64,000 bases of DNA. Origin: Patescibacteria group bacterium (GTDB lineage: Bacteria > Patescibacteriota > Patescibacteriia > Patescibacteriales > WJLG01). Positions 1 through 64,000 of the stretch are shown here, piece by piece; the stretch's first letter is position 1; each line of letters begins with the position of its first letter. The position numbers and the translations under genes are program-made. The notes beneath the pieces are model-generated. The model had not been told where the DNA came from, made no database searches, and was given only the letters and a program-made list of their open reading frames with translations. The stretch spans positions 4,096 to 68,095 of the forward strand of contig JBAZHE010000003.1 in assembly GCA_041652555.1 (NCBI GenBank). Direction: 5' to 3'.

Positions 1-2
1 GG

Positions 3-209
3 AGGTTTGAAATACCACGCCTTTTCAAGAAAGAAATAACGAGATGTGCGCATTGCCCCAATTGCGCTAGTTATGCGGCAGATCGGTTTTATTGTAAAAT
101 GCACACGAAAAAATATGCTAATATACGTAATAACGAAGATTATCATCTTATACCCGATATTCGTGGTGAGATACCGGGATGGTGTGAGTTGGAAAAATTA
201 AGAAAATGA
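3..209 (+). CDS. C-terminal fragment of Cys/His-rich protein (5' end outside window)
   Basis: Frame 3 open from window edge to TGA 207-209; tail ...TRCAHCPNCASYAADRFYCKMHTKKY... has zinc-finger-like Cys/His spacing. Confidence 0.3.
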   Translation, partial: RFEIPRLFKKEITRCAHCPNCASYAADRFYCKMHTKKYANIRNNEDYHLIPDIRGEIPGWCELEKLRK

Positions 210-248
210 AAGAGTAATTTATTTATACTTCCACAACCAATACATTTT

Positions 249-542
249 ATGCAAATCTTAACACCCGATGTATCGCCGGAAGATTTCGACCGGTTCAAAG
301 GACTGCTTTTTGAACACCTGCATGTGCGCGACGCGCGGCTTAATAACGAACCTACGTTTATCAATGATTGTGATTCCACACTTCGGCTCACGCGGAATAT
401 CCTCAAAGCACACTTTCCAGAATACGACACGGCGGGAACGATTTCATATTTCGAGAAGATGATGTGGGGTTGTGATTGTCAGGTTTTTTATGAGTCGCCG
501 GATATTTGTGATGAATGTAGGGAGAGGATGGAGAAGGATTGA
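249..542 (+). CDS. hypothetical protein, 97 aa, C-terminal CxC..CxxC
   Basis: ORF track; TATA-like AT box about 216-228, roughly 27 nt upstream of ATG, no RBS. Confidence 0.55.
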   Translation: MQILTPDVSPEDFDRFKGLLFEHLHVRDARLNNEPTFINDCDSTLRLTRNILKAHFPEYDTAGTISYFEKMMWGCDCQVFYESPDICDECRERMEKD

Positions 543-633
543 TTTATTTCCTCTTTCTACACGTTTGATTACAATACCTTTTAATTGACTACCAATACTT
601 TTATATACTATTAGAGCATAATGTATTATATCG

Positions 634-1839
634 ATGCCTTCTTGGAAACACCCTCTTGGAATTAATGTTCTTGAAGCAGCGCAACAAAGAATTTCTTGGA
701 CATTTGATACCTTTCCAAAGATTTGTGTAAGTTTTTCCGGGGGGAAAGATTCTACTGTAATGTTACATCTTGTAGCAACAGAAGCAAAAAAACGTAATCG
801 TAAGTTCGCCGTTCTTTTTGTAGATTGGGAGGCGCAATATAAATACACAATAGATCACGTATCAGAAATGTTCACTCTTTACGAAGATCTCATAATCCCT
901 TTCTGGATCTCACTCCCTTTAAAAACCGTTAATGCTGTTTCCCAATTTGAACCGGAGTGGATTTCGTGGGAGCCAGATAAGGAAAGTTTGTGGGTGAGAC
1001 AACCACCATCTATTGCTATAACTGACCCTGCGATGCTACCATTCTATTCTTACGCCATGACATTCGAAGAGTTTGTTCCATCATTCCTTCAATGGTATTC
1101 TAATGGGACTCCGACTGCTTCATTCGTAGGTATTCGTACGCGCGAATCATTAAACAGATGGAGAACAATAGGAGCAGGAAAGAAACATTCTTACGATAAT
1201 AAATGCTATACCACAGTCGATAAAAGTGTTTGTAACATATTCCCAATCTACGATTGGACTGTAGATGATATATGGACATTCCACGGCAGAACAAATCTTC
1301 CGTATAATAAACTCTATGATCAAATGGCGCGTGCTGGTGTGCCTCTCCATAAGATGCGAATATGCGAACCATATGGCCCGGAACAGCGACAAGGATTGTG
1401 GTTATTTCATGCAATTGAACCAGATACTTGGGGGAAAGTTGTCGCGCGCGTGAATGGAGCAAATATGGGATCCATTTATGCAAATGAAAAAGGTAATGTA
1501 TTAGGAATCAATCAAATTGTTTTACCGACGGAGCATACTTGGAAATCATTCGCTACACACCTTCTTGATTCAATGCCCACAAAAACATCGGAACATTATA
1601 AAAACAAAATCGCTGTTTACTTGAAGTGGTATCAAGATAAAGGTATTACAATACCTGATACACAACCCAAAGATTGTGGAAGTTCTGATAATCATCCATC
1701 GTGGAAACGAATATGTAAGACCATTCTCCGGAATGATTTTTGGTGCAGAACACTTTCTTTCGCACCAACAAAAACATCAGCATATGAAAAATATTTAAAA
1801 TTAATGAAAATAAGGAGAGAAAAATGGGATCTGATTTAA
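634..1839 (+). CDS. PAPS-reductase / PP-loop ATPase family protein (IbrA / DndC-like)
   Basis: PP-loop motif VSFSGGKDSTVMLHL near N-terminus; length and long C-terminal extension typical of IbrA-like (DUF3440-type) proteins; TATA-like box 599-607. Confidence 0.8.
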   Translation: MPSWKHPLGINVLEAAQQRISWTFDTFPKICVSFSGGKDSTVMLHLVATEAKKRNRKFAVLFVDWEAQYKYTIDHVSEMFTLYEDLIIPFWISLPLKTVNAVSQFEPEWISWEPDKESLWVRQPPSIAITDPAMLPFYSYAMTFEEFVPSFLQWYSNGTPTASFVGIRTRESLNRWRTIGAGKKHSYDNKCYTTVDKSVCNIFPIYDWTVDDIWTFHGRTNLPYNKLYDQMARAGVPLHKMRICEPYGPEQRQGLWLFHAIEPDTWGKVVARVNGANMGSIYANEKGNVLGINQIVLPTEHTWKSFATHLLDSMPTKTSEHYKNKIAVYLKWYQDKGITIPDTQPKDCGSSDNHPSWKRICKTILRNDFWCRTLSFAPTKTSAYEKYLKLMKIRREKWDLI

Positions 1840-2465
1840 TCGAAAAAACAAAAGAAATATCAAAAGAACTATCTGAATATTCAGAGTCGGAACAATTGTT
1901 TTTACTCAATCAAATACGAACAATTCTTCACGAAACAAGTCCAATGAAAAATGAACCGGTTGATCTTGTGTTATGGGTCAAATCTGAAACAGTGGGAAAA
2001 AACGATTATAACCCAAATACCGTTGCACCCCCGGAGATGAAATTACTTGAAACTTCAATCATAGAAGATGGATATACGCAACCGGTAGTTTCTTGGAAAA
2101 CGAACAATATTTTTGAAGTTGTTGATGGATTCCACAGAACAAGAGTAGGAAAGGAAAGCAAAGATGTCATTACACGTACACATGGATATTTACCCATTGT
2201 TAAAGTCAATCAAGAACGAACTGATCGTAATGATCGTATGGCTTCCACAATCAGGCACAACCGCGCGCGGGGGAAGCATATCGTATCGGGTATGAGCGAA
2301 ATCGTACAAGAACTAGCACATCGCAGATGGAGTAACGAGAAGATTGGTCATGAACTGGGGATGGAACCCGATGAAGTGTTACGGTTAAAACAAGTAATGG
2401 GTCTTGCAGATTTATATAAAGAACGGGAATTTTCAGAAGCGTGGGAAGCGAAAGAACAAATTTAA
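1824..2465 (+). CDS. ParB N-terminal domain nuclease-like protein (IbrB-like)
   Basis: ParB-type motif VVDGFHRTRVG and ..HNRARGKH..; overlaps upstream PAPS-reductase gene; AAGGAG RBS 7 nt upstream. Confidence 0.75.
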   Translation: MGSDLIEKTKEISKELSEYSESEQLFLLNQIRTILHETSPMKNEPVDLVLWVKSETVGKNDYNPNTVAPPEMKLLETSIIEDGYTQPVVSWKTNNIFEVVDGFHRTRVGKESKDVITRTHGYLPIVKVNQERTDRNDRMASTIRHNRARGKHIVSGMSEIVQELAHRRWSNEKIGHELGMEPDEVLRLKQVMGLADLYKEREFSEAWEAKEQI

Positions 2466-2479
2466 AAAGGAGTATTAAA

Positions 2480-3208
2480 ATGCCACTACAAAAAGGTACG
2501 GAAAGATACAGATTGTGGAAAGAACACATTGATGAGGCTGCTGATAAAAGGAAAAATATTCCATTATCCCCAGAACATTGTGAAAAAATAAGCGAGTCTA
2601 ATAAAGGACGTATAAAATCTAAAGAAGAATGCGAACATATTAGCAAGGGGCTTAAAAACAAACCCAAGACACCGGAACATCGTAAGCATTTAAGTGAGGC
2701 CAATATGGGAAAAACGTCTCCAAGGAAAGGTGTAAAATTATCTGATGCAACAAAAGAAAAGATTCGAGTGTCGAAACTTGGAATGAAATCATCTTTAGAA
2801 ACATGCGAAAAAATAAGTGAATCTTTAATAGGAAATACCAGAACACTTGGTTATGTCCATTCTGATGAAACCAAAATTAAGATGAGAAAATCAGCACATC
2901 GTGGACCCGACCATCCCAATTATAGAGGGGGGATAACCGCACTTGATAAAGCAATACGAAGACTTCCTGAATATGATACTTGGAAATATGGTGTATTTGA
3001 ACGAGATGATTACACCTGTAGAGAATGTGGGAAACGCGGGGGAGATATGGAAAGTCACCACGATAGAAAAACATTTGCTCAAATTATAAAAGATAATAAT
3101 ATTAGAACTATCGAAGACGCATTAAATTGTAAAGAACTATGGGACATTGATAACGGAGTTACATTGTGTGTTGATTGCCACGACAAAAGACACACGAAGA
3201 AAGAATAG
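2480..3208 (+). CDS. HNH homing endonuclease with NUMOD3-type repeats
   Basis: Repeated H..K(I/L)SE..KG modules; C-terminal YTCRECG...ESHH...DNGVTLCVDCHDKRH (HNH with Zn cysteines); start moved to ATG 2480 behind AAGGAG RBS, N-terminus parallels paralogs. Confidence 0.8.
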   Translation: MPLQKGTERYRLWKEHIDEAADKRKNIPLSPEHCEKISESNKGRIKSKEECEHISKGLKNKPKTPEHRKHLSEANMGKTSPRKGVKLSDATKEKIRVSKLGMKSSLETCEKISESLIGNTRTLGYVHSDETKIKMRKSAHRGPDHPNYRGGITALDKAIRRLPEYDTWKYGVFERDDYTCRECGKRGGDMESHHDRKTFAQIIKDNNIRTIEDALNCKELWDIDNGVTLCVDCHDKRHTKKE

Positions 3209-3210
3209 AT

Positions 3211-3906
3211 ATGCCACCACCGAAAGATCCGGAAAAATATGCTGCATGGATAGAAAAACAAAGATTATCCCATATAGGGAAACATGCATCACAATCCACC
3301 ACTGATAAAATGATCGCGTCACATAAAGGTCTAATTCCTTGGAATAAAGGTGTGCCTTCAACAGAAGTATCCAAGCATAACCAAAGTATCGCATTAAAAA
3401 ACAAACCGAAACCCCCACGAACAAAAGAACATTGTGAAAATATAAGCAAATCAAAAATGGGAAAAAACAATCCGATGTTTGGAGAACATCATACATTTGA
3501 CGCACATATAAAAATGCACAACGCGCAATTGGGGAATACTAAAAAACTTGGATATCATTTCCCGTTAGAAACTAGAATAGGAATGAGTGAAGAAAATAGA
3601 GGAGAAAATGCATCCCGATGGGAAGGTGGGATAACTCCATTGAATAAAATGATCCGTGAGTCGTGGGAATATAGAGAATGGGTAATTGCCGTTTTCATTA
3701 GAGATAATTATACTTGCCAAAAATGCAAAACGCGCGGTGGGTATTTAGAAGCACACCACATAAAACTATTTTCTTTGATTTTAAAAGAATATAATATATT
3801 AACACTGGAAGATGCAAAGAATTGTAAAGAATTGTGGGACATAGATAATGGTATAACATATTGTGTAGATTGTCACAAAGACATACATTTCAAAAATAAT
3901 AAATAA
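3211..3906 (+). CDS. HNH homing endonuclease with NUMOD3-type repeats (paralog 2)
   Basis: MPPPKDPEKY N-terminus as in paralog 3; YTCQKCK..LEAHH...DNGITYCVDCHKDIH; directly abuts paralog 1 stop. Confidence 0.8.
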   Translation: MPPPKDPEKYAAWIEKQRLSHIGKHASQSTTDKMIASHKGLIPWNKGVPSTEVSKHNQSIALKNKPKPPRTKEHCENISKSKMGKNNPMFGEHHTFDAHIKMHNAQLGNTKKLGYHFPLETRIGMSEENRGENASRWEGGITPLNKMIRESWEYREWVIAVFIRDNYTCQKCKTRGGYLEAHHIKLFSLILKEYNILTLEDAKNCKELWDIDNGITYCVDCHKDIHFKNNK

Positions 3907-3907
3907 C

Positions 3908-4771
3908 ATGCCTCCTCCGAAAGATCCAAAAAAATACGACGAGTGGATAAGAAAAAACAGCGAAGCACATAAAAATAAACATCCGTCTGAAGAAACACGA
4001 AATAAATTAAAAGGAAGAAACCCGTGGAATAAAGGAATACCATTATCAGAAGAAGCAAAACAAAAATTGAGTGAATCTTGTAAAGGTAGAATCCCTTGGA
4101 ATAAAGGTGTCCCTCATAAACAAGAATCTAAAAATAAAATGAGCATAAAGAAAAAAGGTATCCCATTATCAGAAGAACATAAAAAACATTTATCCGAATC
4201 TCACAAAGGATTAAAGCCAAACGTGACTCCGGAATCTATAGAAAAAAATCGTATTGCTCATCTTGGTAAAAAGGCATCGGAAGAAACAAAAGAAAAGATG
4301 AGTATATCACATAAAGGAAAATCTTCGTGGAATAAAGGAATTAAAACTCCGATAGAAATTAGAAATAAAATGAGCAAATCGATGAAAGGAATAAAAAAGT
4401 CTGATGGATTTAGAAAAAATATGAGTGGTGAAAACAATCTTAACTGGAAAGGTGGTATTACAGAATTGGATAAAGCAATCCGTGCATTACCGGAAATGTT
4501 CGAGTGGAGAAGAAAAGTTTTTGAACGCGACCATTATAGAGATTGTTTTACAGGAAGTCTTGGAAATCACAATATCGAAGCGCATCATATTGTCGCGGTA
4601 TCTTTAATTATGGAAAGATTTAATATAACTTCGATAGAAGATGCTTTAAATTGTGAAGATATGTGGAATATAGATAACGGAGTAACAATGTTTAAAAATT
4701 CACATATTGAGCATCACAAAAAATACAAATTACAAATATTACCAAAAGAATATTATTTTAAAAACCAATAA
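3908..4771 (+). CDS. NUMOD3-repeat endonuclease paralog 3 with degenerate HNH
   Basis: About 8 copies of xSEExKxKxSxSxKGxxPWNKG; C-terminal IEAHH...DNGVTMFKNSHIEHH lacks the Zn-binding cysteines present in paralogs 1-2. Confidence 0.7.
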   Translation: MPPPKDPKKYDEWIRKNSEAHKNKHPSEETRNKLKGRNPWNKGIPLSEEAKQKLSESCKGRIPWNKGVPHKQESKNKMSIKKKGIPLSEEHKKHLSESHKGLKPNVTPESIEKNRIAHLGKKASEETKEKMSISHKGKSSWNKGIKTPIEIRNKMSKSMKGIKKSDGFRKNMSGENNLNWKGGITELDKAIRALPEMFEWRRKVFERDHYRDCFTGSLGNHNIEAHHIVAVSLIMERFNITSIEDALNCEDMWNIDNGVTMFKNSHIEHHKKYKLQILPKEYYFKNQ

Positions 4772-4790
4772 AAGAAATTTGTTTTTAAAT

Positions 4791-4812
4791 GGTGTAGGAA
4801 AATTCCTACACC
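4791..4812. terminator. perfect 8-bp hairpin between convergent genes
   Basis: ggtgtagg-aaaatt-cctacacc, flanked by T/A runs, between 3908..4771(+) and 4828..5166(-). Confidence 0.5.
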
Positions 4813-4827
4813 AAAACCCTTAAAGGC

Positions 4828-5166
4828 TCACTGACGCTCTCCACCTACGAAGATCCGGATAACCGGGATGAATTCGAGGAGAAGGACAATTGCACCCAAA
4901 AGGAACAGAGCGATACCCAAGAAAGTAAATGCCAGAGACACATTGCTCTGTGCGTTGCTCATGGTCGTATTCATGATACCCGTGAGGATCGGAAGGCTGT
5001 TGAACAAAGTTCCTACCATGAATATACCGATGACGATGAAGATTGCCCCACCGACGACCATCCCGATACCGGCGAGAGTTGCCTCACCGATTGCCTCGGA
5101 GTCGTGAACGAGCTCCATACCCTTGTGATATGCGTCCTTGAGGTAAGTCGTAACTTTCTCAAACAT
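4828..5166 (-). CDS. small hydrophobic membrane protein (112 aa), G+C visibly above flanks
   Basis: Two to three long hydrophobic stretches (GIGMVVGGAIFIVIGIFMVGTLF, LAFTFLGIALFLLGAIVLLLEFI); strong RBS GAGAGAGGTG upstream. Confidence 0.6.
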   Translation of the reverse strand: MFEKVTTYLKDAYHKGMELVHDSEAIGEATLAGIGMVVGGAIFIVIGIFMVGTLFNSLPILTGIMNTTMSNAQSNVSLAFTFLGIALFLLGAIVLLLEFIPVIRIFVGGERQ

Positions 5167-5235
5167 GTAAAATGCACCTCTCTCGCTTCTTAAGTCTAAT
5201 GCAAAGGTATATATATTAGTTGGTGTTTACTATAT

Positions 5236-5262
5236 ACATATGTTTCCAAACGGAACATATGT
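5236..5262. promoter_or_regulatory. near-perfect inverted repeat (operator-like) in divergent promoter region
   Basis: acatatgtttcc-aaac-ggaacatatgt lies between TATA-like tactatatac (5228-5240) and ATG 5270. Confidence 0.45.
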
Positions 5263-5269
5263 GTAAATC

Positions 5270-5410
5270 ATGACACGCGATGCTGTTGTTAAAATTGATA
5301 GAAAAATCGCCGAAGCCGGACGCGCGCGCGGTCTTAACCTAGCGACCGTTGCGGAAGAATCCATTAAGAGAAGAACTAAAAAACTGGAGGAAATTGATAA
5401 ATATGACTGA
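5270..5410 (+). CDS. small basic protein, possibly ribbon-helix-helix regulator (46 aa)
   Basis: Not in ORF track (<60 aa); MTRDAVVKIDRKIAEAGRARGLNLATVAEESIKRR.. fits a strand-helix-helix pattern; leaderless ATG about 30 nt after TATA; overlaps next gene. Confidence 0.4.
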   Translation: MTRDAVVKIDRKIAEAGRARGLNLATVAEESIKRRTKKLEEIDKYD

Positions 5411-5666
5411 AACTTATACCGAAGATGAAATGAAAAAAGCAATGAAATATGTACAGAAGAAAGAACGCCTCATCAGCGCGCTTAACAGTGCTGTGCGCAC
5501 CGCAGAAGCACCAATCTATGCAGAAGCATTAAATGAACTTATCGTGCTTCTTATTGAAGATAAACTCCTTCCGGATTCCTTTGATATCCACAAGTACTTT
5601 TCTGACCTGTATCCGCGAGCGACGCAGAAAAAAGAAGCAAAGGATGAAGATAAAGACGTCAATTAA
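5403..5666 (+). CDS. hypothetical protein (87 aa)
   Basis: ORF track 5349..5666 trimmed to ATG 5403, which overlaps stop of upstream small ORF. Confidence 0.45.
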   Translation: MTETYTEDEMKKAMKYVQKKERLISALNSAVRTAEAPIYAEALNELIVLLIEDKLLPDSFDIHKYFSDLYPRATQKKEAKDEDKDVN

Positions 5667-5710
5667 AAGCGGTTTGGAAATTTATTAATCTTTTTTAATT
5701 ACCCTTTGTG

Positions 5711-5746
5711 TACACCAAACATAACCACTGTGTTAATGTTGGTGTA
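5711..5746. terminator. 11-12 bp hairpin at 3' end of tRNA array and of plus-strand unit
   Basis: tacaccaaacat ... atgttggtgta (one bulged A). Confidence 0.4.
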
Positions 5747-5764
5747 TGGAAGGGGGATTTTTAA

Positions 5765-5844
5765 TAGGTCTGGCCGGAGTTGAACCGGCTTACACATAGA
5801 CCGTGTTTGAGACGGTTCCATAGCCGTTCTGGATACACAGACCC
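5765..5844 (-). tRNA. tRNA-Leu(CAA)-like, class II (long variable arm), irregular D region
   Basis: Hand fold on minus strand: acceptor GGGTCTG/CAGACCT (G1-U72), anticodon arm ACCGT-CTCAAAC-ACGGT, T arm GCCGG-TTCAACT-CCGGC; acceptor/D junction has extra nt. Confidence 0.6.
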
Positions 5845-5847
5845 AAA

Positions 5848-5929
5848 TGAGTGATGCCGGATGCGCGCCGGCGATGTTTCCTTGTACGGAGTCTAAATCC
5901 GGTGAAGTCGGCTTCTGTTCCAATCACTC
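5848..5929 (-). tRNA. tRNA-like gene, anticodon UAG (Leu), aberrant T and D loops
   Basis: Acceptor GAGTGAT/ATCACTC, anticodon loop TTTAGAC, long variable arm; T loop is CGCGCAT (no TTC) and D loop lacks GG. Confidence 0.4.
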
Positions 5930-5948
5930 TCGATTTCCCACAATGGGA

Positions 5949-6033
5949 TGCGTCCGTCAGGATTTGAACCTGAAATGTTTCGCTTCGTCACAGTGTTTAA
6001 GACTGTTGCGTTCAACCGTTTCGCCACGGACGC
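5949..6033 (-). tRNA. tRNA-Leu(UAA), class II
   Basis: Acceptor GCGTCCG/CGGACGC, D arm GCG-AAACGGTTGAA-CGC, anticodon arm ACAGT-CTTAAAC-ACTGT, T arm TCAGG-TTCAAAT-CCTGA. Confidence 0.85.
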
Positions 6034-6035
6034 GA

Positions 6036-6119
6036 TGTGTGAAGCAAGATTTGAACTTGCGTCGTTTCCTTGTCTGGAACCTCGATCCAGTGGAGTCAAC
6101 CGTGCTGTCCCATTCACAC
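6036..6119 (-). tRNA. tRNA-Leu(GAG), class II, C at position 33
   Basis: Acceptor GTGTGAA/TTCACAC, D arm GGA..TCC, anticodon arm CTGGA-TCGAGGT-TCCAG, T arm GCAAG-TTCAAAT-CTTGC. Confidence 0.7.
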
Positions 6120-6168
6120 ATAACTTATATGTTTTCAAATCATTTATACTTTCCCCTATGTAAGAGGA

Positions 6169-6253
6169 CGCCAACGACAGGAATTGAACCTGCAACCCTG
6201 TTAAGGGCGACGGTTTTCAGGACCGTTTAGCGCACCGCACTCCCCACGTTGGC
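6169..6253 (-). tRNA. tRNA-Ser(UGA)-like, class II, C33 and atypical D arm
   Basis: Acceptor GCCAACG/CGTTGGC, anticodon arm ACGGT-CCTGAAA-ACCGT, variable stem CCCT/AGGG, T arm GCAGG-TTCAATT-CCTGT. Confidence 0.55.
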
Positions 6254-6262
6254 AATAATATG

Positions 6263-6338
6263 AGCCGGATGAGAGAATTGAACTCCCGCCCTTTCGATTA
6301 CAGATCGAATGCACCAAACCAACAGATGCTTATCCGGC
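6263..6338 (-). tRNA. tRNA-Thr(UGU), class I, C at position 33
   Basis: Acceptor GCCGGAT/ATCCGGC, D arm GCAT..GTGC, anticodon arm TTCGA-TCTGTAA-TCGAA, T arm GGGAG-TTCAATT-CTCTC. Confidence 0.7.
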
Positions 6339-6340
6339 GA

Positions 6341-6428
6341 CGCTGCCTGAAAGATTTGAACTTTCGTTTCCGATCAGGAAAGCAACTTTAGCAGAATTGC
6401 GGCATAAACCAGACTCGCCCAAGGCAGC
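6341..6428 (-). tRNA. tRNA-Ser(GCU), class II
   Basis: Acceptor GCTGCCT/AGGCAGC, D arm GGC..GCC, anticodon arm CAATT-CTGCTAA-AGTTG, variable stem TTTCC/GGAAA, T arm GAAAG-TTCAAAT-CTTTC. Confidence 0.85.
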
Positions 6429-6580
6429 AAGATGAAACCAATACAAAACACCCTCACGATGTGGTGAGAAGCGTCAAACTGGACAGTAAACGCAATGATA
6501 GAATAGATGTTGATACGTTTATATTTACTGTCATGATATATAATAGTGTATGTTGTAATAGTATTTAAATATTTCTACAA

Positions 6581-6662
6581 TTGGTGGAGAGGGATTTGAA
6601 CCCTCGAAGCACTAAACACCGGATTTTGAATCCGGCCCCTTTGACCGCTCGGGTATCCACCA
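6581..6662 (-). tRNA. tRNA-Leu(CAA), class II, U1-A72
   Basis: Acceptor TGGTGGA/TCCACCA, D arm CCC-GAGCGGTCAAA-GGG, anticodon arm CCGGA-TTCAAAA-TCCGG, T arm GAGGG-TTCAAAT-CCCTC. Confidence 0.8.
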
Positions 6663-6792
6663 GTCATAGAATATAGGTGTTGTTTCTATTTAAAATGTTG
6701 GTTCGGAAATATATAGGTTAACTTTATATACTATAAAAATTTACTATACAACTAATTTATATACCACCAATAGTTTTAATATTTAAACCTTT

Positions 6793-9700
6793 CTAAAAAC
6801 CCCACTTCCCCAACGTCGGAGTCGCCGGGTCAAACTCGCACCAGTTGAAATTCAACGGTTCCATAATCCGTGATAACGGAGTCTTTAAAGTCTTCTCTAA
6901 CATTGTATCAACATCAACTATAAAAATGTTTCTATCTATTTGATCCGCATACTCAAAACAAACTACATCCGTGCGCGGATATTTTGAAGTAACATTCTTA
7001 ATATATAAACGTTTCGGTTTTGACCCCTTACCAAAATTCGTTCCCAGATAAGTGTTAGAATACACCGCCGCGCGCACCTGCGCATCTTGGATATCATATT
7101 CTTCCAATGGTTTACCAATGCCGCCGGGAATTCCTACATCGTCGAGACTATATTTACCCGCGCGGTATTTACGTATAACATCCGAAATAGTAGTTCTGAT
7201 TTCTTCATAAGGTTTGCCCTCAAGAACCATCTCGATAAGTGTTTTCATTGCGTCACGTGTGACCTTGGGGGAATCCGACCGCTTGGTTTCAAAACCCACA
7301 ATATCAATTTTATGCGCGTCTACACCTTCCTTCCAAATAAGGAGTCCAGCGTATCGCTTCTTCTTCCCGCCGCTAAAAAATCTCTGGTATAATTTTTCAA
7401 ATTTCACGGAGAAATATTGAACATCGGCATTTAATGTTTCTTTTGCAAACTGTGGATATGAGTTATTAAGAAGCGTTTCAAGTTCCTTCGCAATAAACAT
7501 AGTTCCTTCTTTCCCAATACTTTTTGGTATCTTTATACCAACCGAATCGGTATCACCAAAAACAATTTTATATTCTTCGTGTTCTACAAGTTTTTTGTTG
7601 TGCTCCAAAAGCGCGCGCCCTACTGATGTAATAGCCGAACCCACGTCACGGTCATTAAGACGGAACATCGGATTTGCCGAAACCCCATAATAAGAATTCA
7701 TGCAAACCTTAACCACGTCCTGTTTCATATTTAAAAGTTTATACTCACGAGAATCAAAAGGATACTTATTCCGTTCCTTTTTCATCTCATCTCGTTCACG
7801 TAAAAATTTCGCCTGAATCTTTCTAACCAATCCATCGGGTTCTTTTTTAAATCTGACACCATTAGGAGCGCGCAGTTCTCCTTTTGGATCTTTGGTTTCT
7901 GGAGATGCATTAATAGTCATCATCGACATTGGATACAATGATTTAGCATCCAAAACAGCAACGTTTTCTTGCACTCCGCGCATGGGAGCAATAACCGTAG
8001 CCCCTTCAAACGATTCTTGTGTATTTATAGAATTTGCCTTTGAAGGTAAAATAAACCCATTTTCTTTTGCTTCTCTCAAAACCAACATATCAATAATAGG
8101 CATACTATTTGTTGTCTTTTCCAGAGGACACCCGGCATAATGAGCAACATACCTGTGGAATTCAACAGTTTCGTCTTTTGCATTAATACCTACACATAAT
8201 TCCACATCAGTGAAGTTATAGTAAACCAGATTGGTAGGATCTTCTTTCCATAAATCGAAAACCTTTCCATTGTGATGGATTTTTTGTTTCCCCAATTCTT
8301 CTAATGCTATTGCATCAAGGCGATAAGAAGGTTGTTCACCCAAATGCATTCTTTTATACCCGGATAATAAATCAAAAAGTTGACGACCTTTGATTTCTAT
8401 GCGCCCGGTGTTTCCACTAGGCAACCGCGACCACGCATCGCGCGGGATACCTAATACATCCATACGACCCAGAATGTAAGGTATATCAAATTCATTACAA
8501 TTATGTACAACGCAACCAATCGAAAAATTATGTTCTGTCGTTTCAATATCGTAGCAATTTTTAGGCACGTCGTTACTTACATTTTTTACCCGCAGATACA
8601 TATTAGTTAGATTTCTATTAAAATTAAATCTGAAATGATCTTTCCTAGTAACTCGTTTTCTCTTAATTATATGGATTTTATTTTTTATTTTCTTCTGCAA
8701 AAACTTTTTCATACACTCTAATAGTTTTTGGGTTATACATAAGATCCGTAAATTTATATTACATGTAGATGAAGTTATCGCACCAAATCCTGCAAATAAC
8801 TGAAAATGCCGAATATTAATAGTATGATCTCCTATACAAAAGACATCTGAATACCCATCGCCATCATACCATCCAGCTAAAAAAGCCCCGAACTCTTCTA
8901 CAGATAGACGAGATAATAAACCAAAATTGAGTTGTTTCTTATCACCAACCAGAATGAGATGTTCTGCCCCTTTTAGATCTCGCTGCAATATATTAGAACA
9001 CCAGACACCTTTTGTAAACCATCTATGGTTTTCCCCGCAACATCTATTAATGAGGTTTATATTTTTATTGTAAAATCTAAATCTCCACTTATCTGGTCTG
9101 GCGCCATCGGAATAAATAAGTCCAGCCCTGTAACAATTAAAAGGATCAAGCCCGAGACCAATATTATTTTCATACTGCCGTATTGGAATATGCAATATAC
9201 TATCAGAAGTTATATTTTTAGAAATTTCGTATGTTGGTTCATAGTTTTCGCAATGTTCCCACACATAATGACGATCTTGTGGAATTTGAGAAACTAACAT
9301 TCGATGATCTTCCCCAACAATAAAATCCCATCCAATAGATGTTCTTATACGAGTTGTATTCTTAACCCCCGTATTATAAACGGATACAACTTTTCCACCT
9401 GTGTTTAAAACAATACCCGGTATTAATGCCTTAATTGGTATAAGACCGTTTTTTGTGTCAACCATTGTATCTTCTGGAACGCAGTTCCACCCCGTAATAA
9501 TATCCGGATCTGTGGATTTGATATATTCACAAAAATCCACAAGAAGAGATTTTTCATCCGTGTATGTTATAACGTCGTGGTGAGCGGGATCAAAGCACCC
9601 GTTCTCTTTAGGTGTTTCTATAAGAGGTGAAGTAGCGACAACAAATGTAATATAACGATTTGTAAAACTATCATGACAAGTAATGCAAAAAATTGGATCT

Positions 9701-10164
9701 TTCGTTGCATCCGGGAACCCGCGTTCATCAGAACATTCAATATCCACAATACAAACGCGCGCGGGATAGTTTAAATCTTTGAATAATATGTCGTCAATCG
9801 TGCATGGTGATTGTGTATAAGAGAAACCAGATTTTATTTTTGTATCAATCAGAAACCTCAATGTGTATAAAATATCCGCTTCATAGTGTTTAGAAAACTT
9901 CTCGCGCGATTCAAAAATGTCACCGGGTTTTTGAGTAATGACTTTCACCAAAGGTTCATGGAGAATGGAAAAATATTCATTTGAATCAACTTCGGAGGGT
10001 GGTGTTGCTTTGGGGGATTCTGATGCGGGAACAAAAAAATAAGGTTTGAAACCAACCACATCCACACGATGAGAAACACCGGAGGAGTCACGACCGAAGA
10101 TGTTAATGACAGGAGAGTTGTTATGGAAGGAGTATTCGGCTTGAGTTAAGCAGAGATCAGGCAT
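6793..10164 (-). CDS. polB: family B DNA polymerase, intein-containing (795-aa extein + 328-aa intein)
   Basis: Exo I VDIECS, Exo II GWN/CNEFDIPY (split by intein), motif A DAKSLYPMSMM, motif B KVCMNSYYGV, motif C VFGDTDSV. Confidence 0.95.
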   Translation of the reverse strand: MPDLCLTQAEYSFHNNSPVINIFGRDSSGVSHRVDVVGFKPYFFVPASESPKATPPSEVDSNEYFSILHEPLVKVITQKPGDIFESREKFSKHYEADILYTLRFLIDTKIKSGFSYTQSPCTIDDILFKDLNYPARVCIVDIECSDERGFPDATKDPIFCITCHDSFTNRYITFVVATSPLIETPKENGCFDPAHHDVITYTDEKSLLVDFCEYIKSTDPDIITGWNCVPEDTMVDTKNGLIPIKALIPGIVLNTGGKVVSVYNTGVKNTTRIRTSIGWDFIVGEDHRMLVSQIPQDRHYVWEHCENYEPTYEISKNITSDSILHIPIRQYENNIGLGLDPFNCYRAGLIYSDGARPDKWRFRFYNKNINLINRCCGENHRWFTKGVWCSNILQRDLKGAEHLILVGDKKQLNFGLLSRLSVEEFGAFLAGWYDGDGYSDVFCIGDHTINIRHFQLFAGFGAITSSTCNINLRILCITQKLLECMKKFLQKKIKNKIHIIKRKRVTRKDHFRFNFNRNLTNMYLRVKNVSNDVPKNCYDIETTEHNFSIGCVVHNCNEFDIPYILGRMDVLGIPRDAWSRLPSGNTGRIEIKGRQLFDLLSGYKRMHLGEQPSYRLDAIALEELGKQKIHHNGKVFDLWKEDPTNLVYYNFTDVELCVGINAKDETVEFHRYVAHYAGCPLEKTTNSMPIIDMLVLREAKENGFILPSKANSINTQESFEGATVIAPMRGVQENVAVLDAKSLYPMSMMTINASPETKDPKGELRAPNGVRFKKEPDGLVRKIQAKFLRERDEMKKERNKYPFDSREYKLLNMKQDVVKVCMNSYYGVSANPMFRLNDRDVGSAITSVGRALLEHNKKLVEHEEYKIVFGDTDSVGIKIPKSIGKEGTMFIAKELETLLNNSYPQFAKETLNADVQYFSVKFEKLYQRFFSGGKKKRYAGLLIWKEGVDAHKIDIVGFETKRSDSPKVTRDAMKTLIEMVLEGKPYEEIRTTISDVIRKYRAGKYSLDDVGIPGGIGKPLEEYDIQDAQVRAAVYSNTYLGTNFGKGSKPKRLYIKNVTSKYPRTDVVCFEYADQIDRNIFIVDVDTMLEKTLKTPLSRIMEPLNFNWCEFDPATPTLGKWGF
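8500..9483 (-). mobile_element. intein with LAGLIDADG homing endonuclease in PolB (residues 228-555)
   Basis: Starts CVPEDTMVDTKNG, ends CVVHN followed by +1 Cys; two LAGLIDADG motifs (YRAGLIYSDGA, FLAGWYDGDGY); removal restores T4/RB69-like GWNxxxFDIPY. Confidence 0.9.
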
Positions 10165-10333
10165 AGATAGGAGACCCCTCTACAAATAACATTAATGTTC
10201 CGACTGTAATTGCTAAAAGGATACCAGCAATAAATGAATGAATAATAATGCCCGTGACTCCCCCAAGACATCCTGCAAAAACGGCAGATAATAAAGAAAT
10301 TAAAATTCCCGTTCCTAACAACTCTTCTTTCAT
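10157..10333 (-). CDS. small glycine-zipper membrane protein (58 aa)
   Basis: ORF track 10157..10435 trimmed to MKEELL ATG 10333, preceded on the minus strand by tttatatcctttaaacgcgtatatattaacaac; longer form would overlap a divergent gene. Confidence 0.5.
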   Translation of the reverse strand: MKEELLGTGILISLLSAVFAGCLGGVTGIIIHSFIAGILLAITVGTLMLFVEGSPIYA

Positions 10334-10418
10334 GTTGTTAATATATACGCGTTTAAAGGATATAAAAGTATTGGTATAGTAGAAACCTTTAAATACACAA
10401 ACATCCAATACTATAAAT

Positions 10419-10565
10419 ATGTCTCTTGATATCAAAAATCAATTCTCTAGAACATTCAATCGACCAGAACCCAACGTTGGCGCGCTTGGTAAAAAGCAAC
10501 GTGGAGAATATTATAGTGGGATCAAAATCTGGGGTCGTCAAGTAAAAGGCGAAAACCGCGATTAA
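10419..10565 (+). CDS. small basic hypothetical protein (48 aa)
   Basis: Not in track (<60 aa); BRE/TATA-like agaaacctttaaatac 10381-10395 about 28 nt before a leaderless ATG. Confidence 0.4.
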   Translation: MSLDIKNQFSRTFNRPEPNVGALGKKQRGEYYSGIKIWGRQVKGENRD

Positions 10566-10753
10566 ATTTCATCAAAAGAATATTTAAAATCTAACACAAG
10601 CATTACCAATCCGAAACAAGCCCCAAATAACATACTAGCAATAATACTTCCCACAATTGCACCCACACAGCCACCAATTCCACCTGCGAGTAAACCATCA
10701 AAAAAAGAAATTATAAATGCGATGGTGGGGTTAAATTCTTTGGTCATTGACAA
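10562..10753 (-). CDS. small glycine-zipper membrane protein, paralog of 10157..10333
   Basis: Shares the AG(G/C)(I/L)GG(C/V)xG(A/I)I(V/I) pattern with the neighbouring gene. Confidence 0.5.
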   Translation of the reverse strand: MSMTKEFNPTIAFIISFFDGLLAGGIGGCVGAIVGSIIASMLFGACFGLVMLVLDFKYSFDEI

Positions 10754-11157
10754 GTTCCATTAATATGTTCACATTTAGCACGATCTGATAATTGTGGTGT
10801 ATTATCTGTAAACGAGTATATTTGCCTATCATCATTTTTGTTGCAATAATATTGGATTGTATAATTATCTCCAATATTTATAATTTTGATATTAAATGGT
10901 TGCGACAAATAATAATAACCATTACCGTTTTCATCAAACAATTCCATTGTTACACCCATACAACCAAAACCATTAAATATACCAACAACTTCTTTATTAG
11001 TGAAAACGATATTTTTTGTAATTAATTGAGATGTTGGTTCGGGCTGCGGTGGCGTGATGTGAAAAACAAATTGGTTAAACAAAACACACAATATAATAAC
11101 TGCAAACATTATCATTATGCATCGTAGTATAAATATTGAGTCGTCGTCGTCGCTCAT
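10744..11157 (-). CDS. hypothetical protein with N-terminal transmembrane anchor (137 aa)
   Basis: ORF track; hydrophobic IMIMFAVIILCVLF followed by a soluble Cys-containing domain. Confidence 0.5.
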   Translation of the reverse strand: MSDDDDSIFILRCIMIMFAVIILCVLFNQFVFHITPPQPEPTSQLITKNIVFTNKEVVGIFNGFGCMGVTMELFDENGNGYYYLSQPFNIKIINIGDNYTIQYYCNKNDDRQIYSFTDNTPQLSDRAKCEHINGTCQ

Positions 11158-11162
11158 ATTAT

Positions 11163-11536
11163 TTACCCCTCATCAAACACTTCTTCTACATTCGATATAT
11201 CATCAACATTTTTTGGAGTAAGAATCTTCTTACCTAATGCAATCGCCAATTCTCGTTCCATCGTCGCTCCTTGACTTTTTCCCATCCGGGCAGTAGAAGA
11301 ATGGCATCACATTTCTCCACAAATGCCAAACAAATATTCATCCACGTATCATAACCAATATCTACAACATGTTGAAACCCAGATGTATTTTTATGCGGTG
11401 TGAATGGTGCCCACCCTTTATAGACAGCAGCAAGCGCATAACGTGACGCTTCAATAATATTGATTTCTGTTCCGTGGAGTTCATCATAACCGTCGGGTAT
11501 GAGACTGAAAGGGCCGGAGATGTAGAGGGTTTTCAT
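11163..11536 (-). pseudogene. DUF4406 / nucleoside 2-deoxyribosyltransferase-like gene interrupted by a -1 frame change in an A5 run
   Basis: MKTLYISGPF...CDAILLLPGWEK, then the frame breaks at ggaaaaagtc (11271-11280); the -1 frame continues SQGATMERELAIALGKKIL.. to a stop at 11163, just before the next gene start. Confidence 0.55.
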
Positions 11537-11710
11537 CTACGCACCAACAAAAACATTCGTGTTCATATATTTATCCGGCATCATTATAGAAGCAACCATC
11601 ATAATTGGCATTGCAATAATCATAAGAAATGGATGGCGCAAATATACTGCGATTGCCATTGATAATATACATACCAGCATTAATATTAATATAAATAATG
11701 GGATTTTCAT
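11537..11710 (-). CDS. small membrane protein (57 aa)
   Basis: Not in track; MKIPLFILILMLVCILSMAIAVYL..; ATG abuts upstream stop and its stop abuts the next ATG. Confidence 0.45.
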   Translation of the reverse strand: MKIPLFILILMLVCILSMAIAVYLRHPFLMIIAMPIMMVASIMMPDKYMNTNVFVGA

Positions 11711-12643
11711 TCACGACCTCCCCTCAAATTTCAACGCCTCTCCGTTCTTCAAAATGAAAAACCCACTTCTCATTACCGGGTGTGTGGTCGTTTTACAAGT
11801 ATATTCCAACGCCTCTCTATCAAACAATCCCCCACCTTCTATACATATAAATCTCCCACTTATATCACGCCCCTGCAATAAATTGTGACCATGCGCCATA
11901 TGAATATTCTTTCCGAATTTTGCACACAACGCGCGCGCTACTCTCAAAGGCAAAATACTAAAGTTTTTCGGGTGGCAAAGCATCCATTCTTGAATCCGAT
12001 CATTTCCATTTTCATCCACACAATTGTGATTCAAAATCATAAAATCATCTGTAGTAGAATGAACACGTCTTTCATAATCAGATATGGTAATGTTTCTCGG
12101 CATCATCGCTAATACTATATCTTTAAACCCTTCTTTCCCACCAGTAAGTGCAATAATACGATTCTCGTGGTTTCCAGAACAAATATAAATTTCTTCAAAC
12201 CATTCAAGAAGGCGGGTCATTATTTTTCGACCTTCATCTTTTTCAGCCTTCCATGTAATAGACACACTTCGGTTTGACTCTGTAACACTAGTGAAAATAC
12301 TAAGGTTATCACAATCCAAGAAGTCTCCGTCGATTGCGAGTTTCCTAATATTTAAATCTTTACAAACACCAATCATATAATCAATAAGAGATTCATCGTG
12401 GCACGGTATGTGAAAATCGCACGCGAGACAAATATCGCCAGCAGTAAACACCAACGGCGCGCGCGCATTTATAAGTTGCTGCGCGAAAGATCCTTTCTTT
12501 GCTTTATATCTTCTACGATATTCGGCAGCACGATCCGGATGTTCTTTTTCATAAATATTACCCTGCACAGAACGTTGCGCAGAACGATTCCGTCTGGCAT
12601 TTCTCGCCTTAACGGTTAATGGATTTTCCAGACCGTGACTCAT
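11711..12643 (-). CDS. calcineurin-like metallophosphoesterase
   Basis: Motifs CDFHIPCHD, IDGDFLD, SGNHENR, MAHGHN in canonical order; basic N-terminal extension. Confidence 0.75.
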   Translation of the reverse strand: MSHGLENPLTVKARNARRNRSAQRSVQGNIYEKEHPDRAAEYRRRYKAKKGSFAQQLINARAPLVFTAGDICLACDFHIPCHDESLIDYMIGVCKDLNIRKLAIDGDFLDCDNLSIFTSVTESNRSVSITWKAEKDEGRKIMTRLLEWFEEIYICSGNHENRIIALTGGKEGFKDIVLAMMPRNITISDYERRVHSTTDDFMILNHNCVDENGNDRIQEWMLCHPKNFSILPLRVARALCAKFGKNIHMAHGHNLLQGRDISGRFICIEGGGLFDREALEYTCKTTTHPVMRSGFFILKNGEALKFEGRS

Positions 12644-12763
12644 TAGAAATCACCGTGACTATACAACTTTAAATAATAGGTATTGTGTTTTGACAATTAT
12701 ACAACCTCGAATTAAAAAGATTATGTTTAGTATATATACGCGTATTCTATTTAAGGGTTTCGT

Positions 12764-13045
12764 CTATACTTTCTTTTTCATCATAGTAATCTCCGTTTCA
12801 TACCAATCTCGGGGTTGCAGCAAATGAAAAAACTTAACAACAATTGCGTTAACTGTTAAAAATATCCCAACTGCTAAATAACCCCACGTGAGATAATAAG
12901 GTGTTACATTGGTAGAGGCATAAATTAAAAATGCCATTCCTCCAAGTAAATATAATGCCATAAACAAGATGTCTAAAATGGCAGACATAAATCCATCGTA
13001 AGTAATCTTACGCGAATCCCATTCTTCTTTTGTGTAAGTAGTCAT
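12764..13045 (-). CDS. membrane protein (93 aa), last gene of ATGA-coupled operon
   Basis: Start moved to ATG 13045, which forms an ATGA overlap with the upstream stop; two hydrophobic helices. Confidence 0.5.
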   Translation of the reverse strand: MTTYTKEEWDSRKITYDGFMSAILDILFMALYLLGGMAFLIYASTNVTPYYLTWGYLAVGIFLTVNAIVVKFFHLLQPRDWYETEITMMKKKV

Positions 13046-13344
13046 TTCGATTTCTCCTTTTTGCACCACGAAATTTTAATGCCGTATATGATAGCCATTA
13101 AAACTATCGCTCCGACAATAATAAGACCCCCTCCAATACGTTCTGAAAGAACATCCATTTCTGTGAGTGGCATTATTCGTCTGTTATTAAGCCATAATGT
13201 TACATCTCGCGGAATAAATAACATCAAAGATCCAAATATTAATATAGACCATACAAATAAGTTGGCAGATAAATTACATAAAAATTTCTTTATTTTGTGT
13301 AATGTCCTACATGAAATCGGAAGAAGTGTAATTTCTATTGTCAT
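13042..13344 (-). CDS. membrane protein (100 aa)
   Basis: ORF track; ATGA overlaps at both ends; hydrophobic segments. Confidence 0.5.
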   Translation of the reverse strand: MTIEITLLPISCRTLHKIKKFLCNLSANLFVWSILIFGSLMLFIPRDVTLWLNNRRIMPLTEMDVLSERIGGGLIIVGAIVLMAIIYGIKISWCKKEKSK

Positions 13345-13595
13345 TTAATATTAACCCCAACCATTTTTGCATTTTCATAATAAACAAGAGTCGCCCCAAC
13401 CAACATGAAGAATATACCAATCCCGCAACCGCTTATTGTTGATGCCGATTTTATATTATTAATAAGATTTAATACAAAATCGCTCGATGCTGGAAGATGC
13501 CCCATCATTGAAAAATACATCATAAAAGCGATTGGTGTTAATACGATTCCCCCGATCAATAAAACGACCCCAAATATTGTTACTTTGGTTATCAT
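13341..13595 (-). CDS. membrane protein (84 aa)
   Basis: Start moved to MITKV ATG 13595 behind GGTGGAAGTGA RBS, just after upstream stop. Confidence 0.5.
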   Translation of the reverse strand: MITKVTIFGVVLLIGGIVLTPIAFMMYFSMMGHLPASSDFVLNLINNIKSASTISGCGIGIFFMLVGATLVYYENAKMVGVNIK

Positions 13596-13596
13596 T

Positions 13597-14001
13597 TCAC
13601 TTCCACCATTTCCCCAACAACATTTCCTTAAACAACCACACACCCATTACCAACAGCGCACCAAATAAAACTGCTACCAAAGTAACAACATTCAATCCAG
13701 TGAGCAATTCAACTGCGATACCAAGAATGATACCTGCAACAAATACAATCATTAAAAATATCTTTGCAATGCTGCGCGCGGCACTTTCAATAACTTCGTT
13801 TCCAATATAATTTGTTTTCTGTTTCCACACAATCCACCCACACGCGACTGCTGTTATAATCGCAAGAACGATTACAAGTGCACGCACTAAATCCCCTATG
13901 AGAAGTGTTGCAGCGATGCCGGAGAAGATACCGGCTTCAAGAACGATTAAAATAAAGAATCGGATAAGGTTTCGGGCGATGGATTCTGGAGTTGTGGTCA
14001 T
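13597..14001 (-). CDS. membrane protein with an internally repeated helix pair (134 aa)
   Basis: Start moved to MTTTPE ATG 14001 (ATGA overlap); repeated ..AGI(F/I)(S/L)GIA(A/V).LL(I/T)G..V..LV..LA/F.. segments. Confidence 0.5.
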   Translation of the reverse strand: MTTTPESIARNLIRFFILIVLEAGIFSGIAATLLIGDLVRALVIVLAIITAVACGWIVWKQKTNYIGNEVIESAARSIAKIFLMIVFVAGIILGIAVELLTGLNVVTLVAVLFGALLVMGVWLFKEMLLGKWWK

Positions 14002-14411
14002 GGTGACACCCCACAAGTTTGGTTGCCGCACGAAATTGGGGCATCGATAGAATAAATCCATTTATAACCCAATTCTTCTTTAATTTTTACTTTGACCGTT
14101 TCATTATCTGCCACTTTAAATTTTGTAACTATATCACAGATATAATACACATTTTCATTGGTATCAATAACAGTCATATCACTATTTTGAATATGTTTGC
14201 ATATTGTTATTGTATCGGTGTATGTAGAACCACCAATAATAAATATTACTGCACAAATACAAGATAATATTGCGAATAAACAAGCAAATACTTCAAAAAA
14301 TGCTTTGGTGTTAGTATTGTCAAAAATAAAAATAATAATTGACAACACGGCAAAAATAGCACATATACCTACCAAATAATACCCCATCGGATCGACATCA
14401 AACGGAATCAT
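13998..14411 (-). CDS. membrane-anchored protein (137 aa)
   Basis: ORF track; two N-terminal TM helices then a soluble domain; ATGA overlaps. Confidence 0.5.
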   Translation of the reverse strand: MIPFDVDPMGYYLVGICAIFAVLSIIIFIFDNTNTKAFFEVFACLFAILSCICAVIFIIGGSTYTDTITICKHIQNSDMTVIDTNENVYYICDIVTKFKVADNETVKVKIKEELGYKWIYSIDAPISCGNQTCGVSP

Positions 14412-15076
14412 TTCCCATTCACCTTCTTAAACTCATCAATAGCAATCTGCACAACAGAATCTTCGTATCCTTCGATAATATCAAACGCCTTTTCCTTTAA
14501 CAGATTGATCGTGATGTCGGAGGGATTAATATTTTGTCCCTTACAGAAGAACGTAACGAGTTTTACAATGCGCGCGATGCCGGTTGGTTTAGAAGAAGCA
14601 ACCGGGGATGAAGAAACCGTACCTGTTGGCTGTGTTGCTGCAACAGAAAGTGCATCTGGAAATGTAGAAACCGAAGATTTCTCGGTTTCTACGACCGGAG
14701 GTGTAACGGGTGTTTCAACAACTTCCACAGGAGCAGTTACTTTCGGTGTGCGCTTCCTTCTTTCCTTAACAACTGGGGGTGCAATTGGTTCTACAACGGG
14801 TTCTTTTACTATTGGATTCTCTTTACATTTAGTCTTACAGTCTACAAAACTGCACTTTCTACACGCTTCTATTTCAAGAATGTTTGGCTCGGTATTATCG
14901 TGTTCTACATTATAACAGGATGGAATATCTTTATTTTTTCCTTCATACCTCTCCACAAGAGTAATAGAACTCATCTTTGTTTTAAGAGTAATATCAATTT
15001 CCGTGATGTCCTCTTCTGAAACTTTTAAGTTCACAAGGCTTACAAGCATGTTTTTGAGTTCGTCTTTTGTTGCCAT
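14408..15076 (-). CDS. hypothetical protein with Pro/Val/Thr-rich linker (222 aa), first gene of operon
   Basis: ORF track; Cys cluster CRKCSFVDCKTKC, PVVEP/PPVV linker. Confidence 0.55.
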   Translation of the reverse strand: MATKDELKNMLVSLVNLKVSEEDITEIDITLKTKMSSITLVERYEGKNKDIPSCYNVEHDNTEPNILEIEACRKCSFVDCKTKCKENPIVKEPVVEPIAPPVVKERRKRTPKVTAPVEVVETPVTPPVVETEKSSVSTFPDALSVAATQPTGTVSSSPVASSKPTGIARIVKLVTFFCKGQNINPSDITINLLKEKAFDIIEGYEDSVVQIAIDEFKKVNGK

Positions 15077-15126
15077 AATATCACAATTAGATAGAACGCG
15101 ATTGTATTTAATGGTTGTGTAGAAGG

Positions 15127-15135
15127 ATTTAAATA
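15127..15135 (+). promoter_or_regulatory. BRE/TATA-like box for leaderless unit starting at 15161
   Basis: agaagg-atttaaata, 26-34 nt upstream of ATG 15161, no RBS. Confidence 0.5.
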
Positions 15136-15160
15136 GATTGATGGCGTATATAGAACGTAT

Positions 15161-15325
15161 ATGACTGACGATTACCCGGTCCTAAATGGAGGATCTACAA
15201 CCAGCCAAAACATTTCCTGCTTCAGCAGATATCAAATGAACAGCGTGAAATGTCTATCCTGTGTTGCAGGGTCTCATTGCTATGATGAAAGAGAGAAACG
15301 CAAGGGTAAAGGTTTTGCACCATGA
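15161..15325 (+). CDS. small Cys-rich protein (54 aa)
   Basis: Not in track; leaderless ATG behind TATA box; ATGA overlap with next gene. Confidence 0.4.
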   Translation: MTDDYPVLNGGSTTSQNISCFSRYQMNSVKCLSCVAGSHCYDEREKRKGKGFAP

Positions 15326-15912
15326 CAACAGACAAGCAGCCGAAGGGATACGATTGCACAAAACCGCCCAAGGACATGTGCCCCAAAGATGCAACCTGTG
15401 GGCATTGTTTTTGGTGGTCGAATAAGACGGAAGCTCGTTCCCACCCAGTCATCGCCCCGCTAGAGGGAGCCGCAAAAAGACTTTTTCCCACGCCCCTCTG
15501 CCAGAAATGTCCCATATATTTAGTCGGGCGTGGTTGCATCCACGAACTTGCGTATGAAAGTTCTGGGGTGTGCGGTGCCGGAATTACCGCGATAGAGCAG
15601 GCAGCCCGGGAGAAAGTGCTGGAAGAAAATCTAGCACTAATCCGCGATGTCATCTCAAAAGATCAATCCGGTCTTGCAGAGGCGTTGGCAAAAATACAAT
15701 CTCTCGCAAAAGGATACGACTGGATCCCGGCCGGGGAATGGGGAAGTTACGACTATACGCAGCGTACAGTAGAAACGCTCCAAAAAGAATGCGGGTATCT
15801 TCTGGAGGAAATTGAAAAGATTGCATACGAAGGATTGCGAGATTCTGGAAACAGAGTTATTGCACATGTCCGGTCCTGTGAAGAATCCCTCCGTCATAAG
15901 GAGCAACCATGA
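15322..15912 (+). CDS. Cys-rich hypothetical protein (196 aa) in a G+C-richer island
   Basis: ORF track; CxxxxxxxCxxxxxCxxC N-terminus, coiled-coil-like C-terminal half. Confidence 0.6.
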   Translation: MTTDKQPKGYDCTKPPKDMCPKDATCGHCFWWSNKTEARSHPVIAPLEGAAKRLFPTPLCQKCPIYLVGRGCIHELAYESSGVCGAGITAIEQAAREKVLEENLALIRDVISKDQSGLAEALAKIQSLAKGYDWIPAGEWGSYDYTQRTVETLQKECGYLLEEIEKIAYEGLRDSGNRVIAHVRSCEESLRHKEQP

Positions 15913-16235
15913 CCAACAACTGTAGTCATTATAAACAAAATAATATCGTTAAATTCACTGATAAAAATTATCATCAATGTGAAACTTGCATGTGGATCGA
16001 CCCAAAAGATAAAACCCAATGCCACCCACCGGATTATGATTGCTGTGGAACGGAAGATGATTTTTATGAGTTAAACGAAACTTTAACCGATTTATATTGG
16101 ATAAAGGGGAGACTTGAAACAGCATTAAAAGAAAACCGATGCATTCGAAATGAATTTGAAACCGTATCGGAGCGTTTAAATAAAATTATCAAATTTTGTG
16201 AGTTTATTAAATATCTAAATAAAGAGAAACCATGA
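15909..16235 (+). CDS. Cys-rich hypothetical protein (108 aa)
   Basis: ORF track; ATGA overlap; AAGGAG RBS. Confidence 0.55.
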   Translation: MTNNCSHYKQNNIVKFTDKNYHQCETCMWIDPKDKTQCHPPDYDCCGTEDDFYELNETLTDLYWIKGRLETALKENRCIRNEFETVSERLNKIIKFCEFIKYLNKEKP

Positions 16236-16540
16236 CCGAAAACACCAAAAACCAATATCGATGCGAGACGTGTTGTAATTACGCATCTACAGATTGCCCA
16301 TCTGAAACAAACAAACTGTTATTTGATATCAATCATAATAATTTTTTGGGGTTCTCAATACAACGTGATAAAATGTATAATATTACAGAAACAATTGGTT
16401 GCGCTTCACACTCTTCCTTTATTAAAAATCCCACTAAACACTTAAGTAATCTTATCAAACACTTTGAAGCAATGGATGACCACGAAGATTTGTATCTTTG
16501 TGATATTATTGCATTGTTGAAAGGTGAGATTGAAACATAA
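16232..16540 (+). CDS. Cys-rich hypothetical protein (102 aa)
   Basis: ORF track; ATGA overlap with upstream gene. Confidence 0.55.
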   Translation: MTENTKNQYRCETCCNYASTDCPSETNKLLFDINHNNFLGFSIQRDKMYNITETIGCASHSSFIKNPTKHLSNLIKHFEAMDDHEDLYLCDIIALLKGEIET

Positions 16541-16642
16541 ATTTACATAACAAACCTTTAAATATAAATAAAACATAACTATATCACGCGTGTAAACGCA
16601 ATTCTGTATAGTTATCAGAACATAAATTTTTGGGAGACCCAA

Positions 16643-17336
16643 ATGGAAACTTACGAAGATAAACTCATTAAAGAACGATATTGCGTCGATGGAGAAAATA
16701 GTTATCCCGATGTTTGTGAACGTGTAGCGCGATTCATTTCAAGCAACGACGAACAATATCATCAGTTCAAGAAAATTCTTGTAGATAAAGATTTTTTGCC
16801 CAACTCACCAACCCTGATGAATGCCGGAACTTCTAACCCCGCCTTGTCAGCGTGTTTCTTTTTGCCGGTAGAAGATACAATTGAAAGTATTTTTGATGCT
16901 AACAAAAATGCAGCAAAAATCTTCGCTCGTGGGGGCGGGGTCGGATTCAATTTCTCAAAACTCCGACCCGCTGGAAGCAAAGTTGGAAAACGCAACGGTG
17001 TTTCCTCCGGTGTGGTTTCATTTATGGAAGTTTTTAACACAATGACAGAGGTTGTCAAGCAAGGAGGCCGTCGCCGGGGAGCTATGATGGGATGCCTTGA
17101 TATTGCGCATCCAGAAATCAAAAACTTTGTGACATGTAAACAGACAGAAGGAAAACTCTCTAACTTTAATATCTCTGTCAAACTCACAGATGAATTCATG
17201 AAGAATCCCACACCCGAAATCATGAACTTGATTGTGAACGGAATTTACAATAACGGAGAGCCGGGAATTCTGTTCAAAGATACAATCGAAAAGTATAACC
17301 CGGCTCCCGAATATGGAGAACTCAATACAAATCCAT
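16643..17336 (+). CDS. nrdJ: class II (B12-dependent) ribonucleotide reductase, exon 1
   Basis: FLPNSPTLMNAG, LSACFFLPVEDT, GGGVGFNFSKLRPAGS, QGGRRRGAMM; exon ends ...NTNP + T (first base of the Cys codon). Confidence 0.9.
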
Positions 17337-17607
17337 TAAACTCCGTGTGGATTTAAAATCGCGTAAATTGCTGGAACACCCTTAAGCATCTCTAACTACA
17401 ACGCAATCAGAAATGATAAACGTGAACGTTTTAAAAATAGAAATGATTGGGCAATCAGCAGCCAAGCATCTTATCAATAAGATGAAGGTTCAGAGACTAT
17501 AGACGCGACATCGATGATATAGTCCGATCTCATATGAGAATATGAGAGTGTGACAGAAATGATCACACCTGCAACGAAGCATCGTTGCTGTAACAAAAAA
17601 CCTCTTG
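17337..17607 (+). ncRNA. group I self-splicing intron, 271 nt, no ORF
   Basis: P1: exon AATCCAT (17330-36) pairs with intron GTGGATT (17347-53), U-G wobble at the splice site; core CAGAGACTATA (17491-501) and GATATAGTCC (17516-25) with P7 GACTA/TAGTC; three 3' hairpins; terminal G 17607; splicing gives an in-frame TNPCGE. Confidence 0.85.
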
Positions 17608-19001
17608 GCGGGGAGGCTCTATTAGAATCATGGGGGAGCTGCAACTTGGGTAGCATCAACCTTTCCCACCACATAAAAGACAATGCAATTGACTACGACA
17701 AACTCAAAGCCACAATAGACACAGCGGTTATATTCCTCAATAATGTAATCGACAAAAACAAATACCCACTCCAAGAAATTGACTTTGCATCCAAGCGAAC
17801 GCGCAAGATCGGTCTCGGTGTTATGGGATTCCACGACGCGTTGATTAAAATGGGGATTCCTTATAATAGTCAGAAGGCACTTGATATTGCCGAAGAAATT
17901 ATGAAATTTATTAATGAGCGCGCACATGAAGTGTCAGAGTCATTGGGTAAGAATCCGAATATCAAACAGAACAGGTTAAATGCTTCATTGACTTCGATTG
18001 CACCAACGGGAACAATTAGTATTATTGCGGGTGCTTCATCAGGTATCGAACCCGCATTTAATTGGGTATATACGCGGCATGACACGTTGGGCGAACATTA
18101 TATTGTGCATCCGTTGTTTGAAGAAGCGTTGAAAAATCTAATGACTGATCTTAATGGCAAAGTAGGATTCTTCGTAACCGTGGATGGCGTAAAATATGAT
18201 ACGTTGGATGGAACGAGACAAGCCATTATTAGACACTGCCATGAAAAGGGGACGATTCGCGATATAGAATTTTTACCAGATTCTTTCAAACTCCTCTACC
18301 AAAACGCAATGGACATCCCTTCATCAATGCACGTAAAAATGCAGGCCACATTCCAAAAGAATGTGGATATGTCCATTTCAAAAACAATCAACCTTCCAAA
18401 CTCTGCTACTAAAGAAGAAATCAAACAGATCATTATTGACGCGTGGAAGAGTGGTTGTAAAGGTCTTACAATCTATCGCAATGGTAGCCGTGAGAATGAA
18501 GTGTTGGCACTTAAGAAACCCGTGGTTGTTGAAAGTATCGTAGATTGGATCGAAACTGAAAATGCTTTCTACGAATCCAAAACCCCCGCTGTAATTTACA
18601 AAGTCCATAGTGGATGCGGGAAATTCTATGTTATCATTGGCCACGACAAAGAGGAACCAACAATGATCTTTGTGGAAGGTGATGGTGTTGGTGGGTGTCA
18701 GGCAAATATGGCAGCAATGGGGCGTTCTATTTCGGCAGGATTGGAATGGGGGACACCAGCAGAGAACTATGTAAAACAATTCTCTAAAGTAAAGTGCATG
18801 ACGGCGATGCAGAACAAATTATCGTGTGGTAAATCGTGCGCGGATATTACAGGAAAATGTTTGGACGATGCGATAAAAATGTTAATGCCCAAAAGTATAA
18901 AGGTTGAAGCAACAGAAGAAAAATGTTGTGACGCGCCGCATTATGTGATGGAAGGCGGATGCAGGATTTGTACGAATTGTGGCAAAAGTAGGTGTTCGTG
19001 A
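17608..19001 (+). CDS. nrdJ: class II ribonucleotide reductase, exon 2
   Basis: Begins GC GGG GAG.. giving C-GEALLESWGSCNLGSINL; RKIGLGVMGFHDAL, TSIAPTGTIS, ISKTINLP; Cys-rich C-terminal tail; exons total 2088 nt = 695 aa. Confidence 0.9.
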
Positions 19002-19318
19002 TGGTTAATCAAAAACTAACACCCCCACTACCGTGCCATAGAACCGGAGAAATCTACATCAACTTCGAAGATTGTAACCAAGACATTCTCTTATTTTGTG
19101 CGTTTCGATACGCTCTCGGTCGTCAAACTTATGTTGTCAGCACTATCGCTGATATCATAAAAGCAAACTGGGATCATATGCCACAGAGTAGAAGAAATCT
19201 TTTTAGAAAAGAAATAGAAGAAGCGATTGAAAAGGGATATGCGGGTAGTGTAAATATTGATGTGCCGGAATGGTTGTCGATTTTGCACTTGGTTGATACG
19301 GTGGTTGGAAATGATTGA
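19001..19318 (+). CDS. conserved phage-type hypothetical protein (105 aa)
   Basis: FRYALGRQTYVVS motif as seen in many phage proteins; ATG 19001 behind AGGTG RBS. Confidence 0.55.
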   Translation: MVNQKLTPPLPCHRTGEIYINFEDCNQDILLFCAFRYALGRQTYVVSTIADIIKANWDHMPQSRRNLFRKEIEEAIEKGYAGSVNIDVPEWLSILHLVDTVVGND

Positions 19319-19685
19319 CAAAAATGAAAAACTATTACCATGTCCATTTTGTGGAAGTAACGATCTAGAAATAGTGCCAGATCTGGCAGAAGATGATAAC
19401 AACCGAATTTATGCATATCATGTTTTTTGTAAAGATTGCTATGCGAGGGGGAGAAATCTCTATCCTCATTGTTGGTGCGAATCCGAACAACAAGCAATCG
19501 AAGCGTGGAACAATAGATTTATTCCAGCAATGATACCTGATGAAGTTGATGATAACCGTGTTCAATTATCTACAGATGCATTATTTATTATTAGAAGAGA
19601 ACTTATGAATTCTGAAAATATAATTAAACATATAAACGATCTTTTAACGCCAATTCAAATGGTTTCAAAAAAGGAGAAAAAATGA
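19311..19685 (+). CDS. Lar-family restriction-alleviation-like zinc protein
   Basis: LLPCPFCGSNDLEI ... CKDC ... QQAIEAWNNR, hallmark of Lar-like proteins; start at ATG 19311 overlapping upstream stop. Confidence 0.6.
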   Translation: MIDKNEKLLPCPFCGSNDLEIVPDLAEDDNNRIYAYHVFCKDCYARGRNLYPHCWCESEQQAIEAWNNRFIPAMIPDEVDDNRVQLSTDALFIIRRELMNSENIIKHINDLLTPIQMVSKKEKK

Positions 19686-19858
19686 TTAAGTTTATAGCAT
19701 TTACGTGTTGTGCGACTTGCGAACATAAGAAAACAAAAGAAAGTTCGTGTCATACAAATATGACTTGTGATCTTGATAACAGCGAGACGGATGATAATCT
19801 TGTTTGTGGGCAATGGAATATGAGCGAGTGTTTGAAGAGGTTTACGAATAAAGAGTAA
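19682..19858 (+). CDS. small Cys-rich protein (58 aa)
   Basis: Not in track; ATGA overlap, AAGGAG RBS. Confidence 0.4.
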   Translation: MIKFIAFTCCATCEHKKTKESSCHTNMTCDLDNSETDDNLVCGQWNMSECLKRFTNKE

Positions 19859-19911
19859 CAACATTTAATAACTATTAGAACGTATACTATTTACTATGAA
19901 AGGTAACAATC

Positions 19912-20919
19912 ATGTATAATGGAATTAAACGATGCTCAAATTACGAAGATGTAGATGCAACAATAGGATTATTGCATCTGTTATTTGGAGAAGTTCAATA
20001 TGGATATTATTTCAACTCCCGCATTCAAAAACCCGGGTTCCTGAAATACAGTATGTATTTTACTACACCTTTTGACAACATCGCCGAAAAAGAATATGGT
20101 GATCACAATGGGTTTTGCAAAGAAGAACACAAAACGTTTGAAAAGTGGGGGGTAATTAACGGAGAAAAAACAAAAGACTTAATGCAACATATCCCGCTAC
20201 AATATGATGATCATTCTCCGGCAGTATCATACGATTGTAACCACGGAAACCAATTTGATCGTGTTACCCCAACATACAAAGAAGCAATAACACGAAACAT
20301 ATGGTTTAATAACACATCAAGTCGGGGATTTTTTGAGCAGTTCAAGCGAAAGAACCGAAACCAAATTCTTGAAGATCTCGAACGTTCAATGTTGTATCAG
20401 GTTACATTTGATATTCCATTTGATGTTTTATCTGAGCATATAGTTATTGACAAAATTCAATATAATGGAGAAAACGAAAGTCACATCAATTTATATGCTC
20501 CAAAAGACACATCAAACCCAGTTCAAGAATTATTGAGAGATCTTGTTCGGGTGGAGTCCGTATTAACAGAAATGGCAAATTGCATCAACGAGATAAAATC
20601 CGATCCGGAAAAATATAAAAGAGATAATACCGAAGACTCATGGGCAAAAGAATGTTGTAAAGACGGGTACAACATGGAAAATGCAGAAGTCCTTCTGACA
20701 AAGTGCCAAAAAGCATTTAAACAGATGGAAGAAGTGTTATATCAGGCGCGATATTTTGATGTCAATGCGGAGCCGAAAATATCGGATATTACAAAATGTG
20801 CTCATAAAAAATGCACTCGCAACGCAGCAGAAGGCAGCAAATTCTGTGATCAATGCATCCAACTCCCTACAAAAGAATGTAACTATTGTGAAGTGGGAAA
20901 ATTTAATACGCGCATATAA
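19912..20919 (+). CDS. hypothetical protein (335 aa), C-terminal Cys cluster
   Basis: ORF track; no motif recognised. Confidence 0.6.
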   Translation: MYNGIKRCSNYEDVDATIGLLHLLFGEVQYGYYFNSRIQKPGFLKYSMYFTTPFDNIAEKEYGDHNGFCKEEHKTFEKWGVINGEKTKDLMQHIPLQYDDHSPAVSYDCNHGNQFDRVTPTYKEAITRNIWFNNTSSRGFFEQFKRKNRNQILEDLERSMLYQVTFDIPFDVLSEHIVIDKIQYNGENESHINLYAPKDTSNPVQELLRDLVRVESVLTEMANCINEIKSDPEKYKRDNTEDSWAKECCKDGYNMENAEVLLTKCQKAFKQMEEVLYQARYFDVNAEPKISDITKCAHKKCTRNAAEGSKFCDQCIQLPTKECNYCEVGKFNTRI

Positions 20920-20995
20920 GTATAGATAGTGCAGAAACAATAGAACGATTTATAAAAACGAAGACGGCGAAGCAAATTTGTAAGGAGAAATAAAA

Positions 20996-21538
20996 ATGAA
21001 AACTGGAACAAAATCTCTGTTGTGGGGCGTACATCAAATATTTTGGCATCCACTAACTGTTACACTCGCATGGAAAGAACTCTATAAATCGTGGCCATCA
21101 TGGAAAGAATTTGTTTGTATCTTCATCCACGATTTGGGATATTGGGGATGCCCAAATATGGATGGCACAGAGGGAGAAAATCATCCGGTGTGGGCAGCGA
21201 GTTTTGCAGCAAAATATCTCGATACAAAAACCGATACAGAATGGCGGCATTATAGAAATTTATGTTTATATCATTCTCGGCATTTTGCAAGAGCACGAAA
21301 CACAATTCCATCCAAACTTTGTTGGGCCGACAAACTATGTTACAAATATGATCCCGTTTGGTTCTACACACTGCGCGCCAAATTGAGTGGTGAAATAAAA
21401 GAATACCGCGCGCTTCCTCAAAGCCAAAACTTTAAAGGCTCTGATTCTGACTGGTATAGAGAACAAAGAAAATTATATATTAAACTTGCACTTTCACAGA
21501 AAGCAGATACTATTCCGTATCAGGATGTGAAGAATTGA
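20996..21538 (+). CDS. hypothetical protein, possible HD-type phosphohydrolase
   Basis: ORF track; IFIHDLGYWG and YHSRHF resemble H..HD metal sites; weak. Confidence 0.5.
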   Translation: MKTGTKSLLWGVHQIFWHPLTVTLAWKELYKSWPSWKEFVCIFIHDLGYWGCPNMDGTEGENHPVWAASFAAKYLDTKTDTEWRHYRNLCLYHSRHFARARNTIPSKLCWADKLCYKYDPVWFYTLRAKLSGEIKEYRALPQSQNFKGSDSDWYREQRKLYIKLALSQKADTIPYQDVKN

Positions 21539-21777
21539 TTAGAATAAAAATAATAGAAAATGCTGGAAATCATTTTGCTCAACGATTTTTAAAAAATTGT
21601 TTTGGTGGTGATGAAGCAGTAGCATACCTCGCATCCCAAAAAGCACATTGGCTTGAAAATCACGAAAGGGAAATTGGATTTCTCACTAAAGAATTCGGGG
21701 ATTTAAAAATATCGATTGGAGATGATTATGAGTTGTTTGATTCCGAATACACCGATTTATTTGAGGTTGTTGAATGA
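21535..21777 (+). CDS. hypothetical protein (80 aa)
   Basis: ORF track; ATGA overlaps at both ends. Confidence 0.5.
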   Translation: MIRIKIIENAGNHFAQRFLKNCFGGDEAVAYLASQKAHWLENHEREIGFLTKEFGDLKISIGDDYELFDSEYTDLFEVVE

Positions 21778-23330
21778 TTATCCAAGGCGACGCTTTAACA
21801 GTTTTGAAAAGGATGGATAGTGAGTCAGTGCATTGTGCGGTAACGTCAAGTCCATATTATGGATTGCGTTCGTACAATACCGAACCACAAATATGGGATG
21901 GAGATCCAAACTGCCAACATGAATGGGGGGAAGTTCATCCACCGGGATATAGATCATCTGATACAAAACCGGGTCCAATGCAACATGAAGGGAATACGCA
22001 CCGTGAGAATTTGCGAAGTGATATTTGTTCAAAGTGTGGAGCGTGGAAAGGTGAACTGGGACAAGAGCCTACACCTGAATTGTTTGTTAAACACCTAACA
22101 ACTATCTTTCATGAATTAAAAAGGATTTTAAGAAGCGACGGTGTTTTCTGGATGAATATTGGGGATAGTTATTGTGCTTCTAAATGCGGATCGTTCAACG
22201 GTGGATCAGATATTCTTAAAGGAAGAAATCTTGAAGGTCACTCTAAATCCGGGAATGTAGATAAGTCAAAACTTATGGGAATGAAACCCAAAGACCTTAT
22301 TGGTATCCCGTGGGCTTTAGCATTTTCTATGCGCTCCGATGGTGCCTCATCACCACAGACAATGTATACAGTAGAAAAAATCAAAACTTCGTTGCTTCGA
22401 GATTATGATACTTGGAATGACGTTCCAAAACATACTAAAAGAACAATTGAAGATTTGGATGAAGAGTGGTTAAAAGCAAGTAAGGGGGGTTGGTATCTCC
22501 GTTCTGATATTCCTTGGGTAAAAAGAAATTCACTTCCATCATCTGTAACAGATCGCCCCGGCTCTTCCATTGAACACATATTCTTATTCTCAAAATCACA
22601 GAAATATTACTATGACTACATAGCAACAATGCAACTTTCATCAGAATCTTACAACAAAGATAAAAGACCGCGCGGTGTTATTCGTCAATGCGTAAACACA
22701 AACTCCAAGTATCCAGATGGGGGGCAATTTAAAAAGCAAGATAACACAGGGAATGAAACTTACACAGGATTTAACGCTCGCTATGAACCTAATGGTTATG
22801 GCCTTCGTTACATGCGGGATTCCGATTTCTTCTTCAAGACATGGCAAGGACTTCTTCACAATGAAGATGGTGAACCAATGGCTCTTGTGGTAAATCCGAA
22901 ACCGTATAAAGGTTCACATTTTGCCGCATATCCGATAAGGCTTGTAGAACCCCTAATTCTCGCGGGAACATCAGAAAAAGGCGTTTGCCCACATTGTGGA
23001 GCGCCGTGGGTTAGAGTTGCGAAAAAAGAATCATATATAACTCGCCCCACCATTGGTTCTGATGATCAGAAGCAAAAACTCAATCCCGGTAATGCGCAGG
23101 GATTAGAACGCACTGGTGGTCATGTTGCTCAAATTACTGAAACCATAGATTGGCAACCATCTTGTAATTGCACAAATAACATACCAGTTCCCGCCACAAT
23201 TCTCGATCCCTTCTCCGGCTCATCAGCAACCGGTGTCGCTTGTAAACTCCATAATCGTGATTATATTGGTATAGAACTCAATCCTGAATATTGTGAACTT
23301 GGAAGAAAACGTATTCGTGAAGGCAAATAA
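21774..23330 (+). CDS. N4-cytosine / N6-adenine DNA methyltransferase (beta class), large insertion
   Basis: Motif IV VTSSPYYGLRSY near N-terminus, motif I ILDPFSGSSATGVA near C-terminus; no adjacent nuclease. Confidence 0.85.
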   Translation: MIIQGDALTVLKRMDSESVHCAVTSSPYYGLRSYNTEPQIWDGDPNCQHEWGEVHPPGYRSSDTKPGPMQHEGNTHRENLRSDICSKCGAWKGELGQEPTPELFVKHLTTIFHELKRILRSDGVFWMNIGDSYCASKCGSFNGGSDILKGRNLEGHSKSGNVDKSKLMGMKPKDLIGIPWALAFSMRSDGASSPQTMYTVEKIKTSLLRDYDTWNDVPKHTKRTIEDLDEEWLKASKGGWYLRSDIPWVKRNSLPSSVTDRPGSSIEHIFLFSKSQKYYYDYIATMQLSSESYNKDKRPRGVIRQCVNTNSKYPDGGQFKKQDNTGNETYTGFNARYEPNGYGLRYMRDSDFFFKTWQGLLHNEDGEPMALVVNPKPYKGSHFAAYPIRLVEPLILAGTSEKGVCPHCGAPWVRVAKKESYITRPTIGSDDQKQKLNPGNAQGLERTGGHVAQITETIDWQPSCNCTNNIPVPATILDPFSGSSATGVACKLHNRDYIGIELNPEYCELGRKRIREGK

Positions 23331-23342
23331 CCCACCACAACC

Positions 23343-23359
23343 TTTTTATATTAACGCGT
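23343..23359 (+). promoter_or_regulatory. TATA-like box plus ACGCGT element for leaderless glycosyltransferase unit
   Basis: tttttatatta-acgcgt, ATG 23376 follows 17 nt later without RBS. Confidence 0.5.
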
Positions 23360-23375
23360 CCTATCTTATTACAAT

Positions 23376-24164
23376 ATGCCTCCTCTCGTTTCTGTTATCA
23401 TTCCAACTCACAACCGCAACCTATCTTTAAAACGAGCAATCCAAAGTGTCCTAGATCAGACTTTTACAGATTATGAAATTATTGTTGTAGATGACACATG
23501 GGCAACCAACGAAATTTCCGATAATTATCCAAATGTCCATTTTCTTCATATACCTACAACATCATATCCAGCCATATCCAGAAACATGGGCATTAAAGTT
23601 TCAAATGGAAAATACATTGCCTTTTTAGATGATGATGATGTTTGGTATCCAGAAAAATTAGCATCGCAGATATCAAGATTATTAATAGACCCAAAATTAG
23701 GATTGGTTTGCAGTAACGGGAACATAGGAAAAGATTTATATATTAAAAGAAATATTACAAATGAACCCGACATGCTTCCACAGGAAATAATAGGGGATTT
23801 CGTTGTAACATCGTCATGTGTAATTCGCAGAAGTTTATTGGAAAAAACAGGTCTATACAACCTGCTCCCACTTTGTGAAGACTATGATTTCTCAATAAGA
23901 TTTGTAGCAACAACACAAATTTATTACGACCCGACACCTTTGTTTGAATATACTATTTCAGAAAATAGTATACAAAAACGAAGTAACTATTCCTTTGTTG
24001 CTTATCACCAAAACGTTATAAAAGTAATGGAAAATTTACGAGAATTTTTAAAAAGGAACAATCTGGAAAAACCAGAAACATCGTTTTTAATTCATTATAG
24101 AATTCTCGATGAAAAAATAATGGTAATGTGGAATATAGTTAAAGATTTTATTAGAGGATATTAA
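23376..24164 (+). CDS. family 2 glycosyltransferase
   Basis: VSVIIPTHNR...IIVVDD...AFLDDDDVW. Confidence 0.85.
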   Translation: MPPLVSVIIPTHNRNLSLKRAIQSVLDQTFTDYEIIVVDDTWATNEISDNYPNVHFLHIPTTSYPAISRNMGIKVSNGKYIAFLDDDDVWYPEKLASQISRLLIDPKLGLVCSNGNIGKDLYIKRNITNEPDMLPQEIIGDFVVTSSCVIRRSLLEKTGLYNLLPLCEDYDFSIRFVATTQIYYDPTPLFEYTISENSIQKRSNYSFVAYHQNVIKVMENLREFLKRNNLEKPETSFLIHYRILDEKIMVMWNIVKDFIRGY

Positions 24165-25157
24165 ATGACAAAAATCTTTTTCGCCGGAGATATGCGCAGT
24201 CCTTTTATACAAGGAGATGCAGAACTTTTAAAGGAAGATCACGATGTTTTTATTTTTAACACCCCGATCAAAAAAATGGATTTTCCGCTTTATCTATTTA
24301 AATGTTTTCAACAAGTTTTAAATATTAGAAAATCAAATCTCGTCTGGGTTTGGTTTGCAGATTGCCCGGCACTACCATTAGTTATTATTGCAAAAATATT
24401 TAATATACCCACAGCTGTGAATGTCGGTGGATTTGAAGTTTCTGGAATATCTGAAATTAATTATGGAAATCAACTTAAACCAATCCGTGGATATGTTTCA
24501 AGATGGATTATAAGAAATGCAACAGAAATTATTGTTCCTTCCCCCGTATACAATGTTAAAACATTAAAAGTTGGTATAGGAATAAAATTGATGGATAATA
24601 CATTTGCATTGCCCGAAGACGATTATTATTTTGAAAATTATTACTTAACCCACACAATGGCTCATATAATCACAATTCCGAATTGGGTTGATACGGAAAC
24701 TTGTGATATACCACTTCCACAAAAAGAAGATCTTGCTGTAACCGCCGTGTGTTCGAAACATGCGTATGCTTATAAAGGAATTTCAATATTTCAAGAAGCA
24801 TCAAAAAATATTCTTTATAACACAAAAATATTAGAACATCTCCCACGAAAAGAATACGAGGACTATTTGAAACGCGCCAAAGTCTATTGCCAACTTTCAC
24901 GCGATGAAACATTTGGTATCTCACTTGTAGAGGCAATGGCATATGGTTGTGTGCCTGTTGTTAGCGATAAAGGTGCTTTGCCGTGGATTGTAGAAGACAC
25001 GGGTATTATCGTGCCTTATGGAGATGTTACAGCAACTATTAATGCAATTAATAAAGCAATGACTATGGACGGTTCAAAAGCGCGTGAGCGCGCACGTTAT
25101 TTCAGCCGTGAAAGAAAACAAGAATCGGTGAAACAACTCATCAAGGAATTAATATGA
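24165..25157 (+). CDS. GT-B (GT1/GT4-like) glycosyltransferase
   Basis: C-terminal ETFGISLVEAMAYGCVPVVSD (EX7E region). Confidence 0.75.
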   Translation: MTKIFFAGDMRSPFIQGDAELLKEDHDVFIFNTPIKKMDFPLYLFKCFQQVLNIRKSNLVWVWFADCPALPLVIIAKIFNIPTAVNVGGFEVSGISEINYGNQLKPIRGYVSRWIIRNATEIIVPSPVYNVKTLKVGIGIKLMDNTFALPEDDYYFENYYLTHTMAHIITIPNWVDTETCDIPLPQKEDLAVTAVCSKHAYAYKGISIFQEASKNILYNTKILEHLPRKEYEDYLKRAKVYCQLSRDETFGISLVEAMAYGCVPVVSDKGALPWIVEDTGIIVPYGDVTATINAINKAMTMDGSKARERARYFSRERKQESVKQLIKELI

Positions 25158-26326
25158 CACGTATTCTTATACTCGGAGACTACCCACTACCCAATGAAAC
25201 AATAACCGGCGGAATAATGCGGTCAGTTTATTTAACTGCCAATGCATTATCAAAATTGTGCCCAGAATATGACTTTCACGTATTGACAATCACGGATGGA
25301 ATTGATAAATCTTTTGTGTCAATCAACAAAAATCTTGCAATCCATTATATCCATTTTCCTTTAAGAAACAAACCAATCTTGGTTCCAAAATTCCTTTCCA
25401 AGCAATTGATATTGCATGAAATAAATAAAATAAAACCAGATTTAATCCACGCCAATGGTTCAAGCTGGGAATATGGATACCCAGCAATTGCATATAAAAA
25501 ATGTCCTGTTCTTATAACTGTTCACGGAGTGTCACACAATGAATCAAAATATTGGTCTGGTCTAAAAGGCGCGTGGCATCGTATAAGTTGTTGTAAAATG
25601 GAATCACACATCTTTGAAAAAATGGAAAACGTTGTTGCCGTTTCTTATTATGTAGAAAGAGAAATGAGAAAATGCATATCGAAAACACAATATGGAAACT
25701 ATGCGATACATGTAGATGTCATTTCCAACCCGGTTGATCCATGTTTTATGGATGTTACAACAAAATACACAATACCAAATCTATTATTATATGTTGGGGG
25801 GATTGAAAAACGAAAAGGATTAGACGTTCTTATCCGATCACTTTATATAGTTAAAAAACAAATGCCTTATATAAAATTGAATGTCGTTGGTTCGATACGA
25901 AGTCCTATATATTGCGCAGATATAATGAAACTCATTTCCGATTTGGATTTAATTGACAATGTGAATTTTGTTGGAAAAGTAAGCGATACATTATTAATGA
26001 AAGAATATTCTAATGCATCAATATATATTTCACCTTCATATGAAGAATCAGAGGGTATAACCATTCTTGAAGCGATGGCTACAGGAACACCAGTAATAGC
26101 AACCCGGTCGGGCGGTTCGGAAAGTATAATAAAAGATGGTGTTGATGGATTGTTGGTAAAAAACGGAAACCACGAAGAACTAGCATTTAAGATTTTAATT
26201 TGTGGTGATGCATTAAAAGAGCAACTTGGAAAAGGAGGGAGGGAAACAGCATTGAAATATTTACCGGAGAATATTGCGAAACAGTATATGGAAGTTTACA
26301 GGAGGTTGTTGAAATGCCAAAACTAA
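25154..26326 (+). CDS. family 4 glycosyltransferase
   Basis: SYEESEGITILEAMATGTPVIATRSGG; ATGA overlap. Confidence 0.85.
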   Translation: MTRILILGDYPLPNETITGGIMRSVYLTANALSKLCPEYDFHVLTITDGIDKSFVSINKNLAIHYIHFPLRNKPILVPKFLSKQLILHEINKIKPDLIHANGSSWEYGYPAIAYKKCPVLITVHGVSHNESKYWSGLKGAWHRISCCKMESHIFEKMENVVAVSYYVEREMRKCISKTQYGNYAIHVDVISNPVDPCFMDVTTKYTIPNLLLYVGGIEKRKGLDVLIRSLYIVKKQMPYIKLNVVGSIRSPIYCADIMKLISDLDLIDNVNFVGKVSDTLLMKEYSNASIYISPSYEESEGITILEAMATGTPVIATRSGGSESIIKDGVDGLLVKNGNHEELAFKILICGDALKEQLGKGGRETALKYLPENIAKQYMEVYRRLLKCQN

Positions 26327-26958
26327 CCGAACGGGAGCGCGAAGGATTTGAAAAAATACTAACGCAGGATTTGAAAGCAATCAATCAACGCTTTATCAGT
26401 CAGATAAAAGATTTCTGGGGAATTGCTCGTAGTAATGTGCTTAAACGAAAAGGATGGGATACTCTCATACTCGAAAAAGAACAACTGGAACGGAAACAAA
26501 AAGAAATTAAACAAAGAATGCACGAGATAGAAGATATTTTAAATAGTGAAAAATTGAGAGTAGAACAAGTGGTTGAACTCGGTGGAAAATCAAATGAATA
26601 TGGACGATGCGAAGGTGCGAACTTTTATGGAATTCCGATTACATCACAATTTGAATATGAAATTGTAGAATACATCAAAGCAAATATTGACCTCGAAGTG
26701 CCGGCAAAAATGTTGCGTGATGTATGTGAATCATCAATCCGCGCTCTCGTAATGGCTGGAACGTTTGAAGAAGCACGTGGGGCATATGAAAAGTTTTATT
26801 CTCTGGATTTCAGAAAGTATGGTGTTGATATTCCCCCACGATTGGATGATATTTGTGCCAACAAAAATTCAATGTTATATGCTCAACAATCATTGCAACA
26901 AATTGAAAAAGAAAAACCGGATATTAAGTTGATTGAATGTAAGGAGGAGAAAGAATGA
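26314..26958 (+). CDS. hypothetical coiled-coil protein (214 aa)
   Basis: ORF track; AGGAGG RBS. Confidence 0.6.
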   Translation: MPKLTEREREGFEKILTQDLKAINQRFISQIKDFWGIARSNVLKRKGWDTLILEKEQLERKQKEIKQRMHEIEDILNSEKLRVEQVVELGGKSNEYGRCEGANFYGIPITSQFEYEIVEYIKANIDLEVPAKMLRDVCESSIRALVMAGTFEEARGAYEKFYSLDFRKYGVDIPPRLDDICANKNSMLYAQQSLQQIEKEKPDIKLIECKEEKE

Positions 26959-27143
26959 AAGATGGTTATAAATTAACAATATTTTTAAGTGTTATAGTAA
27001 TAATATTGGCAATATTTATACATGGCACAGTTATTCATTTAACACAAGTGGGTGAATTTCAAAAATGTGTAAATGCAACACTTTCTGATCCACTCTATTC
27101 CACATTTGCATGTGATAGACCGGGATGGTGGTTTGGAATATGA
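26955..27143 (+). CDS. small membrane protein (62 aa)
   Basis: ORF track; one TM helix; AAGGAGG RBS. Confidence 0.5.
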   Translation: MKDGYKLTIFLSVIVIILAIFIHGTVIHLTQVGEFQKCVNATLSDPLYSTFACDRPGWWFGI

Positions 27144-29617
27144 AAATCCTTTTTATCTTACCTAGATTTAATAAAGGTTTCGGAACTGTCTACAATGAAA
27201 ACGAAACCGGTATTGACTATGATTACTTAATGCCCGTGGGAATGCCCTACATCGCTTCTTATCTCAAACACAATGGATGTGATGTCTCGGCATTAAACCT
27301 TAATCACACACCCGGATTGGTTAAAAACATTGTACAAAAAACTATTACTGACACTCACTATGATTTCGTATTCACCGGCACAATTTCCATAATGTATCCC
27401 GCTGTGCGCGATATAATAAAATATGTACACGAAGCATCTCCCAATACAATAACCGTCTGTGGTGGAGGTATCATTTCGTCTAACCCCGAACTAATGATGA
27501 AACTTATTAATCCACATTACGGGATTATTTTTGAGGGTGAAGAAACAGCATTAGAGTTGATACAAACTATTGAGAAGGGGCAATCTGTGGAAAATGTTAA
27601 AGGTATTATTTATTCAACAACATGGCCTATTCCAACGTTTACTAAAACACAACCACGCCCCCAAATCAAAAACCTAGATGCACTCCCGTTTCCCGATCTT
27701 GAACTATTCGGTTATTCCGAATACTTGAAACACCAAGAACTTGGCGGTTGGAATCAATATCCACGAGATTATCCACCGCGCCCGTATATGTTGGTTTCAG
27801 CGCGCGGTTGTTCGGCAAATTGTTTATCAGGAGACACTTTAATTGCAACCACAAATGGCAACATTAAAATAAAAGATCTCGTTGGGCAGACCCCAAAAGT
27901 TCTTACACGAGATCCAATTACAAAAGATGTATTATATGCACAGTCCTCAATAGTTGCTAAAACCGGAGAAAATAAAAATCTCGTTAGAGTTTCATTTAAA
28001 GAGGGGGGATATATTGACTGTACACCAGATCACAAATTTGTAAAATTTTTAAACTCAAACCAATATGTCCCGTTGAGAGAGTATGAAACGGAAGCACAAT
28101 TTTTGAGACCCGGTGATAGTGTTCGTGCTGTTCATTATAAATTGAGCACCACTGGTTACACGATTATAATATGGGGAAGGAAAAAGCATCGATATCAGCA
28201 CACTTTAATAATGGAATCTATGATTGGAAGGAAACTCTCACAATACGAAAGGGTTCATCACAATGATCATAATCAAATAAATAATGTTGAAAAAAATTTA
28301 ACACTTACCGACAATCATAAACATATCCCAACTTACCATCCAGAACTATCACAACGTATGAAAGATAATAATCCCGCAAAAAATCTACCACACGAATTTT
28401 TTGTGCAACGCGGAAAAGAACAACGTGGTAAAGTTCGCTCTATAGAATCCAGAATGAATTATAAAGCATCCAAAACGGGGAATAAAAATCCGATGTGGAA
28501 AGGTGGTTGTGGAAGAACAACAAAATCCCGTATACCCGGGCAACCAGATGTAAATCACGTAGTTAAAAGCGTTGAACCACTAGATGGGTTACATAATACG
28601 TATTGTTTAGAAGTGCCGGGATATAATTGGTTCTATGCCAACGACGTTCTTGTTCATAATTGCACATTTTGCTACCACACAACCGGCCCAAAATACCGCT
28701 ACCGTTCCGCAGAAAATATAATGTCAGAAATCAAATACGTTGTTGAAAAATACCACATTAACTTCTTCACATTTCTTGACGAATTGTTTTCATACGATAA
28801 AGCGCGCGCACTTGAATTCTGCCGACAATTTAAAGAATATCAGAAAACCATTCCGTGGCGAATTGAAATGTATTGCAATCTGCGCGTTGATTGCGCGGAC
28901 GCAGAACTTCTTGATGCCATGAAATCCTGTGGGAATGTAGTTATCGGATTAGGTCTCGAAAGTTACAACCAAAAAGTTCTCGATTCAATGCGAAAACACA
29001 TAACACCCGCGCAGATTGAAACCACGCTTGGAATGATCGCAGAAAGAAATCTTGTTCCGCAAGGGGGGTTCATCTTTGGAGATAATGCAGAAACACTTTC
29101 CACCGCACGCACTACTTTACAATTCATTCGAGAACACCCACATCTTTCACGAGGTGGTTTATTTATGGGCTTTATTATTCCGTTTCCCGGGACCGCTATT
29201 TATAAACATGCTTTACAAAATGGAATCATAAAAGATGAAATAGAATTTATTAATAAATTGACAAGCACGGATTATAATTATGATAACGTATGTAATCTCA
29301 CAAATTTATCAGATGAAGATTTTGACACGTTGAAAAATGAAGTGTTCACTTTAAAATACACAGCAATTCCCGTATCTGTTCCAACAAAAATAACCAATGA
29401 TGAAATCTTTGTAAAATGCCCCCATTGTGGGAAGATGCAAACTTATAAAACAACTAAACGACCACATGCGCAATTCAGCGTGGGGGTAATTTGTAATAAC
29501 CCCGAATGTAATGGAAGATTTGAAATGGGCACACGATATATTCAATTGGGGAGACTCGCTGTAAAGTTATTGGGATTTAAAAGAATGCGACGGATTAAAA
29601 ATTGGATGGGGATTTGA
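27140..29617 (+). CDS. B12-binding-domain radical SAM enzyme, intein-containing
   Basis: N-terminal Rossmann-like B12 domain (KILFILP.., VCGGG), radical SAM motif C-SAN-[intein]-C-TF-C, C-terminal Cys-rich zinc ribbon; ATGA start at 27140. Confidence 0.8.
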   Translation: MKILFILPRFNKGFGTVYNENETGIDYDYLMPVGMPYIASYLKHNGCDVSALNLNHTPGLVKNIVQKTITDTHYDFVFTGTISIMYPAVRDIIKYVHEASPNTITVCGGGIISSNPELMMKLINPHYGIIFEGEETALELIQTIEKGQSVENVKGIIYSTTWPIPTFTKTQPRPQIKNLDALPFPDLELFGYSEYLKHQELGGWNQYPRDYPPRPYMLVSARGCSANCLSGDTLIATTNGNIKIKDLVGQTPKVLTRDPITKDVLYAQSSIVAKTGENKNLVRVSFKEGGYIDCTPDHKFVKFLNSNQYVPLREYETEAQFLRPGDSVRAVHYKLSTTGYTIIIWGRKKHRYQHTLIMESMIGRKLSQYERVHHNDHNQINNVEKNLTLTDNHKHIPTYHPELSQRMKDNNPAKNLPHEFFVQRGKEQRGKVRSIESRMNYKASKTGNKNPMWKGGCGRTTKSRIPGQPDVNHVVKSVEPLDGLHNTYCLEVPGYNWFYANDVLVHNCTFCYHTTGPKYRYRSAENIMSEIKYVVEKYHINFFTFLDELFSYDKARALEFCRQFKEYQKTIPWRIEMYCNLRVDCADAELLDAMKSCGNVVIGLGLESYNQKVLDSMRKHITPAQIETTLGMIAERNLVPQGGFIFGDNAETLSTARTTLQFIREHPHLSRGGLFMGFIIPFPGTAIYKHALQNGIIKDEIEFINKLTSTDYNYDNVCNLTNLSDEDFDTLKNEVFTLKYTAIPVSVPTKITNDEIFVKCPHCGKMQTYKTTKRPHAQFSVGVICNNPECNGRFEMGTRYIQLGRLAVKLLGFKRMRRIKNWMGI
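27821..28660 (+). mobile_element. intein with HNH endonuclease domain (280 aa) inside the radical SAM CxxxCxxC motif
   Basis: Starts CLSGDTLIATTNG, block B TPDHKF, ends NDVLVHN + Cys; internal HRYQH..VHHNDHNQINN..NL..H HNH signature. Confidence 0.85.
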
Positions 29618-29949
29618 TGACCATAAAAATTCCATTGTCAATTTTAAAATATATTGCAGATCGACAAACCGAGTTTCAGACCGCGTGGAACATATATCAA
29701 TATGTTTTTCCAATCGTGACGTTTGAAACATTTGCTATGTTGGCTTGTGAAAAATTTGGGATATATGGCAATGCTGCCATTCTTATTTATATAATTATTC
29801 CAATAATAGGATTTATCGGAGTTGTAATATCAGGGAGAGTTTTAATACGATCCGATTATCAATATTTATTTATGAAAAATTCAGCGGATTTGAATAAGGA
29901 TTGGAAGGAAGTCGTGACTATATTAAGAGAGTTGAAGGAGAGGAAATAA
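29617..29949 (+). CDS. membrane protein (110 aa)
   Basis: ORF track trimmed to ATG 29617 overlapping upstream stop; two TM helices. Confidence 0.5.
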   Translation: MTIKIPLSILKYIADRQTEFQTAWNIYQYVFPIVTFETFAMLACEKFGIYGNAAILIYIIIPIIGFIGVVISGRVLIRSDYQYLFMKNSADLNKDWKEVVTILRELKERK

Positions 29950-29950
29950 A

Positions 29951-30325
29951 ATGGAAGAATTTATAGAATTTTGGCCCATGGTTAAATGTTTAATATTTCC
30001 ACATATTATGGGAATATTATTTGGAATATTCGTTGGAATCTCGATATATATATTATTGTTTTCAAAAAAATATATATCCTTTTTATATAATTGGAATAAT
30101 GTAATAAAAATCGCTCCATTTTTAATAATATCACTTATGGGAGGAATATTAGGAATATTAAAAATTATAGAATTTGCAAGTGAAACGCAACCTATTTATC
30201 ATATGTGGGCATATATAATGGGATGTCAAATGATAATCATTTCTTATGGAATGATAACCGGATTTGGTTGTGGTGGAGCGATTGGATATTTTATTAATAA
30301 ATTCATGGATAAATTGGAGGATTAA
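29951..30325 (+). CDS. polytopic membrane protein (124 aa)
   Basis: ORF track; GAAGGAGAGG RBS; four hydrophobic helices. Confidence 0.55.
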   Translation: MEEFIEFWPMVKCLIFPHIMGILFGIFVGISIYILLFSKKYISFLYNWNNVIKIAPFLIISLMGGILGILKIIEFASETQPIYHMWAYIMGCQMIIISYGMITGFGCGGAIGYFINKFMDKLED

Positions 30326-30326
30326 A

Positions 30327-31196
30327 ATGAACCGCGTATTTTGGAACCCAATAGTAAAACCAACACCACTATATTTTGAATTGTTGCGAGAATTTAATTG
30401 CAAAAAATATAATGACAATCTTCCACTCGTAAGTATTGTCATTCCTGCTTATAATTCTGGAAAATACATCGGAGAATGCCTACAATCCGTTATCAACCAA
30501 ACTTACACAAACTGGGAATGTTTTATTGTTCTCGCACCATGCACAGATAATACATTGGATGAAATATGGAAATGCATTAATGTAGATGATCCAAATCCAA
30601 AAATCCGTATTATACGGGAAGATAAAAAATCTAATTGTGCGACCGCGCGCAATAAGGGGTTTAATGAATGTTCTGGTAAATATGTTACTTTCCTAGATGC
30701 TGATGATTGGTGGGAACCACAAAACTTGGAAAGAATGGTTATGGCAATGGAAAACTATATCAATTCAGATTTGGATTGGTGTGTGCATTGCCAAAAAATG
30801 CATAAAGATAATAAGGAACAAATTATTATGGAGATGCCCGGTACACACAACGAGATTGGGGGAATTGGAGGAATATTATTTAAAAAAGAAACATTAGATA
30901 AAATAAAATCTGAATATGGGTATGTGTTTGATGAATCTTTAAAACACACTGATGATGGAGATTTGTCTTTGCGTTTGCGAAAATATAAAGGTAGATTATT
31001 CCCAGAAGTTTTATCTCACTATCGTTGGAACGAAAGCGGGTTGACTGCAACAACGGGCAATATTAATCAATCGTGGGGCATTGTAAAAATTCTTATTAAA
31101 AGGGGTGCGTGGGATTTGCTGCCGTATCATTTGAAGAATTTGGGAGTTTGTATCGTTGAAGAAGTAACGGGGTTTGATTTGGTGAGGAAGAGATGA
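30327..31196 (+). CDS. family 2 glycosyltransferase
   Basis: VSIVIPAYNSGKYIGECLQSVINQTY..FLDADDWW; start at ATG 30327 behind GGAGG. Confidence 0.85.
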   Translation: MNRVFWNPIVKPTPLYFELLREFNCKKYNDNLPLVSIVIPAYNSGKYIGECLQSVINQTYTNWECFIVLAPCTDNTLDEIWKCINVDDPNPKIRIIREDKKSNCATARNKGFNECSGKYVTFLDADDWWEPQNLERMVMAMENYINSDLDWCVHCQKMHKDNKEQIIMEMPGTHNEIGGIGGILFKKETLDKIKSEYGYVFDESLKHTDDGDLSLRLRKYKGRLFPEVLSHYRWNESGLTATTGNINQSWGIVKILIKRGAWDLLPYHLKNLGVCIVEEVTGFDLVRKR

Positions 31197-31345
31197 AAAC
31201 GAACTACGATATATATTTCCAAGTTTACAACACATCATCTAAAAAATGGGTGAAATATGATAGAACACAGGGGAGAGTCGTGGATATCAAAGACGATGGC
31301 GAACCGTATGAAAATATACAGATATATAATGAGGGGATAAAATGA
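31193..31345 (+). CDS. small hypothetical protein (50 aa)
   Basis: Not in track; ATGA overlaps at both ends. Confidence 0.4.
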   Translation: MKTNYDIYFQVYNTSSKKWVKYDRTQGRVVDIKDDGEPYENIQIYNEGIK

Positions 31346-32142
31346 TCCTACCACCCTCCTACTTCGAGATCACAACCAAAATCGGTTGCTCAATCAACTG
31401 CCTAAAATATTGTCCACAGGAAACGATTATTAAAAATTACAAAGGTAATCCTTTAATGACACTTGACCAGTTCAAAAACTTTATGAAAACGGTTCCACAA
31501 AATCTACCCATTTTCTTTTCTGGTCTATGCGAACCATTCCTTAATCCACAGACAACAGATATGATTATGTGGGCACATCACAAAGGACACCCCATTTCTA
31601 TATTTAGCACACTAACCGGATTGACACCAACTAATGCTTGTAGGTTAATTGATATTCCCATCGACAAATTTGTCCTTCACCTCCCCGACGCTTATGGTAA
31701 TGCCAAAATCCCACAAACACAAGATTACTTTGAAGCACGCTCCATTATTGAAATGAATGTTAAGCATCTCGAATATATGAACATGGGGTGGGGGTTTATT
31801 TCCAATAAGTGCGAGGATATGGCGCGCGGTCGGGCCGAATTAAAAAAAGGGCGTAGACTTTGCAACTTCCTAGAATCACCTGCTTATCAACTCCTGCCCA
31901 ATGGCAACGTGTTCTTTTGTTGTATGGTGCGCGGGTTGACGGAGAAGGTTGGGTCGTTGTATGAGAATACATATCTAGAGTTGGCAGCGCGACATGGAAA
32001 GATCTCTGATAGATTGCAGAAAGACCAAAATTCTATTTGTCATTATTGTAATGTGTCGGAGAAATATTGGTTGAGGAGAGCGATACAAAAGAAGAATGAG
32101 TTGTTGAAGGGTAAGACGATTATGCAGGTGTTGGGGGTTTGA
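31342..32142 (+). CDS. radical SAM protein
   Basis: N-terminal GCSINCLKYC (CxxxCxxC); C-terminal Cys pairs (FFCC, CHYC). Confidence 0.7.
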   Translation: MILPPSYFEITTKIGCSINCLKYCPQETIIKNYKGNPLMTLDQFKNFMKTVPQNLPIFFSGLCEPFLNPQTTDMIMWAHHKGHPISIFSTLTGLTPTNACRLIDIPIDKFVLHLPDAYGNAKIPQTQDYFEARSIIEMNVKHLEYMNMGWGFISNKCEDMARGRAELKKGRRLCNFLESPAYQLLPNGNVFFCCMVRGLTEKVGSLYENTYLELAARHGKISDRLQKDQNSICHYCNVSEKYWLRRAIQKKNELLKGKTIMQVLGV

Positions 32143-32149
32143 AAACAAT

Positions 32150-32365
32150 TTATTTTTCTATTTTAGAGTGAAGCAATTTTAATCCTTCTTGATAAGTTGG
32201 GCATTCTTCGCATGAAATATAACGTGGCAATGTAGATTTTCCTTTCCCTCTACATAAACATCTACGTTGATTTTTCTTAACATCTTTGGAGAAAAATGAA
32301 TGTGTTTCTACGGCCATTCCAAGATATTTGCATTCCATTTCAACACAAAAATGAAGCGGAATCAT
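32150..32365 (-). CDS. small Cys-rich protein (71 aa)
   Basis: ORF track. Confidence 0.45.
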   Translation of the reverse strand: MIPLHFCVEMECKYLGMAVETHSFFSKDVKKNQRRCLCRGKGKSTLPRYISCEECPTYQEGLKLLHSKIEK

Positions 32366-32776
32366 TTAAGGCTCCACCCACATTCCCTTTTCAAACCATC
32401 CTTGCCCAGACAAGAAATTATTAATTTCTAAAAGCCTCTTGTCGATTTTCTCTTTTTGCTTCTCCAATTTTATTTTTTCCTGCTGCATATTACCAATATA
32501 CAGATCATCGCCATTCTCCGAAAGATAATCACGGAATGCGATTTCTTCTGCGCGCGATGTTGAAAAAGATCTTTTCAAACTCGCATCTATTTCTGGTAAA
32601 AGATCCATAGCATCGGTATAATAAATCTCATAATCTGTATTGAGATTCATATAACTTTTTTGCTTCCCATCGGGTGTCACAACAGCGATATGGGTTGAAA
32701 CCGATTCCTGTGAAGGATCACAGAAATTGAAGTGGCCACGACGACTCGTTACTTGGATGTAGTTGTGGAGTTTCAT
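32366..32776 (-). CDS. hypothetical protein (136 aa)
   Basis: ORF track trimmed to MKLHNY ATG 32776 (ATGA overlap with upstream gene). Confidence 0.5.
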   Translation of the reverse strand: MKLHNYIQVTSRRGHFNFCDPSQESVSTHIAVVTPDGKQKSYMNLNTDYEIYYTDAMDLLPEIDASLKRSFSTSRAEEIAFRDYLSENGDDLYIGNMQQEKIKLEKQKEKIDKRLLEINNFLSGQGWFEKGMWVEP

Positions 32777-33012
32777 AATGTCTCCCTCACAATAAAAGAC
32801 TGACAACCAACCGCGCGAAGTAGTTGCAAATCGATAACGCGCATAGGCATTACGTGGACCCATGCTGATGGGCAATAACACCCATATTTTGCGTTTCCAT
32901 CTTCGTTCTCTAACATATCGGGAGTCAATCGACCCAATGGTGGATGATCCCCTCCAAAATTATCAGTAACGATTTCATGGAAAAACCAACAGTTGGGGCA
33001 GTAGTGTTGCAT
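32773..33012 (-). CDS. Cys-rich hypothetical protein (79 aa)
   Basis: ORF track; CPNC...CYC. Confidence 0.5.
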   Translation of the reverse strand: MQHYCPNCWFFHEIVTDNFGGDHPPLGRLTPDMLENEDGNAKYGCYCPSAWVHVMPMRVIDLQLLRAVGCQSFIVRETL

Positions 33013-33015
33013 TTC

Positions 33016-33201
33016 TCACTCACTCCATGAATGATCAATTATCTGCGATACTTTGATATCAACTTCTTCGACTTCCAAATCTTTAACCCCATAATATGGT
33101 TTTTGTTTAATCATCTCAATAGCCGTTTCCTTCGTCTTTGCAAGCACAACTCCGCAACCTTGATCATATGAAATGTCGTATGCGTATTTGAATAGTTTCA
33201 T
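33016..33201 (-). CDS. hypothetical protein (61 aa)
   Basis: ORF track trimmed to ATG 33201 (ATGA overlap). Confidence 0.45.
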   Translation of the reverse strand: MKLFKYAYDISYDQGCGVVLAKTKETAIEMIKQKPYYGVKDLEVEEVDIKVSQIIDHSWSE

Positions 33202-33395
33202 AGCAACCCCTTTAATTTCAAATGGGCATACTGTTCCAAATTCAATGATTCGCTCCATTCATATCCACATTCGTTGCAACCAAAATTTACTTTAACCATC
33301 GATCTTCCTGTCTTTGCGATATATTCTTCATCTCCACATACGATGACTAGATCGTAACCACATGCTGGGCAAATGTCACGTTTCTTTGTGCTCAT
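33198..33395 (-). CDS. zinc-ribbon protein (65 aa)
   Basis: CPACG ... CNECG. Confidence 0.5.
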   Translation of the reverse strand: MSTKKRDICPACGYDLVIVCGDEEYIAKTGRSMVKVNFGCNECGYEWSESLNLEQYAHLKLKGLL

Positions 33396-33398
33396 TTC

Positions 33399-33599
33399 TC
33401 ACACATCCACATGATCCCCGAAATAACCCAACGGCAAATTAGTTATTTCACACGGTGTTGGAACTGCTTTGCCTGAAAGCAATTCATCAATGCGCTTCAA
33501 CTTGTCTTCATAAAACACGACGCGCAACTTGTGCTTTTGAAGATGATTTAAATACATTCGCTTTCGTGTTTGTAGTGTAATAATTTCGTGGTCTTTCAT
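33399..33599 (-). CDS. hypothetical protein (66 aa)
   Basis: ORF track. Confidence 0.45.
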   Translation of the reverse strand: MKDHEIITLQTRKRMYLNHLQKHKLRVVFYEDKLKRIDELLSGKAVPTPCEITNLPLGYFGDHVDV

Positions 33600-33955
33600 T
33601 CTGCGTCATCTCTCATAGACTCAATGGTTGATTTTAAGCATGAGACATCAACGGTGAAATATTGGCAGGTATCACAATTATATTCCCCGTTTCTAGTTCC
33701 GGGACAACCACCCTCCCCACTGATTCTATCATCAAGATATGCACACTCTAACAAACAAGCATCAATTTTATCAAGTAAATTATTCTTTACTTTCTTGATT
33801 TCATCTGATATCGGATTGATACGAATTGTTCCTGCAAGACCACGCGCGTTTTTATATTTTTCTTCGGTGTGGTTATCGTCGTCTTCTACATAGTCTCCAA
33901 ACTTTTCAATTTGAACATTTGTGATTACATATTGCCCTTCCGTGTTCATTTTCAC
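33596..33955 (-). CDS. hypothetical Cys-containing protein (119 aa), first gene of minus-strand unit
   Basis: ORF track; minus-strand TATA and ACGCGT (33981-86) upstream. Confidence 0.55.
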   Translation of the reverse strand: MKMNTEGQYVITNVQIEKFGDYVEDDDNHTEEKYKNARGLAGTIRINPISDEIKKVKNNLLDKIDACLLECAYLDDRISGEGGCPGTRNGEYNCDTCQYFTVDVSCLKSTIESMRDDAE

Positions 33956-34055
33956 AACTCCAAACTTTCTATAACATACTACGCGTTTAAAATATTTATA
34001 CCTAACGGTCTGAATATTTATAATTATAAAAAAAGAAATTTAAAAAATATTTATT

Positions 34056-34286
34056 TTAAGCCTTGCCCGCGTTCTTCATCGGAGCCCGCTCAATGCGACC
34101 GCTCTTACCGAGGAAATACAAGTAACCGGGTTCCTTCTTAACCGCTTCCTTGCTTACCGTCTTCCTAGAACCGGTCTTGTTTGACTTCGCGGGAACACGA
34201 TCAACGTTTCCATCCTTTGTAATACAATAAAGGTATCCTTTCTCACGCGTAATAACTTCTTTACCAACAATTTCACTATTAGTCAT
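34056..34286 (-). CDS. small basic protein with an internal tandem duplication (76 aa)
   Basis: KGYLYCITKDGNVDRVPAK / PGYLYFLGKSGRIERAPMK repeats; Lys/Arg-rich; G+C above flanks. Confidence 0.6.
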   Translation of the reverse strand: MTNSEIVGKEVITREKGYLYCITKDGNVDRVPAKSNKTGSRKTVSKEAVKKEPGYLYFLGKSGRIERAPMKNAGKA

Positions 34287-34468
34287 ATTTTAAAATTCTC
34301 CTAAAAACGTCTAATCGTTTCATCGATTGACACTACAATGTATGCACTTCTAGTTTATATACTTTTCGTCTACTTACGATGAAAATGTAAAAAAGATGAA
34401 AGATATTTTAAAAACGCGCGAGGGGAAAGGTTTATTATGTTTTGAGACTAATACGTATATTGATAATC

Positions 34469-35059
34469 ATGACCAAAAAAGAAAAACAACCACGCGACGG
34501 AATGGGAAAGTTTGTAAAACAAACACCTATGATCGCATTACACAGCAAAGATGGATCGACTGCTTATTTCTCTTCCGTGGAGGAGATGGAGAAGTTTACA
34601 AAAACGAGCAATCTTAAATTTAAAGAACGAATAGATAATAACAAACCAATCGCGCTTTATGGTGAGAATGGAAATGTCGCATACTTCACAAAGGAAGAAC
34701 TTGCTGGTTTTAAAAACCCGGATTGTGAACCGGCGACAAAAGGTTTCGTTAAATGTTTGATGAGGAAAACACGCAATCATACACACATTATAAGATGGGA
34801 GGGAACACCAATATCATTATCATTGCTTGGTGGATGTATCGCCAGTATTATTCTTGGGGCCGGTTGCCTTTCGGTTAATGAAACTGCACGAAACATCGGG
34901 AATCAATATTTTGTCCCGGTTTTTCTATTTACAATTGTAGTCACTTGTATATTTTGCGAATTTATGAATTTCGAAGTTGAAGAAATTAAAGAGTGTGTTC
35001 CACCCGAACTTCAAAAATACACCCCACCCACGTGCGAGAAGAAGGATGAGTGTGATTAA
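34469..35059 (+). CDS. membrane-anchored protein with a duplicated N-terminal motif
   Basis: ALHSKDGSTAYFSSVEEMEKF / ALYGENGNVAYFTKEELAGF; two C-terminal TM helices; leaderless ATG 34469 about 30 nt after tttattat. Confidence 0.55.
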   Translation: MTKKEKQPRDGMGKFVKQTPMIALHSKDGSTAYFSSVEEMEKFTKTSNLKFKERIDNNKPIALYGENGNVAYFTKEELAGFKNPDCEPATKGFVKCLMRKTRNHTHIIRWEGTPISLSLLGGCIASIILGAGCLSVNETARNIGNQYFVPVFLFTIVVTCIFCEFMNFEVEEIKECVPPELQKYTPPTCEKKDECD

Positions 35060-35061
35060 TT

Positions 35062-35352
35062 TTAAAACTTTTTTAAAATCTCTTTTACTAACACCCATTC
35101 AAATTCCACAATTGGAGAAATAACTACTGCTGCTATCAAAGATGATGCAACACTAATAACAGGTGAAACATTTTCCACAATCACTTTATTAAAAAATCCA
35201 ATCGTGGTTAAAGTTGTCGGGTCTTGGATGTATTGAAAAATAATGGAGATACTAACAAAAATTATAGAAATACATATCCACTTCAATTTATAAAAATCTA
35301 ATATCCGCATTTTTCGTGGTTCGGGTGGGTCTATAAAAATGTGGTCTTTCAT
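35062..35352 (-). CDS. membrane protein (96 aa)
   Basis: ORF track trimmed to ATG 35352, just after upstream stop. Confidence 0.45.
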   Translation of the reverse strand: MKDHIFIDPPEPRKMRILDFYKLKWICISIIFVSISIIFQYIQDPTTLTTIGFFNKVIVENVSPVISVASSLIAAVVISPIVEFEWVLVKEILKKF

Positions 35353-35353
35353 T

Positions 35354-35578
35354 TTAAAACTTATTCTTTTTTCCACATTCCGGACAAACAAATCCAACAA
35401 CTGCGTCGGGCGCGCTCACTTTAAATCCACAATATTCTTCGTATCCTTGTTTTTCATATATAACATCTTCGTCATCCAGTGCATCAAAATTGACAAGCAC
35501 GTGGCAATGTTCACACTCGTCGTAAATGTCTTTATAATCTTCGTAATCGGAATCTTCGGGATAGATTATTTTCTTCAT
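35354..35578 (-). CDS. zinc-ribbon protein (74 aa)
   Basis: CEHCH ... CPECG. Confidence 0.5.
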   Translation of the reverse strand: MKKIIYPEDSDYEDYKDIYDECEHCHVLVNFDALDDEDVIYEKQGYEEYCGFKVSAPDAVVGFVCPECGKKNKF

Positions 35579-35603
35579 TAAATACCTCCACTGGGTATTA
35601 TAT

Positions 35604-35963
35604 TCATTTATTTCTCTCCTCCAAAAACTTTAATACTTTAATAGACGCCTCTGTAGCCCCGTGACACACTAAGCAAGTATAACCAACTCTCTGAAGGTAT
35701 GTCATTATCTTTTTCTGTGCCTCGGAAACAACCCCACCTTTTTCCCTTTTAAGCTCAATGTATAACGCCCACGATGGCACAAACAAATCTGGTATGCCTG
35801 CCACGACGCCCATCTTCTTTAAGCGCACAGCGGTTTTTATAGAACGTTTTTCTCCATTCGGACAATGATAAATTAAAACGCCGGGGAACTTCTGGTGAAA
35901 CCAAATCAAGAAGCCGTATTGGTGCGATGCCTCGGTAGCTTGTTTTGTTGTTTTACTTTTCAT
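35604..35963 (-). CDS. VRR-NUC domain nuclease
   Basis: GIPDLFV...YIELKREKGGVVSEAQKKIMTYLQRVGY (PD-(D/E)xK core typical of VRR-NUC). Confidence 0.75.
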   Translation of the reverse strand: MKSKTTKQATEASHQYGFLIWFHQKFPGVLIYHCPNGEKRSIKTAVRLKKMGVVAGIPDLFVPSWALYIELKREKGGVVSEAQKKIMTYLQRVGYTCLVCHGATEASIKVLKFLEERNK

Positions 35964-36166
35964 CTTCTTGTAAACCTCCTTCGTTTACTTCGCGCCGGGT
36001 AGTGAGTGTGTGGAATATAATTGCAAATATTTTCTACAATAGACGACCCAATATCAGTTACAACTAACGAGACTATTAAAGAACAAACCCATTCTGGGCA
36101 TGTATAATTTAAAACAAACCATACAGAAATCCAAAATAAAATAACAAACGCAACATTTATAATCAA
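35960..36166 (-). CDS. small membrane protein; start uncertain (TTG in track)
   Basis: ORF track; frame stays open upstream without an ATG. Confidence 0.35.
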   Translation of the reverse strand: MIINVAFVILFWISVWFVLNYTCPEWVCSLIVSLVVTDIGSSIVENICNYIPHTHYPARSKRRRFTRR

Positions 36167-36254
36167 ATTGGTTTGCGCAACAACAATTACTAAATAAATT
36201 ACAAAACATGGAATTAAAATAGAAAGAGCAGTCTTTAAAATTTCTGAAATGATG

Positions 36255-36539
36255 TTAAATATTTTTATATTTCTTCCCCCACATCCCTTTTATATTACCA
36301 GCATTTTTATTCACGCTAGATCGTTTACAAATACTATAATACTTTCCCGTTACAGGATTATAAACCTTTTGTTCGGACTTCGCATATAAAATTTTATAAA
36401 TATCTTTAACCGCGCCGTCAATTATCCTGCATTCACGCTCTGCTTTATTGATGGGCAAATTTATTTGAATCTTTAAAAGGTTCATAACTATTTCGTCGTG
36501 TTGTTCTTGTGTGTATTCATAGTATGGTGTTGTTGTCAT
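36255..36539 (-). CDS. hypothetical protein (94 aa)
   Basis: ORF track. Confidence 0.5.
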   Translation of the reverse strand: MTTTPYYEYTQEQHDEIVMNLLKIQINLPINKAERECRIIDGAVKDIYKILYAKSEQKVYNPVTGKYYSICKRSSVNKNAGNIKGMWGKKYKNI

Positions 36540-36540
36540 T

Positions 36541-36996
36541 TCATTCTACCCCACAATAAATATCATAATAACTCTCACTCGGATAAATATAATAACTACA
36601 TCTATTATTGTCTATTAATATATTATACTTTGCACTACTTATCATAGGGAAATCAACTTCGGAATTGTTATCGGTGTAACTATACATTTCTTGTGTATTT
36701 CGAAAACACTCATTACTCATTTTTATAGAAACATTTATTCCTTTTTGTTCGTGTCGAATATGAAATTTTACATAATGTGGAATATATGTAAAATCCTCAT
36801 GTGTATAATTTTGATATGCGAAATTGTAATTTTTATCCACCCCCAAATAATTATATAAAAAATTACAGTAATTACTATAAACAATATCATTTGTTTTAAA
36901 TGACATATCTTGCTCGTGTGTAAAATATAAAACAAGACCAAACAATGTGCAGCCAATTAGCATACACATTATAATAAAAATAAATGTGTGTTTCAT
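36541..36996 (-). CDS. secreted or membrane-anchored hypothetical protein (151 aa)
   Basis: N-terminal hydrophobic segment FIFIIMCMLIGCTLFGL with a possible lipobox (LIGC). Confidence 0.5.
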   Translation of the reverse strand: MKHTFIFIIMCMLIGCTLFGLVLYFTHEQDMSFKTNDIVYSNYCNFLYNYLGVDKNYNFAYQNYTHEDFTYIPHYVKFHIRHEQKGINVSIKMSNECFRNTQEMYSYTDNNSEVDFPMISSAKYNILIDNNRCSYYIYPSESYYDIYCGVE

Positions 36997-36999
36997 ACC

Positions 37000-37104
37000 T
37001 CACACCACCCCACAAACCTTTCTCGGAATCCACCATATCAATAATGCCACTACTGCCCATAATACAAAAATTGATGCGCCATTTAATGTTTCTCTTATTG
37101 TCAT
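37000..37104 (-). CDS. very small membrane protein (34 aa)
   Basis: Not in track; ATGA overlap upstream, stop 3 nt before next ATG. Confidence 0.35.
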   Translation of the reverse strand: MTIRETLNGASIFVLWAVVALLIWWIPRKVCGVV

Positions 37105-37379
37105 GGTTTCCTCTTCGGTATATTAAAATAATAATGCCCGCCGCGTTCCGTCTTTTGCCAATACAATATCCAAAACACTTTATTCTTTTCGAGAGCACTA
37201 ATTATTTCTTCGTTGCCACTCCATCCACCGGTGTGCAATTCAAGTTCACGCGTGTTCTTGTCGTATTTGAAATAACCAATATCTGCATATGCCCACATGC
37301 TTTTTATCATACAAATAAGATCGCATGGTTCTGGGTTTTTAATGCAGTCGTAGGTTTCGATGTAGTTTAGGTTTGTCAT
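37101..37379 (-). CDS. conserved phage-type hypothetical protein (92 aa)
   Basis: HTGGWSGNEEIISAL...RGGHYYF motif, recalled from phage proteins. Confidence 0.55.
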   Translation of the reverse strand: MTNLNYIETYDCIKNPEPCDLICMIKSMWAYADIGYFKYDKNTRELELHTGGWSGNEEIISALEKNKVFWILYWQKTERGGHYYFNIPKRKP

Positions 37380-37645
37380 GTTTCCTCCTTCAATCTCTTA
37401 ATTAACCAATTAGAAAATCGAACATATCCCATATATAACAATGCAATAATAGATATAACGAGCATTGTTATCCCAAAAAATAAAATCGGCGCTGCCGCTA
37501 ATGATGGCGTATTATTTGGTAGAAGGTGTAATACGATAAGCGAAAATACAAAACACTCAATCCCAGATATAAAAAATTCAAACACAACCGGATCGCAAGT
37601 TTGCATCTTTCCCCTATCTCTTGCTTCTTGTATTGGTGTTGGCAT
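37376..37645 (-). CDS. membrane protein (89 aa)
   Basis: ORF track; two TM helices. Confidence 0.5.
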   Translation of the reverse strand: MPTPIQEARDRGKMQTCDPVVFEFFISGIECFVFSLIVLHLLPNNTPSLAAAPILFFGITMLVISIIALLYMGYVRFSNWLIKRLKEET

Positions 37646-37647
37646 TT

Positions 37648-39285
37648 TTACCCCTCCAACTTCTGCTGCGTCGATTGCCCCTTTGCAAAGACGAAGCCGG
37701 TCACTCTAGTAAATTTACCATCGGGTCGGACTTCGATCTTTTCAACTTTCCGCCAATTGGGATATTCTTTTAATGCTTCCTCCACCGATTTTGATTTTCC
37801 TCCAAGTTGTTGAACCAATGCACGCGCTTTTTCAGCGGCGTAGTTCCGGTGATCAAGGCAGATCCAAATCGGATAGGCACGATCCATTCTATCAATAAAT
37901 TCCACTTTCACCGACGGTATTTTTCCCGGTTTGGAGTGTTTGGAAACGTAGGTGTCAACTACATCTATAATGTAGGGTTTTATTTGATCACTCATTACCG
38001 GGCCAGAATACGCGGTAGCACCGTGCCTTGCTTCGGTGTCTTCATCTTTCGGATAAACAAACCCACACCCCGGACAAACAGATAACCGCGCGTGGTGAAT
38101 GCAGTGGCAACGCTCGCACTCACGCATAGGCGGTTTTGCTGGTGGTTTCCCAAATATATCTTTTCCATGTATCTTTACTGGATCTATAGAATCAATCGGG
38201 CCATGTTCAATACAATTATTTCCAAAATCGAGCAAAATAGCGTTTGCCTTGTTTGTCGTCGGGGAAGGTCTCATAGAACGGCCCACCATCTGGATGTAGC
38301 GCCCCGTTGATTTTGTACTTGTTAAAAGCGCCACAAGATCAATAGCCGGAACGTCCAATCCTTTTGTGTAGATTCCGACGTTAATCAAACATCTCAATTT
38401 ACCATTTCTATATTTTTCCACAATTTTATTTCTTTCTTCAGACGGTGTATCTCCGGTTACAATCTCGCAATCAATTTTATGCTTTTTTAATTCTTCGGCA
38501 ACGTGCTCTGAATGTTTTATACCAGAAGTAAATATCAACCAGCACTTTCTATCCTTACCATATTCCACGATTTCATTAACAGCCTTTTCAACCAATATCT
38601 TCGAATCTGCTGCATAGGCAAGATCTTTAGAATTATAATCTCCCGCTTGAACGCGCACTCCCTTTAAATCAATTTTCGCCAATCCGCCTTTGCTAATTAC
38701 ATTTACCAAATATCCTTCTTTAATCAATCTCTTCATATCACAGACATACACAATATCTTCAAATAAAGCATCGTCTCCTTCGTTTAACATTCCGTCGGAA
38801 AGCCTAAATGGTGTTGCGGTTAGACCAACGACCACAAAATGCGGTGATGATACCCGAAGTTGTGTAAAAAATTTCTGGAATCTTGTTGTGGATTTGGGTG
38901 AAACTAAATGAGCTTCGTCAATTATGACAACATCCACACGACCGAAATCATATGCTTTATTATACATACTCTGAATGCCACAGCAAATCACGGTTGGCTT
39001 AACACTTTTCTCACGTAACCCCGCACTGTAAATTCCAATGTTGCATTCTGGGTAGTGGTTTTTTATAGATTTGTAATCCTGCGAAATTAATTCTCTGGTG
39101 TCGGTAATAACCAATATTTTAATGTCGGAACTATCCAAACATAATCGTTTAATCATCTCTGCCAAAATAATGCTTTTCCCAGAACCCGTTGGGGAGACGA
39201 TCAGAGCGTTTCTACCGTTTCCACTTTCCCAGTAGTTCCAGACTGCTTGGACAGCCTCGTTTTGATAATCCCGAAGAATTGCCAT
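37648..39285 (-). CDS. superfamily 2 DEAH-box DNA helicase with zinc ribbon
   Basis: SPTGSGKS (Walker A), IIDEAHLV, GLTATPFR, later CERCHC..CPGCG; start at MAILRDYQ ATG 39285. Confidence 0.85.
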   Translation of the reverse strand: MAILRDYQNEAVQAVWNYWESGNGRNALIVSPTGSGKSIILAEMIKRLCLDSSDIKILVITDTRELISQDYKSIKNHYPECNIGIYSAGLREKSVKPTVICCGIQSMYNKAYDFGRVDVVIIDEAHLVSPKSTTRFQKFFTQLRVSSPHFVVVGLTATPFRLSDGMLNEGDDALFEDIVYVCDMKRLIKEGYLVNVISKGGLAKIDLKGVRVQAGDYNSKDLAYAADSKILVEKAVNEIVEYGKDRKCWLIFTSGIKHSEHVAEELKKHKIDCEIVTGDTPSEERNKIVEKYRNGKLRCLINVGIYTKGLDVPAIDLVALLTSTKSTGRYIQMVGRSMRPSPTTNKANAILLDFGNNCIEHGPIDSIDPVKIHGKDIFGKPPAKPPMRECERCHCIHHARLSVCPGCGFVYPKDEDTEARHGATAYSGPVMSDQIKPYIIDVVDTYVSKHSKPGKIPSVKVEFIDRMDRAYPIWICLDHRNYAAEKARALVQQLGGKSKSVEEALKEYPNWRKVEKIEVRPDGKFTRVTGFVFAKGQSTQQKLEG

Positions 39286-39286
39286 T

Positions 39287-40168
39287 TTACCACCCCCACA
39301 TATCATGATATGCTTTATGAGAATTCTTCAACATGGTGATTCCATTATTTATATCCCATAATTCTTCGCATGATTCTGCTTCTTCCAAAGTCGTTATATT
39401 ATATTTTTCTATTATTGTATGGAAAGGTATTATATGGTGTGCTTGAATAGGGTTTTTGCGTGTTCCTTTGCATCCGCTGAACCAATCTCGGTAATTATCT
39501 CTGGCAAATATAGAAAGAATCCATTTTCTCATTTTTGTGCAATGTCTAATTTGATTATTTAATGATGTGACACCATCCTTCCATTGATATGCATTTTCAC
39601 CACGTCTTATATATCTTAAATTTAAACATTTATCCTCTGACCATTTTTTCCCGATTCGAAATTTGCGACTGCATTCATCAGAACAAAATTTCCCCCTTTC
39701 GTGATCAACTTTGTATTGTGTGGTTTCAAATTCTTTCCCACATTGCTGACAAACACGATTTATACGTTTTCTTCTGGCAATCGATTTACATCCAACCGAG
39801 CAATATTTCCCACCACCCCTAACAATATAAGATGTCCACACTTCAAATTCTTTTCCGAATGTCAAGCATTTACATTTTATTTTACTTCTATTTCCGATAT
39901 ATGCACACTCACGAGAACAATATTGCGGGTGTTGATATGGATATTTTACTTCGAATACAATTCCACATTGTTTACAAATACGCAAAACATCACGGATTTT
40001 TGATTCCGTTGGATGTAATATTTTATTTCTTTCCCTCCCATATTCACTTTGGCAATCTTTACACCACATTTGCAATCCATCTTTTCTACTTTTTTCTCTC
40101 CTAAACTTCGTTAACGGCAATCCCCTCTTACACCGACTACAAACCTTTGTTTTAATTTCTTCTTCCAT
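39287..40168 (-). CDS. zinc-ribbon-rich endonuclease paralog with degenerate HNH
   Basis: Several CxxC..CxxC ribbons; C-terminus QWKDGVTSLNNQIR..IQAHHIIPF..DINNGITMLKNSHKAYH aligns with the 2480-4771 paralogs. Confidence 0.65.
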   Translation of the reverse strand: MEEEIKTKVCSRCKRGLPLTKFRREKSRKDGLQMWCKDCQSEYGRERNKILHPTESKIRDVLRICKQCGIVFEVKYPYQHPQYCSRECAYIGNRSKIKCKCLTFGKEFEVWTSYIVRGGGKYCSVGCKSIARRKRINRVCQQCGKEFETTQYKVDHERGKFCSDECSRKFRIGKKWSEDKCLNLRYIRRGENAYQWKDGVTSLNNQIRHCTKMRKWILSIFARDNYRDWFSGCKGTRKNPIQAHHIIPFHTIIEKYNITTLEEAESCEELWDINNGITMLKNSHKAYHDMWGW

Positions 40169-40343
40169 TTAACGACCCAACCCAATCAAAATCAACCTTC
40201 CAACAAGTTGCCGTGACATGATATTGAAGTCTTGACTTCGGACAATAAAAAACAGATTCGCCGCGCATTAATCTATCAACAGCATCACATCGCGCAACGG
40301 AATTCTCTTCTTTTAAACATTCACATTTTTTGTATTTAGTCAT
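40152..40343 (-). CDS. small Cys-rich protein (63 aa)
   Basis: ORF track. Confidence 0.45.
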   Translation of the reverse strand: MTKYKKCECLKEENSVARCDAVDRLMRGESVFYCPKSRLQYHVTATCWKVDFDWVGSLNGRRN

Positions 40344-40351
40344 TATAAGTA

Positions 40352-40633
40352 TTATGTTTTAATAGTATTTAATACTATCGTTTGATTCAACATCCTCGCA
40401 GATTCATTCATCATATTTTGTTGAAACACAAACAACGGATTGTTCGTAACAAGACCACTATACAAGAACCCAACGGGGTCGTGAATAAATTGCGCTCCTA
40501 GAACCACGATACAGACGATTAAACCGACAATGCAAACGGCAAGAATGCCATATAACAAAATTTCGGGTGCATAGACTGTTATTAATATTAGAATAATTAT
40601 TAATAATAAACCCACTATAAGAAGATCGGTCAT
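40352..40633 (-). CDS. membrane protein (93 aa)
   Basis: ORF track; two TM helices. Confidence 0.5.
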   Translation of the reverse strand: MTDLLIVGLLLIIILILITVYAPEILLYGILAVCIVGLIVCIVVLGAQFIHDPVGFLYSGLVTNNPLFVFQQNMMNESARMLNQTIVLNTIKT

Positions 40634-40764
40634 TTTAACTTCTCATTATGCACTGAGCATTCACTTAACATTTTAAACGGACATGGTAATCCATAAAAAC
40701 CACAATCTTCATTAGTGCAATCGCCAGTAAAGTTGTATCCACATTCCCACGATTCATCTGTCAT
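40630..40764 (-). CDS. small Cys-rich protein (44 aa)
   Basis: Not in track; ATGA overlaps at both ends. Confidence 0.35.
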   Translation of the reverse strand: MTDESWECGYNFTGDCTNEDCGFYGLPCPFKMLSECSVHNEKLK

Positions 40765-41237
40765 ACTAGAACTTTCCCAAATTGTGAATTTAAATAATCA
40801 TATGTAGCCATCATTGTTGGAACGATTGTTGGTTTAGAAACAACAGAGTTTAAACCGGGATCTAAAATATCCAACCCATAATGTAATGGAGTTCCATTCC
40901 CGCATTGCTTGTCTTTCATTATAATATATTCATCCAACGAATATCGTATATCATCGGTTCTCCCACTTCCAAAGGTTGGTGAGTCTATTATAAAATCCAC
41001 ACTATATTTATTATGTTGGTAAACGAGGAAATTTTTTATTTGACTCCAATTTCCTTTATATTCTCCCTTCCCATATGCATCATAAATAAACGCATGAAAA
41101 TCACCGTTATTTTCACACCAACCGGGTTGATTACCAATCATTATAACATGAGATGATTTTTGATAATAATATCCACATAAAATAATGGCAATTGTGAAAA
41201 TTATAATCATCGCAATTTTTAATTTATTTTCTACCAT
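40761..41237 (-). CDS. secreted/anchored hypothetical protein
   Basis: ORF track trimmed to MVENK ATG 41237 behind AGGTGA RBS; N-terminal TM/signal. Confidence 0.5.
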   Translation of the reverse strand: MVENKLKIAMIIIFTIAIILCGYYYQKSSHVIMIGNQPGWCENNGDFHAFIYDAYGKGEYKGNWSQIKNFLVYQHNKYSVDFIIDSPTFGSGRTDDIRYSLDEYIIMKDKQCGNGTPLHYGLDILDPGLNSVVSKPTIVPTMMATYDYLNSQFGKVLV

Positions 41238-41248
41238 CACAATCACCT

Positions 41249-41383
41249 TCACGGAAACGGATTCTCGTACATGGTCTCATTATCAAACTCATTCTCCAAC
41301 TCCTCCTTATCAGTTAAAGGGTCAAGAATGGGTTCCTCTTTCTTCTTCACCATCAACTGACGACGCGCGTATTCGTGGGACAT
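41249..41383 (-). CDS. small acidic protein (44 aa)
   Basis: Not in track; TAATG overlap with upstream stop. Confidence 0.35.
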   Translation of the reverse strand: MSHEYARRQLMVKKKEEPILDPLTDKEELENEFDNETMYENPFP

Positions 41384-41604
41384 TAATCCCCCATATTAAA
41401 AAATGATGCAAGCATTCCTTCAATAATCAAAGTCGCTCCAAAAATGCTCCCCCAGCAAAATAGTTTTATATCAGAATGACCAATGAGCGCGCACCATAAT
41501 GTTATTGTTGACAAAATCAAAATGAAAAATCCTATTACAACAACACAATTTATAAATTTGTGATAATCAACTTTTTGTTTGCCGTAAGAATCGTCTGTTG
41601 TCAC
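41383..41604 (-). CDS. membrane protein (73 aa), GTG start
   Basis: ORF track; two TM helices. Confidence 0.45.
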   Translation of the reverse strand: MTTDDSYGKQKVDYHKFINCVVVIGFFILILSTITLWCALIGHSDIKLFCWGSIFGATLIIEGMLASFFNMGD

Positions 41605-41606
41605 AA

Positions 41607-41765
41607 TTACCCTTCCACTTCTTCATTACCCACGATTTCCTTCAACTCTTTATATACTTCAAAAATTTTCCTTGCTGTAGGGAAAGGAATGTTTGTTCCT
41701 TCCATCGCTTCAATCGTTGCCATTAAATGGCGAATTTTTAAATTTTCATCTTTTGTTATACTCAT
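41607..41765 (-). CDS. small hypothetical protein (52 aa)
   Basis: Not in track; ATGA overlap. Confidence 0.35.
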   Translation of the reverse strand: MSITKDENLKIRHLMATIEAMEGTNIPFPTARKIFEVYKELKEIVGNEEVEG

Positions 41766-41920
41766 TCATACTCCCCCTCATACGTCGCTTCAAACTCATC
41801 GCCCTTTATTTTCACCGTTGCAACACGACCATCTGGTAATTTTACTTTGAGTGTGTCTGCATTAACACCGATAATTATTCCGTCATAAAGTTGTGTCGGG
41901 CATAATGGGAAGGTTATCAT
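41762..41920 (-). CDS. small hypothetical protein (52 aa), leaderless first gene
   Basis: Not in track; ATG 41920 lies about 26 nt downstream of the minus-strand TATA. Confidence 0.4.
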   Translation of the reverse strand: MITFPLCPTQLYDGIIIGVNADTLKVKLPDGRVATVKIKGDEFEATYEGEYE

Positions 41921-41933
41921 ATGTATGTATAGA

Positions 41934-41950
41934 ACGCGTTAGTATTTAAT
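41934..41950 (-). promoter_or_regulatory. TATA-like box plus ACGCGT element (minus strand)
   Basis: Minus strand reads attaaatactaacgcgttctatacatacATG. Confidence 0.5.
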
Positions 41951-42161
41951 GGTTGTTGTTTATTTTTCCACACTCACTACACAACTTCCCACAATACCAA
42001 CATCGTGCCGGCACAAGAAACGGCGGGGTTAATGAAACGTCGCATGTTGGGTTGTTGCAACAATCTGTGTTTGGGTGTTTTATGGATGTTGTTTTGATGC
42101 ACATAATAATACCATTGTTTCAAAAGTATTTATAACTTTGTAGAATAGAAAAGTTTAAATA

Positions 42162-43133
42162 TCAGATATTTTTCTTATTAATAACCTTTTCCAAATCCAC
42201 GCTCAATACATTCCCAGCGCCATTTATAATACCCCCTTCGTATTCGATAGTGCCCTTTTCCGGGTCTGCACCAATTAACCGAAGCGGCACAAGTTCCGGA
42301 ATAAAAATGTGTCCCACACAACCCTGCTTCTGTTCAAACTCACTAATCACCCTTTTCTCAAAACGTCCACACGTCCACGTGCCGTCTACTTCGGGGGTAG
42401 AGAAAGCGCAGGTGCGGCAACTCACAAGGGGGAGTCCGCCGTGCCAGCATAAATCCGCGTGGTCGCAGAATTTACAGCAGAACGATGTTTCTTTGTCTCC
42501 CAACTTCTCCAATGGTATCGACGAATATACCACGCGCTTTGCCTTATCTGCCTGTCTTTCTGCAAAATCTTTATCGTAGTATATTCGTTCAGAAAAAATT
42601 TCGTCTGTATCTTTATTTACAACGAAAAAGAAGGCTCTTGTTAACTTAAACCACCTCATATAATCTTGGACTTGAGCGTAATAGAGTGGCTTGATCTTCT
42701 GAACCCCTTGCTTTTTTATGAGATTAAAATATTTGTTGGAAGCACTTTTAATTTCTAAAATATGCCACTCTTTTGACTCTTCAAACCCTTGAGCGATACC
42801 ATCTACACTCCCACTGTGGTGTGGGCAATCCTCGTCAAAACAAGATAATTGTTTTCCGGAAGATGGATCACGGTCGTATACGCAGACGCCAATATTTCTC
42901 AAATCATTTATAATACGTTCTTCTTCGATTTTCCCCGTGGCAAAAAGCCTCTGCATTCTACCAATGAAATTGGGAGAAGAGCAGTGTCTAAATGAATACC
43001 ATAACTTTCTTTGACAGTCCTCACCGATCAAAGAGGCTCCGAGATGCGGTCTTCGCCATTCAATATTTTTATCCACATAATATTTATAAATTTTATCAAC
43101 CGTTGGTTGATGTTGGATTGGTAGTTCGGCCAT
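42162..43133 (-). CDS. PD-(D/E)xK exonuclease, Cas4/RecB-like with Fe-S-type cysteines
   Basis: N-terminal GEDCQRKLWY, core SVDGI...ILEIKS, QVQDYM, C-terminal CCKFCDHADLC; sits in the recombination module. Confidence 0.7.
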   Translation of the reverse strand: MAELPIQHQPTVDKIYKYYVDKNIEWRRPHLGASLIGEDCQRKLWYSFRHCSSPNFIGRMQRLFATGKIEEERIINDLRNIGVCVYDRDPSSGKQLSCFDEDCPHHSGSVDGIAQGFEESKEWHILEIKSASNKYFNLIKKQGVQKIKPLYYAQVQDYMRWFKLTRAFFFVVNKDTDEIFSERIYYDKDFAERQADKAKRVVYSSIPLEKLGDKETSFCCKFCDHADLCWHGGLPLVSCRTCAFSTPEVDGTWTCGRFEKRVISEFEQKQGCVGHIFIPELVPLRLIGADPEKGTIEYEGGIINGAGNVLSVDLEKVINKKNI

Positions 43134-43134
43134 T

Positions 43135-43398
43135 TTACGTCACCTTAAAAAATATTGAGAATGTTATGTTTGGAGGAGTAATTGGCGGCATCGCTAACAA
43201 CACAATATTAATCATATACACGGCGGAAGTAAGAATCCCTATACAACATAACACTACCCCAAATAACAAAAATATAATATCTTTAGAATCAAAAATTTTC
43301 CACGAAATCAAAATACAAATTATACCTATTACACCCAATATTAAACCAATTAATATTGGGCGGGGTATCATCGACAACGGAATAACAATTTCAATCAT
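43135..43398 (-). CDS. membrane protein (87 aa)
   Basis: ORF track; three hydrophobic helices. Confidence 0.5.
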   Translation of the reverse strand: MIEIVIPLSMIPRPILIGLILGVIGIICILISWKIFDSKDIIFLLFGVVLCCIGILTSAVYMINIVLLAMPPITPPNITFSIFFKVT

Positions 43399-43449
43399 TT
43401 AAAACTCCTAAACACCTCTCCACGGAACGAACCGAAAAAAGAGGTTAAT

Positions 43450-43953
43450 TTATTTCCTTTCCCACGGCTTCTTTGCCTTAGCCCCGCCAGTACCACCAAC
43501 AACCGGCGCAGCACCCTTTACCGGCGCAGTCGCATCCGTAATGTCCTTAAGTTCTTTTCCATCGGTGCGGGAATAACCTTTAATCACATTTCGATCTTCA
43601 AACCCGTTTGAACCGGCGCGAATGCCCACGCTGATTACCAGCGGCTTTCCATGAAGTTCCGCGCTGTCCTTCGGATGTAAAACACCAGTTGCACGACAAA
43701 CAGCGGAAAGCGCGCGCTGTGCTATTTCAACAGTCTGTGTATTCGTGTTAACAAGATTGAGTGTGTCGAAAATTTTCCGTCCCTTGAAGTCTCCTTCTGC
43801 TACCTCATAGGTCAGCAACAGATACTTTCCGTCGCCTTTCTTGGTATCTTTCATTTCGCTATCAACAATAATTGCCAAATAATCGTCTACGGGGATTGGG
43901 GTGAATTTTCCCATCGGATCTACGACGTTGCTATCAAAGTTTAATTCAGTCAT
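43450..43953 (-). CDS. DUF669-like putative ssDNA-binding protein
   Basis: Family resemblance (..PIPVDDYLAIIVDSEMKDTKKGDGKYLLLTYEV..GRKIFD.LNL..) and position next to an AAA_24-like ATPase. Confidence 0.6.
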   Translation of the reverse strand: MTELNFDSNVVDPMGKFTPIPVDDYLAIIVDSEMKDTKKGDGKYLLLTYEVAEGDFKGRKIFDTLNLVNTNTQTVEIAQRALSAVCRATGVLHPKDSAELHGKPLVISVGIRAGSNGFEDRNVIKGYSRTDGKELKDITDATAPVKGAAPVVGGTGGAKAKKPWERK

Positions 43954-43959
43954 TTTATA

Positions 43960-44178
43960 TCAGTCTCCTTTTATTTCTGTTATTTCATCATATCCGCAAT
44001 ACTCGTCATCTGCATATGATATAGCATCTTCCAAACTATCAAATTCATCATATATCGTTTGTTCCGGTATATGAATCACAAATTTCTTTTTCTTCGGATA
44101 TTCCTTTTTGGGAGGATGCAACTCTGGATATTCCTTTTCCATGTGTTTTTCTACATCTTCCTTAAATCCCACGATCAT
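43960..44178 (-). CDS. small acidic hypothetical protein (72 aa)
   Basis: ORF track; ATGA overlap. Confidence 0.5.
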   Translation of the reverse strand: MIVGFKEDVEKHMEKEYPELHPPKKEYPKKKKFVIHIPEQTIYDEFDSLEDAISYADDEYCGYDEITEIKGD

Positions 44179-44960
44179 TCCTCTTTCTTTACACTTCCAC
44201 CCGGAATATACTTCTCAAATTCCGTGTAATCCAGTGGCATTTCATCGGGCATATTACGGTAACGTTTCTTTGCTACATAGCCTGCTGTTGGAGCAACATG
44301 CAAGACGCGCTGTCCTGTTGACACGGCAATATTTCTGGTCTTGTCAAAACCTGCTTTTTCACTACGAGTCAGAGTTGTGAGCGAACAGAACCCCACCACG
44401 TCGCCCCATTCAACAATTTTAGCAGCCGCAAGTTTCTGGAGTTTGAGCGTGTTCTTGTCGTATGCGGAACACAGGGGATCTTCAATCTTGACCACGGCAG
44501 AATGCGCAACCAGAATAACCATCATTCCCTTTGTATCGCGCAGATATGTCAAGGCATCAAGAAAATCCTGCCACTCAGTCATGCATTCAACATAACCGCG
44601 CCCGTAACCCGGGTCTTCGATAGACTTTGCGTTGAGACGTTTGCACGTAGCCTTCCATACAAGGGGTTGGAACCAATCGAGCGTATCTATAACCACGGTC
44701 TTGTAATCATGATCGGTCGTGGCAAGGATCTGAATACAATCCATCACCTCTTCATAGGAACGCGCTGCGCGGGGTTTGCCATTTTCATCCTGTGGGATCG
44801 CAGTGGCGTCAATGTCTCCCAATCCATCTTCAGTAAGAATTAAAATGGAGTCTTTTGCCATAGACCCGAAAGTAGATTTGCCAATTCCTTCAGGTCCATA
44901 GATAACAACCAATGGGATTTTAGGAGCGTTCTTCTTTGAAATTTTGTTTAAATCAATCAC
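44175..44960 (-). CDS. RecA-fold ATPase, AAA_24 / Sak4-like recombinase candidate (GTG start)
   Basis: Walker A YGPEGIGKST, Walker B VVIDTLD; AAGGAG RBS; typical phage pairing with DUF669. Confidence 0.75.
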   Translation of the reverse strand: MIDLNKISKKNAPKIPLVVIYGPEGIGKSTFGSMAKDSILILTEDGLGDIDATAIPQDENGKPRAARSYEEVMDCIQILATTDHDYKTVVIDTLDWFQPLVWKATCKRLNAKSIEDPGYGRGYVECMTEWQDFLDALTYLRDTKGMMVILVAHSAVVKIEDPLCSAYDKNTLKLQKLAAAKIVEWGDVVGFCSLTTLTRSEKAGFDKTRNIAVSTGQRVLHVAPTAGYVAKKRYRNMPDEMPLDYTEFEKYIPGGSVKKEE

Positions 44961-45075
44961 AATAGATCTCCTTTCGTTTTGTTCGTTTGTCGTTTCATGT
45001 TACGGTCGGGGCAGCATATGCCCAAATCGCGTATCTATGTAGGACGCGTTAGTATAAATAGTTATGGTTGGAAGA

Positions 45076-45258
45076 TTAAAAACCAAGTCCACCATAACTA
45101 TTTGAAACCATAGTTAAATATTGACCAAATTGAAAAACACGTGGAACTAAAAAACCAAACACAAAAATAAGTAAAAACGTGGTAATCAAAATAGTTATAA
45201 TGTCGGTCTTACTAAAAACATCTGCAAATGTTACCGTTTCCTTTTCTTCTTTAATCAT
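45076..45258 (-). CDS. small membrane protein (60 aa)
   Basis: ORF track. Confidence 0.45.
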   Translation of the reverse strand: MIKEEKETVTFADVFSKTDIITILITTFLLIFVFGFLVPRVFQFGQYLTMVSNSYGGLGF

Positions 45259-45440
45259 ATTTTATTATCCACAATTTTTTGAATGCTCGGGAAATCTGAT
45301 AATTTGATGGATTCTGTGAATCTTATATTAATCCCAGTAATTTGATCATCTTGAGAATTTACCACAAGAGAACTTCTTAATTCTCTAACCGACGCAAATT
45401 TTATTACAAGATTAATTGTATCTTTTGTATCTCCATTCAT
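45255..45440 (-). CDS. hypothetical protein (61 aa)
   Basis: ORF track; ATGA overlap. Confidence 0.45.
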   Translation of the reverse strand: MNGDTKDTINLVIKFASVRELRSSLVVNSQDDQITGINIRFTESIKLSDFPSIQKIVDNKI

Positions 45441-45447
45441 AATTAAT

Positions 45448-45816
45448 TCAGCCCACCGGATAACCTGCGTTCACGCATTCTGATAGCCACGCGGGGCGAT
45501 TGCCAATATTATTGTTATCAAATGGCACGTAGCACGTCTCAACCCACTGCGCTTTAACCAACTCTTCTAATAAATCATTTTGTTTAGTCAGAGCGTTTAA
45601 AACGATCTGGTCTTGTGTGGGGCACATTGAGAGGTGGGATCGCCCATCCGTGGAGTTTAAACCAATGTCGGTCCAAGTCCAGCTGTCATTGCTTCCCCCG
45701 ATATACCATTTTTCTGACGAAGCGGGCTGTATTGAATTCTGCACTTTTGATTCATCTCCCATTACAGGAGTAATGCATAGAAGGAGGAGAAGGATTATCA
45801 AGAATTTTGTTTTCAT
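45448..45816 (-). CDS. secreted hypothetical protein
   Basis: ORF track trimmed to MKTKFLIILLLLLCITPV (signal peptide) ATG 45816, preceded by minus-strand tatatatcc and ACGCGT. Confidence 0.5.
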   Translation of the reverse strand: MKTKFLIILLLLLCITPVMGDESKVQNSIQPASSEKWYIGGSNDSWTWTDIGLNSTDGRSHLSMCPTQDQIVLNALTKQNDLLEELVKAQWVETCYVPFDNNNIGNRPAWLSECVNAGYPVG

Positions 45817-45856
45817 AATAGTGTTATACGCGTTTATTGGATATATAGTTTTCATA

Positions 45857-46960
45857 TCATTTCCCCGACTTCGTTCTATTATGGTGCATACAAAGCATCT
45901 GACAATTATCTTCTACCGATTTTCCACCTTTTACCCACGGAACAATATGATCCGCTTCCATCTCTTCAAACTCATAATGTTTAGAGGGATCACATATAGG
46001 GCATATACCTTTTTGTCTTTCATATACTTTTGTTGTGATTTTTTCATCAAAGGTTCGTAAGTTTAAAGACGACTGATCTTTTTCTCCACTCAACAGGAAT
46101 TTATAAATACCTTTTTTATTTCCCACTTCATCGTCATCCATAAGTTCTTTGATGCGATCTTCCATAATAGAGGGGGTGTATTTAAAATCCTTATATTTAT
46201 TATAGAATATACCCCATTCTAACCCTTTCATTTCTTTTCTATAATTTGAAAATATTGCTTTCACCCAATTAATAACCCCTTGGAAATATAACCACATTTC
46301 ATTGGCATTAGTATCATGCTGGTGGATTGACATATAGTCTTCTATCCCAATACCGTCTCTTTCAGAAATCCATTTTATAGCGGTTTCCAAATAATCTTGT
46401 CTTATAGACGAACCCACCAAATATTTACTTGCAATATCGTGAGCAGGGCACATATTTTTTGAAAAATATTTTTTAGCGTCAGAAAGCCACTCTCCCGTAT
46501 AAGTGGCATTCCGCAATTCTTGATCAGTGAGTTTGATACCTGCTATATTTATAATTTTAAACCAATCTAACTTCTCCTTATCATTGCCTTGACAAATATA
46601 AATCATCAATTTATAATTTAATATTTGTTCCTTTTCCACATCTGTGAGATTGTGAAAAAACATACAATCTACTGAAAAATCACCATTAATATATTGGCAA
46701 ATACTCACTGTTCTTTGCTGACCATCAAGCAATTCATATGTGCCATTATTATTAACTACCCAATACATAATATTTAATGGGAACCCTTTAACAATTGTTT
46801 TAATAACTTCGTTTCTTTGATTAACATTATAAACAAATTCTCTTTGAAATGGTGGGCGAATATTTAGTTTACCATTATATCCAAATGCCCCATTTTCAAC
46901 ATCATCCACATATCCTTCTGATATTTCTTTAATAGGTATTTCTTTTAGTATTATTTTCAT
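45857..46960 (-). CDS. DUF262 (ParB-like NTPase) - HNH nuclease fusion
   Basis: N-terminal PPFQREFVYN and LLDGQQR; C-terminal CPICD..EADHIVPWVKGG..NCQMLCMHHNRTK. Confidence 0.8.
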   Translation of the reverse strand: MKIILKEIPIKEISEGYVDDVENGAFGYNGKLNIRPPFQREFVYNVNQRNEVIKTIVKGFPLNIMYWVVNNNGTYELLDGQQRTVSICQYINGDFSVDCMFFHNLTDVEKEQILNYKLMIYICQGNDKEKLDWFKIINIAGIKLTDQELRNATYTGEWLSDAKKYFSKNMCPAHDIASKYLVGSSIRQDYLETAIKWISERDGIGIEDYMSIHQHDTNANEMWLYFQGVINWVKAIFSNYRKEMKGLEWGIFYNKYKDFKYTPSIMEDRIKELMDDDEVGNKKGIYKFLLSGEKDQSSLNLRTFDEKITTKVYERQKGICPICDPSKHYEFEEMEADHIVPWVKGGKSVEDNCQMLCMHHNRTKSGK

Positions 46961-47881
46961 CTACTTCACCTTTCTTTTTATAACGATGCGAGCATAAACT
47001 TTTTTTCCATTTATATATGGATACCCATAATTAAATTCATCAATCTTTGTGGTTGTCATACATCCAATAATCTCAAACTGATCTGGGTTATATTTATCAA
47101 TAAATGTAATTGGAACACCGAACTCGCCAAAATAATCTATTGGTATATCTTTAATCTTATTCACATTAATAGCATCATAATTGTCATATTCGGGATACTC
47201 TACATCATTATATTTTTTATAAAGAATCAATTCTTCGCATCTCTTCTTTATTTCGAGATTTGTAAACCAATAAGTATTACCCATACCACGATATTTAATC
47301 CCATTTTCTTCTCTACATCCATTACTATTTAATTCATAATAATTAGGCACTATATATTCTTTATATCCATTATTATACCCAACCCATATTTTATTCTCTT
47401 TAAGCAGGGGGAAAATTTCTTTATAAGTAATAGCATTCAAACTCCCAATAATCAAAAACCTCTTTTCATATTCCATCAACTGCGCTACATATTCACGGAA
47501 TAAAGAAAATGGTGGGTTGGTAACAACAATATCGGATTCTTTCAATAACTCGATACATTGCGGGCTTCTAAAATCACCGTTTTCTTCCAAATTTGTTTCT
47601 TTAAAGTCCACGCCGTCGTATTCTAGTTTATATGTGGGTTTCAATGAATCATAATGTGTCGATATTAATTTCTTCAACCCAAGATATTTAAACTTTAAAC
47701 AAAAATAACCCGTGAAGTTACTTTCTCTCGGATCATCACAATTGCAGAAAACGGTCTTCCCTTTGAAATATTCTTTATAATGTTTTAATTCCTTTTCTAT
47801 ATCGGACATTTGTGTGTAAAACTCATCCTGCTTATCTTTCTTTGCTTTGTTAAGTTGGCAGTTCTTTGAAGTTGTAGTCAT
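46961..47881 (-). CDS. adenine-specific DNA methyltransferase (EcoRI-methylase-like)
   Basis: DEFYTQ near N-terminus, motif IV VVTNPPFSLF; stop abuts start of the DUF262-HNH gene. Confidence 0.75.
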   Translation of the reverse strand: MTTTSKNCQLNKAKKDKQDEFYTQMSDIEKELKHYKEYFKGKTVFCNCDDPRESNFTGYFCLKFKYLGLKKLISTHYDSLKPTYKLEYDGVDFKETNLEENGDFRSPQCIELLKESDIVVTNPPFSLFREYVAQLMEYEKRFLIIGSLNAITYKEIFPLLKENKIWVGYNNGYKEYIVPNYYELNSNGCREENGIKYRGMGNTYWFTNLEIKKRCEELILYKKYNDVEYPEYDNYDAINVNKIKDIPIDYFGEFGVPITFIDKYNPDQFEIIGCMTTTKIDEFNYGYPYINGKKVYARIVIKRKVK

Positions 47882-47924
47882 TTTTAATCACAACACTATA
47901 TGCGTCCATCGTAGATATAATTTT

Positions 47925-48506
47925 CTATGTTGCTCCGGATTCACCATGTTCAAAACGCGCAGAACGGGCTTTGTATGCGGCATCTTTAGTTAACACTTCA
48001 AATGTGTCTTGTTTAAAGTATTCCCACTGTTCGTCGTCCGGATGATATAGTGAAACAACATTTGAGTTTGTATCCCATTCAGAAACAAATACAATTCTAT
48101 CTTCTCTTCCCGTTCTAACTTGTAATCCCACCCAATCCCCATCTACTCCAAATATACATTCGTCATCATATGAACCACCGCCGCTATCACAAGAGTCCCA
48201 CCCATAAAACCAACCAATATAATTCCAAGGCGATCCACGCATCAACACAATCGCATTGTTTATTTTGCTAGAAAACTCACTATATAAACCACTTCCTTTA
48301 TCGCTATCGGGTTTGATCTCAACAAAAACTTTAATTTCTGGTAACCAAAAATCCGGCAAATACCATTTTCCATTAATATCATAACCTTCGATTTCATATT
48401 CCCATTTTATACCAAGAACATCAAAGTAGACAGCATATCGGGCTTCTAATCTTGACCTAAAATTGCATCCTTTATACTTGGTTTGTATTGGCTTTATTTC
48501 AGTCAT
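47925..48506 (-). CDS. PD-(D/E)xK (restriction-endonuclease-fold) nuclease
   Basis: FRSRLEARYAVYFD..WEYE...YLPDFWL..VFVEIKP. Confidence 0.65.
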   Translation of the reverse strand: MTEIKPIQTKYKGCNFRSRLEARYAVYFDVLGIKWEYEIEGYDINGKWYLPDFWLPEIKVFVEIKPDSDKGSGLYSEFSSKINNAIVLMRGSPWNYIGWFYGWDSCDSGGGSYDDECIFGVDGDWVGLQVRTGREDRIVFVSEWDTNSNVVSLYHPDDEQWEYFKQDTFEVLTKDAAYKARSARFEHGESGAT

Positions 48507-48599
48507 GCATATATGTAAGTTCTCATACTATTTATACTTATCTAAACAATTTTTATCAAATGGATACAATTAAATACTAGAAGCACCTACATTGTTTAC

Positions 48600-48779
48600 A
48601 TGTTGACACTGGAAGAAATTGTTACTATTTTACAAGACCGGAACTTAAGCGAAGTCAGTAGAAGAACAGGACTTGCAATACCAACGGTTTGGAGAATAGC
48701 AAATAATCAGGCGGGTAATGTTGGATATGAAACAGTGAAACGCCTCTCCGACTACTTAGAAAAGAAACCCGGTGAGTGA
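48600..48779 (+). CDS. small helix-turn-helix DNA-binding protein (59 aa)
   Basis: Not in track; LSEVSRRTGLAIPTVWRIANN fits an HTH; overlaps GTG start of the primase gene. Confidence 0.5.
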   Translation: MLTLEEIVTILQDRNLSEVSRRTGLAIPTVWRIANNQAGNVGYETVKRLSDYLEKKPGE

Positions 48780-51133
48780 TATCTTTGGAAAACACATTGT
48801 TCATTCCGCGCGCGCTTGAAAACAGAGTTAAACTCATTAAGTTAAAACAGAAATCCAAAATTCCCGACCAAGATACTTGGAGTGTCGAAAATAGCTTCTT
48901 CCCGAATGATACAGAAATCATAGATCATGTATCTTCGGGAAAAAATTATGGTATAATCCCAATCAACAATACGATAGTAATTGATTGTGATACCGAAGAA
49001 TTATATTCGACAATCGGGGGACATTGGAAAAAAACACTTACTGTGATTACTGGGAGAAGTGGAGTTATCGGAAGACATTTGTTTTTCGATTGCCCCGACT
49101 CCCCAAAAGATAAAATATTAATAAATGATCCAAATAACCCAAAAATACAACTCGGGGATATAAGGGGCAGCGAATCGCCATTTTATACAGTTGGCGCTGG
49201 AAGCATTCATCCAGATACCGAAAGAAAATATAAATATAAAGACCCGAATGCTTCTTTGATTTCTATATCTTGGAAAGATATTCAATCTGAATTGCTCGAC
49301 AAATTCAAATTAAAAATCAAAGAAGAAATACCAGTCAAAACAAAAAACATTGCACAAAACCCGTTGACGAATAAACTAAATTTGCGAATAGAAAATTTCG
49401 CTATGCCAACCGGTAAAATCGAAAGGCGCGCAAATGGAGATATACAAGGCACGCATCCAATACATGGTTCCACTACAAAAATGAATTTTGCTATAAATTC
49501 GAATAAGAATGTCTTTCATTGTTATCGTCACGACGTTGGTGGCGACCCGATATCTTGGATAGCGTATGCACATTGTGGTGTTCCAGAAGAAGATTGTAAT
49601 AAATTAACAGATGATCAATTTAAAGAAGTTGTTGAATGGTTACGTGACAATGGTTTTGAAAAGGAACTTAAAGAACTAGACGAAAAATATTCACCAAACT
49701 TAAATGTAGAAATAATAGATGAAAGATCTATAAATAATATTATAAATCAAAAACCCCCTACTAAAACCACAACTACAAACAATCCACCAATTGTTGGTAA
49801 CACAATCGACATGGAAATAAAAGCTGCAAATGACAGATGTAAACTTCCAAATTTTCCCGAAATTGACGAAGGGTTATTTAAAGAATATATAGAATTAGGT
49901 AAACGAGTGTCATATTCTTTGCACGAATTTCACTTTGCGGCATTGCTTTCAATTGCATCAATGGCTATAAAAAGAAGAGTTCTTATACAAGTAGGGATGA
50001 CAAAAATTTATACTAATGTATTTGCAATGGTGGTCGGTCATACAACAATTAGTGGAAAGTCCGTAGCATGTAATATGGCCATCGATTCATTTTCCCAAGC
50101 AATCATCCATGAAGAAAACTTAAATAAATTACAATCAACCAATCTTCTCCGTGGGACAATAAGCGAACCCGCACTTATTCAAGGATTGGATGAAACATAT
50201 AATTCCCTTTGGTATTACGATGATTGCGCTGGATTTTTTGAAGATGCTGGTAATTGGAATGCACATGTTCTTGGAACATTATGCAGTTTATATGATTGCA
50301 CTGCAATTGAAAGAACGCTTTCAAAACGCGGAAAAAACGGGGAGAAATATAAATGGGAATGCCCAACACCATTTATGTCTATATTATTCAATACAACGAA
50401 TAAAGATATTGAAACTGTCGCAAGCGCACGGTTGTTTTCATCCGGATTTTTCCCACGATTAATGTGGTTTTATGGTCAGGGTGGAACACCGAGGAAGAAC
50501 GAAAATGTATCTGAAAGCGATAAGAAGATTACCAACAATGTGTTTAAAGAGATTGTTGGGTTAAGAACAAAACTTGAAATATATCCAGATGATGGTATTA
50601 TATTTGGGGTATGCAACGAAATAGAAGATTGGAAACTTAACTCAACGCTTGGAAAACTTGGTGTTGAAGACGAATCATATAGAACATCAATTTCAAGAGG
50701 GTTTATACATGCGTATAAAATTGCAGTGATCCTTACTATGGTCGATAAAGAATTCCAAAGAAAAAATATACCGGAAAGGTTAAAAAAACTTGAACCCGGT
50801 GAAATATATCAACCAATAGTGCTAACAATTCCCCATAAACACGCAATGATGGCAATAAAGATAGTAAACGATTATCTTATACCACGTATGATGTATGTAT
50901 ACGATCTATGCAATAATTCGGATATGAAAAACCACCAAGTGATTGTAAGAAAGGCTATAATTGGATTTGGGGGTTCCGTGGAAAGAACCAAACTTTTAAA
51001 GAAGACGCATCTTAACAGCAAAGACCTTAATACTGCATTGAATACTATGGTAGAATCTGGAGAAATAAAGATGTATGAGAATAAAAAGACTGGTAGCGAT
51101 AAACCAACAACATTTGTTATCTTAAATGATTAG
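48776..51133 (+). CDS. primase-polymerase (AEP) fused to a P-loop helicase-like domain
   Basis: AEP motifs VIDCDTEE, GRSGVIGRHLFF, GSIHPDT; zinc-finger-like FHCYRHDVGGDPISW; Walker A GHTTISGKS. Confidence 0.8.
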   Translation: MISLENTLFIPRALENRVKLIKLKQKSKIPDQDTWSVENSFFPNDTEIIDHVSSGKNYGIIPINNTIVIDCDTEELYSTIGGHWKKTLTVITGRSGVIGRHLFFDCPDSPKDKILINDPNNPKIQLGDIRGSESPFYTVGAGSIHPDTERKYKYKDPNASLISISWKDIQSELLDKFKLKIKEEIPVKTKNIAQNPLTNKLNLRIENFAMPTGKIERRANGDIQGTHPIHGSTTKMNFAINSNKNVFHCYRHDVGGDPISWIAYAHCGVPEEDCNKLTDDQFKEVVEWLRDNGFEKELKELDEKYSPNLNVEIIDERSINNIINQKPPTKTTTTNNPPIVGNTIDMEIKAANDRCKLPNFPEIDEGLFKEYIELGKRVSYSLHEFHFAALLSIASMAIKRRVLIQVGMTKIYTNVFAMVVGHTTISGKSVACNMAIDSFSQAIIHEENLNKLQSTNLLRGTISEPALIQGLDETYNSLWYYDDCAGFFEDAGNWNAHVLGTLCSLYDCTAIERTLSKRGKNGEKYKWECPTPFMSILFNTTNKDIETVASARLFSSGFFPRLMWFYGQGGTPRKNENVSESDKKITNNVFKEIVGLRTKLEIYPDDGIIFGVCNEIEDWKLNSTLGKLGVEDESYRTSISRGFIHAYKIAVILTMVDKEFQRKNIPERLKKLEPGEIYQPIVLTIPHKHAMMAIKIVNDYLIPRMMYVYDLCNNSDMKNHQVIVRKAIIGFGGSVERTKLLKKTHLNSKDLNTALNTMVESGEIKMYENKKTGSDKPTTFVILND

Positions 51134-51316
51134 TGTTAAATAAATATAATTAACTTAATAACTTTTGTTTTACTTAATTATTTTTAATTAACTTATTAAA
51201 CTACATGTTCAATCATTATAAATAAATTTGATTTAACATGATTAATTATTATAATATATTGTAAATATATTTTATTTAACTTTTCATATTTATTAATCAT
51301 TTCTATTAAATAGCAA
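51134..51316. other. extremely AT-rich ORF-free tract (candidate DNA unwinding element)
   Basis: Almost pure A/T with reiterated ttaactt/taattaa words, directly after the primase gene. Confidence 0.5.
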
Positions 51317-51352
51317 GTTCACAAAGTTCACAAAGTTCACAAAGTTCACAAA
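51317..51352 (+). repeat. four perfect tandem 9-mers GTTCACAAA (iterons)
   Basis: gttcacaaa x4, read directly. Confidence 0.9.
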
Positions 51353-51414
51353 GAGTACGTAGTTATCATACCCTATTTTTTAACGTCGTAGTTACTTCTA
51401 TAATAGATAGGGTC

Positions 51415-51468
51415 TGTGAACTTTGTGAATTTTGTGCGTTATGTGAGCTTTGTGCGTTTTGTGAACTT
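51415..51468 (-). repeat. six tandem 9-mers in inverted orientation (2 perfect, 4 degenerate)
   Basis: tgtgaactt tgtgaattt tgtgcgtta tgtgagctt tgtgcgttt tgtgaactt; complement of the 51317-51352 unit. Confidence 0.85.
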
Positions 51469-51684
51469 GGTAATACGTATACTCGTTTTCCATCGGAAAT
51501 GATGGTTAAATAAATTTTTTAATACGCGCGTTGTTGCCAATGGAAAGCGCGGTTTCCCTATCAATTTTCAAAACCATGAACACTTACTCACAAAACAATA
51601 GAACCGAGAAATCTTACGCAGGTATTGCGGCTCTATGTTGATTTTGTTGTGGGTGTCGAAAATGGTTTTGCTTGTGTGGGAAAA

Positions 51685-51693
51685 CTATATAAT
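51685..51693 (+). promoter_or_regulatory. TATA-like box for leaderless unit starting at 51716
   Basis: gggaaaa-ctatataat, ATG 23 nt downstream of box end, no RBS. Confidence 0.45.
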
Positions 51694-51715
51694 GTTTGAA
51701 TGCGTATAGTTTGGT

Positions 51716-51907
51716 ATGGAAGATAGTGTTGAAAATGCACAAAAAGTGCTTAACGAATTAAAGGAAGATATTAACGAGAGAATTAAAGGTCTCAGCAATA
51801 TGATGCAGAAAGAATCTATCACCCCAACACAATTCGTGACAATTGCAGCAGTAAAAGGTGAACTTGAACGATTTATTGATGCTTACCCAGAACTTAAAAA
51901 TTATTGA
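51716..51907 (+). CDS. hypothetical protein (63 aa)
   Basis: ORF track. Confidence 0.5.
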   Translation: MEDSVENAQKVLNELKEDINERIKGLSNMMQKESITPTQFVTIAAVKGELERFIDAYPELKNY

Positions 51908-51918
51908 GGAGTGGTAAT

Positions 51919-52167
51919 ATGGTCGAAAAACTACACACAATCCACTACATCTGCGTCTGGAACTATGCCAACCTTCCAGACCCCATTAAGAGTTGGATGG
52001 AAAAAGAACACATTGCAAGAGATGACCTTGATTGGATTGCATTGGTTCCACCGTGTTACTCGGATGTATGGATTAATTGGTTAGAAGAACCAGTATTTGG
52101 TTGCTGCTCCGTAAAGACATATGATTTCGGTAAAGATCACAATCTCGTGTTTGGGTATCATGCATGA
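51919..52167 (+). CDS. hypothetical protein (82 aa)
   Basis: ORF track trimmed to ATG 51919 behind GAGGAG RBS. Confidence 0.5.
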   Translation: MVEKLHTIHYICVWNYANLPDPIKSWMEKEHIARDDLDWIALVPPCYSDVWINWLEEPVFGCCSVKTYDFGKDHNLVFGYHA

Positions 52168-52991
52168 AATTCCAATACGCATTTATTCTATGCATTTTAT
52201 TCCTTCTCATTGTCGGTTGCACCCAAACCGTGCCTGCGCCCATAAATAACAACGGTAATCTTGCTGTTCACTTCATCGATGTTGGTCAAGGAGATTCAGA
52301 ACTTGTCCGATTTCCCAATGGTGAAACAATGCTCGTGGATGCAGGCACAACGGATTCCGAAGTGTCGGAACTTGCGTATCTAAAGAAGATTGGTGTAACA
52401 CACCTAGACGCAGTGGTTGCAACCCATCCGCATGTGGATCATATTGGTGGTATGGAATACATTATCACGAATGTTCCAACGTCTGAATACATTGATGGCG
52501 GATCAACTTCCACAGAAAAAACTTATACTTCGTTGATGACTAAAATTCCCAACCACGTGATTGTTCGTCATGGAGATTCTATTGTTTTAGACCCAAACGT
52601 GTCTGTGAAAGTTTTGAGCAGTAAAGGATATGTTGATTCCGAAGATTTGAATGAACAGAGCGTGGTTTTACAAATCACGTATGGTAGAAATACATTCTTA
52701 TTAATGGGAGATGCCGGATACCCGATTGAAACTAAACTTGTGACGAGTGGCGATGAATTAGGCGCGGATGTTTTGAAGGTTGGGCATCACGGAAGTTCAA
52801 CGGCGAGTAGTGTGCAATTTTTAAATGCCATCGTGCCAAGATATGCGGTGATTGAAGTTGGAGCGAATAATAAATACGGACACCCGACGAAACAAACACT
52901 GGCGCGGTTGGAAAAGGTGAAAGTGTATAGAACGGATTTGGGTGGGACGATAGTTATAAGTAGTAATGGGGATAATATAAGTGTGATATGA
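52164..52991 (+). CDS. metallo-beta-lactamase-fold hydrolase (ComEC C-terminal-domain-like) with lipobox
   Basis: Signal/lipobox FLLIVGC; VHFIDVGQGDS, THPHVDHIGG, GHHGS. Confidence 0.8.
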   Translation: MKFQYAFILCILFLLIVGCTQTVPAPINNNGNLAVHFIDVGQGDSELVRFPNGETMLVDAGTTDSEVSELAYLKKIGVTHLDAVVATHPHVDHIGGMEYIITNVPTSEYIDGGSTSTEKTYTSLMTKIPNHVIVRHGDSIVLDPNVSVKVLSSKGYVDSEDLNEQSVVLQITYGRNTFLLMGDAGYPIETKLVTSGDELGADVLKVGHHGSSTASSVQFLNAIVPRYAVIEVGANNKYGHPTKQTLARLEKVKVYRTDLGGTIVISSNGDNISVI

Positions 52992-52992
52992 A

Positions 52993-53262
52993 ATGACCTG
53001 CCCAAATGCTCCATATGGAATAGTAGACTCCGCATACATCGAAGGTGTTGAAAAATACGCTGGCAAAAAGTTCACGCGCATTGGAAAGTTCAATCTTGAA
53101 CTCTTGTGCGAGACATTAGAAAAGGTATGCGCGGAAACTTCTGGAGAAGTAGAGTTACTTTCGTTATCCGATATCGAAATGCCTATGGGTGGAAAGGCAG
53201 GTATGTTTGTGATTAAGTATGATGGGGAGAATTATATTGCGTTGGCTGGGGTGAGGGAATGA
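52993..53262 (+). CDS. hypothetical protein (89 aa)
   Basis: ORF track. Confidence 0.5.
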   Translation: MTCPNAPYGIVDSAYIEGVEKYAGKKFTRIGKFNLELLCETLEKVCAETSGEVELLSLSDIEMPMGGKAGMFVIKYDGENYIALAGVRE

Positions 53263-53468
53263 CTCCAAAAGACGCAGATGATTTAAAACAGATGGACGCT
53301 TCGATAGAAAATCACATCCGACGAATTGAACGATTAAAAACTTTAAAAGAAGTATATGATCGTTTAGAAGGAATGTCATATCAAGATTTCGAAAGTGGGT
53401 GCAAACACGCTGTTGTAGATTGGTCGGATATTGATTGTTTGTTTGCAGAGTTAGGAGGAGAGGAATAA
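53259..53468 (+). CDS. hypothetical protein (69 aa)
   Basis: ORF track; ATGA overlap. Confidence 0.5.
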   Translation: MTPKDADDLKQMDASIENHIRRIERLKTLKEVYDRLEGMSYQDFESGCKHAVVDWSDIDCLFAELGGEE

Positions 53469-53471
53469 ACT

Positions 53472-53612
53472 ATGATAACGATCAACGAACTTGAAAATTA
53501 TTACGTTTATAATCAACCAATATCAGAAAGAAGTAGAATCAATGGTGTTATCAAAGTTGACGAAACCGCGTGGAAATCAGAAACTGATTTTAATGGGCCG
53601 GTGAAAAAATGA
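53472..53612 (+). CDS. small hypothetical protein (46 aa)
   Basis: Not in track; GGAGGAGAGG RBS; ATGA overlap with next gene. Confidence 0.4.
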   Translation: MITINELENYYVYNQPISERSRINGVIKVDETAWKSETDFNGPVKK

Positions 53613-54316
53613 GTGACGCATTATCGGATATTCGAAAAGCAGATCGTAATAGACCGAGATATTCACAAGTTGAATATGAAGATGCTATTAGAAAGGCGAG
53701 AGAAGAGGAAAGGAATAAATGTCCAACATTCGACAGTATTGCTAACGAAATACGTTTAACTGACGCCGGATATGTTAAATGCAAATTTGATGGTAAGTGC
53801 GAGTGTGACACGTGTGGAAAGAAAAGTAAAGAACTTTATACACATCTTGATTGGGAAACAAACGAATCTGACGGTTGGGTTTGTCCAGATTGTGCTTTTA
53901 AAGTATTACGCGATGCGCGCACCGAATCGTTCTTGTTTAATCAAGAAATAGAAAATGATCACATAAAAGAAATACAAAAAGAAGCAAATCCGTTTAATAG
54001 ATCGTGTTTAGGAAATATTCATGACTGCCCATGTGAAGACGAATGCGGTGCAAAAAGCGATTGTTTTAAATTTGCCAATATTATAAATAAACACGAAATA
54101 ATATCTACCCACTGTGGTTATGAGAAGGCATTAAGTGATATGAAAAATCGTGCCGATTGCGGATTTTATATTAAAGGGGTTTCGGACACGCTGGAAGGTA
54201 GGATTTATAAAACTATAGAATTACTTCAAAATTCTAATATGATGGATTCTGAAGAGCAGTGCAAAATGTGTGAAGAACAACTCGGTTCTGCATATTGCAT
54301 AGGATGTAAAGAATGA
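53609..54316 (+). CDS. Cys-rich hypothetical protein (235 aa)
   Basis: ORF track; multiple CxxC pairs. Confidence 0.6.
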   Translation: MSDALSDIRKADRNRPRYSQVEYEDAIRKAREEERNKCPTFDSIANEIRLTDAGYVKCKFDGKCECDTCGKKSKELYTHLDWETNESDGWVCPDCAFKVLRDARTESFLFNQEIENDHIKEIQKEANPFNRSCLGNIHDCPCEDECGAKSDCFKFANIINKHEIISTHCGYEKALSDMKNRADCGFYIKGVSDTLEGRIYKTIELLQNSNMMDSEEQCKMCEEQLGSAYCIGCKE

Positions 54317-54333
54317 AATAAAAACTAAAAGTT

Positions 54334-54351
54334 GGCGGGACGCTGCCCGCC
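54334..54351 (+). terminator. GC hairpin after the plus-strand unit
   Basis: ggcggg-acgctg-cccgcc, followed by a T/G-rich tract. Confidence 0.45.
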
Positions 54352-54483
54352 TATTGTATCGATTGTGGAGATTTGTTGTGTGGTATGGTTTTCTTCTAAC
54401 CTCGGTTTGTTTTAGGAGTGCCGACCCACTCCATGAAAAGATAGTTTGTTCTTATTAATAAACTTTTCGGTTAGAAGGAAAGG

Positions 54484-54492
54484 TATTTAAAG
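54484..54492 (+). promoter_or_regulatory. BRE/TATA-like box for leaderless gene at 54515
   Basis: ggaaagg-tatttaaag, ATG 23 nt downstream of box end, no RBS. Confidence 0.5.
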
Positions 54493-54514
54493 TTAAAACG
54501 CATATAATATTGCC

Positions 54515-55063
54515 ATGAGAAAATATTGTGCTATGGTAGATGTTGACAACACCCTCTTCGATTTCGCCACGCCATTATACGAAATGTTTATAAAGGATGG
54601 AATTAATATTTCACCACCCACAGAATGGAATATTTGGGATTATTTTTATCCCGAGTACATGACCAGCAAAGTAGCGCACGAGTATTTCAACAATGTGCAT
54701 TCACATCAATTGGAATACGAGCCATTTGAAGATGCGCGCGTATTTTTGAGAGATTTGATGATGTATTATAAAGTGGTAATTGTATCTCATAGGCGACCGC
54801 ACCACTGTGGCATTCTAAAAGAATGGTTAGATATTAACCATTTGTCATATGATGAAGTTAAATGTTCAAACGATAAAACTAAAATGTTTGACAAAGATGT
54901 TTTCGATGTGGTTATTGATGATTGCCCTATGACACTAACGGCGGCGAAAAATGCAGGCATTGTTGGTTACGGATTGATTCGTCCGTGGAATGTTGGATGT
55001 AAAGACGGGGTGTTATTGTCTACATTGACGGAGATTGGGAAGTGTGGGGGTTGGATAGAATGA
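54515..55063 (+). CDS. HAD-superfamily 5'(3')-deoxyribonucleotidase-like protein
   Basis: N-terminal DxDxT motif MVDVDNTLFDF; size and VVIDD region fit the NT5C-like family. Confidence 0.6.
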   Translation: MRKYCAMVDVDNTLFDFATPLYEMFIKDGINISPPTEWNIWDYFYPEYMTSKVAHEYFNNVHSHQLEYEPFEDARVFLRDLMMYYKVVIVSHRRPHHCGILKEWLDINHLSYDEVKCSNDKTKMFDKDVFDVVIDDCPMTLTAAKNAGIVGYGLIRPWNVGCKDGVLLSTLTEIGKCGGWIE

Positions 55064-55269
55064 CTCGTGCGGATTATTGGAATCAACAGATAGCATTTGA
55101 CTGCCCAATTACAAAGAAGCGACATACTTTAAATGATTGCTTTCATAGATGTCAAGAGAATGGTTTTGAATATTTAGAATCTAATAAAAGGGTAGAGGCA
55201 TTTTTATATTGTTGTTTAGATTCGCAAGAAAGGTTTTTACATGACGGAAAGGTTAGGAGAGATCTTTGA
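55060..55269 (+). CDS. hypothetical protein (69 aa)
   Basis: ORF track trimmed to ATG 55060 (ATGA overlap). Confidence 0.45.
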   Translation: MTRADYWNQQIAFDCPITKKRHTLNDCFHRCQENGFEYLESNKRVEAFLYCCLDSQERFLHDGKVRRDL

Positions 55270-55332
55270 ACTGTAAGATAATATCTAATAGTTGGGTTAT
55301 CACCACAGTGTGATAATCAGAAGAATATATTA

Positions 55333-55605
55333 GTGATAATAATGCTAGACAAATATAAACGCTACCACATCGGACGTATAATCCGCGCGACCAATAATCT
55401 ATTTAAAGAGCCAGATTCCATCTGCCATAAGTGTCACAACGTGGAAGGCGATTTAAATTGTTTCTTTTGTTTTTGTCCGCTATACGAAGAATATGAGTGT
55501 GGTGGCGATTATGTTATTCTGAATAACGGGTTGAAGGATTGTTCGGGTTGTTTGAGACCACACATGAAGGAGTTTATTGAGGAGCAACTTTTAAAAATAA
55601 TGTAA
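55333..55605 (+). CDS. cysteine-rich small domain protein (archaeal zf-like); start 55333 (GTG) or 55342 (ATG)
   Basis: CHKCH...CFFCFCPLY...CGG...CSGCLRPH matches my recollection of the Cys-rich small domain common in methanogens. Confidence 0.55.
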   Translation: MIIMLDKYKRYHIGRIIRATNNLFKEPDSICHKCHNVEGDLNCFFCFCPLYEEYECGGDYVILNNGLKDCSGCLRPHMKEFIEEQLLKIM

Positions 55606-55652
55606 TGTTGGAAAAGTATATATACTTTAAAAACAATAATGTATGTGTTGGA

Positions 55653-55725
55653 GTTCGCATAGCACAATTGGTAGTGCGTCGGGATTGCAATCCGAAGGTT
55701 GGGGGTTCAACTCCCCCTGCGAACT
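55653..55725 (+). tRNA. tRNA-Ala(UGC)-type (anticodon call only; no G3-U70)
   Basis: Acceptor GTTCGCA/TGCGAAC, D arm GCAC-AATTGGTA-GTGC, anticodon arm TCGGG-ATTGCAA-TCCGA, T arm GGGGG-TTCAACT-CCCCC; flanks extend the acceptor helix by 3 bp (gga/tcc). Confidence 0.8.
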
Positions 55726-55766
55726 CCTTCATCTTGTGTTCCGCATACACATGAAACCTGCGGTGG

Positions 55767-55815
55767 AGTTCGCAATAAAATTGGGCATCTCGCGGTTCAT
55801 ATCCGTGTGATGCTC
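55767..55815 (+). pseudogene. decayed tRNA copy / tRNA-like hairpin
   Basis: Repeats tggagttcgca (also at 55649-55659), then AAAATTGGG (D-loop-like) and the stem-loop GGGCATC-t-CGCGG-TTCATAT-CCGTG-t-GATGCTC; no anticodon arm. Confidence 0.3.
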
Positions 55816-55874
55816 TTATCAAGTGCACGAAAATAGATAAAATCGTGCATTATAATGTTTGGAGTGCACGAAAC

Positions 55875-55883
55875 TTTTAAATA
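55875..55883 (+). promoter_or_regulatory. BRE/TATA-like box for leaderless gene at 55907
   Basis: cgaaac-ttttaaata, ATG 24 nt after box; flanked by direct repeat agtgcacgaaa (about 55812 and 55863). Confidence 0.5.
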
Positions 55884-55906
55884 CTATAAAATAGAATTAA
55901 CAGAGA

Positions 55907-56527
55907 ATGTTACCAAAAACTTTATATATAACAATTTTAGTAATCACGATTTTCGCCGCCGGTTGCACCTCCGTTCAACCAACCGTAGTAGAAAATGTGC
56001 CTACTCCGGTTGCGGTCACACAGACATACGTGACCATTACAGATACACCAACCGAAATACCGGGCCCTGCACCCACGAATGATATGGGCGCGTGCTTCAA
56101 CCGATCAGACTCGGTGTATCCGGATTATTGTTACGACTACTATTATTGGGTCAAACCAACAACTACACCCGTGGGTATGGGATATACTGCTAAAGTGTGG
56201 CAAAATTCGTCGTGCGTTTATAGGAACCGGACGAGTGATGAATGCGAAATGTGGGGGGATGATTCTTGGACGGCGATCTTCATGAAAAATCTGACGGTGG
56301 TTAGGAATATTAGTGGAATTAACATTACAGAGGTCGTTGCAGCCGCGTCTTACTACAATGATACGTGGGGGTTGAACGTGGTGAATGGAGCCGACTTTAA
56401 TAGTTTTGTAAAGGCATACTGGAATGGAATTTACCCCGATGTGAAATATGATAAAAGTTTATTTGCGCCGGATAAGAATGTTAGCGTGGTTGTAACAAAT
56501 GCGACCTTCAATCCTGCTGCGTTTTAG
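55907..56527 (+). CDS. putative lipoprotein (206 aa)
   Basis: Signal + lipobox ITIFAAGC; Thr/Pro linker; N-x-S/T sequons. Confidence 0.6.
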   Translation: MLPKTLYITILVITIFAAGCTSVQPTVVENVPTPVAVTQTYVTITDTPTEIPGPAPTNDMGACFNRSDSVYPDYCYDYYYWVKPTTTPVGMGYTAKVWQNSSCVYRNRTSDECEMWGDDSWTAIFMKNLTVVRNISGINITEVVAAASYYNDTWGLNVVNGADFNSFVKAYWNGIYPDVKYDKSLFAPDKNVSVVVTNATFNPAAF

Positions 56528-56710
56528 AAACGGAATAAATGGGATTTTAGATATTTTTTGTTATTTTTATATAGAAACATTTATATACTATCAATTACAA
56601 TATTGTAACACACTTTGATAAAGTGATTTTGTAATGCAATGTGATGTGATGTGTTGTCATGTTCTGTATTGTTTTGTGATGTAATGTTATCTGGCGTATT
56701 GTAATGTTTT

Positions 56711-58243
56711 CTACTGTATGGATCGAGTGAGATTTAATATCTCACTCTCATTTTTACGTTCGTACAGACTCCATGCTCCGGAAAAAACTTCTGTATATTC
56801 GTCATTTACCCTTTTTACAATATTTTTCTTCTCGATGGAATCTAATCCAAACCAACCATCCGCTTTCCCCAAAGGTCCATCTGCGAGGATATATCTATTA
56901 GAATAGTTCATAATACACATATATTCTTCTTTGTATGCCGGCAACGTACTTACAATTGTTCGGTTTGGATTCATTCTCTGTATAACTAATGGTGCGACGT
57001 AGCGGCAACTACTATTCGTAGAAAAATAGTACGGAGCCGATCCCGTATCGAGATACAAAAGTGTATTTTCTTTAGATAAATTAAACTTTATTTCAATTGC
57101 ATTTGCATTTTCATTGAAATAATTGTTCATCTTCAACTCCTGAACGCCGTAATTTTGTTCTAGACCCCAGATTGGTTGTGGACTATAAAGAATGCACCAC
57201 ATTGCGAATAGAACGAGGATTGATGCGGATACAACATTTTCGCGCTTAATTTTTTTAGTTATCCCTCTTTCCCTTGGTGTGTCTATCTCGTAAAGCACAA
57301 TACCGACGATGGCAGGGAGAAGAAAAACGTAATACTGGTACGCAAAACTCTCGCTTTGATAAAAAACCACAAATAACGGGGCTAAAAATGAAATTACAAA
57401 CCATTTTGCGCGCGGATCGCGAATATGATTTTTTAACCACACGCCACTGTATATAATTCCGATGCCAATACAGGGAATATATATACTCATCGAGATTACT
57501 GTTGCAATACCGGTTACTCCGATTTGCCCTATCCAATCATATTCACCCACGTGACTTAAAATTGGAGCCATGAGAATGTCAGGGATAATTTGTGGCCATA
57601 CAAAAATATCTGCCGCGAGGAATGCCAAACCCATTAATATGAAACCAATCACACCACGAATCAAATCTATATGTTTATTAAAAATCAATACGATACACAC
57701 GGCGGAAACTATAAGGCACCCCGTTGTGCCTTTAACCAACAATACCCAAATTAAAAGTGCGCCGGCGATATAGTGCCAAAGATTACTCTTCTCCACGAAG
57801 AGCGCGCATGAAATCATTGCGAAAATAATTGCTAAAAATTCAGCCTGTAAAATATTTAAATTGAGCGCGCAGAACATTCCGAAGAAGCAGAGGAGGAACG
57901 AGTATTTTACCTTTAATATATTTTTTGAAAATAACCACGATGCAAAAATAACTAAAGCGACCGCAACACATTTAATTATCGGTTCCTGTAAGGCGTGATT
58001 TGAGAATGGGACAAAGATATTAGTAAACAACGCAATGAGAAATTCACATATGTGATTCCCAACCGGTTTTATTTCCCAAAAACCGCCGTAAACATTTTGT
58101 GGGAATGATAGGTATTTTATCCCTAATTCCTCAATTCCGTAAAAAATCCGAACGTCATTAGTAAGAGGCGAAAGTATAGAACCAACTGCCACTATTGGAA
58201 ACATTATAAAATATAACAACTTCTCGAAAATCGTAAACGCCAT
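56711..58243 (-). CDS. polytopic membrane protein, candidate GT-C-fold glycosyltransferase (GtrC/ArnT/PMT-like)
   Basis: About 12 hydrophobic helices followed by a roughly 130-aa soluble C-terminal domain; acidic residue in first loop (LTNDVRIFYG); call from architecture only. Confidence 0.4.
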   Translation of the reverse strand: MAFTIFEKLLYFIMFPIVAVGSILSPLTNDVRIFYGIEELGIKYLSFPQNVYGGFWEIKPVGNHICEFLIALFTNIFVPFSNHALQEPIIKCVAVALVIFASWLFSKNILKVKYSFLLCFFGMFCALNLNILQAEFLAIIFAMISCALFVEKSNLWHYIAGALLIWVLLVKGTTGCLIVSAVCIVLIFNKHIDLIRGVIGFILMGLAFLAADIFVWPQIIPDILMAPILSHVGEYDWIGQIGVTGIATVISMSIYIPCIGIGIIYSGVWLKNHIRDPRAKWFVISFLAPLFVVFYQSESFAYQYYVFLLPAIVGIVLYEIDTPRERGITKKIKRENVVSASILVLFAMWCILYSPQPIWGLEQNYGVQELKMNNYFNENANAIEIKFNLSKENTLLYLDTGSAPYYFSTNSSCRYVAPLVIQRMNPNRTIVSTLPAYKEEYMCIMNYSNRYILADGPLGKADGWFGLDSIEKKNIVKRVNDEYTEVFSGAWSLYERKNESEILNLTRSIQ

Positions 58244-58294
58244 TATTTAGTATGTGTTCGGAAAGTATTTATAGGTTTGCGACAATATACTATT

Positions 58295-58663
58295 ATGAAG
58301 ATTTGGAAAGTTGTTTTGGTATTGATAGCAGTGCTACTGTTTTGTGGAGTTGTATCCGCGTGTGATTCTTCATACACAAATTATGGAAATGGGGTATTGT
58401 ATTTTCATAAAGCGTTTGGATATACGCCACAAATTGGATGTAATTATCTAGAAGCAGGTGCAAGTATGTCGCAATATCTTGCAGATCATCCAGAGAAACA
58501 TATTGTATCTATTGTCCCCGATGCATATATTGGATACGGGTTGACCGGTGGATTTTATGTTATTGTAGAAAATAAAAGTGTTGGTAAGATGGATTGCGAA
58601 CCCAATAGTGCATTGGGGGGATTTGGAACCACGGTTTTTAATTATACTTGTATAGAGGAGTAA
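58295..58663 (+). CDS. secreted protein (122 aa)
   Basis: Leaderless ATG 58295 about 25 nt after gaaag-tatttatag; signal peptide VVLVLIAVLLFCGVVSAC. Confidence 0.55.
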   Translation: MKIWKVVLVLIAVLLFCGVVSACDSSYTNYGNGVLYFHKAFGYTPQIGCNYLEAGASMSQYLADHPEKHIVSIVPDAYIGYGLTGGFYVIVENKSVGKMDCEPNSALGGFGTTVFNYTCIEE

Positions 58664-58668
58664 TTAAT

Positions 58669-59022
58669 ATGCCATCCGGAAACGAAACAATATTAGTAAT
58701 ACTGGTGTTATTGATTGGTGGAGCGATTGGTGCATACGCAATTATGTATCAATCAACACCAACATCCACAGCACCAATGAATATAACCATCGTAGAAAAA
58801 TATTCTGTCCATTCGTATCAAGAACAATGTGGTGGCGGCAAAGCAGCAGGTATGAAATGTACTTACACAGACCCACCAAAAATTATCGATGATAAAGGGG
58901 ACTTGTATATAGTGCAGAATGAAGACGACTGGGCTAAAATGCAGATAAACAAAACGTATAATGTGCAATATGCAAGTTATCCAAACGTGCAGAAGGGAAA
59001 GATTGTTGGGATTAATTATTAA
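58669..59022 (+). CDS. membrane-anchored protein (117 aa)
   Basis: ORF track trimmed to ATG 58669 behind GAGGAG RBS; N-terminal TM helix. Confidence 0.5.
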   Translation: MPSGNETILVILVLLIGGAIGAYAIMYQSTPTSTAPMNITIVEKYSVHSYQEQCGGGKAAGMKCTYTDPPKIIDDKGDLYIVQNEDDWAKMQINKTYNVQYASYPNVQKGKIVGINY

Positions 59023-59026
59023 AAAC

Positions 59027-59301
59027 CCCACCGACTTCACCCTAGGCATCCTACTCGCTCTAGTCTTTGCACTAGACATTGCCACAACCCAGAGATTTGC
59101 CTTTCAACCGGAATTGGGTTTGAAGGAAACCCTATAATGCGCGCGGTCGTGGATAATTCGTTGTTGATAATTGCTGCAAAAGGCGTGGCATTAGGTTTAA
59201 CTATTTACATTGTGAATAAGTTTAAAGATCATTTTCCTAGTTGGATCGGTCACTTTGGAATGTCGTGGTTATTGGAATTACTTGGGTGCGGTCATAAATA
59301 A
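59027..59301 (+). pseudogene. small membrane protein gene (DUF5658-like LD..TT...E.NP motif) broken by a frame change
   Basis: Frame A: ..LLALVFALDIATTQRFAFQPELGLKE-TL*; the -1 frame continues NPIMRAVVDNSLLIIAAKGVALGLTIYIV.. to stop 59301; shift at 59126-59130. Confidence 0.35.
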
Positions 59302-59392
59302 TTTGTTGGTGATTTTTTAGGACAAATTGTAAATTGGGTTTCCAATCCGCCCAACCAAAACCTTTATCATCTTTCAAAACGTATATGATAAG

Positions 59393-59614
59393 ATGAATCA
59401 TAAAACAAAAGGAAACGATACTCTCCGCCAACGGTTAAAATTATTTTTAAATAAAATACCTAGTGGGAAAGAAATCGAAACAAATCACTTGGTCATGGAA
59501 CTTTCAAAACTCAATAAGAATTATTCTTTGAATTCAGCGCGCGTAACTAATCTTTTAAAAGAAAACCGAGAAGTCGTTAGATTTATTAGATCTGGGATTT
59601 GGTTGAAACTATAA
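59393..59614 (+). CDS. small basic protein, possible winged-helix DNA binding (73 aa)
   Basis: ORF track; weak. Confidence 0.45.
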   Translation: MNHKTKGNDTLRQRLKLFLNKIPSGKEIETNHLVMELSKLNKNYSLNSARVTNLLKENREVVRFIRSGIWLKL

Positions 59615-59676
59615 AATTTAACCTTCAACCGAAAAGTATAAGTAATTATGAGTTTATATAAAAAGTGGGAATTTAT

Positions 59677-60408
59677 ATGAAGTCAAAATACATTATGATT
59701 TTTATAGCATTGCTTGTTAGTGCTATCTGTATTGCTGGATGTATAAATAATACTCCTACACCAACTGTAGTAACTGTTAAAGAAATCGGGCAACCTGCTC
59801 TACTATATTCATATCCAACTACAATACCCACGGTGCCCACCCCTGCTCCTATAATAAAATCTGTTTCTGGATATTCGTCGCGTGGAACAAGCGAAGTAAT
59901 TATACCCGGGAGTGATAAACATCTTTTTTATCCAAATTCGTGGACTGTAAAAACCATAAGCGGTTCACAAATGAAGTCTGCTACTTCCGATGGGTCAACA
60001 TCTAACCTTCAATTAACAGATGCGATTTATATTATTTCGCCATCAAAATCTACAATAGTAGCAGGAGAAGGTGTGGATATAAGTACAATGATATTTGGAT
60101 CTTCTCAATTTATTTCCATATTAGATAAGGGATATATTACCGATGACGAACTTGACGAAAATTCGCTAATTGATTCTTATGAGAAAGATGGATATACAAA
60201 TGTTCAATTTGATCCAACATATTACAAAATAAATGGAAACCCCGCGCGGTCGATGTCTTTTGATTCTTCGAAGGATAATACACATGTATCTGCGTATATC
60301 ATAGTATCTGATTCGAAAATGGGGTATGTTACTATGATAATTTATAATGCAAATTCTCCCAGTGGAGAAGTAAGTCAAGGGTATCAAATAATTCAATCGT
60401 TTGTATAA
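59677..60408 (+). CDS. putative lipoprotein (243 aa)
   Basis: Signal + lipobox AICIAGC, Thr/Pro linker. Confidence 0.6.
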   Translation: MKSKYIMIFIALLVSAICIAGCINNTPTPTVVTVKEIGQPALLYSYPTTIPTVPTPAPIIKSVSGYSSRGTSEVIIPGSDKHLFYPNSWTVKTISGSQMKSATSDGSTSNLQLTDAIYIISPSKSTIVAGEGVDISTMIFGSSQFISILDKGYITDDELDENSLIDSYEKDGYTNVQFDPTYYKINGNPARSMSFDSSKDNTHVSAYIIVSDSKMGYVTMIIYNANSPSGEVSQGYQIIQSFV

Positions 60409-60473
60409 ATTTATAATTTATCAACATTTTTGTAATAGAAACCTTTAACTACTATAACACACTATACATTTTT

Positions 60474-60938
60474 ATGCGCGTTAAAATTATATTAATCGCA
60501 ACACTTGTTGTTATAAGTGCGTTAGTATGTTCGGTCGGCGCAATGCCCGATCCAAATAAATATGCTCCTGTTGTCATTAATAACGGAGATGGAACCGGCT
60601 CTCTATACATCCAAGCAATGTGTGGGCATACACTAATAACTAAAGATGTTATTATTCAAGAAGTTGTTCTGAAAGATGAAAAATATAATCTGGGAACAAT
60701 GAACGCTCTTATTCAAAAAGATAATCTTAATCTATATAACCCGGTTGGAGAAAATAAAACCATTGAACTAGATGCCAATGGAAAGTATGATGCATTTTTT
60801 AAACCCGGTATATATGCATTAACATTCTTAAATGAACAAGCAGCCGGGAATGAATATGCTATTGCACAAGTTAATGCGAACTACAAAACGCAGATAAACT
60901 TTGCTGGGCATGGAGTTACGAAAGCGGATGAAAATTAA
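60474..60938 (+). CDS. secreted protein (154 aa)
   Basis: Signal peptide IILIATLVVISALVCSVGA. Confidence 0.55.
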   Translation: MRVKIILIATLVVISALVCSVGAMPDPNKYAPVVINNGDGTGSLYIQAMCGHTLITKDVIIQEVVLKDEKYNLGTMNALIQKDNLNLYNPVGENKTIELDANGKYDAFFKPGIYALTFLNEQAAGNEYAIAQVNANYKTQINFAGHGVTKADEN

Positions 60939-61098
60939 AAATTAATTATTATTAACTTTTTTATTACCAAAAGATATAAATATTATTAAAGTTTATTATT
61001 ATATACCGTTGTTGAAACGGGTTTGGTTGGGTAAGGTTTGTTTTGGTGCGGCAATGCCGGGCAAGGTATGTTACGGTTGGGTCGGTTTTGGTAAGGAA

Positions 61099-62205
61099 TT
61101 AAAACTTGGGTGAATTTTCCACCCAAGTTATTCTTCTATTCATCAAAAAATTCCAAATATATCCGATTACTATTCCTATAGCATTTCCTATTAAATAGTT
61201 TATTCCTACGAATGTTAGTGCCACCAAAACAGTAACATTTATTATCATTGATCCAATACAGATTGAATTATAACTAAACATTCTGTGAAGGAATGATTTT
61301 TGGCATTTTGCTCCTTTAAATGTAAAATTATCATTCATTAAAAAATTTGTTATAATACTTATTTCTATCGCTAGGAAACTTGCAAAAACCAAAGGCGTAT
61401 TAAAAACTTCTTTGAACACGGACAAACAAATCATATTTGTTGCCACTCCGATAAGACCAACGATCCCAAATTTTACCATCTTTCTTAATTCTTCTCTTCC
61501 ACGTCCGGGGAACAATGCATTATCAATAAATTGTTTTGCGAATTGAATAATTGTGGATTTCTTTAATTTGCTTTCACCCACTTTTCTGTTTGTGAAAACA
61601 TACGGTAATTCTTTCACTATAGTCCAATGGCATTTTGAAAGAATCTCCAATAAGATTTTATATCCACACCGTGGGTTTAATGAAGGTGTGTGCATTATTA
61701 AATCCTTTTTTGCTCCGAAGAATCCGGAAATTGGATCGGTAATTTTCGGGAAAAGGAGGCGACCGAGGAATGTTGCCCCGAAAGAAATAACACGACGTTT
61801 TAAAGGCCAGTCTTTGATACCACCATTTGGCATATATCTTGACCCAATTGCGATATCTACATTATTGTTTTTTATTTCATTGAACATTGCAGGAATAATT
61901 TCTATTGAGTGCGATAAATCTGCGTCCGTCACTACCACCACGTTTCCGCGCGCTTTATTTATTCCGGCAATAACAGATTGGGAAAGTCCCGGATCTTTTG
62001 TGCGCGTTATTAAAACCACGGGATACTTCCTAATGATAAGATCGGTAACAATAAGTTGTGTCTTATCCGTGGAAGAATCATCGACAACGATTATTTCAAA
62101 AGTTATAGTGGTGAGACGAAGAGTATGAGAAATTTTTTGTATTGTGTTTTGAATGTTTTCTTCTTCGTTGTAAGTGGGGATGATTATAGAAAGAGATGGA
62201 CGCAT
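61099..62205 (-). CDS. polyprenyl-phosphate glycosyltransferase (GT2, Dpm1/GtrB-like) fused to GtrA-like domain
   Basis: LSIIIPTYNEEENI, IIVVDDSSTDKT, VVVTDADLSH; C-terminal four-helix GtrA-type region KFGIVGLIGVATN...NFLMNDNFTF...NFLMNRRITW. Confidence 0.85.
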   Translation of the reverse strand: MRPSLSIIIPTYNEEENIQNTIQKISHTLRLTTITFEIIVVDDSSTDKTQLIVTDLIIRKYPVVLITRTKDPGLSQSVIAGINKARGNVVVVTDADLSHSIEIIPAMFNEIKNNNVDIAIGSRYMPNGGIKDWPLKRRVISFGATFLGRLLFPKITDPISGFFGAKKDLIMHTPSLNPRCGYKILLEILSKCHWTIVKELPYVFTNRKVGESKLKKSTIIQFAKQFIDNALFPGRGREELRKMVKFGIVGLIGVATNMICLSVFKEVFNTPLVFASFLAIEISIITNFLMNDNFTFKGAKCQKSFLHRMFSYNSICIGSMIINVTVLVALTFVGINYLIGNAIGIVIGYIWNFLMNRRITWVENSPKF

Positions 62206-62274
62206 GATATATAAAGGTTATTAAGATGTAGTATAAAATAGTTTCGTCTGGAAATTTATAAAACAGATTGGTGG

Positions 62275-62457
62275 TTATCTTCGTGTTGCGCGGCGAGATC
62301 CTCTTATAGTTTTTGTTAAATGCCCCGACCTTCCTCCAAAACCGTGTTTGCTTCTTTTTTGAATAGAAACTAATTGTGATTTACCTATCTTCCCGGTTTT
62401 GTTGAATGCTCTTGTATTTATTCTTTCAACCTTTATATTTTTGCCTTTTGTCGTCAA
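62275..62457 (-). CDS. very basic small protein (60 aa), TTG start
   Basis: ORF track; AGGTGA RBS 7-8 nt upstream of TTG; Lys/Arg-rich. Confidence 0.45.
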   Translation of the reverse strand: MTTKGKNIKVERINTRAFNKTGKIGKSQLVSIQKRSKHGFGGRSGHLTKTIRGSRRATRR

Positions 62458-62863
62458 GATGTTTCACCTTTATTATTTTATTATAATGACATTATCATAT
62501 TTAAACCTTTCTATTCATTTAGTATACTTTGAATTAGTCTAATTTGGATTAGACTAATTAAAAATACGGTGAAGAATAAGTTTTAAATACTTATAAGTCA
62601 TACAATAGTATAGCCAAGAGTTACAAAATCAATACGAATGTGAGGTCAGCGAATTTTCGAAACCTCCAACATTCTTATGGTTAGAACTTTTGAGCTAATG
62701 TACAGAAGTCCGACTAATCATCTCTCATGCTTTGCTTTCCGCACAGGAATAAGTTTGGCGGATACTTACCAACAACCGCCATAAAACAATCGTCTAATAT
62801 TGACATTTGTGAAAATAGTTTGTGTAAAAGACCGGCGCAATAAAATAATGCGCCGGTCAAAAT

Positions 62864-62920
62864 GCAACCAAGATAACCCCTCGTGGCAGATCGTTGCGGG
62901 TTCAACACCCGCTGGTTGCT
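62864..62920 (+). other. 57-nt tRNA-like element (acceptor stem + canonical T arm, no D/anticodon arms)
   Basis: GCAACCA-[25 nt]-GCGGG-TTCAACA-CCCGC-TGGTTGC-t. Confidence 0.35.
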
Positions 62921-62977
62921 TTTGGTTAAAACAATGGAGTGTACAAAGACTCTCGTTTTGGCCAGAATATATTTTTC

Positions 62978-63054
62978 GGGCCTGTAGCTCAGTCCGGTTA
63001 GAGCGCCCGGCTCATAACCGGGAGATTTCATCGGTTCAAATCCGATCTGGCCCA
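62978..63054 (+). tRNA. tRNA with CAU anticodon (Met or Ile2)
   Basis: GGGCCTG-TA-GCTC-AGTCCGGTTA-GAGC-G-CCCGG-CTCATAA-CCGGG-AGATTTC-ATCGG-TTCAAAT-CCGAT-CTGGCCC-A; one U-U mismatch in the acceptor, 7-nt variable loop. Confidence 0.75.
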
Positions 63055-63065
63055 CTAATCGAAAC

Positions 63066-63073
63066 ATATATAA
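63066..63073 (+). promoter_or_regulatory. TATA-like box for leaderless gene at 63101
   Basis: gaaac-atatataa, ATG 28 nt after box, no RBS. Confidence 0.45.
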
Positions 63074-63100
63074 CTCATCACAACCAATACGTATATAGAT

Positions 63101-64000
63101 ATGAAAATTCTTCTCGTTTCTTCTCAAGATTACATTCACCATCCAGTTCCAAGCCGTCATCATTATATTTTTGAAGAACTGGCAACACGTCATGAAATAC
63201 ACGTCGCGCATTTTCACGTAAGTAATAACAACGACCGCGCGACCCTTCTTATTCCTGAAGAAGTTACAATGTTTAATATCAAGTCCCCATTTTTGCATTA
63301 CACATTAAACGCGCCATATCATTTTTATAAATTTGATGCAATACTACATCACGAACATTATGATGCCGTGGTTGTAGCAAACATTCTCGCGGGCACAGCA
63401 GTGATCTGCGCGGCCAACAAATATAAGGTTCCCGTGGTTTTTGATTTAAAAGATTGGTTCCCGGACAGCGCGGCAATGTATATAAAAAATAATATTCTCA
63501 AGGAAGTCGTGCGCATGTCGGTTCTGGACATTACAAAATATAATCTTGAACGTAGTAATAAAATTGTCACGGTTTCCCCCTCACTGGTTAAAAAGTTAAA
63601 TGCGCTGGGATTCGAATCGGAACTTATTACAAACGGAGTGGATACCTCCATTTTTAAACCGATGCCAAAAACAAATGATAATGATTTCGTCATCGGGTTT
63701 GTAGGGAGTGTTGAACGTTGGTATGGTCTTGATGAAATAATTAAGGCTATGCCCAAATTGCTTAAATATAATCCTAATATGAAATTGCTCATTGTCGGGG
63801 ATTCATTATTTACTGAATATGGGAAGGAATTAAAATCTTTAGTTAATAATTTAAATTTATTTGATAATGTTATTTTTACCGGGTTGAAACCTTACAATGA
63901 ATTGCCACATTATATTTCTATGATGGATGTTTGTGCTATCCCCCCTATACCTCCACAGTGGAGAAACATTGCGTTACCAAATAAATTTTTTGAATATACC
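63101..64000 (+). CDS. GT-B (GT4-like) glycosyltransferase, 3' end beyond window
   Basis: Not in track (no stop in window); frame open for 300 codons from ATG 63101: MKILLVSSQDY...VSPSLVKKL...ITNGVDTSIF...FVGSVERWYGLD.. Confidence 0.7.
   Translation, partial: MKILLVSSQDYIHHPVPSRHHYIFEELATRHEIHVAHFHVSNNNDRATLLIPEEVTMFNIKSPFLHYTLNAPYHFYKFDAILHHEHYDAVVVANILAGTAVICAANKYKVPVVFDLKDWFPDSAAMYIKNNILKEVVRMSVLDITKYNLERSNKIVTVSPSLVKKLNALGFESELITNGVDTSIFKPMPKTNDNDFVIGFVGSVERWYGLDEIIKAMPKLLKYNPNMKLLIVGDSLFTEYGKELKSLVNNLNLFDNVIFTGLKPYNELPHYISMMDVCAIPPIPPQWRNIALPNKFFEYT

Follow-up and report, generated by a model that had tools for sequence, protein, structure and literature searches.

The window, i.e. the whole 64,000-nt stretch of DNA analysed here, carries between positions 5765 and 6662 eight co-oriented tRNA genes on the minus strand, namely two tRNA-Leu(CAA) genes and one gene each for tRNA-Leu(UAA), tRNA-Leu(UAG), tRNA-Leu(GAG), tRNA-Ser(GCU), tRNA-Ser(UGA) and tRNA-Thr(UGU) (Table 1). 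These genes and anticodons had been proposed in a preliminary description made by hand folding. ARAGORN recovers seven of them on the minus strand with the same anticodons, the refined gene ends lying 1-3 nt from the ARAGORN ends. The eighth, Leu(UAG), is called neither by ARAGORN nor by Rfam, and is supported by its ortholog in L107, one of the related viral sequences designated here by L numbers, and by compensatory changes in its stems. Five of the eight genes score above the gathering score of the Rfam tRNA model (RF00005, 29 bits), and Leu(UAG) and Leu(CAA)-2 give no Rfam match at E<=10. As for Ser(UGA), a tRNA-Sec identity, suggested by its best Rfam match, was rejected, the anticodon not being UCA, the acceptor and T stems counting 7 and 5 bp, and the score lying below the gathering score of 47 of that family.

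All eight genes fold into a cloverleaf with a 7-bp acceptor stem, a D arm, a 5-bp anticodon stem closed by a 7-nt loop and a 5-bp T stem, with at most one non-pair per gene. The dominance of class II tRNAs (variable region longer than about 10 nt) noticed beforehand holds for seven of the eight genes: the variable regions of the Leu and Ser genes count 13, 17, 16, 13, 16, 13 and 10 nt, the 10 nt of Leu(CAA)-2 making it a marginal case, and that of the Thr gene counts 5 nt. Since the host is probably archaeal (see below), Leu and Ser would be the only class II tRNAs. The spacers range from 2 to 49 nt, including the gaps of only 2, 2 and 3 nt that had also been pointed out, and CCA is not encoded.

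Table 1. Features of the tRNA array and its surroundings in the window, listed from the upstream end
Feature	Position	Strand	Remarks
TATA-like box P1, TTTAAATA	6687..6694	-	Ends 24 nt upstream of the mature Leu(CAA)-1 5' end
tRNA-Leu(CAA)-1	6581..6662	-	ARAGORN; Rfam 59.1 bits; canonical class II, U1-A72, A73
TATA-like box P2, TTTAAATA	6562..6569	-	27 nt upstream of the small-ORF ATG
26-codon ORF, MTVNINVSTSILSLRLLSSLTLLTTS*	6454..6534	-	Conserved in the window, L029, L003 and L107
Terminator-like hairpin TTCTCAC-CACATC-GTGAGGG with T-rich tail, TGTTTTGTAT	6441..6470	-	Terminator scan match (6451-6470 plus tail)
tRNA-Ser(GCU)	6341..6428 (ARAGORN 6339-6429)	-	Rfam 46.6 bits; class II, 17-nt variable arm
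tRNA-Thr(UGU)	6263..6338 (ARAGORN 6262-6338)	-	Rfam 33.2 bits; class I
tRNA-Ser(UGA)	6169..6253 (ARAGORN 6166-6254)	-	Best Rfam match tRNA-Sec, 40.7 bits; class II
TATA-like box P3, GTATAAAT	6142..6149	-	22 nt upstream of Leu(GAG); window only; candidate
tRNA-Leu(GAG)	6036..6119 (ARAGORN 6034-6120)	-	Rfam 44.7 bits; class II, A73
tRNA-Leu(UAA)	5949..6033	-	ARAGORN; Rfam 59.3 bits; canonical class II
Spacer with small hairpin TCCCA-TTG-TGGGA	5930..5948	-	Same spacer in L003: different hairpin TCCC-GAAA-GGGG
tRNA-Leu(UAG), remodelled elbow	5848..5929	-	Full cloverleaf; L107 ortholog called by ARAGORN
tRNA-Leu(CAA)-2, irregular	5765..5844	-	ARAGORN

In the relatives, Leu(CAA)-1 follows the gene of the family B DNA polymerase (PolB) in L001, L003-L005, L007, L009-L011, L028, L029, L031, L034, L108 and L189-L195, and the number of tRNA genes at the equivalent site is 1, 2 or 8-9. 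Most relatives retain only Leu(CAA)-1: their alignment with the window stops at about 6571-6579 and restarts at about 5764-5786, thereby bypassing the seven other genes. L004 has Leu(CAA)-1 and the irregular Leu gene only, and L003 and L107 carry a different Ser(GCU) sequence at the corresponding place and additionally encode a tRNA-Cys(GCA). Judged from these comparisons, Leu(CAA)-1, with its own putative promoter, is almost always present in the virus clade, and Ser(GCU)-Thr(UGU)-Ser(UGA)-Leu(GAG)-Leu(UAA)-Leu(UAG)-Leu(CAA) is an optional seven-gene module that is inserted after Leu(CAA)-1, ahead of the gene that follows. With co-oriented genes in a virus genome and a content that varies among relatives, the array has the traits of a viral tRNA cluster. 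Pattern scans of IMG/VR with four array motifs returned L107 as the sole match; single-protein patterns detected no close PolB relatives in IMG/VR, and the relatives were recovered by an alignment-based search. The module is absent from all the further PolB-bearing contigs (L108 and L189-L197).

Some members of the array violate the rule of U8, G18G19, U33, T54-Psi55-C56 and A58, to which the remaining members conform. The C33 previously noticed in three genes is found in the loops TCGAGGT of Leu(GAG), CCTGAAA of Ser(UGA) and TCTGTAA of Thr(UGU), whose stem registers are fixed by covariation. Alternative registers restoring U33 (9-nt loops, anticodon GAA or GUA) were rejected: this stem covariation imposes 7-nt loops, and the assigned anticodons match the identity elements, which are G73 with a long arm in the Ser tRNAs and G1-C72, C2-G71 and U73 in the Thr tRNA. 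Besides C33, Thr(UGU) has A8 in place of U8, as well as U73, and Ser(UGA) has C32 C33, a 5-nt linker TGGGG, a 5-bp D stem with a GGT loop and G73. The other Ser tRNA, Ser(GCU), combines G73 with the canonical anticodon loop CTGCTAA. The T loop CGCGCAT and the D loop CAGAAGCCGAC without GG singled out earlier are both seen in Leu(UAG), whose L107 ortholog, called tRNA-Leu(UAG) by ARAGORN, has the D loop CAGTGGCCGAA and the normal T loop TTCGAAT. The two irregular D regions of the preliminary description turn out to be due to a 5-nt linker in place of U8-N9 in Ser(UGA) and in Leu(CAA)-2, the latter displaying G1.U72, the linker TGTAT, a 10-nt variable region and A73.

Comparison of orthologs reveals, in all tRNA families, pairs changed on both sides and only 0-1 broken pairs per family. 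Five pairs of Leu(CAA)-1 show compensatory changes in four sequences with none broken, Ser(GCU) shows such a change with respect to L029, Leu(UAA) has two compensatory pairs with respect to L003, and 11 of the 20 pairs of Leu(GAG) are affected in this way. The Thr genes of the three arrays (window, L003, L107) have almost no stem sequence in common, 16 of their 21 stem pairs being double-changed and none broken. In Ser(UGA) of L003, G29-C41 is swapped to C-G, which fixes the loop register. For Leu(UAG), the acceptor and T stems of the window, L003 and L107 differ by double substitutions that preserve pairing, among which the independent changes A6-U67 to G-C in L003 and A51-U63 to C-G in the window. 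For Leu(CAA)-2, compensatory changes occur at 9 of 20 pairs across five homologs, whose anticodon is UAA in L004 and in a second L107 copy. With regard to position 33, all three arrays have C in Thr(UGU) and Ser(UGA); Leu(GAG) has C in the window and L003 and U in L107. The recurrence of C33 in related viruses whose stems co-vary suggests selection and not decay. More generally, the C33 of the three tRNAs, the elbow of Leu(UAG) and the 5-nt linkers look as if they were maintained by selection.

The gene content of the window is viral, with PolB, RNR, methylases, homing endonucleases and PHROG matches, and no DNA similarity to deposited phages or archaeal viruses was detected. The PolB adjacent to the array shares 50-54% identity with chromosomal PolB of Methanoregula, Methanolinea and Methanoculleus (Methanomicrobiales), in matches that lie on contigs of up to 2.9 Mb and are consistent across 79 genomes, and its nearest annotated viruses are haloarchaeal tailed viruses with 31-33% identity. 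TATA-like boxes are found 22-27 nt ahead of the 5' ends of tRNAs and of the starts of ORFs, and no -35 element was found beside the conserved ones. In addition, the L107 orthologs of Thr(UGU) and Ser(UGA) contain inserts of 59 and 22 nt, respectively, exactly at 37/38, whose removal restores the loops CCTGTAA and CCTGAAA of insert-free orthologs. Both inserts comprise a stem and an AAA bulge, and nt 32-35 form a 4-nt helix with each of them, the bulge-helix-bulge motif being a 4-nt helix between two 3-nt bulges (PMC7714728). In the Thr insert, the helix is CCUG/CAGG and the AAA bulge is present in the minimum-energy fold; when the outer stem and the helix are imposed and both bulges are held unpaired, the resulting fold lies 3 kcal/mol above this minimum and lacks the 3-bp inner helix that had been proposed. 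In the Ser insert, the 4-nt helix consists of 3 bp and a G.A mismatch and the inner helix is weak. The 5' splice-site bulge of these inserts is missing from the minimum-energy fold. The inserts resemble archaeal introns. In intron mode, ARAGORN takes the L107 Thr gene for a Tyr(GUA) gene containing a 39-nt intron, an assignment discarded in view of the insert-free orthologs, and a link between C33 and introns was also discarded, Leu(GAG) having C33 without an intron and the C33 genes of the window being intron-free. In terms of context, we therefore depart from the preliminary description: from the PolB affinity, the TATA boxes and the L107 inserts, the virus is most likely archaeal and its host, whose domain we infer, probably a methanogen. 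The Methanomicrobiales loci examined contain almost no tRNA genes. No CCA-adding enzyme, RNA ligase, RNase Z, deaminase or synthetase was found in the window, the metallo-beta-lactamase ORF at 52164-52991, considered as a candidate RNase Z, being ComEC-like instead.

The head of the module, with its own TATA box, a conserved 26-codon ORF and a terminator-like hairpin, is newly described here. Upstream of Leu(CAA)-1, a box T[TA]TAAATA ends 23-24 nt before the gene in the window and 12 relatives, which provide 13 distinct upstream sequences, pointing to P1 as a putative promoter. The spacing between P2 and the ATG of the small ORF is identical in L003 and L029, and in L189-L192 the TATA-like box TTTATATA occupies the P2 site, 20 nt upstream of the ATG of a 111-aa ORF. 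TATA boxes before ORF starts end 23-27 nt upstream. P3 is a possible internal promoter which, being located before Leu(GAG), would bypass the leader; it is absent from the L003 spacer, where a hairpin is found instead. The motif AGTATATAAAGTTAACCTATATA, considered as a general promoter, was dismissed as it occurs once in the window.

The 26-codon ORF has 18 Leu, Ser or Thr codons among the 25 that follow Met (binomial 1.5e-8), and uses all six Leu, five of the six Ser and three of the four Thr codons, the probability of drawing all six Leu codons in seven draws being 0.018. It contains a cognate codon for each tRNA of the module and is the top outlier among 295 small ORFs; of the 127,846 stretches of 25 codons in the six frames of the 64 kb, it is the only place with at least 18 such codons. 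Its length is exactly 26 codons in all four sequences despite in-frame indels. L003 and L107, both with tRNA-Cys(GCA), have a TGT codon in this ORF, versus CGT in the window and L029; since the leader idea is drawn from four sequences belonging to two clades, this Cys-codon match represents a single evolutionary contrast. The 3' arm of the hairpin includes the stop codon of the ORF. The hairpin is invariant in the four lineages and consequently yields no covariation; folding of the leader RNA gives z = -2.8, and the T-run after the hairpin is short and interrupted in L107. The hairpin at 6451-6470 and its tail are accordingly termed terminator-like, being a predicted, pattern-level match, and the ORF may encode a leader or sensor peptide. 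Of the hallmarks of an attenuator, the codon-enriched short ORF is present and the hairpin with T-run is present at the pattern level; as to the exclusive antiterminator, no convincing pairing was found, the consensus fold consisting of two independent hairpins with a cross-pairing by eye of about 5 bp. To our knowledge, hairpin-dependent attenuation is not established in archaea. A limited literature search found no report of leader-peptide control of tRNA genes, or of such control in archaeal viruses.

The preliminary description had put forward codon-usage compensation. The virus is AT-rich (37% GC), and its codon usage was compared to that of Methanomicrobiales sequence (55% GC), a reference which may not be that of the host. 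Relative to this reference, UUA (7.7x), UUG (4.7x), CUA (4.7x), ACA (3.1x) and UCA (2.0x) are over-used, in agreement with compensation for these codons. However, the codons of Leu(GAG) are not (CUU 0.9x, CUC 0.2x), and the array-less relatives have the same codon usage, so that viral codon usage alone cannot explain which viruses carry the module. Other strongly over-used codons, i.e. CAA (6.5x), AGA (3.2x), CCA (3.2x) and AAA (3.0x), have no tRNA in the window. The same description had also put forward, as speculative, the replacement of class II tRNAs depleted during infection and resistance to anticodon nucleases; the retention of C33 and of the rebuilt Leu(UAG) elbow under selection would support these two proposals indirectly.

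It seems on balance probable, if by no means assured, that the array is a working tRNA cassette that supplements decoding in an AT-rich virus, possibly under leader-peptide-type control. As we infer from the gene arrangement, the array would be expressed as precursors cut by the host RNase P and RNase Z, and the host would add CCA and charge the viral tRNAs, which would raise the decoding capacity for the heavily used Leu, Ser and Thr codons, especially UUA, UUG, CUA, ACA and UCA. The module starts with the TATA box, followed 27 nt further by the probably leaderless 26-codon ORF, whose stop codon falls within the terminator-like hairpin directly upstream of the first module tRNA. Progress of the ribosome through this ORF could then report on the decoding of Leu, Ser and Thr codons and set the read-through into the tRNA genes, comparably to leader-peptide attenuation. 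If the ORF does gate the array, decoding capacity would be sensed to regulate tRNA supply, and a leader-peptide logic would operate in archaea.

Two other readings concern the kind of virus and the state of the genes. The virus would be a bacteriophage, e.g. of Firmicutes, if the archaeal signals were misleading and the L107 inserts merely disrupted genes. Relatives' contigs are binned in one Tissierellia and one Paceibacterota MAG, a group I intron and NUMOD3/HNH endonucleases are features that phages typically have, and there are PHROG matches to phage families. However, the two MAG-binned contigs measure 5.7 and 23.7 kb and could be mis-binned, and this reading is made improbable by the strong and consistent PolB affinity to Methanomicrobiales chromosomes, by two separate L107 inserts that share the same position and both pair with nt 32-35, and by conserved TATA boxes devoid of a -35 element. 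The non-canonical members could also be decaying copies in a selfish cassette, shuffled by homing endonucleases and tRNA-gene recombination and playing no role in translation. In this respect, three NUMOD3/HNH endonuclease genes lie nearby (2441-4771), the array content varies between relatives, two members escape Rfam, and the Leu(GAG) of the window has a Leu(UAG)-type variable arm, which points to recombination. Nevertheless, compensatory changes have kept the stems, including those of the two members missed by the programs, and the anticodons are either retained or switched only inside the UUR Leu box, which leaves decay as a very improbable account.

The leader-peptide part of the favoured reading has its own competitor. 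It is quite conceivable, without being probable, that the small ORF is no sensor and that the tRNAs are constitutive, the ORF encoding a short hydrophobic Ser/Thr/Leu-rich peptide with a function of its own (such as a membrane peptide or a precursor for the radical-SAM enzymes of this genome) or the frame being incidental to an RNA processing or termination element. The near invariance of the 3' two-thirds of the element, synonymous sites included, would fit a constraint at the RNA level, radical-SAM genes are present in the window (27125-29617 and 31342-32142) and radical-SAM/SPASM genes in L003 and L195, and neither covariation nor an antiterminator was found. Against it, the stretch richest in Leu, Ser and Thr codons exactly heads a Ser/Thr/Leu array, its length is constant, of the seven changes within the Leu/Ser/Thr run, five are either synonymous or replace Ser by Thr, and the ORF occurs only together with the module. 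As to why the tRNAs deviate, a tentative possibility is that Leu, Ser and Thr tRNAs are cleaved or modified at their 3' ends, and thereby inactivated, either by the host or, while it shuts the host off, by the virus, and that the cassette supplies versions that escape: C33 would remove the uridine beside the usual cut site in the anticodon loop, the elbow and linkers would remove other recognition features, and the leader ORF would detect stalling and switch the array on. C33 is indeed kept in Thr(UGU) and Ser(UGA) throughout the arrays despite nearly unrelated Thr stems, Leu(UAG) has lost G18 and T54/T55/A58 jointly while its helices stayed under selection, and the presence or absence of the module among viruses of equal codon usage is what would be expected for a host-specific counter-measure. 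Precedents include phage tRNAs with anticodon-loop changes (PMC10264068), retron and PARIS effectors overcome by viral tRNAs, cleavage of the class II tRNA variable loop by Septu (PMC13096335), and the preference of AbiEii and MenT3 for class II tRNAs. Conversely, no comparable defence was found documented for methanogens in the literature consulted, the loops of five of the eight tRNAs are ordinary, Leu(GAG) of L107 has U33, and the paper on phage-tRNA evasion (PMC10264068) makes no mention of C33. A protective effect of C33 against nuclease attack, if real, would suggest that methanogens possess a tRNA-directed defence yet to be discovered.

A rather unlikely reading unites these elements in a self-regulating archaeal-virus module, in which a leaderless ORF would sample every Leu, most Ser and Thr and, where tRNA-Cys is present, Cys codons, stalling would control transcription of the cognate tRNAs, and C33 in three of them and the rebuilt elbow of a fourth would escape inactivation by host or virus. 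If true, tRNA genes would for the first time be seen to be controlled by a leader peptide, archaea would gain one of their first known ribosome-mediated attenuators, and viral tRNAs would have a new route of evasion. The carriage of tRNAs by viruses is debated between codon supplementation and escape from tRNA-targeting immunity, and almost nothing is known about tRNA genes in viruses of methanogens. In this context, the cassette offers a compact test case, with an optional Leu/Ser/Thr module, U33-breaking tRNAs apparently under selection and a candidate codon-mirroring sensor.

Several known systems share parts of this organisation. As in the bacterial leader-peptide attenuators (leu, thr, ilv, his, trp, pheST), a short codon-packed ORF ending at or in a hairpin with a T-run lies directly upstream of the genes. 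In contrast, what lies downstream here is a set of tRNA genes, not genes for synthetases or for enzymes of biosynthesis, the transcript appears leaderless and is preceded by a promoter that looks archaeal, the ORF draws on a wide range of codons where the bacterial ones repeat a single codon, and no antiterminator was found. Functional tRNAs that break the same rules are provided by the eukaryotic initiator tRNA-Met, with C33, and by mitochondrial tRNAs without the D-loop/T-loop interaction (G18G19/T54-Psi55), yet the present ones are elongator-type Leu, Ser and Thr tRNAs of a virus, with no evolutionary link to either. Closer in kind are the nuclease-evading phage tRNAs, i.e. the T5 tRNA-Lys against PARIS, tRNA-Tyr against retron Eco7 or Septu, and mycobacteriophage tRNAs against VapC (PMC10264068, PMC11555353, PMC11464382), which are likewise encoded by viruses and deviate in loops at or beside known cut sites; unlike these, the tRNAs reported here are changed at position 33, which is not discussed in those papers. 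HGTV-1, with 36 tRNAs, and HF1/HF2 and other hafunaviruses are tailed archaeal viruses that also have a family B polymerase and tRNA genes (PMC8651126), but there is no DNA similarity to them, the present PolB resembles that of Methanomicrobiales far more than those of haloviruses, and their tRNA set is broad whereas the present one is limited to Leu, Ser and Thr. Finally, the T4 cluster also counts eight tRNAs, with SegB nearby. The array described here differs from it by a probably archaeal host, by seven class II tRNAs out of eight, by three members with a conserved C33 and by the codon-rich small ORF at the head of the module, and no tRNA repair enzymes are seen in the window. In both cases, the tRNA genes share one orientation, are very closely spaced and are not separated by dedicated protein genes, the content differs among related viruses, and homing endonuclease genes adjoin the cluster, SegB being reported to be often associated with tRNA genes (PMC13096335).

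The array comprises eight structurally sound tRNA genes, seven of which form an optional module headed by a promoter-like box, a small ORF and a hairpin, and marks of selection are seen on all helices and on a C at position 33 of several anticodon loops. All the factual statements of the preliminary description, which had listed these eight genes from the sequence alone, proved correct. ARAGORN calls seven minus-strand tRNA genes in 5765-6662, with the same anticodons as those listed. At gathering thresholds, Rfam reports three array tRNAs in a search of the whole window, and five above the gathering score of 29 bits when 5600-6800 is searched alone (59.3, 59.1, 46.6, 44.7 and 33.2 bits). The best Rfam match of Ser(UGA) is tRNA-Sec, at 40.7 bits for a family threshold of 47, the second Leu(CAA) has no covariance-model match in Rfam, and the eighth gene, Leu(UAG), is reported by neither program. 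All eight genes were segmented by hand and each stem was checked by script: every gene has stems of 7 bp (acceptor), 3-5 bp (D), 5 bp (anticodon, closing a loop of 7 nt) and 5 bp (T), and no gene has more than one non-pair. The hand-folded cloverleaf of Leu(UAG) is further supported by compensatory changes and by its ortholog in the related viral contig L107, which ARAGORN calls. The non-canonical loops, irregular D regions and spacers of 2-3 nt described earlier were likewise recovered: U8-N9 is replaced by five nt in Ser(UGA) (TGGGG) and in Leu(CAA)-2 (TGTAT), Leu(UAG) combines the T loop CGCGCAT with the D loop CAGAAGCCGAC, and the spacers, in order from Ser-Thr, measure 2, 9, 49, 2 (Leu-Leu), 19 and 3 nt. 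CCA is encoded by none of the eight genes.

Coordinates of the array and of other features of the window (array tRNAs refined from hand segmentation)
Feature	Position	Strand
23-nt motif	6710-6732	minus
TATA-like box P1	6694-6687	minus
Leu(CAA)-1	6662-6581	minus
TATA-like box P2, TTTAAATA	6569-6562	minus
26-codon ORF	6534-6454	minus
Hairpin TTCTCAC-CACATC-GTGAGGG		
T-rich tail TGTTTTGTAT		
Ser(GCU)	6428-6341	minus
Thr(UGU)	6338-6263	minus
Ser(UGA)	6253-6169	minus
TATA-like box P3	6149-6142	minus
Leu(GAG)	6119-6036	minus
Leu(UAA)	6033-5949	minus
Spacer hairpin	5930-5948	
Leu(UAG)	5929-5848	minus
Leu(CAA)-2	5844-5765	minus
PolB (family B DNA polymerase)	6793-10164	minus
PolB insert	8500-9483	minus
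PAPS-reductase/DUF3440 and ParB-like genes	634-2465	
NUMOD3/HNH endonuclease genes	2441-4771	
Ribonucleotide reductase ORFs	16643-17356, 17550-19001	
Group I intron	17327-17546	
Lar-like gene	19257-19685	
B12-binding radical-SAM protein	27125-29617	
Radical-SAM-like ORF	31342-32142	
GmrSD/HNH gene	45857-46960	
EcoRI-type methylase	46961-47881	
tRNA, anticodon UGC	55653-55727	
tRNA, anticodon CAU	62978-63055	

PolB lies directly upstream of the array, on the same strand. No DNA match to the array region was found among deposited phages. Metagenomic PolB relatives were found at 56-87% identity and their contigs compared. Nearly all of them have a single tRNA, Leu(CAA)-1, directly after PolB; in BLAST mapping, such relatives align to the window as far as about 6571-6579 and again from about 5764-5786, and therefore are without the whole stretch that begins with the spacer behind Leu(CAA)-1 and ends with the last tRNA. 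The full array is present in L003, a 128-kb contig, and, minus Leu(CAA)-1, in L107, a 7-kb IMG/VR contig obtained by a motif scan. The relative L029 ends within the array, past Ser(GCU), L004 has Leu(CAA)-1 and the irregular Leu, there with anticodon UAA, and L196, on a comparison of layout, has the gene arrangement of L004 and probably also Leu(CAA)-1. The data cover three complete arrays and four leaders. An additional tRNA-Cys(GCA) is found in the L003 and L107 arrays, and in L107 a second copy of the irregular Leu type replaces the canonical Leu(UAA). Regarding sequence exchange, the variable arm of Leu(GAG) in the window, ACAAGGAAACGAC, is of the Leu(UAG) type (6036-6075 versus 5848-5890), which points to recombination between array members; Leu(GAG) of L003 and L107 has an unrelated arm of 18-19 nt. 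At a distance of about 1 kb from the array stand three NUMOD3/HNH homing-endonuclease genes in tandem; relatives have one to three there, a situation resembling the link between SegB and the tRNA clusters of T-even phages. A 23-nt motif, AGTATATAAA(G/T)TTAACCTATATA, has a single occurrence in the window, upstream of P1; it also stands at the same relative position in L003 (12448-12470), and directly before Ser(UGA) in L107 (5985-6008). Small perfect hairpins of unrelated sequence, such as TCCCA-TTG-TGGGA and AACTATCTGG-AATT-ACCAGATAGTT, are frequent between the tRNAs of the window, of L003 (13412-13432, 13175-13209) and of L107, and may be processing signals.

In all tRNA families, orthologs show pairs changed on both sides and almost none broken: five in Leu(CAA)-1, 16 of 21 in Thr(UGU), four in Ser(UGA), 11 in Leu(GAG), two each in Leu(UAA) and Leu(UAG), and nine in the irregular Leu, so that the two genes missed by the programs, Leu(UAG) and the irregular Leu, share structural selection with the rest. 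In L107, Leu(UAG) has a normal D loop (CAGTGGCCGAA) and the T loop TTCGAAT; the window and L003 have in common that G18 was lost along with T54, T55 and A58, and after this loss each of them gained a separate compensatory double change (A51-U63 to C-G in the window, A6-U67 to G-C in L003). These comparisons indicate that Leu(UAG) is a tRNA with a rebuilt elbow and not a decaying copy. As for C33, it had been reported in three members, with the reservation that another fold might remove it. The observation holds for the loops TCTGTAA of Thr(UGU), CCTGAAA of Ser(UGA) and TCGAGGT of Leu(GAG), since covariation fixes the register of the anticodon stems and, with it, loops of 7 nt, leaving no alternative fold free of C33: the Ser(UGA) stem reads ACGGT/ACCGT in the window versus ACCGT/ACGGT in L003, the Leu(GAG) stems read CTGGA/TCCAG, CAAGA/TCTTG and CCAGC/GTTGG, and those of Thr(UGU) are three unrelated sequences. 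All three arrays have C33 in both Ser(UGA) and Thr(UGU), although the three Thr genes have almost no stem sequence in common; Leu(GAG) has C33 in the window and L003 but U33 in L107, and no C33 occurs among the remaining viral tRNAs examined. In this AT-rich virus, a change from U to C opposes the mutational bias, and we conclude that C33 is selected. A full-text literature search returned nothing connecting C33 with phage tRNAs.

Among the window, L003, L029 and L107, conservation is higher in the 150-nt spacer that separates Leu(CAA)-1 from Ser(GCU) than in the tRNAs. Starting 27 nt after P2, this spacer contains a 26-codon ORF (ATG ACA GTA AAT ATA AAC GTA TCA ACA TCT ATT CTA TCA TTG CGT TTA CTG TCC AGT TTG ACG CTT CTC ACC ACA TCG TGA), whose stop codon lies within the 3' arm of a hairpin followed by a T-rich tail flagged by a terminator scan; Ser(GCU) starts 25 nt past this stop. 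The length of 26 codons is kept in all four homologs, despite a 3-nt insertion and a 3-nt deletion inside the L107 ORF. Leu, Ser and Thr account for 18 of the 25 codons after Met (binomial P = 1.5e-8), and the ORF ranks first among 295 small ORFs; in 127,846 overlapping 25-codon windows in six frames, 18 or more such codons occur nowhere else, and the ORF is also the source of the few windows that have 13-14 distinct ones. Its seven Leu codons include all six synonymous ones (P = 0.018 given viral usage), and each module tRNA has a cognate codon in it (AGT; ACA, ACG; TCA, TCT, TCG; CTT, CTC; TTA; CTA, CTG; TTG). Within the Leu/Ser/Thr run, five of the seven changes among homologs are synonymous or from Ser to Thr. 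Codon 15 is TGT in L003 and L107, where tRNA-Cys is present, and CGT in L029 and in the window, which is without tRNA-Cys, a match that amounts to one contrast as the four leaders form two clades. Besides, the module-free relatives L189-L192 have a TATA-like box at the P2 site and, 20 nt on, the ATG of a 111-aa ORF positioned as the leader ORF, which supports the P2 site as a real promoter and start.

The ORF looks like a leader peptide, and any regulatory link to the array has, in our view, slightly less than an even chance. The leader RNA folds into two hairpins (z = -2.8), and covariation is uninformative in a sequence that is nearly invariant; a somewhat less probable reading is that the ORF simply encodes a small peptide, or that its frame is incidental and overlies an RNA element. 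Under the regulatory reading, the speed of the ribosome over the Leu/Ser/Thr codons would decide whether the end hairpin forms. Either a ribosome that stalls within about the last ten codons would cover the 5' arm and block the hairpin, with more read-through when tRNAs are short, hence homeostasis, or a ribosome keeping pace with the polymerase would block it, with more read-through when tRNAs are plentiful. Since no antiterminator was found in the leader RNA, the T-run is weak and a possible internal promoter, P3, precedes Leu(GAG) in the window, attenuation stays hypothetical.

The window also encodes a ribonucleotide reductase that a group I intron (Rfam 67.3 bits) divides, a B12-binding radical-SAM protein containing an intein (Pfam Intein_splicing, residues 246-512), methylases, glycosyltransferases, helicases and a primase-polymerase, together with the PAPS-reductase/ParB pair, whose first ATG has a TATA-like box 26 nt ahead. 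The best annotated PolB matches are haloarchaeal tailed viruses, at 31-33% identity. In a scan of one genome per prokaryotic species, 79 of the 80 PolB loci are on Methanomicrobiales chromosomal contigs of up to 2.9 Mb (Methanoregula, Methanolinea, Methanoculleus and others), with 50-54% identity to the viral PolB over its full length. The viral clade is a close sister of this chromosomal PolB (contigs L110-L188), suggesting gene exchange between virus and order. Upstream of Leu(CAA)-1, the window and 12 relatives, with 13 distinct sequences in all, share a T[TA]TAAATA box whose end lies 23-24 nt ahead of the mature 5' end of the tRNA, the sequence in between being variable, and similar boxes stand 23-27 nt ahead of the ATG of the ORFs at 634 and 55907. 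Archaeal TATA promoters and leaderless mRNAs have this geometry. The host is likely an archaeon. Two relatives are placed in bacterial bins, Tissierellia and Paceibacterota (contigs of 23.7 and 5.7 kb), but a bacterial host is opposed by the affinity of PolB, the TATA geometry and the inserts in L107, and is quite improbable. In archaea, Tyr is class I, leaving Leu and Ser as the sole class II tRNAs, which sharpens the earlier remark on long-arm tRNAs.

The inserts in question, of 59 and 22 nt, lie between nt 37 and 38 of the Thr(UGU) and Ser(UGA) orthologs, respectively (L107:5876-6198, minus), and cutting them out exactly there yields the loops seen in orthologs that have no insert. The two inserts pair alike: CCUG at nt 32-35 forms a helix with (C/A)AGG close to the insert's 3' end, and an AAA bulge and then the anticodon stem come next, a part present in the minimum-energy fold. 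The Thr fold forced to keep the outer stem and the CCUG/CAGG helix with both 3-nt bulges open is 3 kcal/mol above the minimum and is without the proposed 3-bp inner helix, and the Ser insert has a G.A mismatch within the helix. With cleavage placed within the BHB bulges, the inserts look like archaeal-type tRNA introns in virus-encoded tRNAs.

As to function, the tRNAs would be transcribed by the host RNA polymerase from the candidate promoters P1, P2 and P3, released by RNase P and RNase Z and completed with CCA, and the host LeuRS, SerRS and ThrRS would charge them for the translation of AT-rich viral mRNAs; consistent with this scheme are the discriminators (A73, G73 and U73), the long arms and, in Thr, G1-C72/C2-G71. 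Codon compensation, proposed earlier, was assessed with 47 window ORFs against 437 ORFs from Methanomicrobiales loci (mean 55% GC), taken as a proxy for the probable host. The virus/host ratios are UUA 7.7, CAA 6.5, UUG 4.7, CUA 4.7, AUA 3.4, AGA 3.2, CCA 3.2, ACA 3.1, AAA 3.0, UGU 3.0, AGU 2.2, UCA 2.0, CUU 0.9 and CUC 0.2. The over-used codons thus include those read by Leu(UAA), Leu(CAA), Leu(UAG), Thr(UGU), Ser(UGA) and, in relatives, Cys(GCA), but none that is read by Leu(GAG). Several equally over-used codons have no tRNA in the window, and usage is the same in relatives with and without the module. Codon supplementation is therefore plausible but, alone, leaves the presence and absence of the module unexplained. 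Counter-defence against tRNA-targeting immunity or virus-induced tRNA destruction is attractive, as it would account for C33 as well as for the rebuilt elbow and the host-specific distribution, has bacterial precedents, including systems preferring class II tRNAs, and could act jointly with the leader; we nevertheless consider it rather unlikely. The covariation speaks against decay within a selfish cassette, which is highly improbable.

Viral tRNA clusters are well known from T4, T5 and mycobacteriophages, and at the cluster level the array is a further member. The halovirus HGTV-1 carries 36 tRNAs (PMC8651126). A limited literature search found no description of conserved C33 in viral elongator tRNAs, of coordinated loss of D-loop/T-loop contacts under continued selection, of a tRNA array confined to Leu, Ser and Thr, or of a codon-sampling ORF ahead of tRNA genes; the leader has a minority chance of representing a new type of control.

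Elsewhere, relatives have inteins instead of the group I intron in ribonucleotide reductase. Residues 228-555 of the window PolB form an insert of about 328 aa relative to 794-aa relatives, between GWN and CNEFD, and end in VVHN then Cys, an intein signature; PolB of the relatives L010 and L011 is of the same length as that of the window. Restriction-related genes and a second radical-SAM-like ORF are listed in the table. The tRNA with anticodon UGC (Ala) has U3-A70 rather than the alanine-identity G3.U70, and U73, and the first 10 nt of its 5'-end GGAGTTCGCA motif recur about 110 nt downstream (55764-55775). Finally, in the tRNA with anticodon CAU, G1-C72 is accompanied by a U6.U67 mismatch and a variable region of 7 nt; this tRNA could be an elongator Met or an Ile2 reading AUA, a codon over-used 3.4-fold in the virus versus Methanomicrobiales.

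What the first reader, a model, noticed from the sequence alone, without database searches (positions are those of the whole stretch)
8500..9483. PolB intein inserted in the Exo II motif of the exonuclease domain
Removing residues 228-555 (CVPEDT...VVHN) joins ...DIITGWN to CNEFDIPYILGR. This recreates the T4/RB69-type Exo II motif GWNxxxFDIPY. As far as I recall, the classical family-B polymerase intein sites (pol-a, pol-b, pol-c) all lie in the polymerase motifs, not the 3'-5' exonuclease domain. This would therefore be a distinct insertion point. The intein keeps both LAGLIDADG motifs, so it may still be mobile.
Basis: partly seen in the sequence, partly recalled or inferred. Interest (0 to 1): 0.6.

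Follow-up and report, generated by a model that had tools for sequence, protein, structure and literature searches.

The report
Known-site (polB-d) intein in viral polymerase
A virus DNA polymerase gene is interrupted by a real self-splicing intein in the proofreading (Exo II) motif, but this insertion site is the already catalogued "polB-d" site, so it is a new viral example and not a new kind of insertion.

Summary
Window 8500-9483 (minus strand) encodes a 328-aa insert, residues 228-555 of a 1123-aa family B DNA polymerase. It starts with Cys, ends with His-Asn and is followed by Cys.

- **Clean insertion:** 31 close relatives (55-87% identical) lack exactly these residues and read GWN[S/F/Y..]xxFDxPY.
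- **Same intein elsewhere:** two other contigs carry it at the same spot.
- **Fold:** an AlphaFold model (pLDDT 89) matches endonuclease-containing inteins (TliVMA, PI-PfuI, PI-SceI).
- **Endonuclease intact:** both LAGLIDADG motifs keep their acidic residues. The endonuclease region shows purifying selection as strong as in the polymerase.
- **Position:** the site lies between the Asn and the Phe-Asp of Exo II (Pfu N210|G211).

The novelty claim fails. A scan of one genome per species found the same junction, GWN|C...HN|CDDFDAPY, in about 30 haloarchaeal polymerase genes. Two of those inteins are the sequences in the published "polB-d" alignment (Soucy 2014). Novikova 2016 also lists an exonuclease-domain site. 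The window's intein is homologous to them.

The allele is also common in uncultivated viruses: 108 clusters at 50% identity and about 45 IMG/VR contigs. Four intein queries found it in none of 50,697 GenBank phage records.

Verdict: a new, probably still mobile, viral member of a known intein allele. Interest is low to moderate.

The parts
6793..10164 (-). Family B DNA polymerase precursor gene (1123 aa, including the intein; mature protein 795 aa)
   Evidence: ORF list. Pfam DNA_pol_B_exo1 at aa 92-227 and DNA_pol_B at aa 691-1032. Best solved relative is Pyrobaculum calidifontis PolB 5mdn, E 1e-54.
9484..10164 (-). N-extein (aa 1-227): N-terminal domain and first part of the exonuclease domain. 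Includes Exo I (VDIECS, 9730-9747) and the N-side of Exo II (ITGWN, 9484-9498).
8500..9483 (-). Intein, 328 aa (precursor aa 228-555), class 1, with an embedded LAGLIDADG homing endonuclease
   Evidence: Precisely absent from 31 relatives. Homologous inteins occur at the same site. Family profile hits PDB inteins. AF2 model pLDDT 89 matches TliVMA, PI-PfuI and PI-SceI.
9481..9483 (-). Cys1 of the intein (block A nucleophile)
   Evidence: Invariant in all 108 family representatives at this site and in alignments A1-A3
9295..9315 (-). Block B (GEDHRML). His60 of the intein is invariant. The usual Thr three residues before it is Gly in this clade.
   Evidence: Alignments A1 and A3
9100..9132 (-). 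LAGLIDADG motif 1 (YRAGLIYSDGA); acidic residue is intein Asp126
   Evidence: G121 and G127 invariant; Y118, Y124 and D126 at least 90% conserved. Profile matches I-DmoI/I-CreI and PI-SceI endonuclease domains.
8851..8883 (-). LAGLIDADG motif 2 (FLAGWYDGDGY); acidic residue is intein Asp209
   Evidence: F201, G204, D209 and G210 invariant
8500..8556 (-). Blocks F and G (CYDIETTEHNFSIGCVVHN): Asp312, penultimate His327, terminal Asn328
   Evidence: D312, T315, H327 and N328 invariant. All 108 representatives end in HN.
8476..8499 (-). Start of the C-extein: Cys+1 (8497-8499), then NEFDIPY, the C-side of Exo II with the catalytic Asp (precursor D560)
   Evidence: The +1 residue is Cys in 94 and Ser in 14 of 108 representatives. 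Aligns to Pfu G211-Y218 with F214/D215.
6793..8499 (-). C-extein (aa 556-1123 plus stop): rest of the exonuclease domain (Exo III YYNFTDVEL, 8197-8223) and the polymerase domain (motif A 7924-7950, motif B 7684-7710, motif C 7543-7563)

Best explanation
Window 8500-9483 (-) is a canonical class 1 intein with an embedded two-motif LAGLIDADG homing endonuclease. It is inserted in frame in the Exo II motif of a viral family B DNA polymerase, at the site already catalogued as polB-d.

**Inferred mechanism**
1. The 1123-aa precursor is translated.
2. Cys1 (precursor C228) undergoes an N-S acyl shift.
3. Cys+1 (C556) attacks the thioester.
4. Asn328 (N555) cyclises, helped by the penultimate His, and releases the intein.
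5. An S-N shift seals ...ITGWN-CNEFDIPY..., giving a 795-aa polymerase with an intact Exo II motif.
6. The excised 328-aa protein would cleave intein-free polB alleles (such as ...ACTGGTTGGAAT|TCAACCGATTTTGAT... in relative L002) during co-infection. Repair would then copy the intein in (homing).

**Shown**
- The exact boundaries, all splice-site residues and the clean presence/absence polymorphism.
- Homology to known inteins and the predicted HINT + LAGLIDADG fold.
- Conservation of both catalytic Asp residues and purifying selection on the endonuclease region.
- Identity of the site with haloarchaeal polB-d.

**Inferred**
- Actual splicing, endonuclease activity and homing.
- That the exonuclease is inactive until splicing.
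For: **Boundaries and junction residues.** C1...HN|C at exactly 8500-9483.

**Presence/absence.**
- Relatives P0001-P0032 (55-87% identical) lack the insert, and the spliced length of 795 aa matches their 791-827 aa.
- The same 328-aa intein at the same site occurs in two independent contigs: L001/P0006 (65% aa identity) and IMG/VR L073 (83.5% aa identity, syntenic genome).

**Homology to inteins.**
- Distant PolBs P0035, P0045 and P0047 carry homologous inserts at GWN|C...HN|CxxFDIPY. In the Pfam scan of the five-intein alignment that includes them, 3 members match LAGLIDADG_3 and 2 match Intein_splicing.
- Family profiles hit solved inteins: Ssp DnaB 6e-5; gp41-1 5.5e-12, TliVMA 9e-7 over nearly full length, I-DmoI/I-CreI 2.5e-4 and PI-SceI 0.011.

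**Structure.** AF2 model pLDDT 89, pTM 0.89. Foldseek top hits are all endonuclease-containing inteins: TliVMA E 2e-12 with TM 0.64, then PhoVMA, PI-PfuI, PI-SceI and PI-TkoII.

**Endonuclease constraint.** Between the window and L001, pN is 0.21 against pS 0.76 (saturated) in the endonuclease region. The C-extein gives 0.22 against 0.86. D126 and D209 are conserved.

**Exo II position.** Gap-free alignment to Pfu DPDIIVTYN210GDSFD215FPY.

**Identity with polB-d.**
- The genome scan found about 30 haloarchaeal loci, of which 19 were resolved as ~450-aa inteins at TGWN|CLPADS...CLVHN|CDDFDAPY.
- The L031 and L065 inteins equal the published polB-d sequences.
- The window's intein matches them at BLASTP E 3e-13, 24-28% identity over 220-270 aa.
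Against: - No experiment shows splicing or cleavage.
- The single sequence is not recognised by Pfam. NCBIfam intein_Nterm gives only E 0.1, so recognition rests on profiles and structure.
- The usual block B Thr is Gly in this clade.
- At 328 aa it is among the shorter members of the family (range 269-474, median 380). Haloarchaeal copies are about 450 aa, so some DNA-recognition elements may be missing.
- No co-conversion tract is visible in the flanks, so recent homing is not demonstrated.
- Intein and extein have diverged about equally between lineages (65% vs 67% aa; 83.5% vs ~83%). This also fits long vertical inheritance with repeated precise loss.
Confidence: 0.9

Rival explanations
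1. It is a new, previously uncatalogued PolB insertion site.
For: - It is clearly not pol-a, pol-b or pol-c. The insertion is at extein residue 227/228 in the exonuclease domain, upstream of the Pfam DNA_pol_B domain.
- Four intein queries found no such intein in 50,697 GenBank phage records.
Against: - The published polB-d inteins of Natrialba hulunbeirensis and Halorubrum Hd13 lie at exactly this junction in their genomes.
- Novikova 2016 lists an exonuclease-domain insertion point in PolB.
- In Soucy 2014, polB-d is not flagged as a newly discovered allele.
Confidence: 0.03
2. It is a decaying intein. It still splices, because it must for the polymerase to work, but the endonuclease is dead and the element is now inherited only vertically.
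For: - It is shorter than the haloarchaeal copies (328 vs ~450 aa).
- Intein and extein divergences are about equal between lineages.
- No co-conversion tract is seen.
Against: - Both catalytic Asp residues and the LAGLIDADG helices are conserved.
- The endonuclease region has pN 0.21 against saturated pS 0.76, the same constraint as the polymerase. A dead domain should drift or be deleted, as in the visibly degraded Haloquadratum walsbyi polB-d copy.
- The model shows a complete two-lobed endonuclease domain at high confidence.
- The distribution in the clade is patchy. The two intein-bearing lineages placed in the tree are each sister to an intein-free one.
Confidence: 0.2
3. It is not an intein. 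It is a lineage-specific inserted domain of the exonuclease domain that stays in the mature protein, or an assembly artefact.
For: Single-sequence Pfam, NCBIfam and PDB searches do not call it an intein.
Against: - All splice-junction residues are present and invariant across 108 family representatives.
- Family profiles hit solved inteins, and the fold matches HINT + LAGLIDADG inteins.
- The insert splits the catalytic Exo II motif, which would be incompatible with function if it were retained.
- Three independent assemblies carry it (window, L001, L073).
Confidence: 0.02

Closest known systems
polB-d intein allele of Halobacteria (Soucy et al. 2014, PMC4071816; the exonuclease-domain insertion point of Novikova et al. 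2016, PMC4760082)
   Same: - Identical insertion point, ...TGWN | C-x-x-F-D-x-P-Y..., in Exo II.
- Cys1, terminal His-Asn and Cys+1.
- A two-motif LAGLIDADG endonuclease.
- Detectable sequence homology (E 3e-13, 24-28% identity over the endonuclease and C-terminal splicing regions; compare block F/G ETTTHNFIAEGCLVHN with ETTEHNFSIGCVVHN).
   Different: - The host gene is a viral PolB only about 31-33% identical to haloarchaeal-virus PolBs, not a haloarchaeal chromosomal PolB.
- The intein is about 120 aa shorter (328 vs ~450 aa).
- It has low G+C and no acidic halophile composition.
- Soucy 2014 recorded this allele in 6 Halobacteria, 1 other euryarchaeon and 0 bacteria, with no viral copies.
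Classical archaeal PolB inteins pol-a, pol-b and pol-c (for example Tli Pol-1/2, KOD Pol-1/2, PI-TkoII, Psp-GBD Pol)
   Same: Same host protein family, the same HINT + LAGLIDADG architecture and the same class 1 chemistry. PI-TkoII (2cw7) is a structural match.
   Different: Those sites lie in the polymerase catalytic domain. This one is in the 3'-5' exonuclease domain, about 510 extein residues upstream of motif C.
TliVMA / PhoVMA and PI-SceI / PI-PfuI (solved endonuclease-containing inteins)
   Same: Best structural matches to the model (E 2e-12 to 1e-7, TM 0.50-0.64) and profile matches.
   Different: Different host proteins (V-ATPase, RNR). Only 10-17% sequence identity. PI-SceI and PI-PfuI have extra DNA-recognition regions that this short intein lacks.
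Uncultivated-virus PolB inteins at the same site (P0111-P0228 clusters; IMG/VR loci L068-L127)
   Same: Same site and the same intein family. 108 of the top 150 representatives are full inteins at GWN|[C/S]xx[F/Y]D. About 45 IMG/VR contigs carry it.
   Different: The one extein tested (P0125) is a T4-like gp43-type polymerase (~30% identical to cyanophage gp43). The C-flanks of many others read FDIPYIINRIK, as in RB69/T4 by recollection (not tested). The window's extein is of the archaeal PolB3 / E. coli Pol II type. Most of those inteins are 340-470 aa.

Membership tests
Intein (HINT splicing domain, class 1) | N-terminal Cys/Ser nucleophile (block A) | tested here: met
   Cys at precursor residue 228; invariant in 108/108 family representatives
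Intein (HINT splicing domain, class 1) | Block B His (TxxH) | tested here: met
   Intein His60 is invariant in A1 and A3. The Thr is replaced by Gly in this clade and is Ser in most relatives, so the motif is partly non-canonical.
Intein (HINT splicing domain, class 1) | C-terminal His-Asn followed by Cys/Ser/Thr +1 (block G) and block F Asp | tested here: met
   ...YDIETTEHNFSIGCVVHN|C. HN in 108/108; +1 is Cys in 94 and Ser in 14.
Intein (HINT splicing domain, class 1) | In-frame insertion precisely absent from orthologues, with restoration of a conserved host motif | tested here: met
   Relatives P0001-P0032 lack it. The spliced sequence is colinear with solved PolBs.
Intein (HINT splicing domain, class 1) | HINT fold | tested here: met
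   AF2 model pLDDT 89. Foldseek hits TliVMA, PI-PfuI, PI-SceI, gp41-1, the DnaB mini-intein and hedgehog Hint.
Intein (HINT splicing domain, class 1) | Autocatalytic protein splicing | not testable with these tools
   Needs expression of the precursor
LAGLIDADG homing endonuclease (two-motif, monomeric) | Two LAGLIDADG helices, each ending in a catalytic acidic residue | tested here: met
   YRAGLIYSD126G and FLAGWYDGD209G. D209 is invariant and D126 at least 90% conserved.
LAGLIDADG homing endonuclease (two-motif, monomeric) | Two alpha-beta-beta-alpha-beta-beta-alpha lobes | tested here: met
   Model residues 114-259 show this pattern at pLDDT 70-96. Matches I-Tsp061I, I-SceI and I-DmoI/I-CreI.
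LAGLIDADG homing endonuclease (two-motif, monomeric) | Selective constraint on the endonuclease region | tested here: met
   pN 0.21 against pS 0.76 over intein residues 111-290, between the window and L001
LAGLIDADG homing endonuclease (two-motif, monomeric) | Site-specific cleavage of the intein-free allele, and homing | not testable with these tools
   Only indirect evidence: patchy distribution among close relatives
polB-d intein allele | Same insertion position in PolB as the published polB-d inteins | tested here: met
   Published polB-d inteins equal those of loci L031 and L065, which are flanked by TGWN| and |C[D/E]DFD[A/V]PY. The window reads TGWN| and |CNEFDIPY.
polB-d intein allele | Intein sequence homologous to polB-d inteins | tested here: met
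   BLASTP E 3e-13 to 3e-7, 24-28% identity over 220-307 aa to 19 haloarchaeal inteins. The E-values are for a small database.
pol-a / pol-b / pol-c alleles | Insertion within the polymerase catalytic domain | tested here: not met
   The insertion is at extein residue 227/228, in DNA_pol_B_exo1. Motifs A, B and C lie at precursor aa 739-874. [quoted passage not shown]
Exo II motif of family B polymerases (N-x2-3-[F/Y]-D) | The flanks of the insert form the motif and align to the motif of solved enzymes | tested here: met
   Aligned to Pfu ...TYN210GDSF214D215FPY... without a gap. That N210 and D215 are Exo II residues is from my own knowledge of Pfu/KOD exonuclease mutants.

The most novel reading that the evidence does not exclude
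The polB-d intein may not be a mainly haloarchaeal element. It may be chiefly a viral intein family that circulates among very different family B polymerases, with viruses as the reservoir and cross-domain vector:
- T4-like gp43-type polymerases;
- the archaeal-PolB3 / Pol II-like type seen in this window;
- bacterial chromosomal Pol II-like genes in Myxococcota and Rhodothermales MAGs;
- haloarchaeal PolB.

I found no report of viral or bacterial copies of this allele. Soucy 2014 counted 0 in Bacteria.
Probability: 0.45. Interest if true: 0.4.

Novelty: new member of a known kind. Interest (0 to 1): 0.25.

Why it matters
- **For annotation.** The gene should be called as one intein-containing polymerase with a 795-aa mature product.
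- **For intein biology.**
  - The catalogued but little-studied exonuclease-domain allele of PolB extends to viruses and bacteria. It now has more than 100 diverse clusters, against 7 sequences in the published alignment.
  - The invaded position sits between the Asn and the Phe-Asp of a catalytic motif shared by polymerases only about 25% identical. That is the kind of immutable target homing endonucleases favour.
- **For applications.** The 328-aa Cys1/Cys+1 intein and its relatives could be tried as conditional switches of proofreading activity. Nothing here shows that they work as such.

It does not change what is known about how inteins work.

Tried and rejected
- **Single-sequence searches of the intein.** Pfam, NCBIfam, PDB phmmer and the word-indexed protein search found nothing usable. 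The word-indexed search even missed P0006, whose intein is 65% identical. This reflects tool sensitivity, not absence.
- **First AlphaFold run.** A 5-sequence alignment gave pLDDT 36 and was discarded. The 21-row version worked.
- **Co-conversion tracts.** Sliding-window identity against the intein-free relative L002 and the intein-bearing L073 showed no clear tract around the junction.
- **dN/dS.** Synonymous sites are saturated between the window and L001, so only pN and pS are reported.
- **Host assignment stays open.**
  - PolB is closest to haloarchaeal tailed viruses (31-33%).
  - The Cas4-like exonuclease is closest to proteobacterial phages (46%).
  - A group I intron and one relative binned with Tissierellia point to a bacterial host.
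- **DNA methylase at 21774-23330.** I considered a third intein there. No splice-junction signature is present.
- **Literature.** Searches for a viral Exo II or exonuclease-domain PolB intein found none. The library covers open-access papers only.
Full report
**1. The observation**

The region lies in one ORF, 6793..10164 on the minus strand, encoding 1123 aa. Pfam finds the family B exonuclease domain at aa 92-227 and the polymerase domain at aa 691-1032, with nothing recognised in between. Residues 228-555 (CVPEDT...CVVHN) map exactly to 8500-9483. Removing them joins ...DPDIITGWN to CNEFDIPYILGR and leaves 795 aa. The insert has lower G+C than the rest of the gene (0.335 vs 0.397). The coordinates and the description are correct.

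**2. Is it a real insertion?**

A search of 5.8 billion protein clusters with the whole precursor returned 32 close relatives, 55-87% identical.
- Thirty-one lack the segment. The 28 full-length ones are 791-827 aa, and those with a readable junction read GWN[S/F/Y/V/I]xxFDxPY.
- One, P0006 on a 3-kb JGI contig (L001), has a 328-aa insert at the same place, 65% identical to the window's.
- An IMG/VR contig, L073, is syntenic with the window at about 77% nucleotide identity. It carries the same insert at 83.5% aa identity.

The element therefore occurs in three independent assemblies and is cleanly absent from their nearest relatives. In a neighbour-joining tree of the exteins, the window is sister to intein-free P0003 and P0006 is sister to intein-free P0023. 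The distribution is patchy.

**3. Is it an intein?**

The single sequence is too divergent for Pfam, NCBIfam (intein_Nterm E 0.1) or a PDB sequence search. The evidence comes from relatives, profiles and structure.
- **Relatives.** Three distant PolBs (P0035, P0045, P0047; exteins 25-28% identical) have 407-449-aa inserts at the same junction. These align with the window's insert block by block. In the Pfam scan of that five-intein alignment, 3 members match LAGLIDADG_3 and 2 match Intein_splicing.
- **Profiles.** A five-sequence profile hits the Ssp DnaB intein (6e-5) and other solved inteins. A 24-sequence profile with the window's sequence first hits gp41-1 (5.5e-12), the TliVMA intein over nearly its whole length (9e-7), the I-DmoI/I-CreI endonuclease (2.5e-4) and PI-SceI (0.011).
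- **Structure.** An AlphaFold2 model built on a 21-sequence alignment has pLDDT 89 and pTM 0.89. Its twelve best Foldseek matches in the PDB are all endonuclease-containing inteins: TliVMA (E 2e-12, TM 0.64), PhoVMA, PI-PfuI, PI-SceI and PI-TkoII. Free-standing LAGLIDADG enzymes and mini-inteins follow.
- **Splicing residues.** All are present and invariant in the family: Cys1, His60 (block B), Asp312 (block F), His327-Asn328 and Cys+1. The only oddity is Gly in place of the block B Thr.

**4. Is the endonuclease alive?**

- Both LAGLIDADG motifs (YRAGLIYSD126GA and FLAGWYDGD209GY) keep the acidic residue at the catalytic position. D209 is invariant and D126 at least 90% conserved among 21 relatives.
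- Between the window and L001, synonymous sites are saturated (pS 0.76). Non-synonymous divergence in the endonuclease region is 0.21, the same as in the polymerase C-extein (0.22). The endonuclease has therefore been under purifying selection as strong as that on an essential enzyme.
- By contrast, the published Haloquadratum walsbyi polB-d copy has visibly degraded motifs.
- I saw no co-conversion tract in the flanks, so recent homing is not shown. Between the window and L073 the intein is slightly more similar (81.7% nt) than the extein (about 75-77% nt). That is weakly suggestive of transfer and no more.

**5. Where in the polymerase?**

The spliced protein aligns without a gap across the junction to solved PolBs. 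Against Pfu it reads dpdiitgwN|cneFDipy over dpdiivtyN210 gdsF214D215fpy. The intein therefore sits between the Asn and the xxFD of Exo II, five residues before the catalytic Asp. That these Pfu residues are Exo II is from my own knowledge of Pfu/KOD exonuclease mutants. Exo I (VDIECS), Exo III (YYNFTDVEL) and polymerase motifs A-C are all intact.

**6. Is the site new? No.**

Novikova et al. 2016 state that archaeal PolB has four insertion points, a-d. Three lie in the polymerase domain and an additional one lies in the 3'-5' exonuclease domain. Soucy et al. 2014 list a polB-d allele in six Halobacteria and Archaeoglobus profundus, and do not flag it as newly discovered.

To locate polB-d, I scanned one genome per species (GTDB, 185,579 species) for DNA encoding HN|CxxFDxP[Y/F].
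- About 30 of the 64 hits are in Halobacteria.
- In 19 of them I could read the whole element: a ~450-aa intein flanked by DPDxxTGWN| and |C[D/E]DFDxPY.
- The inteins in Natrialba hulunbeirensis JCM 10989 (L031) and Halorubrum sp. Hd13 (L065) are the sequences in the published polB-d alignment (supplementary file 25 of PMC4071816).
- polB-d is therefore exactly this Exo II site.
- The window's intein is homologous to the haloarchaeal ones (BLASTP E 3e-13, 24-28% identity over 220-270 aa; compare ETTTHNFIAEGCLVHN with ETTEHNFSIGCVVHN).

**7. What is new?**

- **Scale.** A profile search of 1.84 billion representative proteins found 777 relatives of the intein, 94 below 1e-30. Of the top 150, 108 are complete inteins at GWN|[C/S]xx[F/Y]D in family B polymerases. 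Every one starts with Cys and ends with HN.
- **Host polymerases.** The one extein tested (P0125) is a T4-like gp43-type polymerase, about 30% identical to cyanophage gp43. Many others have gp43-like C-flanks, which I did not test.
- **Viral contigs.** About 45 of the 60 IMG/VR contigs found with the junction pattern carry the allele.
- **Bacteria.** Bacterial Pol II-like genes in Myxococcota and Rhodothermales MAGs carry it at GHN|C...HN|CxxFDFPY.
- **Deposited phages.** Four different intein queries found no PolB copy in 50,697 GenBank phage records.
- **Literature.** I found no paper describing viral or bacterial copies.

The window is thus a new viral member of a known allele. The allele is much more widespread, and more viral, than the literature I could read indicates.

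**8. Context**

The window is a replication, nucleotide-metabolism and glycosyltransferase region of a large uncultivated virus.
- **Genes.** Class II-like RNR, Prim-Pol/DUF3987 primase-helicase, SNF2 helicase, Cas4-like exonuclease, methyltransferases and a 7-tRNA cluster next to polB.
- **Other selfish elements.**
  - A group I intron splits the RNR gene.
  - A second, HNH-type intein sits inside the CxxxCxxC motif of a B12/radical-SAM enzyme.
  - Several free-standing NUMOD3/HNH endonuclease genes are present.
- **Host.** Unresolved. PolB resembles haloarchaeal-virus PolBs. The intron, the Cas4-like nuclease and the binning of one relative point to bacteria.

**9. Verdict**

The intein and Exo II interpretations are confirmed, and the claim that the endonuclease is probably still functional is reasonably supported. 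The claim of a distinct, uncatalogued insertion point is refuted, because this is polB-d. It is a new member of a known kind, of modest interest.

Noticed in passing
window 27125-29617 (+); intein about 27821-28660: A second intein in the window. An 830-aa B12-binding/radical-SAM protein carries a 280-aa intein (CLSGDTL...NDVLVHN|C), which Pfam recognises as Intein_splicing. It sits inside the [4Fe-4S] motif: removing it turns CSAN|...|CTFC into CxxxCxxC, so the +1 Cys is a cluster ligand. The insert has an HNH-like stretch (HHNDHNQINN), not LAGLIDADG.
   Followed up: partly
window 17327-17546 (+), between ORFs 16643-17356 and 17550-19001: A group I intron (Rfam RF00028, 67 bits, E 6.5e-15) splits the ribonucleotide reductase gene into two ORFs. 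The relative L002 has one uninterrupted 682-aa RNR. By my recollection group I introns are typical of bacteria and their phages and not of archaea, which hints at a bacterial host.
   Followed up: partly
window 2441-4771 (+); also 39287-40168 (-) and 45857-46960 (-): Three consecutive NUMOD3-containing ORFs (two of them with weak HNH matches), plus two further ORFs with HNH domains. The genome is unusually rich in homing-endonuclease genes. L002 has a similar NUMOD3 cluster.
   Followed up: no
window 5765-6662 (-): A cluster of seven tRNA genes (four Leu, two Ser, one Thr) lies immediately downstream of polB. Two more tRNAs lie at 55653 and 62978. Rfam confirms only some of them at its gathering score.
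   Followed up: no
L005 (Myxococcota MAG) and L014 (Rhodothermales MAG): Bacterial Pol II-like PolB genes carry inteins of about 420-440 aa at the same Exo II position (DPDVIEGHN|CF...THN|C[L/Y][G/A]FDFPYL). Intein-free relatives (a Rhodothermales MAG and several Chloroflexota) read GHNCxxFDxPY natively. Soucy 2014 recorded no bacterial polB-d.
   Followed up: partly
The word-indexed protein search with the intein alone returned no hit. Yet P0006, whose intein is 65% identical over 328 aa, is in the same database and was found with the whole precursor. A negative result from that tool is not evidence of absence.
   Followed up: no
Supplementary file 25 of PMC4071816; loci L050 and L066: The Haloquadratum walsbyi polB-d inteins have degraded LAGLIDADG motifs (YAIGRVLHNR; LAGTLDGSETG). 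They look like endonuclease-dead copies, unlike the window's intein.
   Followed up: no
window 21774-23330 (+): A 518-aa N6/N4 DNA methyltransferase matches its 221-position Pfam profile in two stretches spread over aa 19-404. There is a large internal insert but no intein junction signature.
   Followed up: partly

Follow-up and report, generated by a model that had tools for sequence, protein, structure and literature searches.

A group I intron without an open reading frame splits the catalytic cysteine codon of a class II ribonucleotide reductase gene in a virus-like genome with a probable archaeal host

Results

The nrdJ locus and its intron

The window, i.e., the whole stretch of 64,000 nucleotides of DNA that was analysed, was found to contain a ribonucleotide reductase (RNR) gene, nrdJ, in which two exons are separated by an insert. 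The features of the locus are given below.

16643..17336, plus strand: nrdJ exon 1, comprising 231 codons and the T of the Cys232 codon (open reading frame list, Pfam, alignment to L001)
17337..17607, plus strand: group I intron without an open reading frame (ORF), 271 nt (Rfam RF00028, exact gap in L001)
17354..17356, plus strand: in-frame TAA that stops read-through of exon 1, 18-20 nt into the intron (ORF 16643..17356)
17608..19001, plus strand: nrdJ exon 2, comprising the GC of the Cys codon, the remainder of the barrel and the TSCPD/Cys-rich C-terminus
Predicted ligated exon junction of nrdJ: ...AAATCCAT joined to GCGGGGAGG...; written from the exon strand of P1, ...AAAUCCAU joined to GCGGGGAGG...
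Junction-spanning sequence expected of spliced nrdJ mRNA: AATACAAATCCATGCGGGGAGGCTC
Intron-less site in L001: AACCCATGTACGGAAGC

The group I intron model of Rfam (RF00028, Intron_gpI) matched positions 17327-17546 of the plus strand with 67.3 bits (gathering score 50, E 6.5e-15, model positions 1-253), and the copies of the intron in relatives scored 69-79 bits on the same model. No second intron was found in a permissive Rfam E-value scan of the window. The only frames inside the intron were the run-on of exon 1 to the TAA and a chance GTG at 17550, and the intron contained no endonuclease gene. A protein search found full-length NrdJ homologues of about 680 aa, besides proteins consisting of exon 2 only (P0006, P0011, and P0014). 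The contig of P0003 (81% protein identity), here called L001, was syntenic with the window and its nrdJ was uninterrupted. In the DNA alignment the gap in L001 was exactly 17337-17607, so that the boundaries of the intron are proven by the empty allele; the codon at the site in L001 is T/GT, which also encodes cysteine. On the evidence of the covariance model and the empty allele, we identify 17337-17607 as a genuine ORF-less group I intron within nrdJ.

When 17336 was joined to 17608, a single ORF of 695 aa was obtained, which reads ...NTNP-C-GEALLESWGSCNLGS. All frame-preserving T...G junctions were compared, and the NPCGE motif was restored by this junction alone. The spliced product contained both Ribonuc_red_lgN and Ribonuc_red_lgC of Pfam, its domains being the RNR barrel, the all-alpha domain and TSCPD, and it matched the NCBIfam model TIGR02504 (NrdJ_Z) with 553.8 bits, the cut-off being 399.95. 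Cys232 of the product aligned, inside an ungapped TNPCGE block, with Cys322 of Thermotoga maritima NrdJ (1xjk), which we take to be the thiyl-radical site. The family model and the N-x-C-x-E loop identify the intron-split gene, at the level of sequence, as that of an adenosylcobalamin-dependent class II RNR, NrdJ. An earlier note on this DNA had described an ORF-less intron that splits the catalytic cysteine codon of a class II RNR and had proposed a cmsearch with RF00028 and a search for intron-less homologues; both searches came out in its favour, and its joining of T and GC into a Cys codon within one 695-aa frame agrees with the junction and with the TGT codon of L001.

Secondary structure of the intron

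In L002-L007 and another nine contigs from metagenomes, the same site was found to be occupied by a copy of the intron; with that of the window, the copies amount to 8 distinct variants. The structural elements of the window intron are given below.

17329..17354, plus strand: P1, exon AAAUCCAU (17329-36) with guide GUGGAUUU (17347-54); U17336·G17347 at the 5' splice site
17341..17346, plus strand: guide strand of P10, CUCCGU, which pairs with exon 2 at 17608-17613 (GCGGGG) in six standard pairs
17359..17364, plus strand: 5' strand of P3, UCGCGU, which pairs with ACGCGA at 17503-08; pseudoknotted with P7; 100% paired
17369..17460, plus strand: P4-P5 domain, with P4 (17369-74/17455-60), P5 (17379-81/17449-51) and P5a (17387-94/17438-45) plus internal hairpins
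17461..17489, plus strand: P6 (17461-62/17488-89) and P6a (17467-73/17478-84)
17495..17524, plus strand: P7, GACUA (17495-99) with UAGUC (17520-24), enclosing the 3' strand of P3 and the vestigial P8
Conserved elements: R, GUUCAGAGACUAUA; S, GAUGAUAUAGUCC
17509-16, plus strand: vestigial P8, CAUCGAUG
17529..17546, plus strand: P9 hairpin with a GNRA loop, GAGA in the window and GAAA in relatives
17548..17568, plus strand: P9.1 hairpin; 4 of the 6 variants show a double change, from U-A to C-G
17571..17588, plus strand: P9.2 hairpin; in L004 a different yet still paired hairpin with two double changes
17607, plus strand: terminal (omega) G, the last base of the intron

Standard pairs made up 96.9% of the cells in six variants, as against 33-40% when the partners were slid. 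The helices numbered 3, 4, 5, 8, and 10, which form the core (the P3/P7 pseudoknot and P4-P6), were 100% paired. Five pairs, one of them in P1, were found to be changed on both sides among the six variants, a covariation that is based on only 6-8 closely related sequences. RNAalifold independently recovered the helices, and the minimum free energy had a z-score of -3.7, none of 200 shuffles folding as stably.

All eight pairs of P1 were standard and the U17336·G17347 wobble was invariant. The pair 17335/17348 was A-U in three variants and G-C in three; this switch is tied to a synonymous change of the exon (CCA to CCG, both Pro), matched by a T to C change in the guide. In P10, 97.2% of the cells were paired, and the one-sided changes found in L005 and L007 (G·U to A-U, C-G to U·G) retained the pairing. 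A C-G to U-A double change was found by RNAalifold in P5a, and a U-A to C-G double change in P6a. The pairing AAUCA/UGAUU was also considered for P5a; it placed C opposite A in 4 of the 6 sequences, and the covarying pairing of RNAalifold was preferred. The omega G was kept in all 8 variants, and the tail preceding it was variable in sequence and length.

The structure drawn in the earlier note is found as described. Its P1 (17330-36 with 17347-53, a U-G pair at the splice site) is present and is one pair longer, as is its P10 (17341-45 with 17609-13), which extends to 17341-46 with 17608-13. The conserved core and P7 (GACTA/TAGTC) are likewise present, the three 3' hairpins (17529-46, 17548-68, and 17571-88) all pair and are kept in the six variants, and the G at 17607 is the terminal base in every variant.

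The reduced core and the proposed splicing pathway

The core of the intron was found to be short of several elements. P2 is absent, and AAAA links P1 to P3. P7.1/7.2 are also absent, only 3 nt being present between P7 and P3'. The P8 region is just 8 nt long, with at most 2 bp and a tetraloop, and the Rfam alignment skips 59 model positions there; the sole substitution seen in this stretch (C to U, in relatives) is not compensated. Membership of subgroup IA2 was considered and is ruled out by the absence of P7.1/7.2, the extra elements between P7 and P3' that serve as the criterion of IA1/IA2. IMG/VR was scanned with a pattern of R and S cores 10-28 nt apart, which matched 100 stretches; among the matches listed, the spacing of 16 nt in the present intron was the shortest, the others listed being at least 21 nt.

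The closest database relatives were introns of Aeromonas, Staphylococcus, Bacillus, Listeria, and Vibrio phages, with 72-81% DNA identity from P3 to the 5' strand of P7. The identity includes the long P5 extension, the P4-P5 domain being about 78% identical. The intron of Aeromonas phage PhAER-4 (PQ495741.1; 90.5 bits on RF00028), the closest phage relative, likewise has no P2, whereas it possesses a 39-nt P7.1/7.2 insert of its own and a 6-bp P8. The lysin intron of Staphylococcus phage PT1-4 differs from the window intron in containing an HNH endonuclease gene downstream of the conserved P3-P7 core, which suggests that the window intron lost both the missing region and a gene of this kind together. 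A loss of the endonuclease gene along with P7.1 through P8 is a plausible origin of the reduced core.

Whereas the boundaries, fold and covariation of the intron, the empty allele and the purifying selection on the exons are shown by the data, we infer the splicing pathway, and likewise catalysis, freedom from protein cofactors, movement of the intron and the host. In the pathway proposed, the pre-mRNA would fold so that the end of exon 1, AAAUCCAU, pairs with the internal guide GUGGAUUU to form P1. An external guanosine bound in P7 would then attack after U17336, the base that forms the wobble pair with G17347. The 3'-OH of exon 1, once freed, would attack after the terminal G17607, with exon 2 positioned by P10 (17341-46 with 17608-13). 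Ligation would bring T and GC together as UGC, the codon for the radical-site cysteine (Cys232) in the N-x-C-x-E loop, and failure to splice would leave an enzyme that has no active site.

Since the core is unusually trimmed (no P2, no P7.1/7.2, and 8 nt for P8), autonomous catalysis is not assured. Splicing in vivo may require a viral or host protein, such as a maturase-like or chaperone cofactor, if the ribozyme was crippled by losing P2, P7.1/7.2 and most of P8. The short spacing of R and S, the P7.1/7.2 insert and 6-bp P8 of PhAER-4, and the position of the endonuclease gene in PT1-4 are in line with such a requirement, whereas the remaining core (P1, P3-P7, J8/7, the GNRA loop of P9, P10, and the omega G) is intact and conserved in the 8 variants, and no candidate maturase adjoins nrdJ. 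We regard a dependence on protein as unlikely, at roughly one chance in a few, and retain the standard group I pathway as the preferred reading.

The virus-like genome and its probable host

The window was found to encode a family B DNA polymerase (PolB), a primase-polymerase, helicases, methylases, a PAPS reductase, many glycosyltransferases, and nine tRNAs, together with an AAA_24/DUF669/YqaJ recombination set. The genome is virus-like and resembles that of a large tailed dsDNA virus. No close phage relative was found among 50,697 INPHARED records in a megablast search with the 24 kb around the locus, and the primase-polymerase had no tblastn match. The helicase matched bacterial phages only, which says little on the host. 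One of the tRNA genes was more informative.

62978..63055, plus strand: viral tRNA(CAU), the first 45 nt of which are identical to Methanoregulaceae tRNA genes

A 39-nt segment of this tRNA gave 83 exact matches in a set of 185,579 species, each represented by one genome. All 80 of the 83 matches that were listed belonged to Methanoregula, Methanoregulaceae or Methanomicrobiales, with no bacterium among the matches listed, and the matching host sequences included chromosomes of 2.6-2.9 Mb. The 3' third of the viral tRNA has diverged from the host genes, and its changes in the T-stem are compensated.

TATA-like 8-mers (TTTAAATA, TATAAATA, and similar ones, often preceded by gAAAc) were found to end 21-27 nt upstream of the start in 18 genes, with a mode of 22. 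A Shine-Dalgarno sequence was present in 1 of the 18 TATA-preceded genes vs. 38 of 82 others (Fisher p = 0.001). The set of 8-mers was partly picked by eye, and we take the promoter result as supportive and short of decisive. A loose TATA regular expression (235 matches) and a Gibbs sampler had proved too noisy in AT-rich DNA and were replaced by the stricter 8-mer set with the test of distance and Shine-Dalgarno. A TATA box was also found 24 nt upstream of the tRNA-Leu at 6662. The geometry of TATA box and start supports archaeal leaderless transcripts rather than a bacterial -10 box.

The nearest named cellular relatives of NrdJ were those of Methanomicrobiales such as Methanofollis, Methanolacinia, Methanoregula, and Methanospirillum, with 43-47% identity, and those of a GtrB-like glycosyltransferase (61099-62205) were Methanoregula and other Methanomicrobiales, with 46-49%. 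The best matches of PolB in the phage collection were haloarchaeal tailed viruses, with 31-33% identity and E down to 7e-81. From the tRNA, the promoters, the cargo genes, and PolB, we infer that the host is very probably an archaeon, specifically a member of the Methanoregulaceae. The earlier note had read the promoter architecture as archaeal and the genome as that of an archaeal virus; the former reading is upheld by the 18 TATA-preceded genes, and the latter by the promoters, the exact tRNA matches and the protein affinities together.

The intron may be just as described here and yet reside in a bacteriophage genome, e.g., of Patescibacteria/Paceibacterota living beside methanogens, in which case it would be an ordinary phage nrd intron. 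NCBI gives the label "Candidatus Paceibacterota bacterium" to a 138,951-bp contig with proteins identical or 98% identical to those of the window, group I introns abound in Patescibacteria (PMC13011429), and for both the helicase and the intron core the nearest sequences are those of bacterial phages. The GC content of the virus is 37% vs. 52% in the Methanoregulaceae loci, and a low GC content suits Patescibacteria/Paceibacterota better than Methanoregula. The Pfam families found in the window included no archaea-specific hallmark protein. No provirus was found around the host tRNA genes, and no protein of the window matched the DNA at the 80 host loci.

Several observations stand against a bacteriophage. 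No bacterium occurs among the 80 listed tRNA matches, the fixed gap of about 22 nt between TATA box and ATG, without a Shine-Dalgarno sequence, is the leaderless geometry of archaea, where a bacterial -10 box would sit closer, and two cargo genes and PolB are nearest to proteins of Methanoregula/Methanomicrobiales and of haloarchaeal viruses, respectively. Among relatives in the same virus group the bin labels conflict with one another (Tissierellia, Babeliales), which is typical of mis-binned viral contigs, and the Paceibacterota label of the metagenome-assembled genome (MAG) probably reflects a mistake in binning. The viral tRNAs read UUA, UUG, UCA, ACA, GCA, and possibly AUA, the codons that the virus favours in its preference for A/U at the end, and the gap in GC content between virus and host is explained by these tRNAs. 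Large lytic phages that encode a tRNA set of their own show the same pattern of codons and GC content. A bacteriophage genome is therefore considered improbable, and the Methanoregulaceae remain the preferred host.

Selection on nrdJ and probable spread of the intron

Between the window and the seven other intron-bearing genes, the dN/dS of the exons was 0.04-0.08, and in the same eight genes the synonymous sites of the exons were close to saturation (pS 0.58-0.76). Splicing restores the frame and the Cys codon in all 8 variants, and the unspliced ORFs have no catalytic Cys in the N-x-C-x-E context. The substitution pattern indicates that the NrdJ enzyme is under strong purifying selection in these genomes. 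Since the exons are selected and the unspliced ORFs have no catalytic Cys, the intron must be removed. Gene callers break this RNR into two "hypothetical" ORFs, and together with the exon-2-only proteins (P0006, P0011, and P0014) this would suit a dead intron, with nrdJ either a pseudogene or encoding two polypeptides, of 237 aa and 483 aa, which would assemble; such a state is very improbable in view of the selection on the exons and of the cysteine that the unspliced products are missing. Still less credible is a bulge-helix-bulge intron of the archaeal type, which the tRNA-splicing endonuclease of the host and a ligase would remove, since the insert matches a full-length group I model, its P1/P10 guide pairing covaries with the exons and its core shows homology to those of group I introns from bacteriophages, even if the host is probably archaeal and introns of that type are common in archaea (PMC6125680).

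The NrdJ-borne copies of the group I intron found in IMG/VR and the JGI metagenomes were all at the same site. When IMG/VR was searched with the exact 21-nt core, the four known nrdJ contigs were the only matches. One metagenome match (L203) contains the 21-mer but was set aside, since the intron there is unrelated and GC-rich, contains a LAGLIDADG ORF and lies in a different gene. The identity of the intron was 91-97%, vs. 71-80% for the exon DNA of the same pairs. Because the intron shows far stronger conservation than the synonymous sites of the gene around it, it has probably spread horizontally, and recently, among related viruses. It may have moved by recombination in co-infected cells or with the help of a trans-acting endonuclease; several free-standing HNH/NUMOD3 endonucleases are encoded in the window, with coordinates 2441-4771 and 39287-40168, and none of them adjoins nrdJ.

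LAGLIDADG inteins were found in two close NrdJ homologues (P0004 and P0015) between the Pro and the Cys, 1 nt upstream of the insertion point of the intron. These RNR active-site inteins are selfish self-splicing elements at the same catalytic cysteine, as the intron is predicted to be; unlike the intron, they are removed at the protein level and possess their own endonuclease.

Discussion

In our study, a group I intron was found in the nrdJ gene of a large tailed-virus-like dsDNA genome, the host of which is most likely among the Methanoregulaceae methanogens. We consider this account as a whole likely. That the element is a true group I intron is well supported; what makes it interesting is the probable domain of the host, the reduced core, and the three states (empty, intron, intein) of its site.

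Group I introns are common in RNR genes and well established in those of bacteriophages, such as nrdB and nrdD/sunY of T4 and bnrdE/bnrdF of SPbeta. The present intron resembles them in being a group I ribozyme in a conserved catalytic segment of an RNR of a large dsDNA virus, in the in-frame stop soon after the 5' splice site, and in its mobile behaviour. It differs in that the gene is a class II nrdJ and the virus most likely archaeal, and in having no endonuclease gene, no P2, no P7.1/7.2 and no proper P8. By 2009, RNRdb had over 100 curated cases of a group I intron in an RNR gene (PMC2795772). The phage introns of IA type reside in other genes (lysin, DNA polymerase, and helicase) of bacterial viruses.

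In archaea, 39 group I introns have been reported, all in 16S/23S rRNA genes of cellular genomes and of subtypes IB4/IA3, and about half of them contain LAGLIDADG genes (Nawrocki, Jones & Eddy, 2018; PMC6125680). Matches to IA2 were set aside in that study as possible phage contamination (PMC6125680). The window intron, like these, was found with covariance models and is a group I intron in what is probably an archaeal genetic system, whereas it is phage-like, viral and located in an mRNA. The view given in the earlier note, by which archaeal systems have group I introns very rarely or not at all, is out of date for rRNA, given the 39 known (PMC6125680), and stands for mRNAs and viruses as far as we could find. 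In a literature search that covered subscription journals in part, no published report was found of a group I intron in an archaeal virus, including tailed viruses and viruses of methanogens or of Methanoregula.

With 271 nt, the intron would offer a compact natural ribozyme for asking how dispensable P2 and P8 are. The catalytic-cysteine site, which is empty, intron-filled or intein-filled among close relatives, is a clean natural experiment. The MAG pipeline had placed the virus under Paceibacterota. If the host is archaeal, the range of group I ribozymes is extended to the archaeal virosphere, which would point to an exchange of selfish RNA between bacterial and archaeal viruses, e.g., in anaerobic communities where both hosts are present. 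If the account is true, and here we lean only modestly toward it, introns of bacteriophage type have crossed the boundary between domains and work in the cells of methanogens, with a core that would be among the most reduced natural cores known, at a site that in close relatives is filled by an intein.

Insertions at the catalytic-cysteine site and elsewhere

The close NrdJ homologues P0004 and P0015 were found to contain a LAGLIDADG intein between the proline and the catalytic cysteine (NCNP/CLYEN…VHN/CSEALL, slashes marking the junctions). The intein site corresponded to window positions 17334-17337, one nucleotide upstream of the insertion point of the nrdJ group I intron. As read from these sequences, a single site is thus seen in three states among closely related viruses: empty in the syntenic relative L001, occupied by an intron in the window and by an intein in P0004.

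A metagenome sequence, L203, was found by an exact match to the core of the nrdJ intron and contained another intron.

L203 300-1010: group I intron, GC-rich and containing a LAGLIDADG ORF, unrelated to the nrdJ intron and present in a gene other than nrdJ

Both introns contained an identical 21-nt core, GGTTCAGAGACTATAGACGCG, and the same P9.1 loop, CAGAAAUGA, whereas the P8 region of the L203 intron was normal-sized, unlike that of the nrdJ intron. The L203 intron scored below the Rfam gathering score.

Two inteins were present in other proteins of the window.

8500-9483 (-): PolB intein of 328 aa (aa 228-555), inside PolB at 6793-10164, …DIITGWN/CVPEDTMV…CVVHN/CNEFD…
27821-28660 (+): intein of 280 aa with an HNH endonuclease, inside a B12-binding radical SAM protein at 27125-29617, GCSAN/CLSGDTLI…VLVHN/CTFC

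The intein of the window's family B DNA polymerase was not flagged by Pfam and was absent from the PolB of L001 (795 aa). The radical SAM intein, located ahead of the second cysteine of the Cx3Cx2C cluster motif, was also missing from L001. A large insertion is further suggested inside the domain of a DNA methylase, because only 184 positions of the Pfam profile were stretched across residues 19-404.

21774-23330 (+): N6/N4 DNA methylase of 518 aa, with Pfam domain

Putative free-standing endonuclease genes were found as well, and an array similar to the NUMOD3 ORFs was present in L001. The NUMOD3+HNH, HNH and GmrSD_N+HNH proteins of the window are candidates for moving the ORF-less nrdJ intron in trans.

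2441-4771 (+): three tandem NUMOD3+HNH ORFs, resembling free-standing homing endonucleases
39287-40168 (-) and 45857-46960 (-): a further HNH protein and a GmrSD_N+HNH protein

tRNA genes and promoter-like motif

5765-6662 (-) and 55653-55727 (+): tRNA genes, a cluster of seven plus two others
62978-63055 (+): tRNA(CAU), first 45 nt identical to a Methanoregulaceae tRNA

The anticodons were UAA, CAA, UGA, UGU, UGC, GAG, GCU, and CAU, and mostly fitted the A/U-ending codons preferred by the virus (TTA 29%, ACA 46%, GCA 42%, ATA 33%). The G3·U70 identity pair was missing from the putative tRNA-Ala (UGC). The tRNA at 5765-5844 was called by ARAGORN only, and the sole match of that at 6166-6254 was the Rfam tRNA-Sec model, with a score under the gathering threshold.

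Beyond the identical part, tRNA(CAU) had diverged from the Methanoregulaceae tRNA in the variable loop and the T arm, as well as in the 3' strand of the acceptor stem, and compensated changes were seen. The gene could derive from the host and encode a tRNA-Ile2/Met that reads AUA or AUG codons of the AT-rich virus; alternatively, it could be an att-like recombination site, and no integrase was seen within the 64-kb window.

A promoter-like motif, approximately gAAAc-TTTAAATA-cta, ended about 22 nt upstream of ATG codons without a Shine-Dalgarno sequence, whereas operon-internal genes carried GGAGG/GGTGA-like Shine-Dalgarno sequences. The motif was present upstream of the genes at 634, 11711(-), 15161, 23376, 47925(-), 48600, 54515, 55907, 56711(-), 60474, and 61099(-), and the boxes occurred in divergent pairs at 48510-48600 and 58244-58280.

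Database label of the contig

A 138,951-bp contig, either the source of the window or near-identical to it, was deposited as part of a MAG carrying the label 'Candidatus Paceibacterota bacterium'. The NCBI proteins tied to this contig were MFA5247894.1, MFA5745592.1, MFA6258158.1 (P0006, an exon-2-only NrdJ protein), and P0130; in the annotation of the contig, nrdJ was split into separate ORFs, of which one was called a 'hypothetical protein'. The Paceibacterota label on this viral contig is probably a binning error, since the evidence here points to a virus of Methanoregulaceae.
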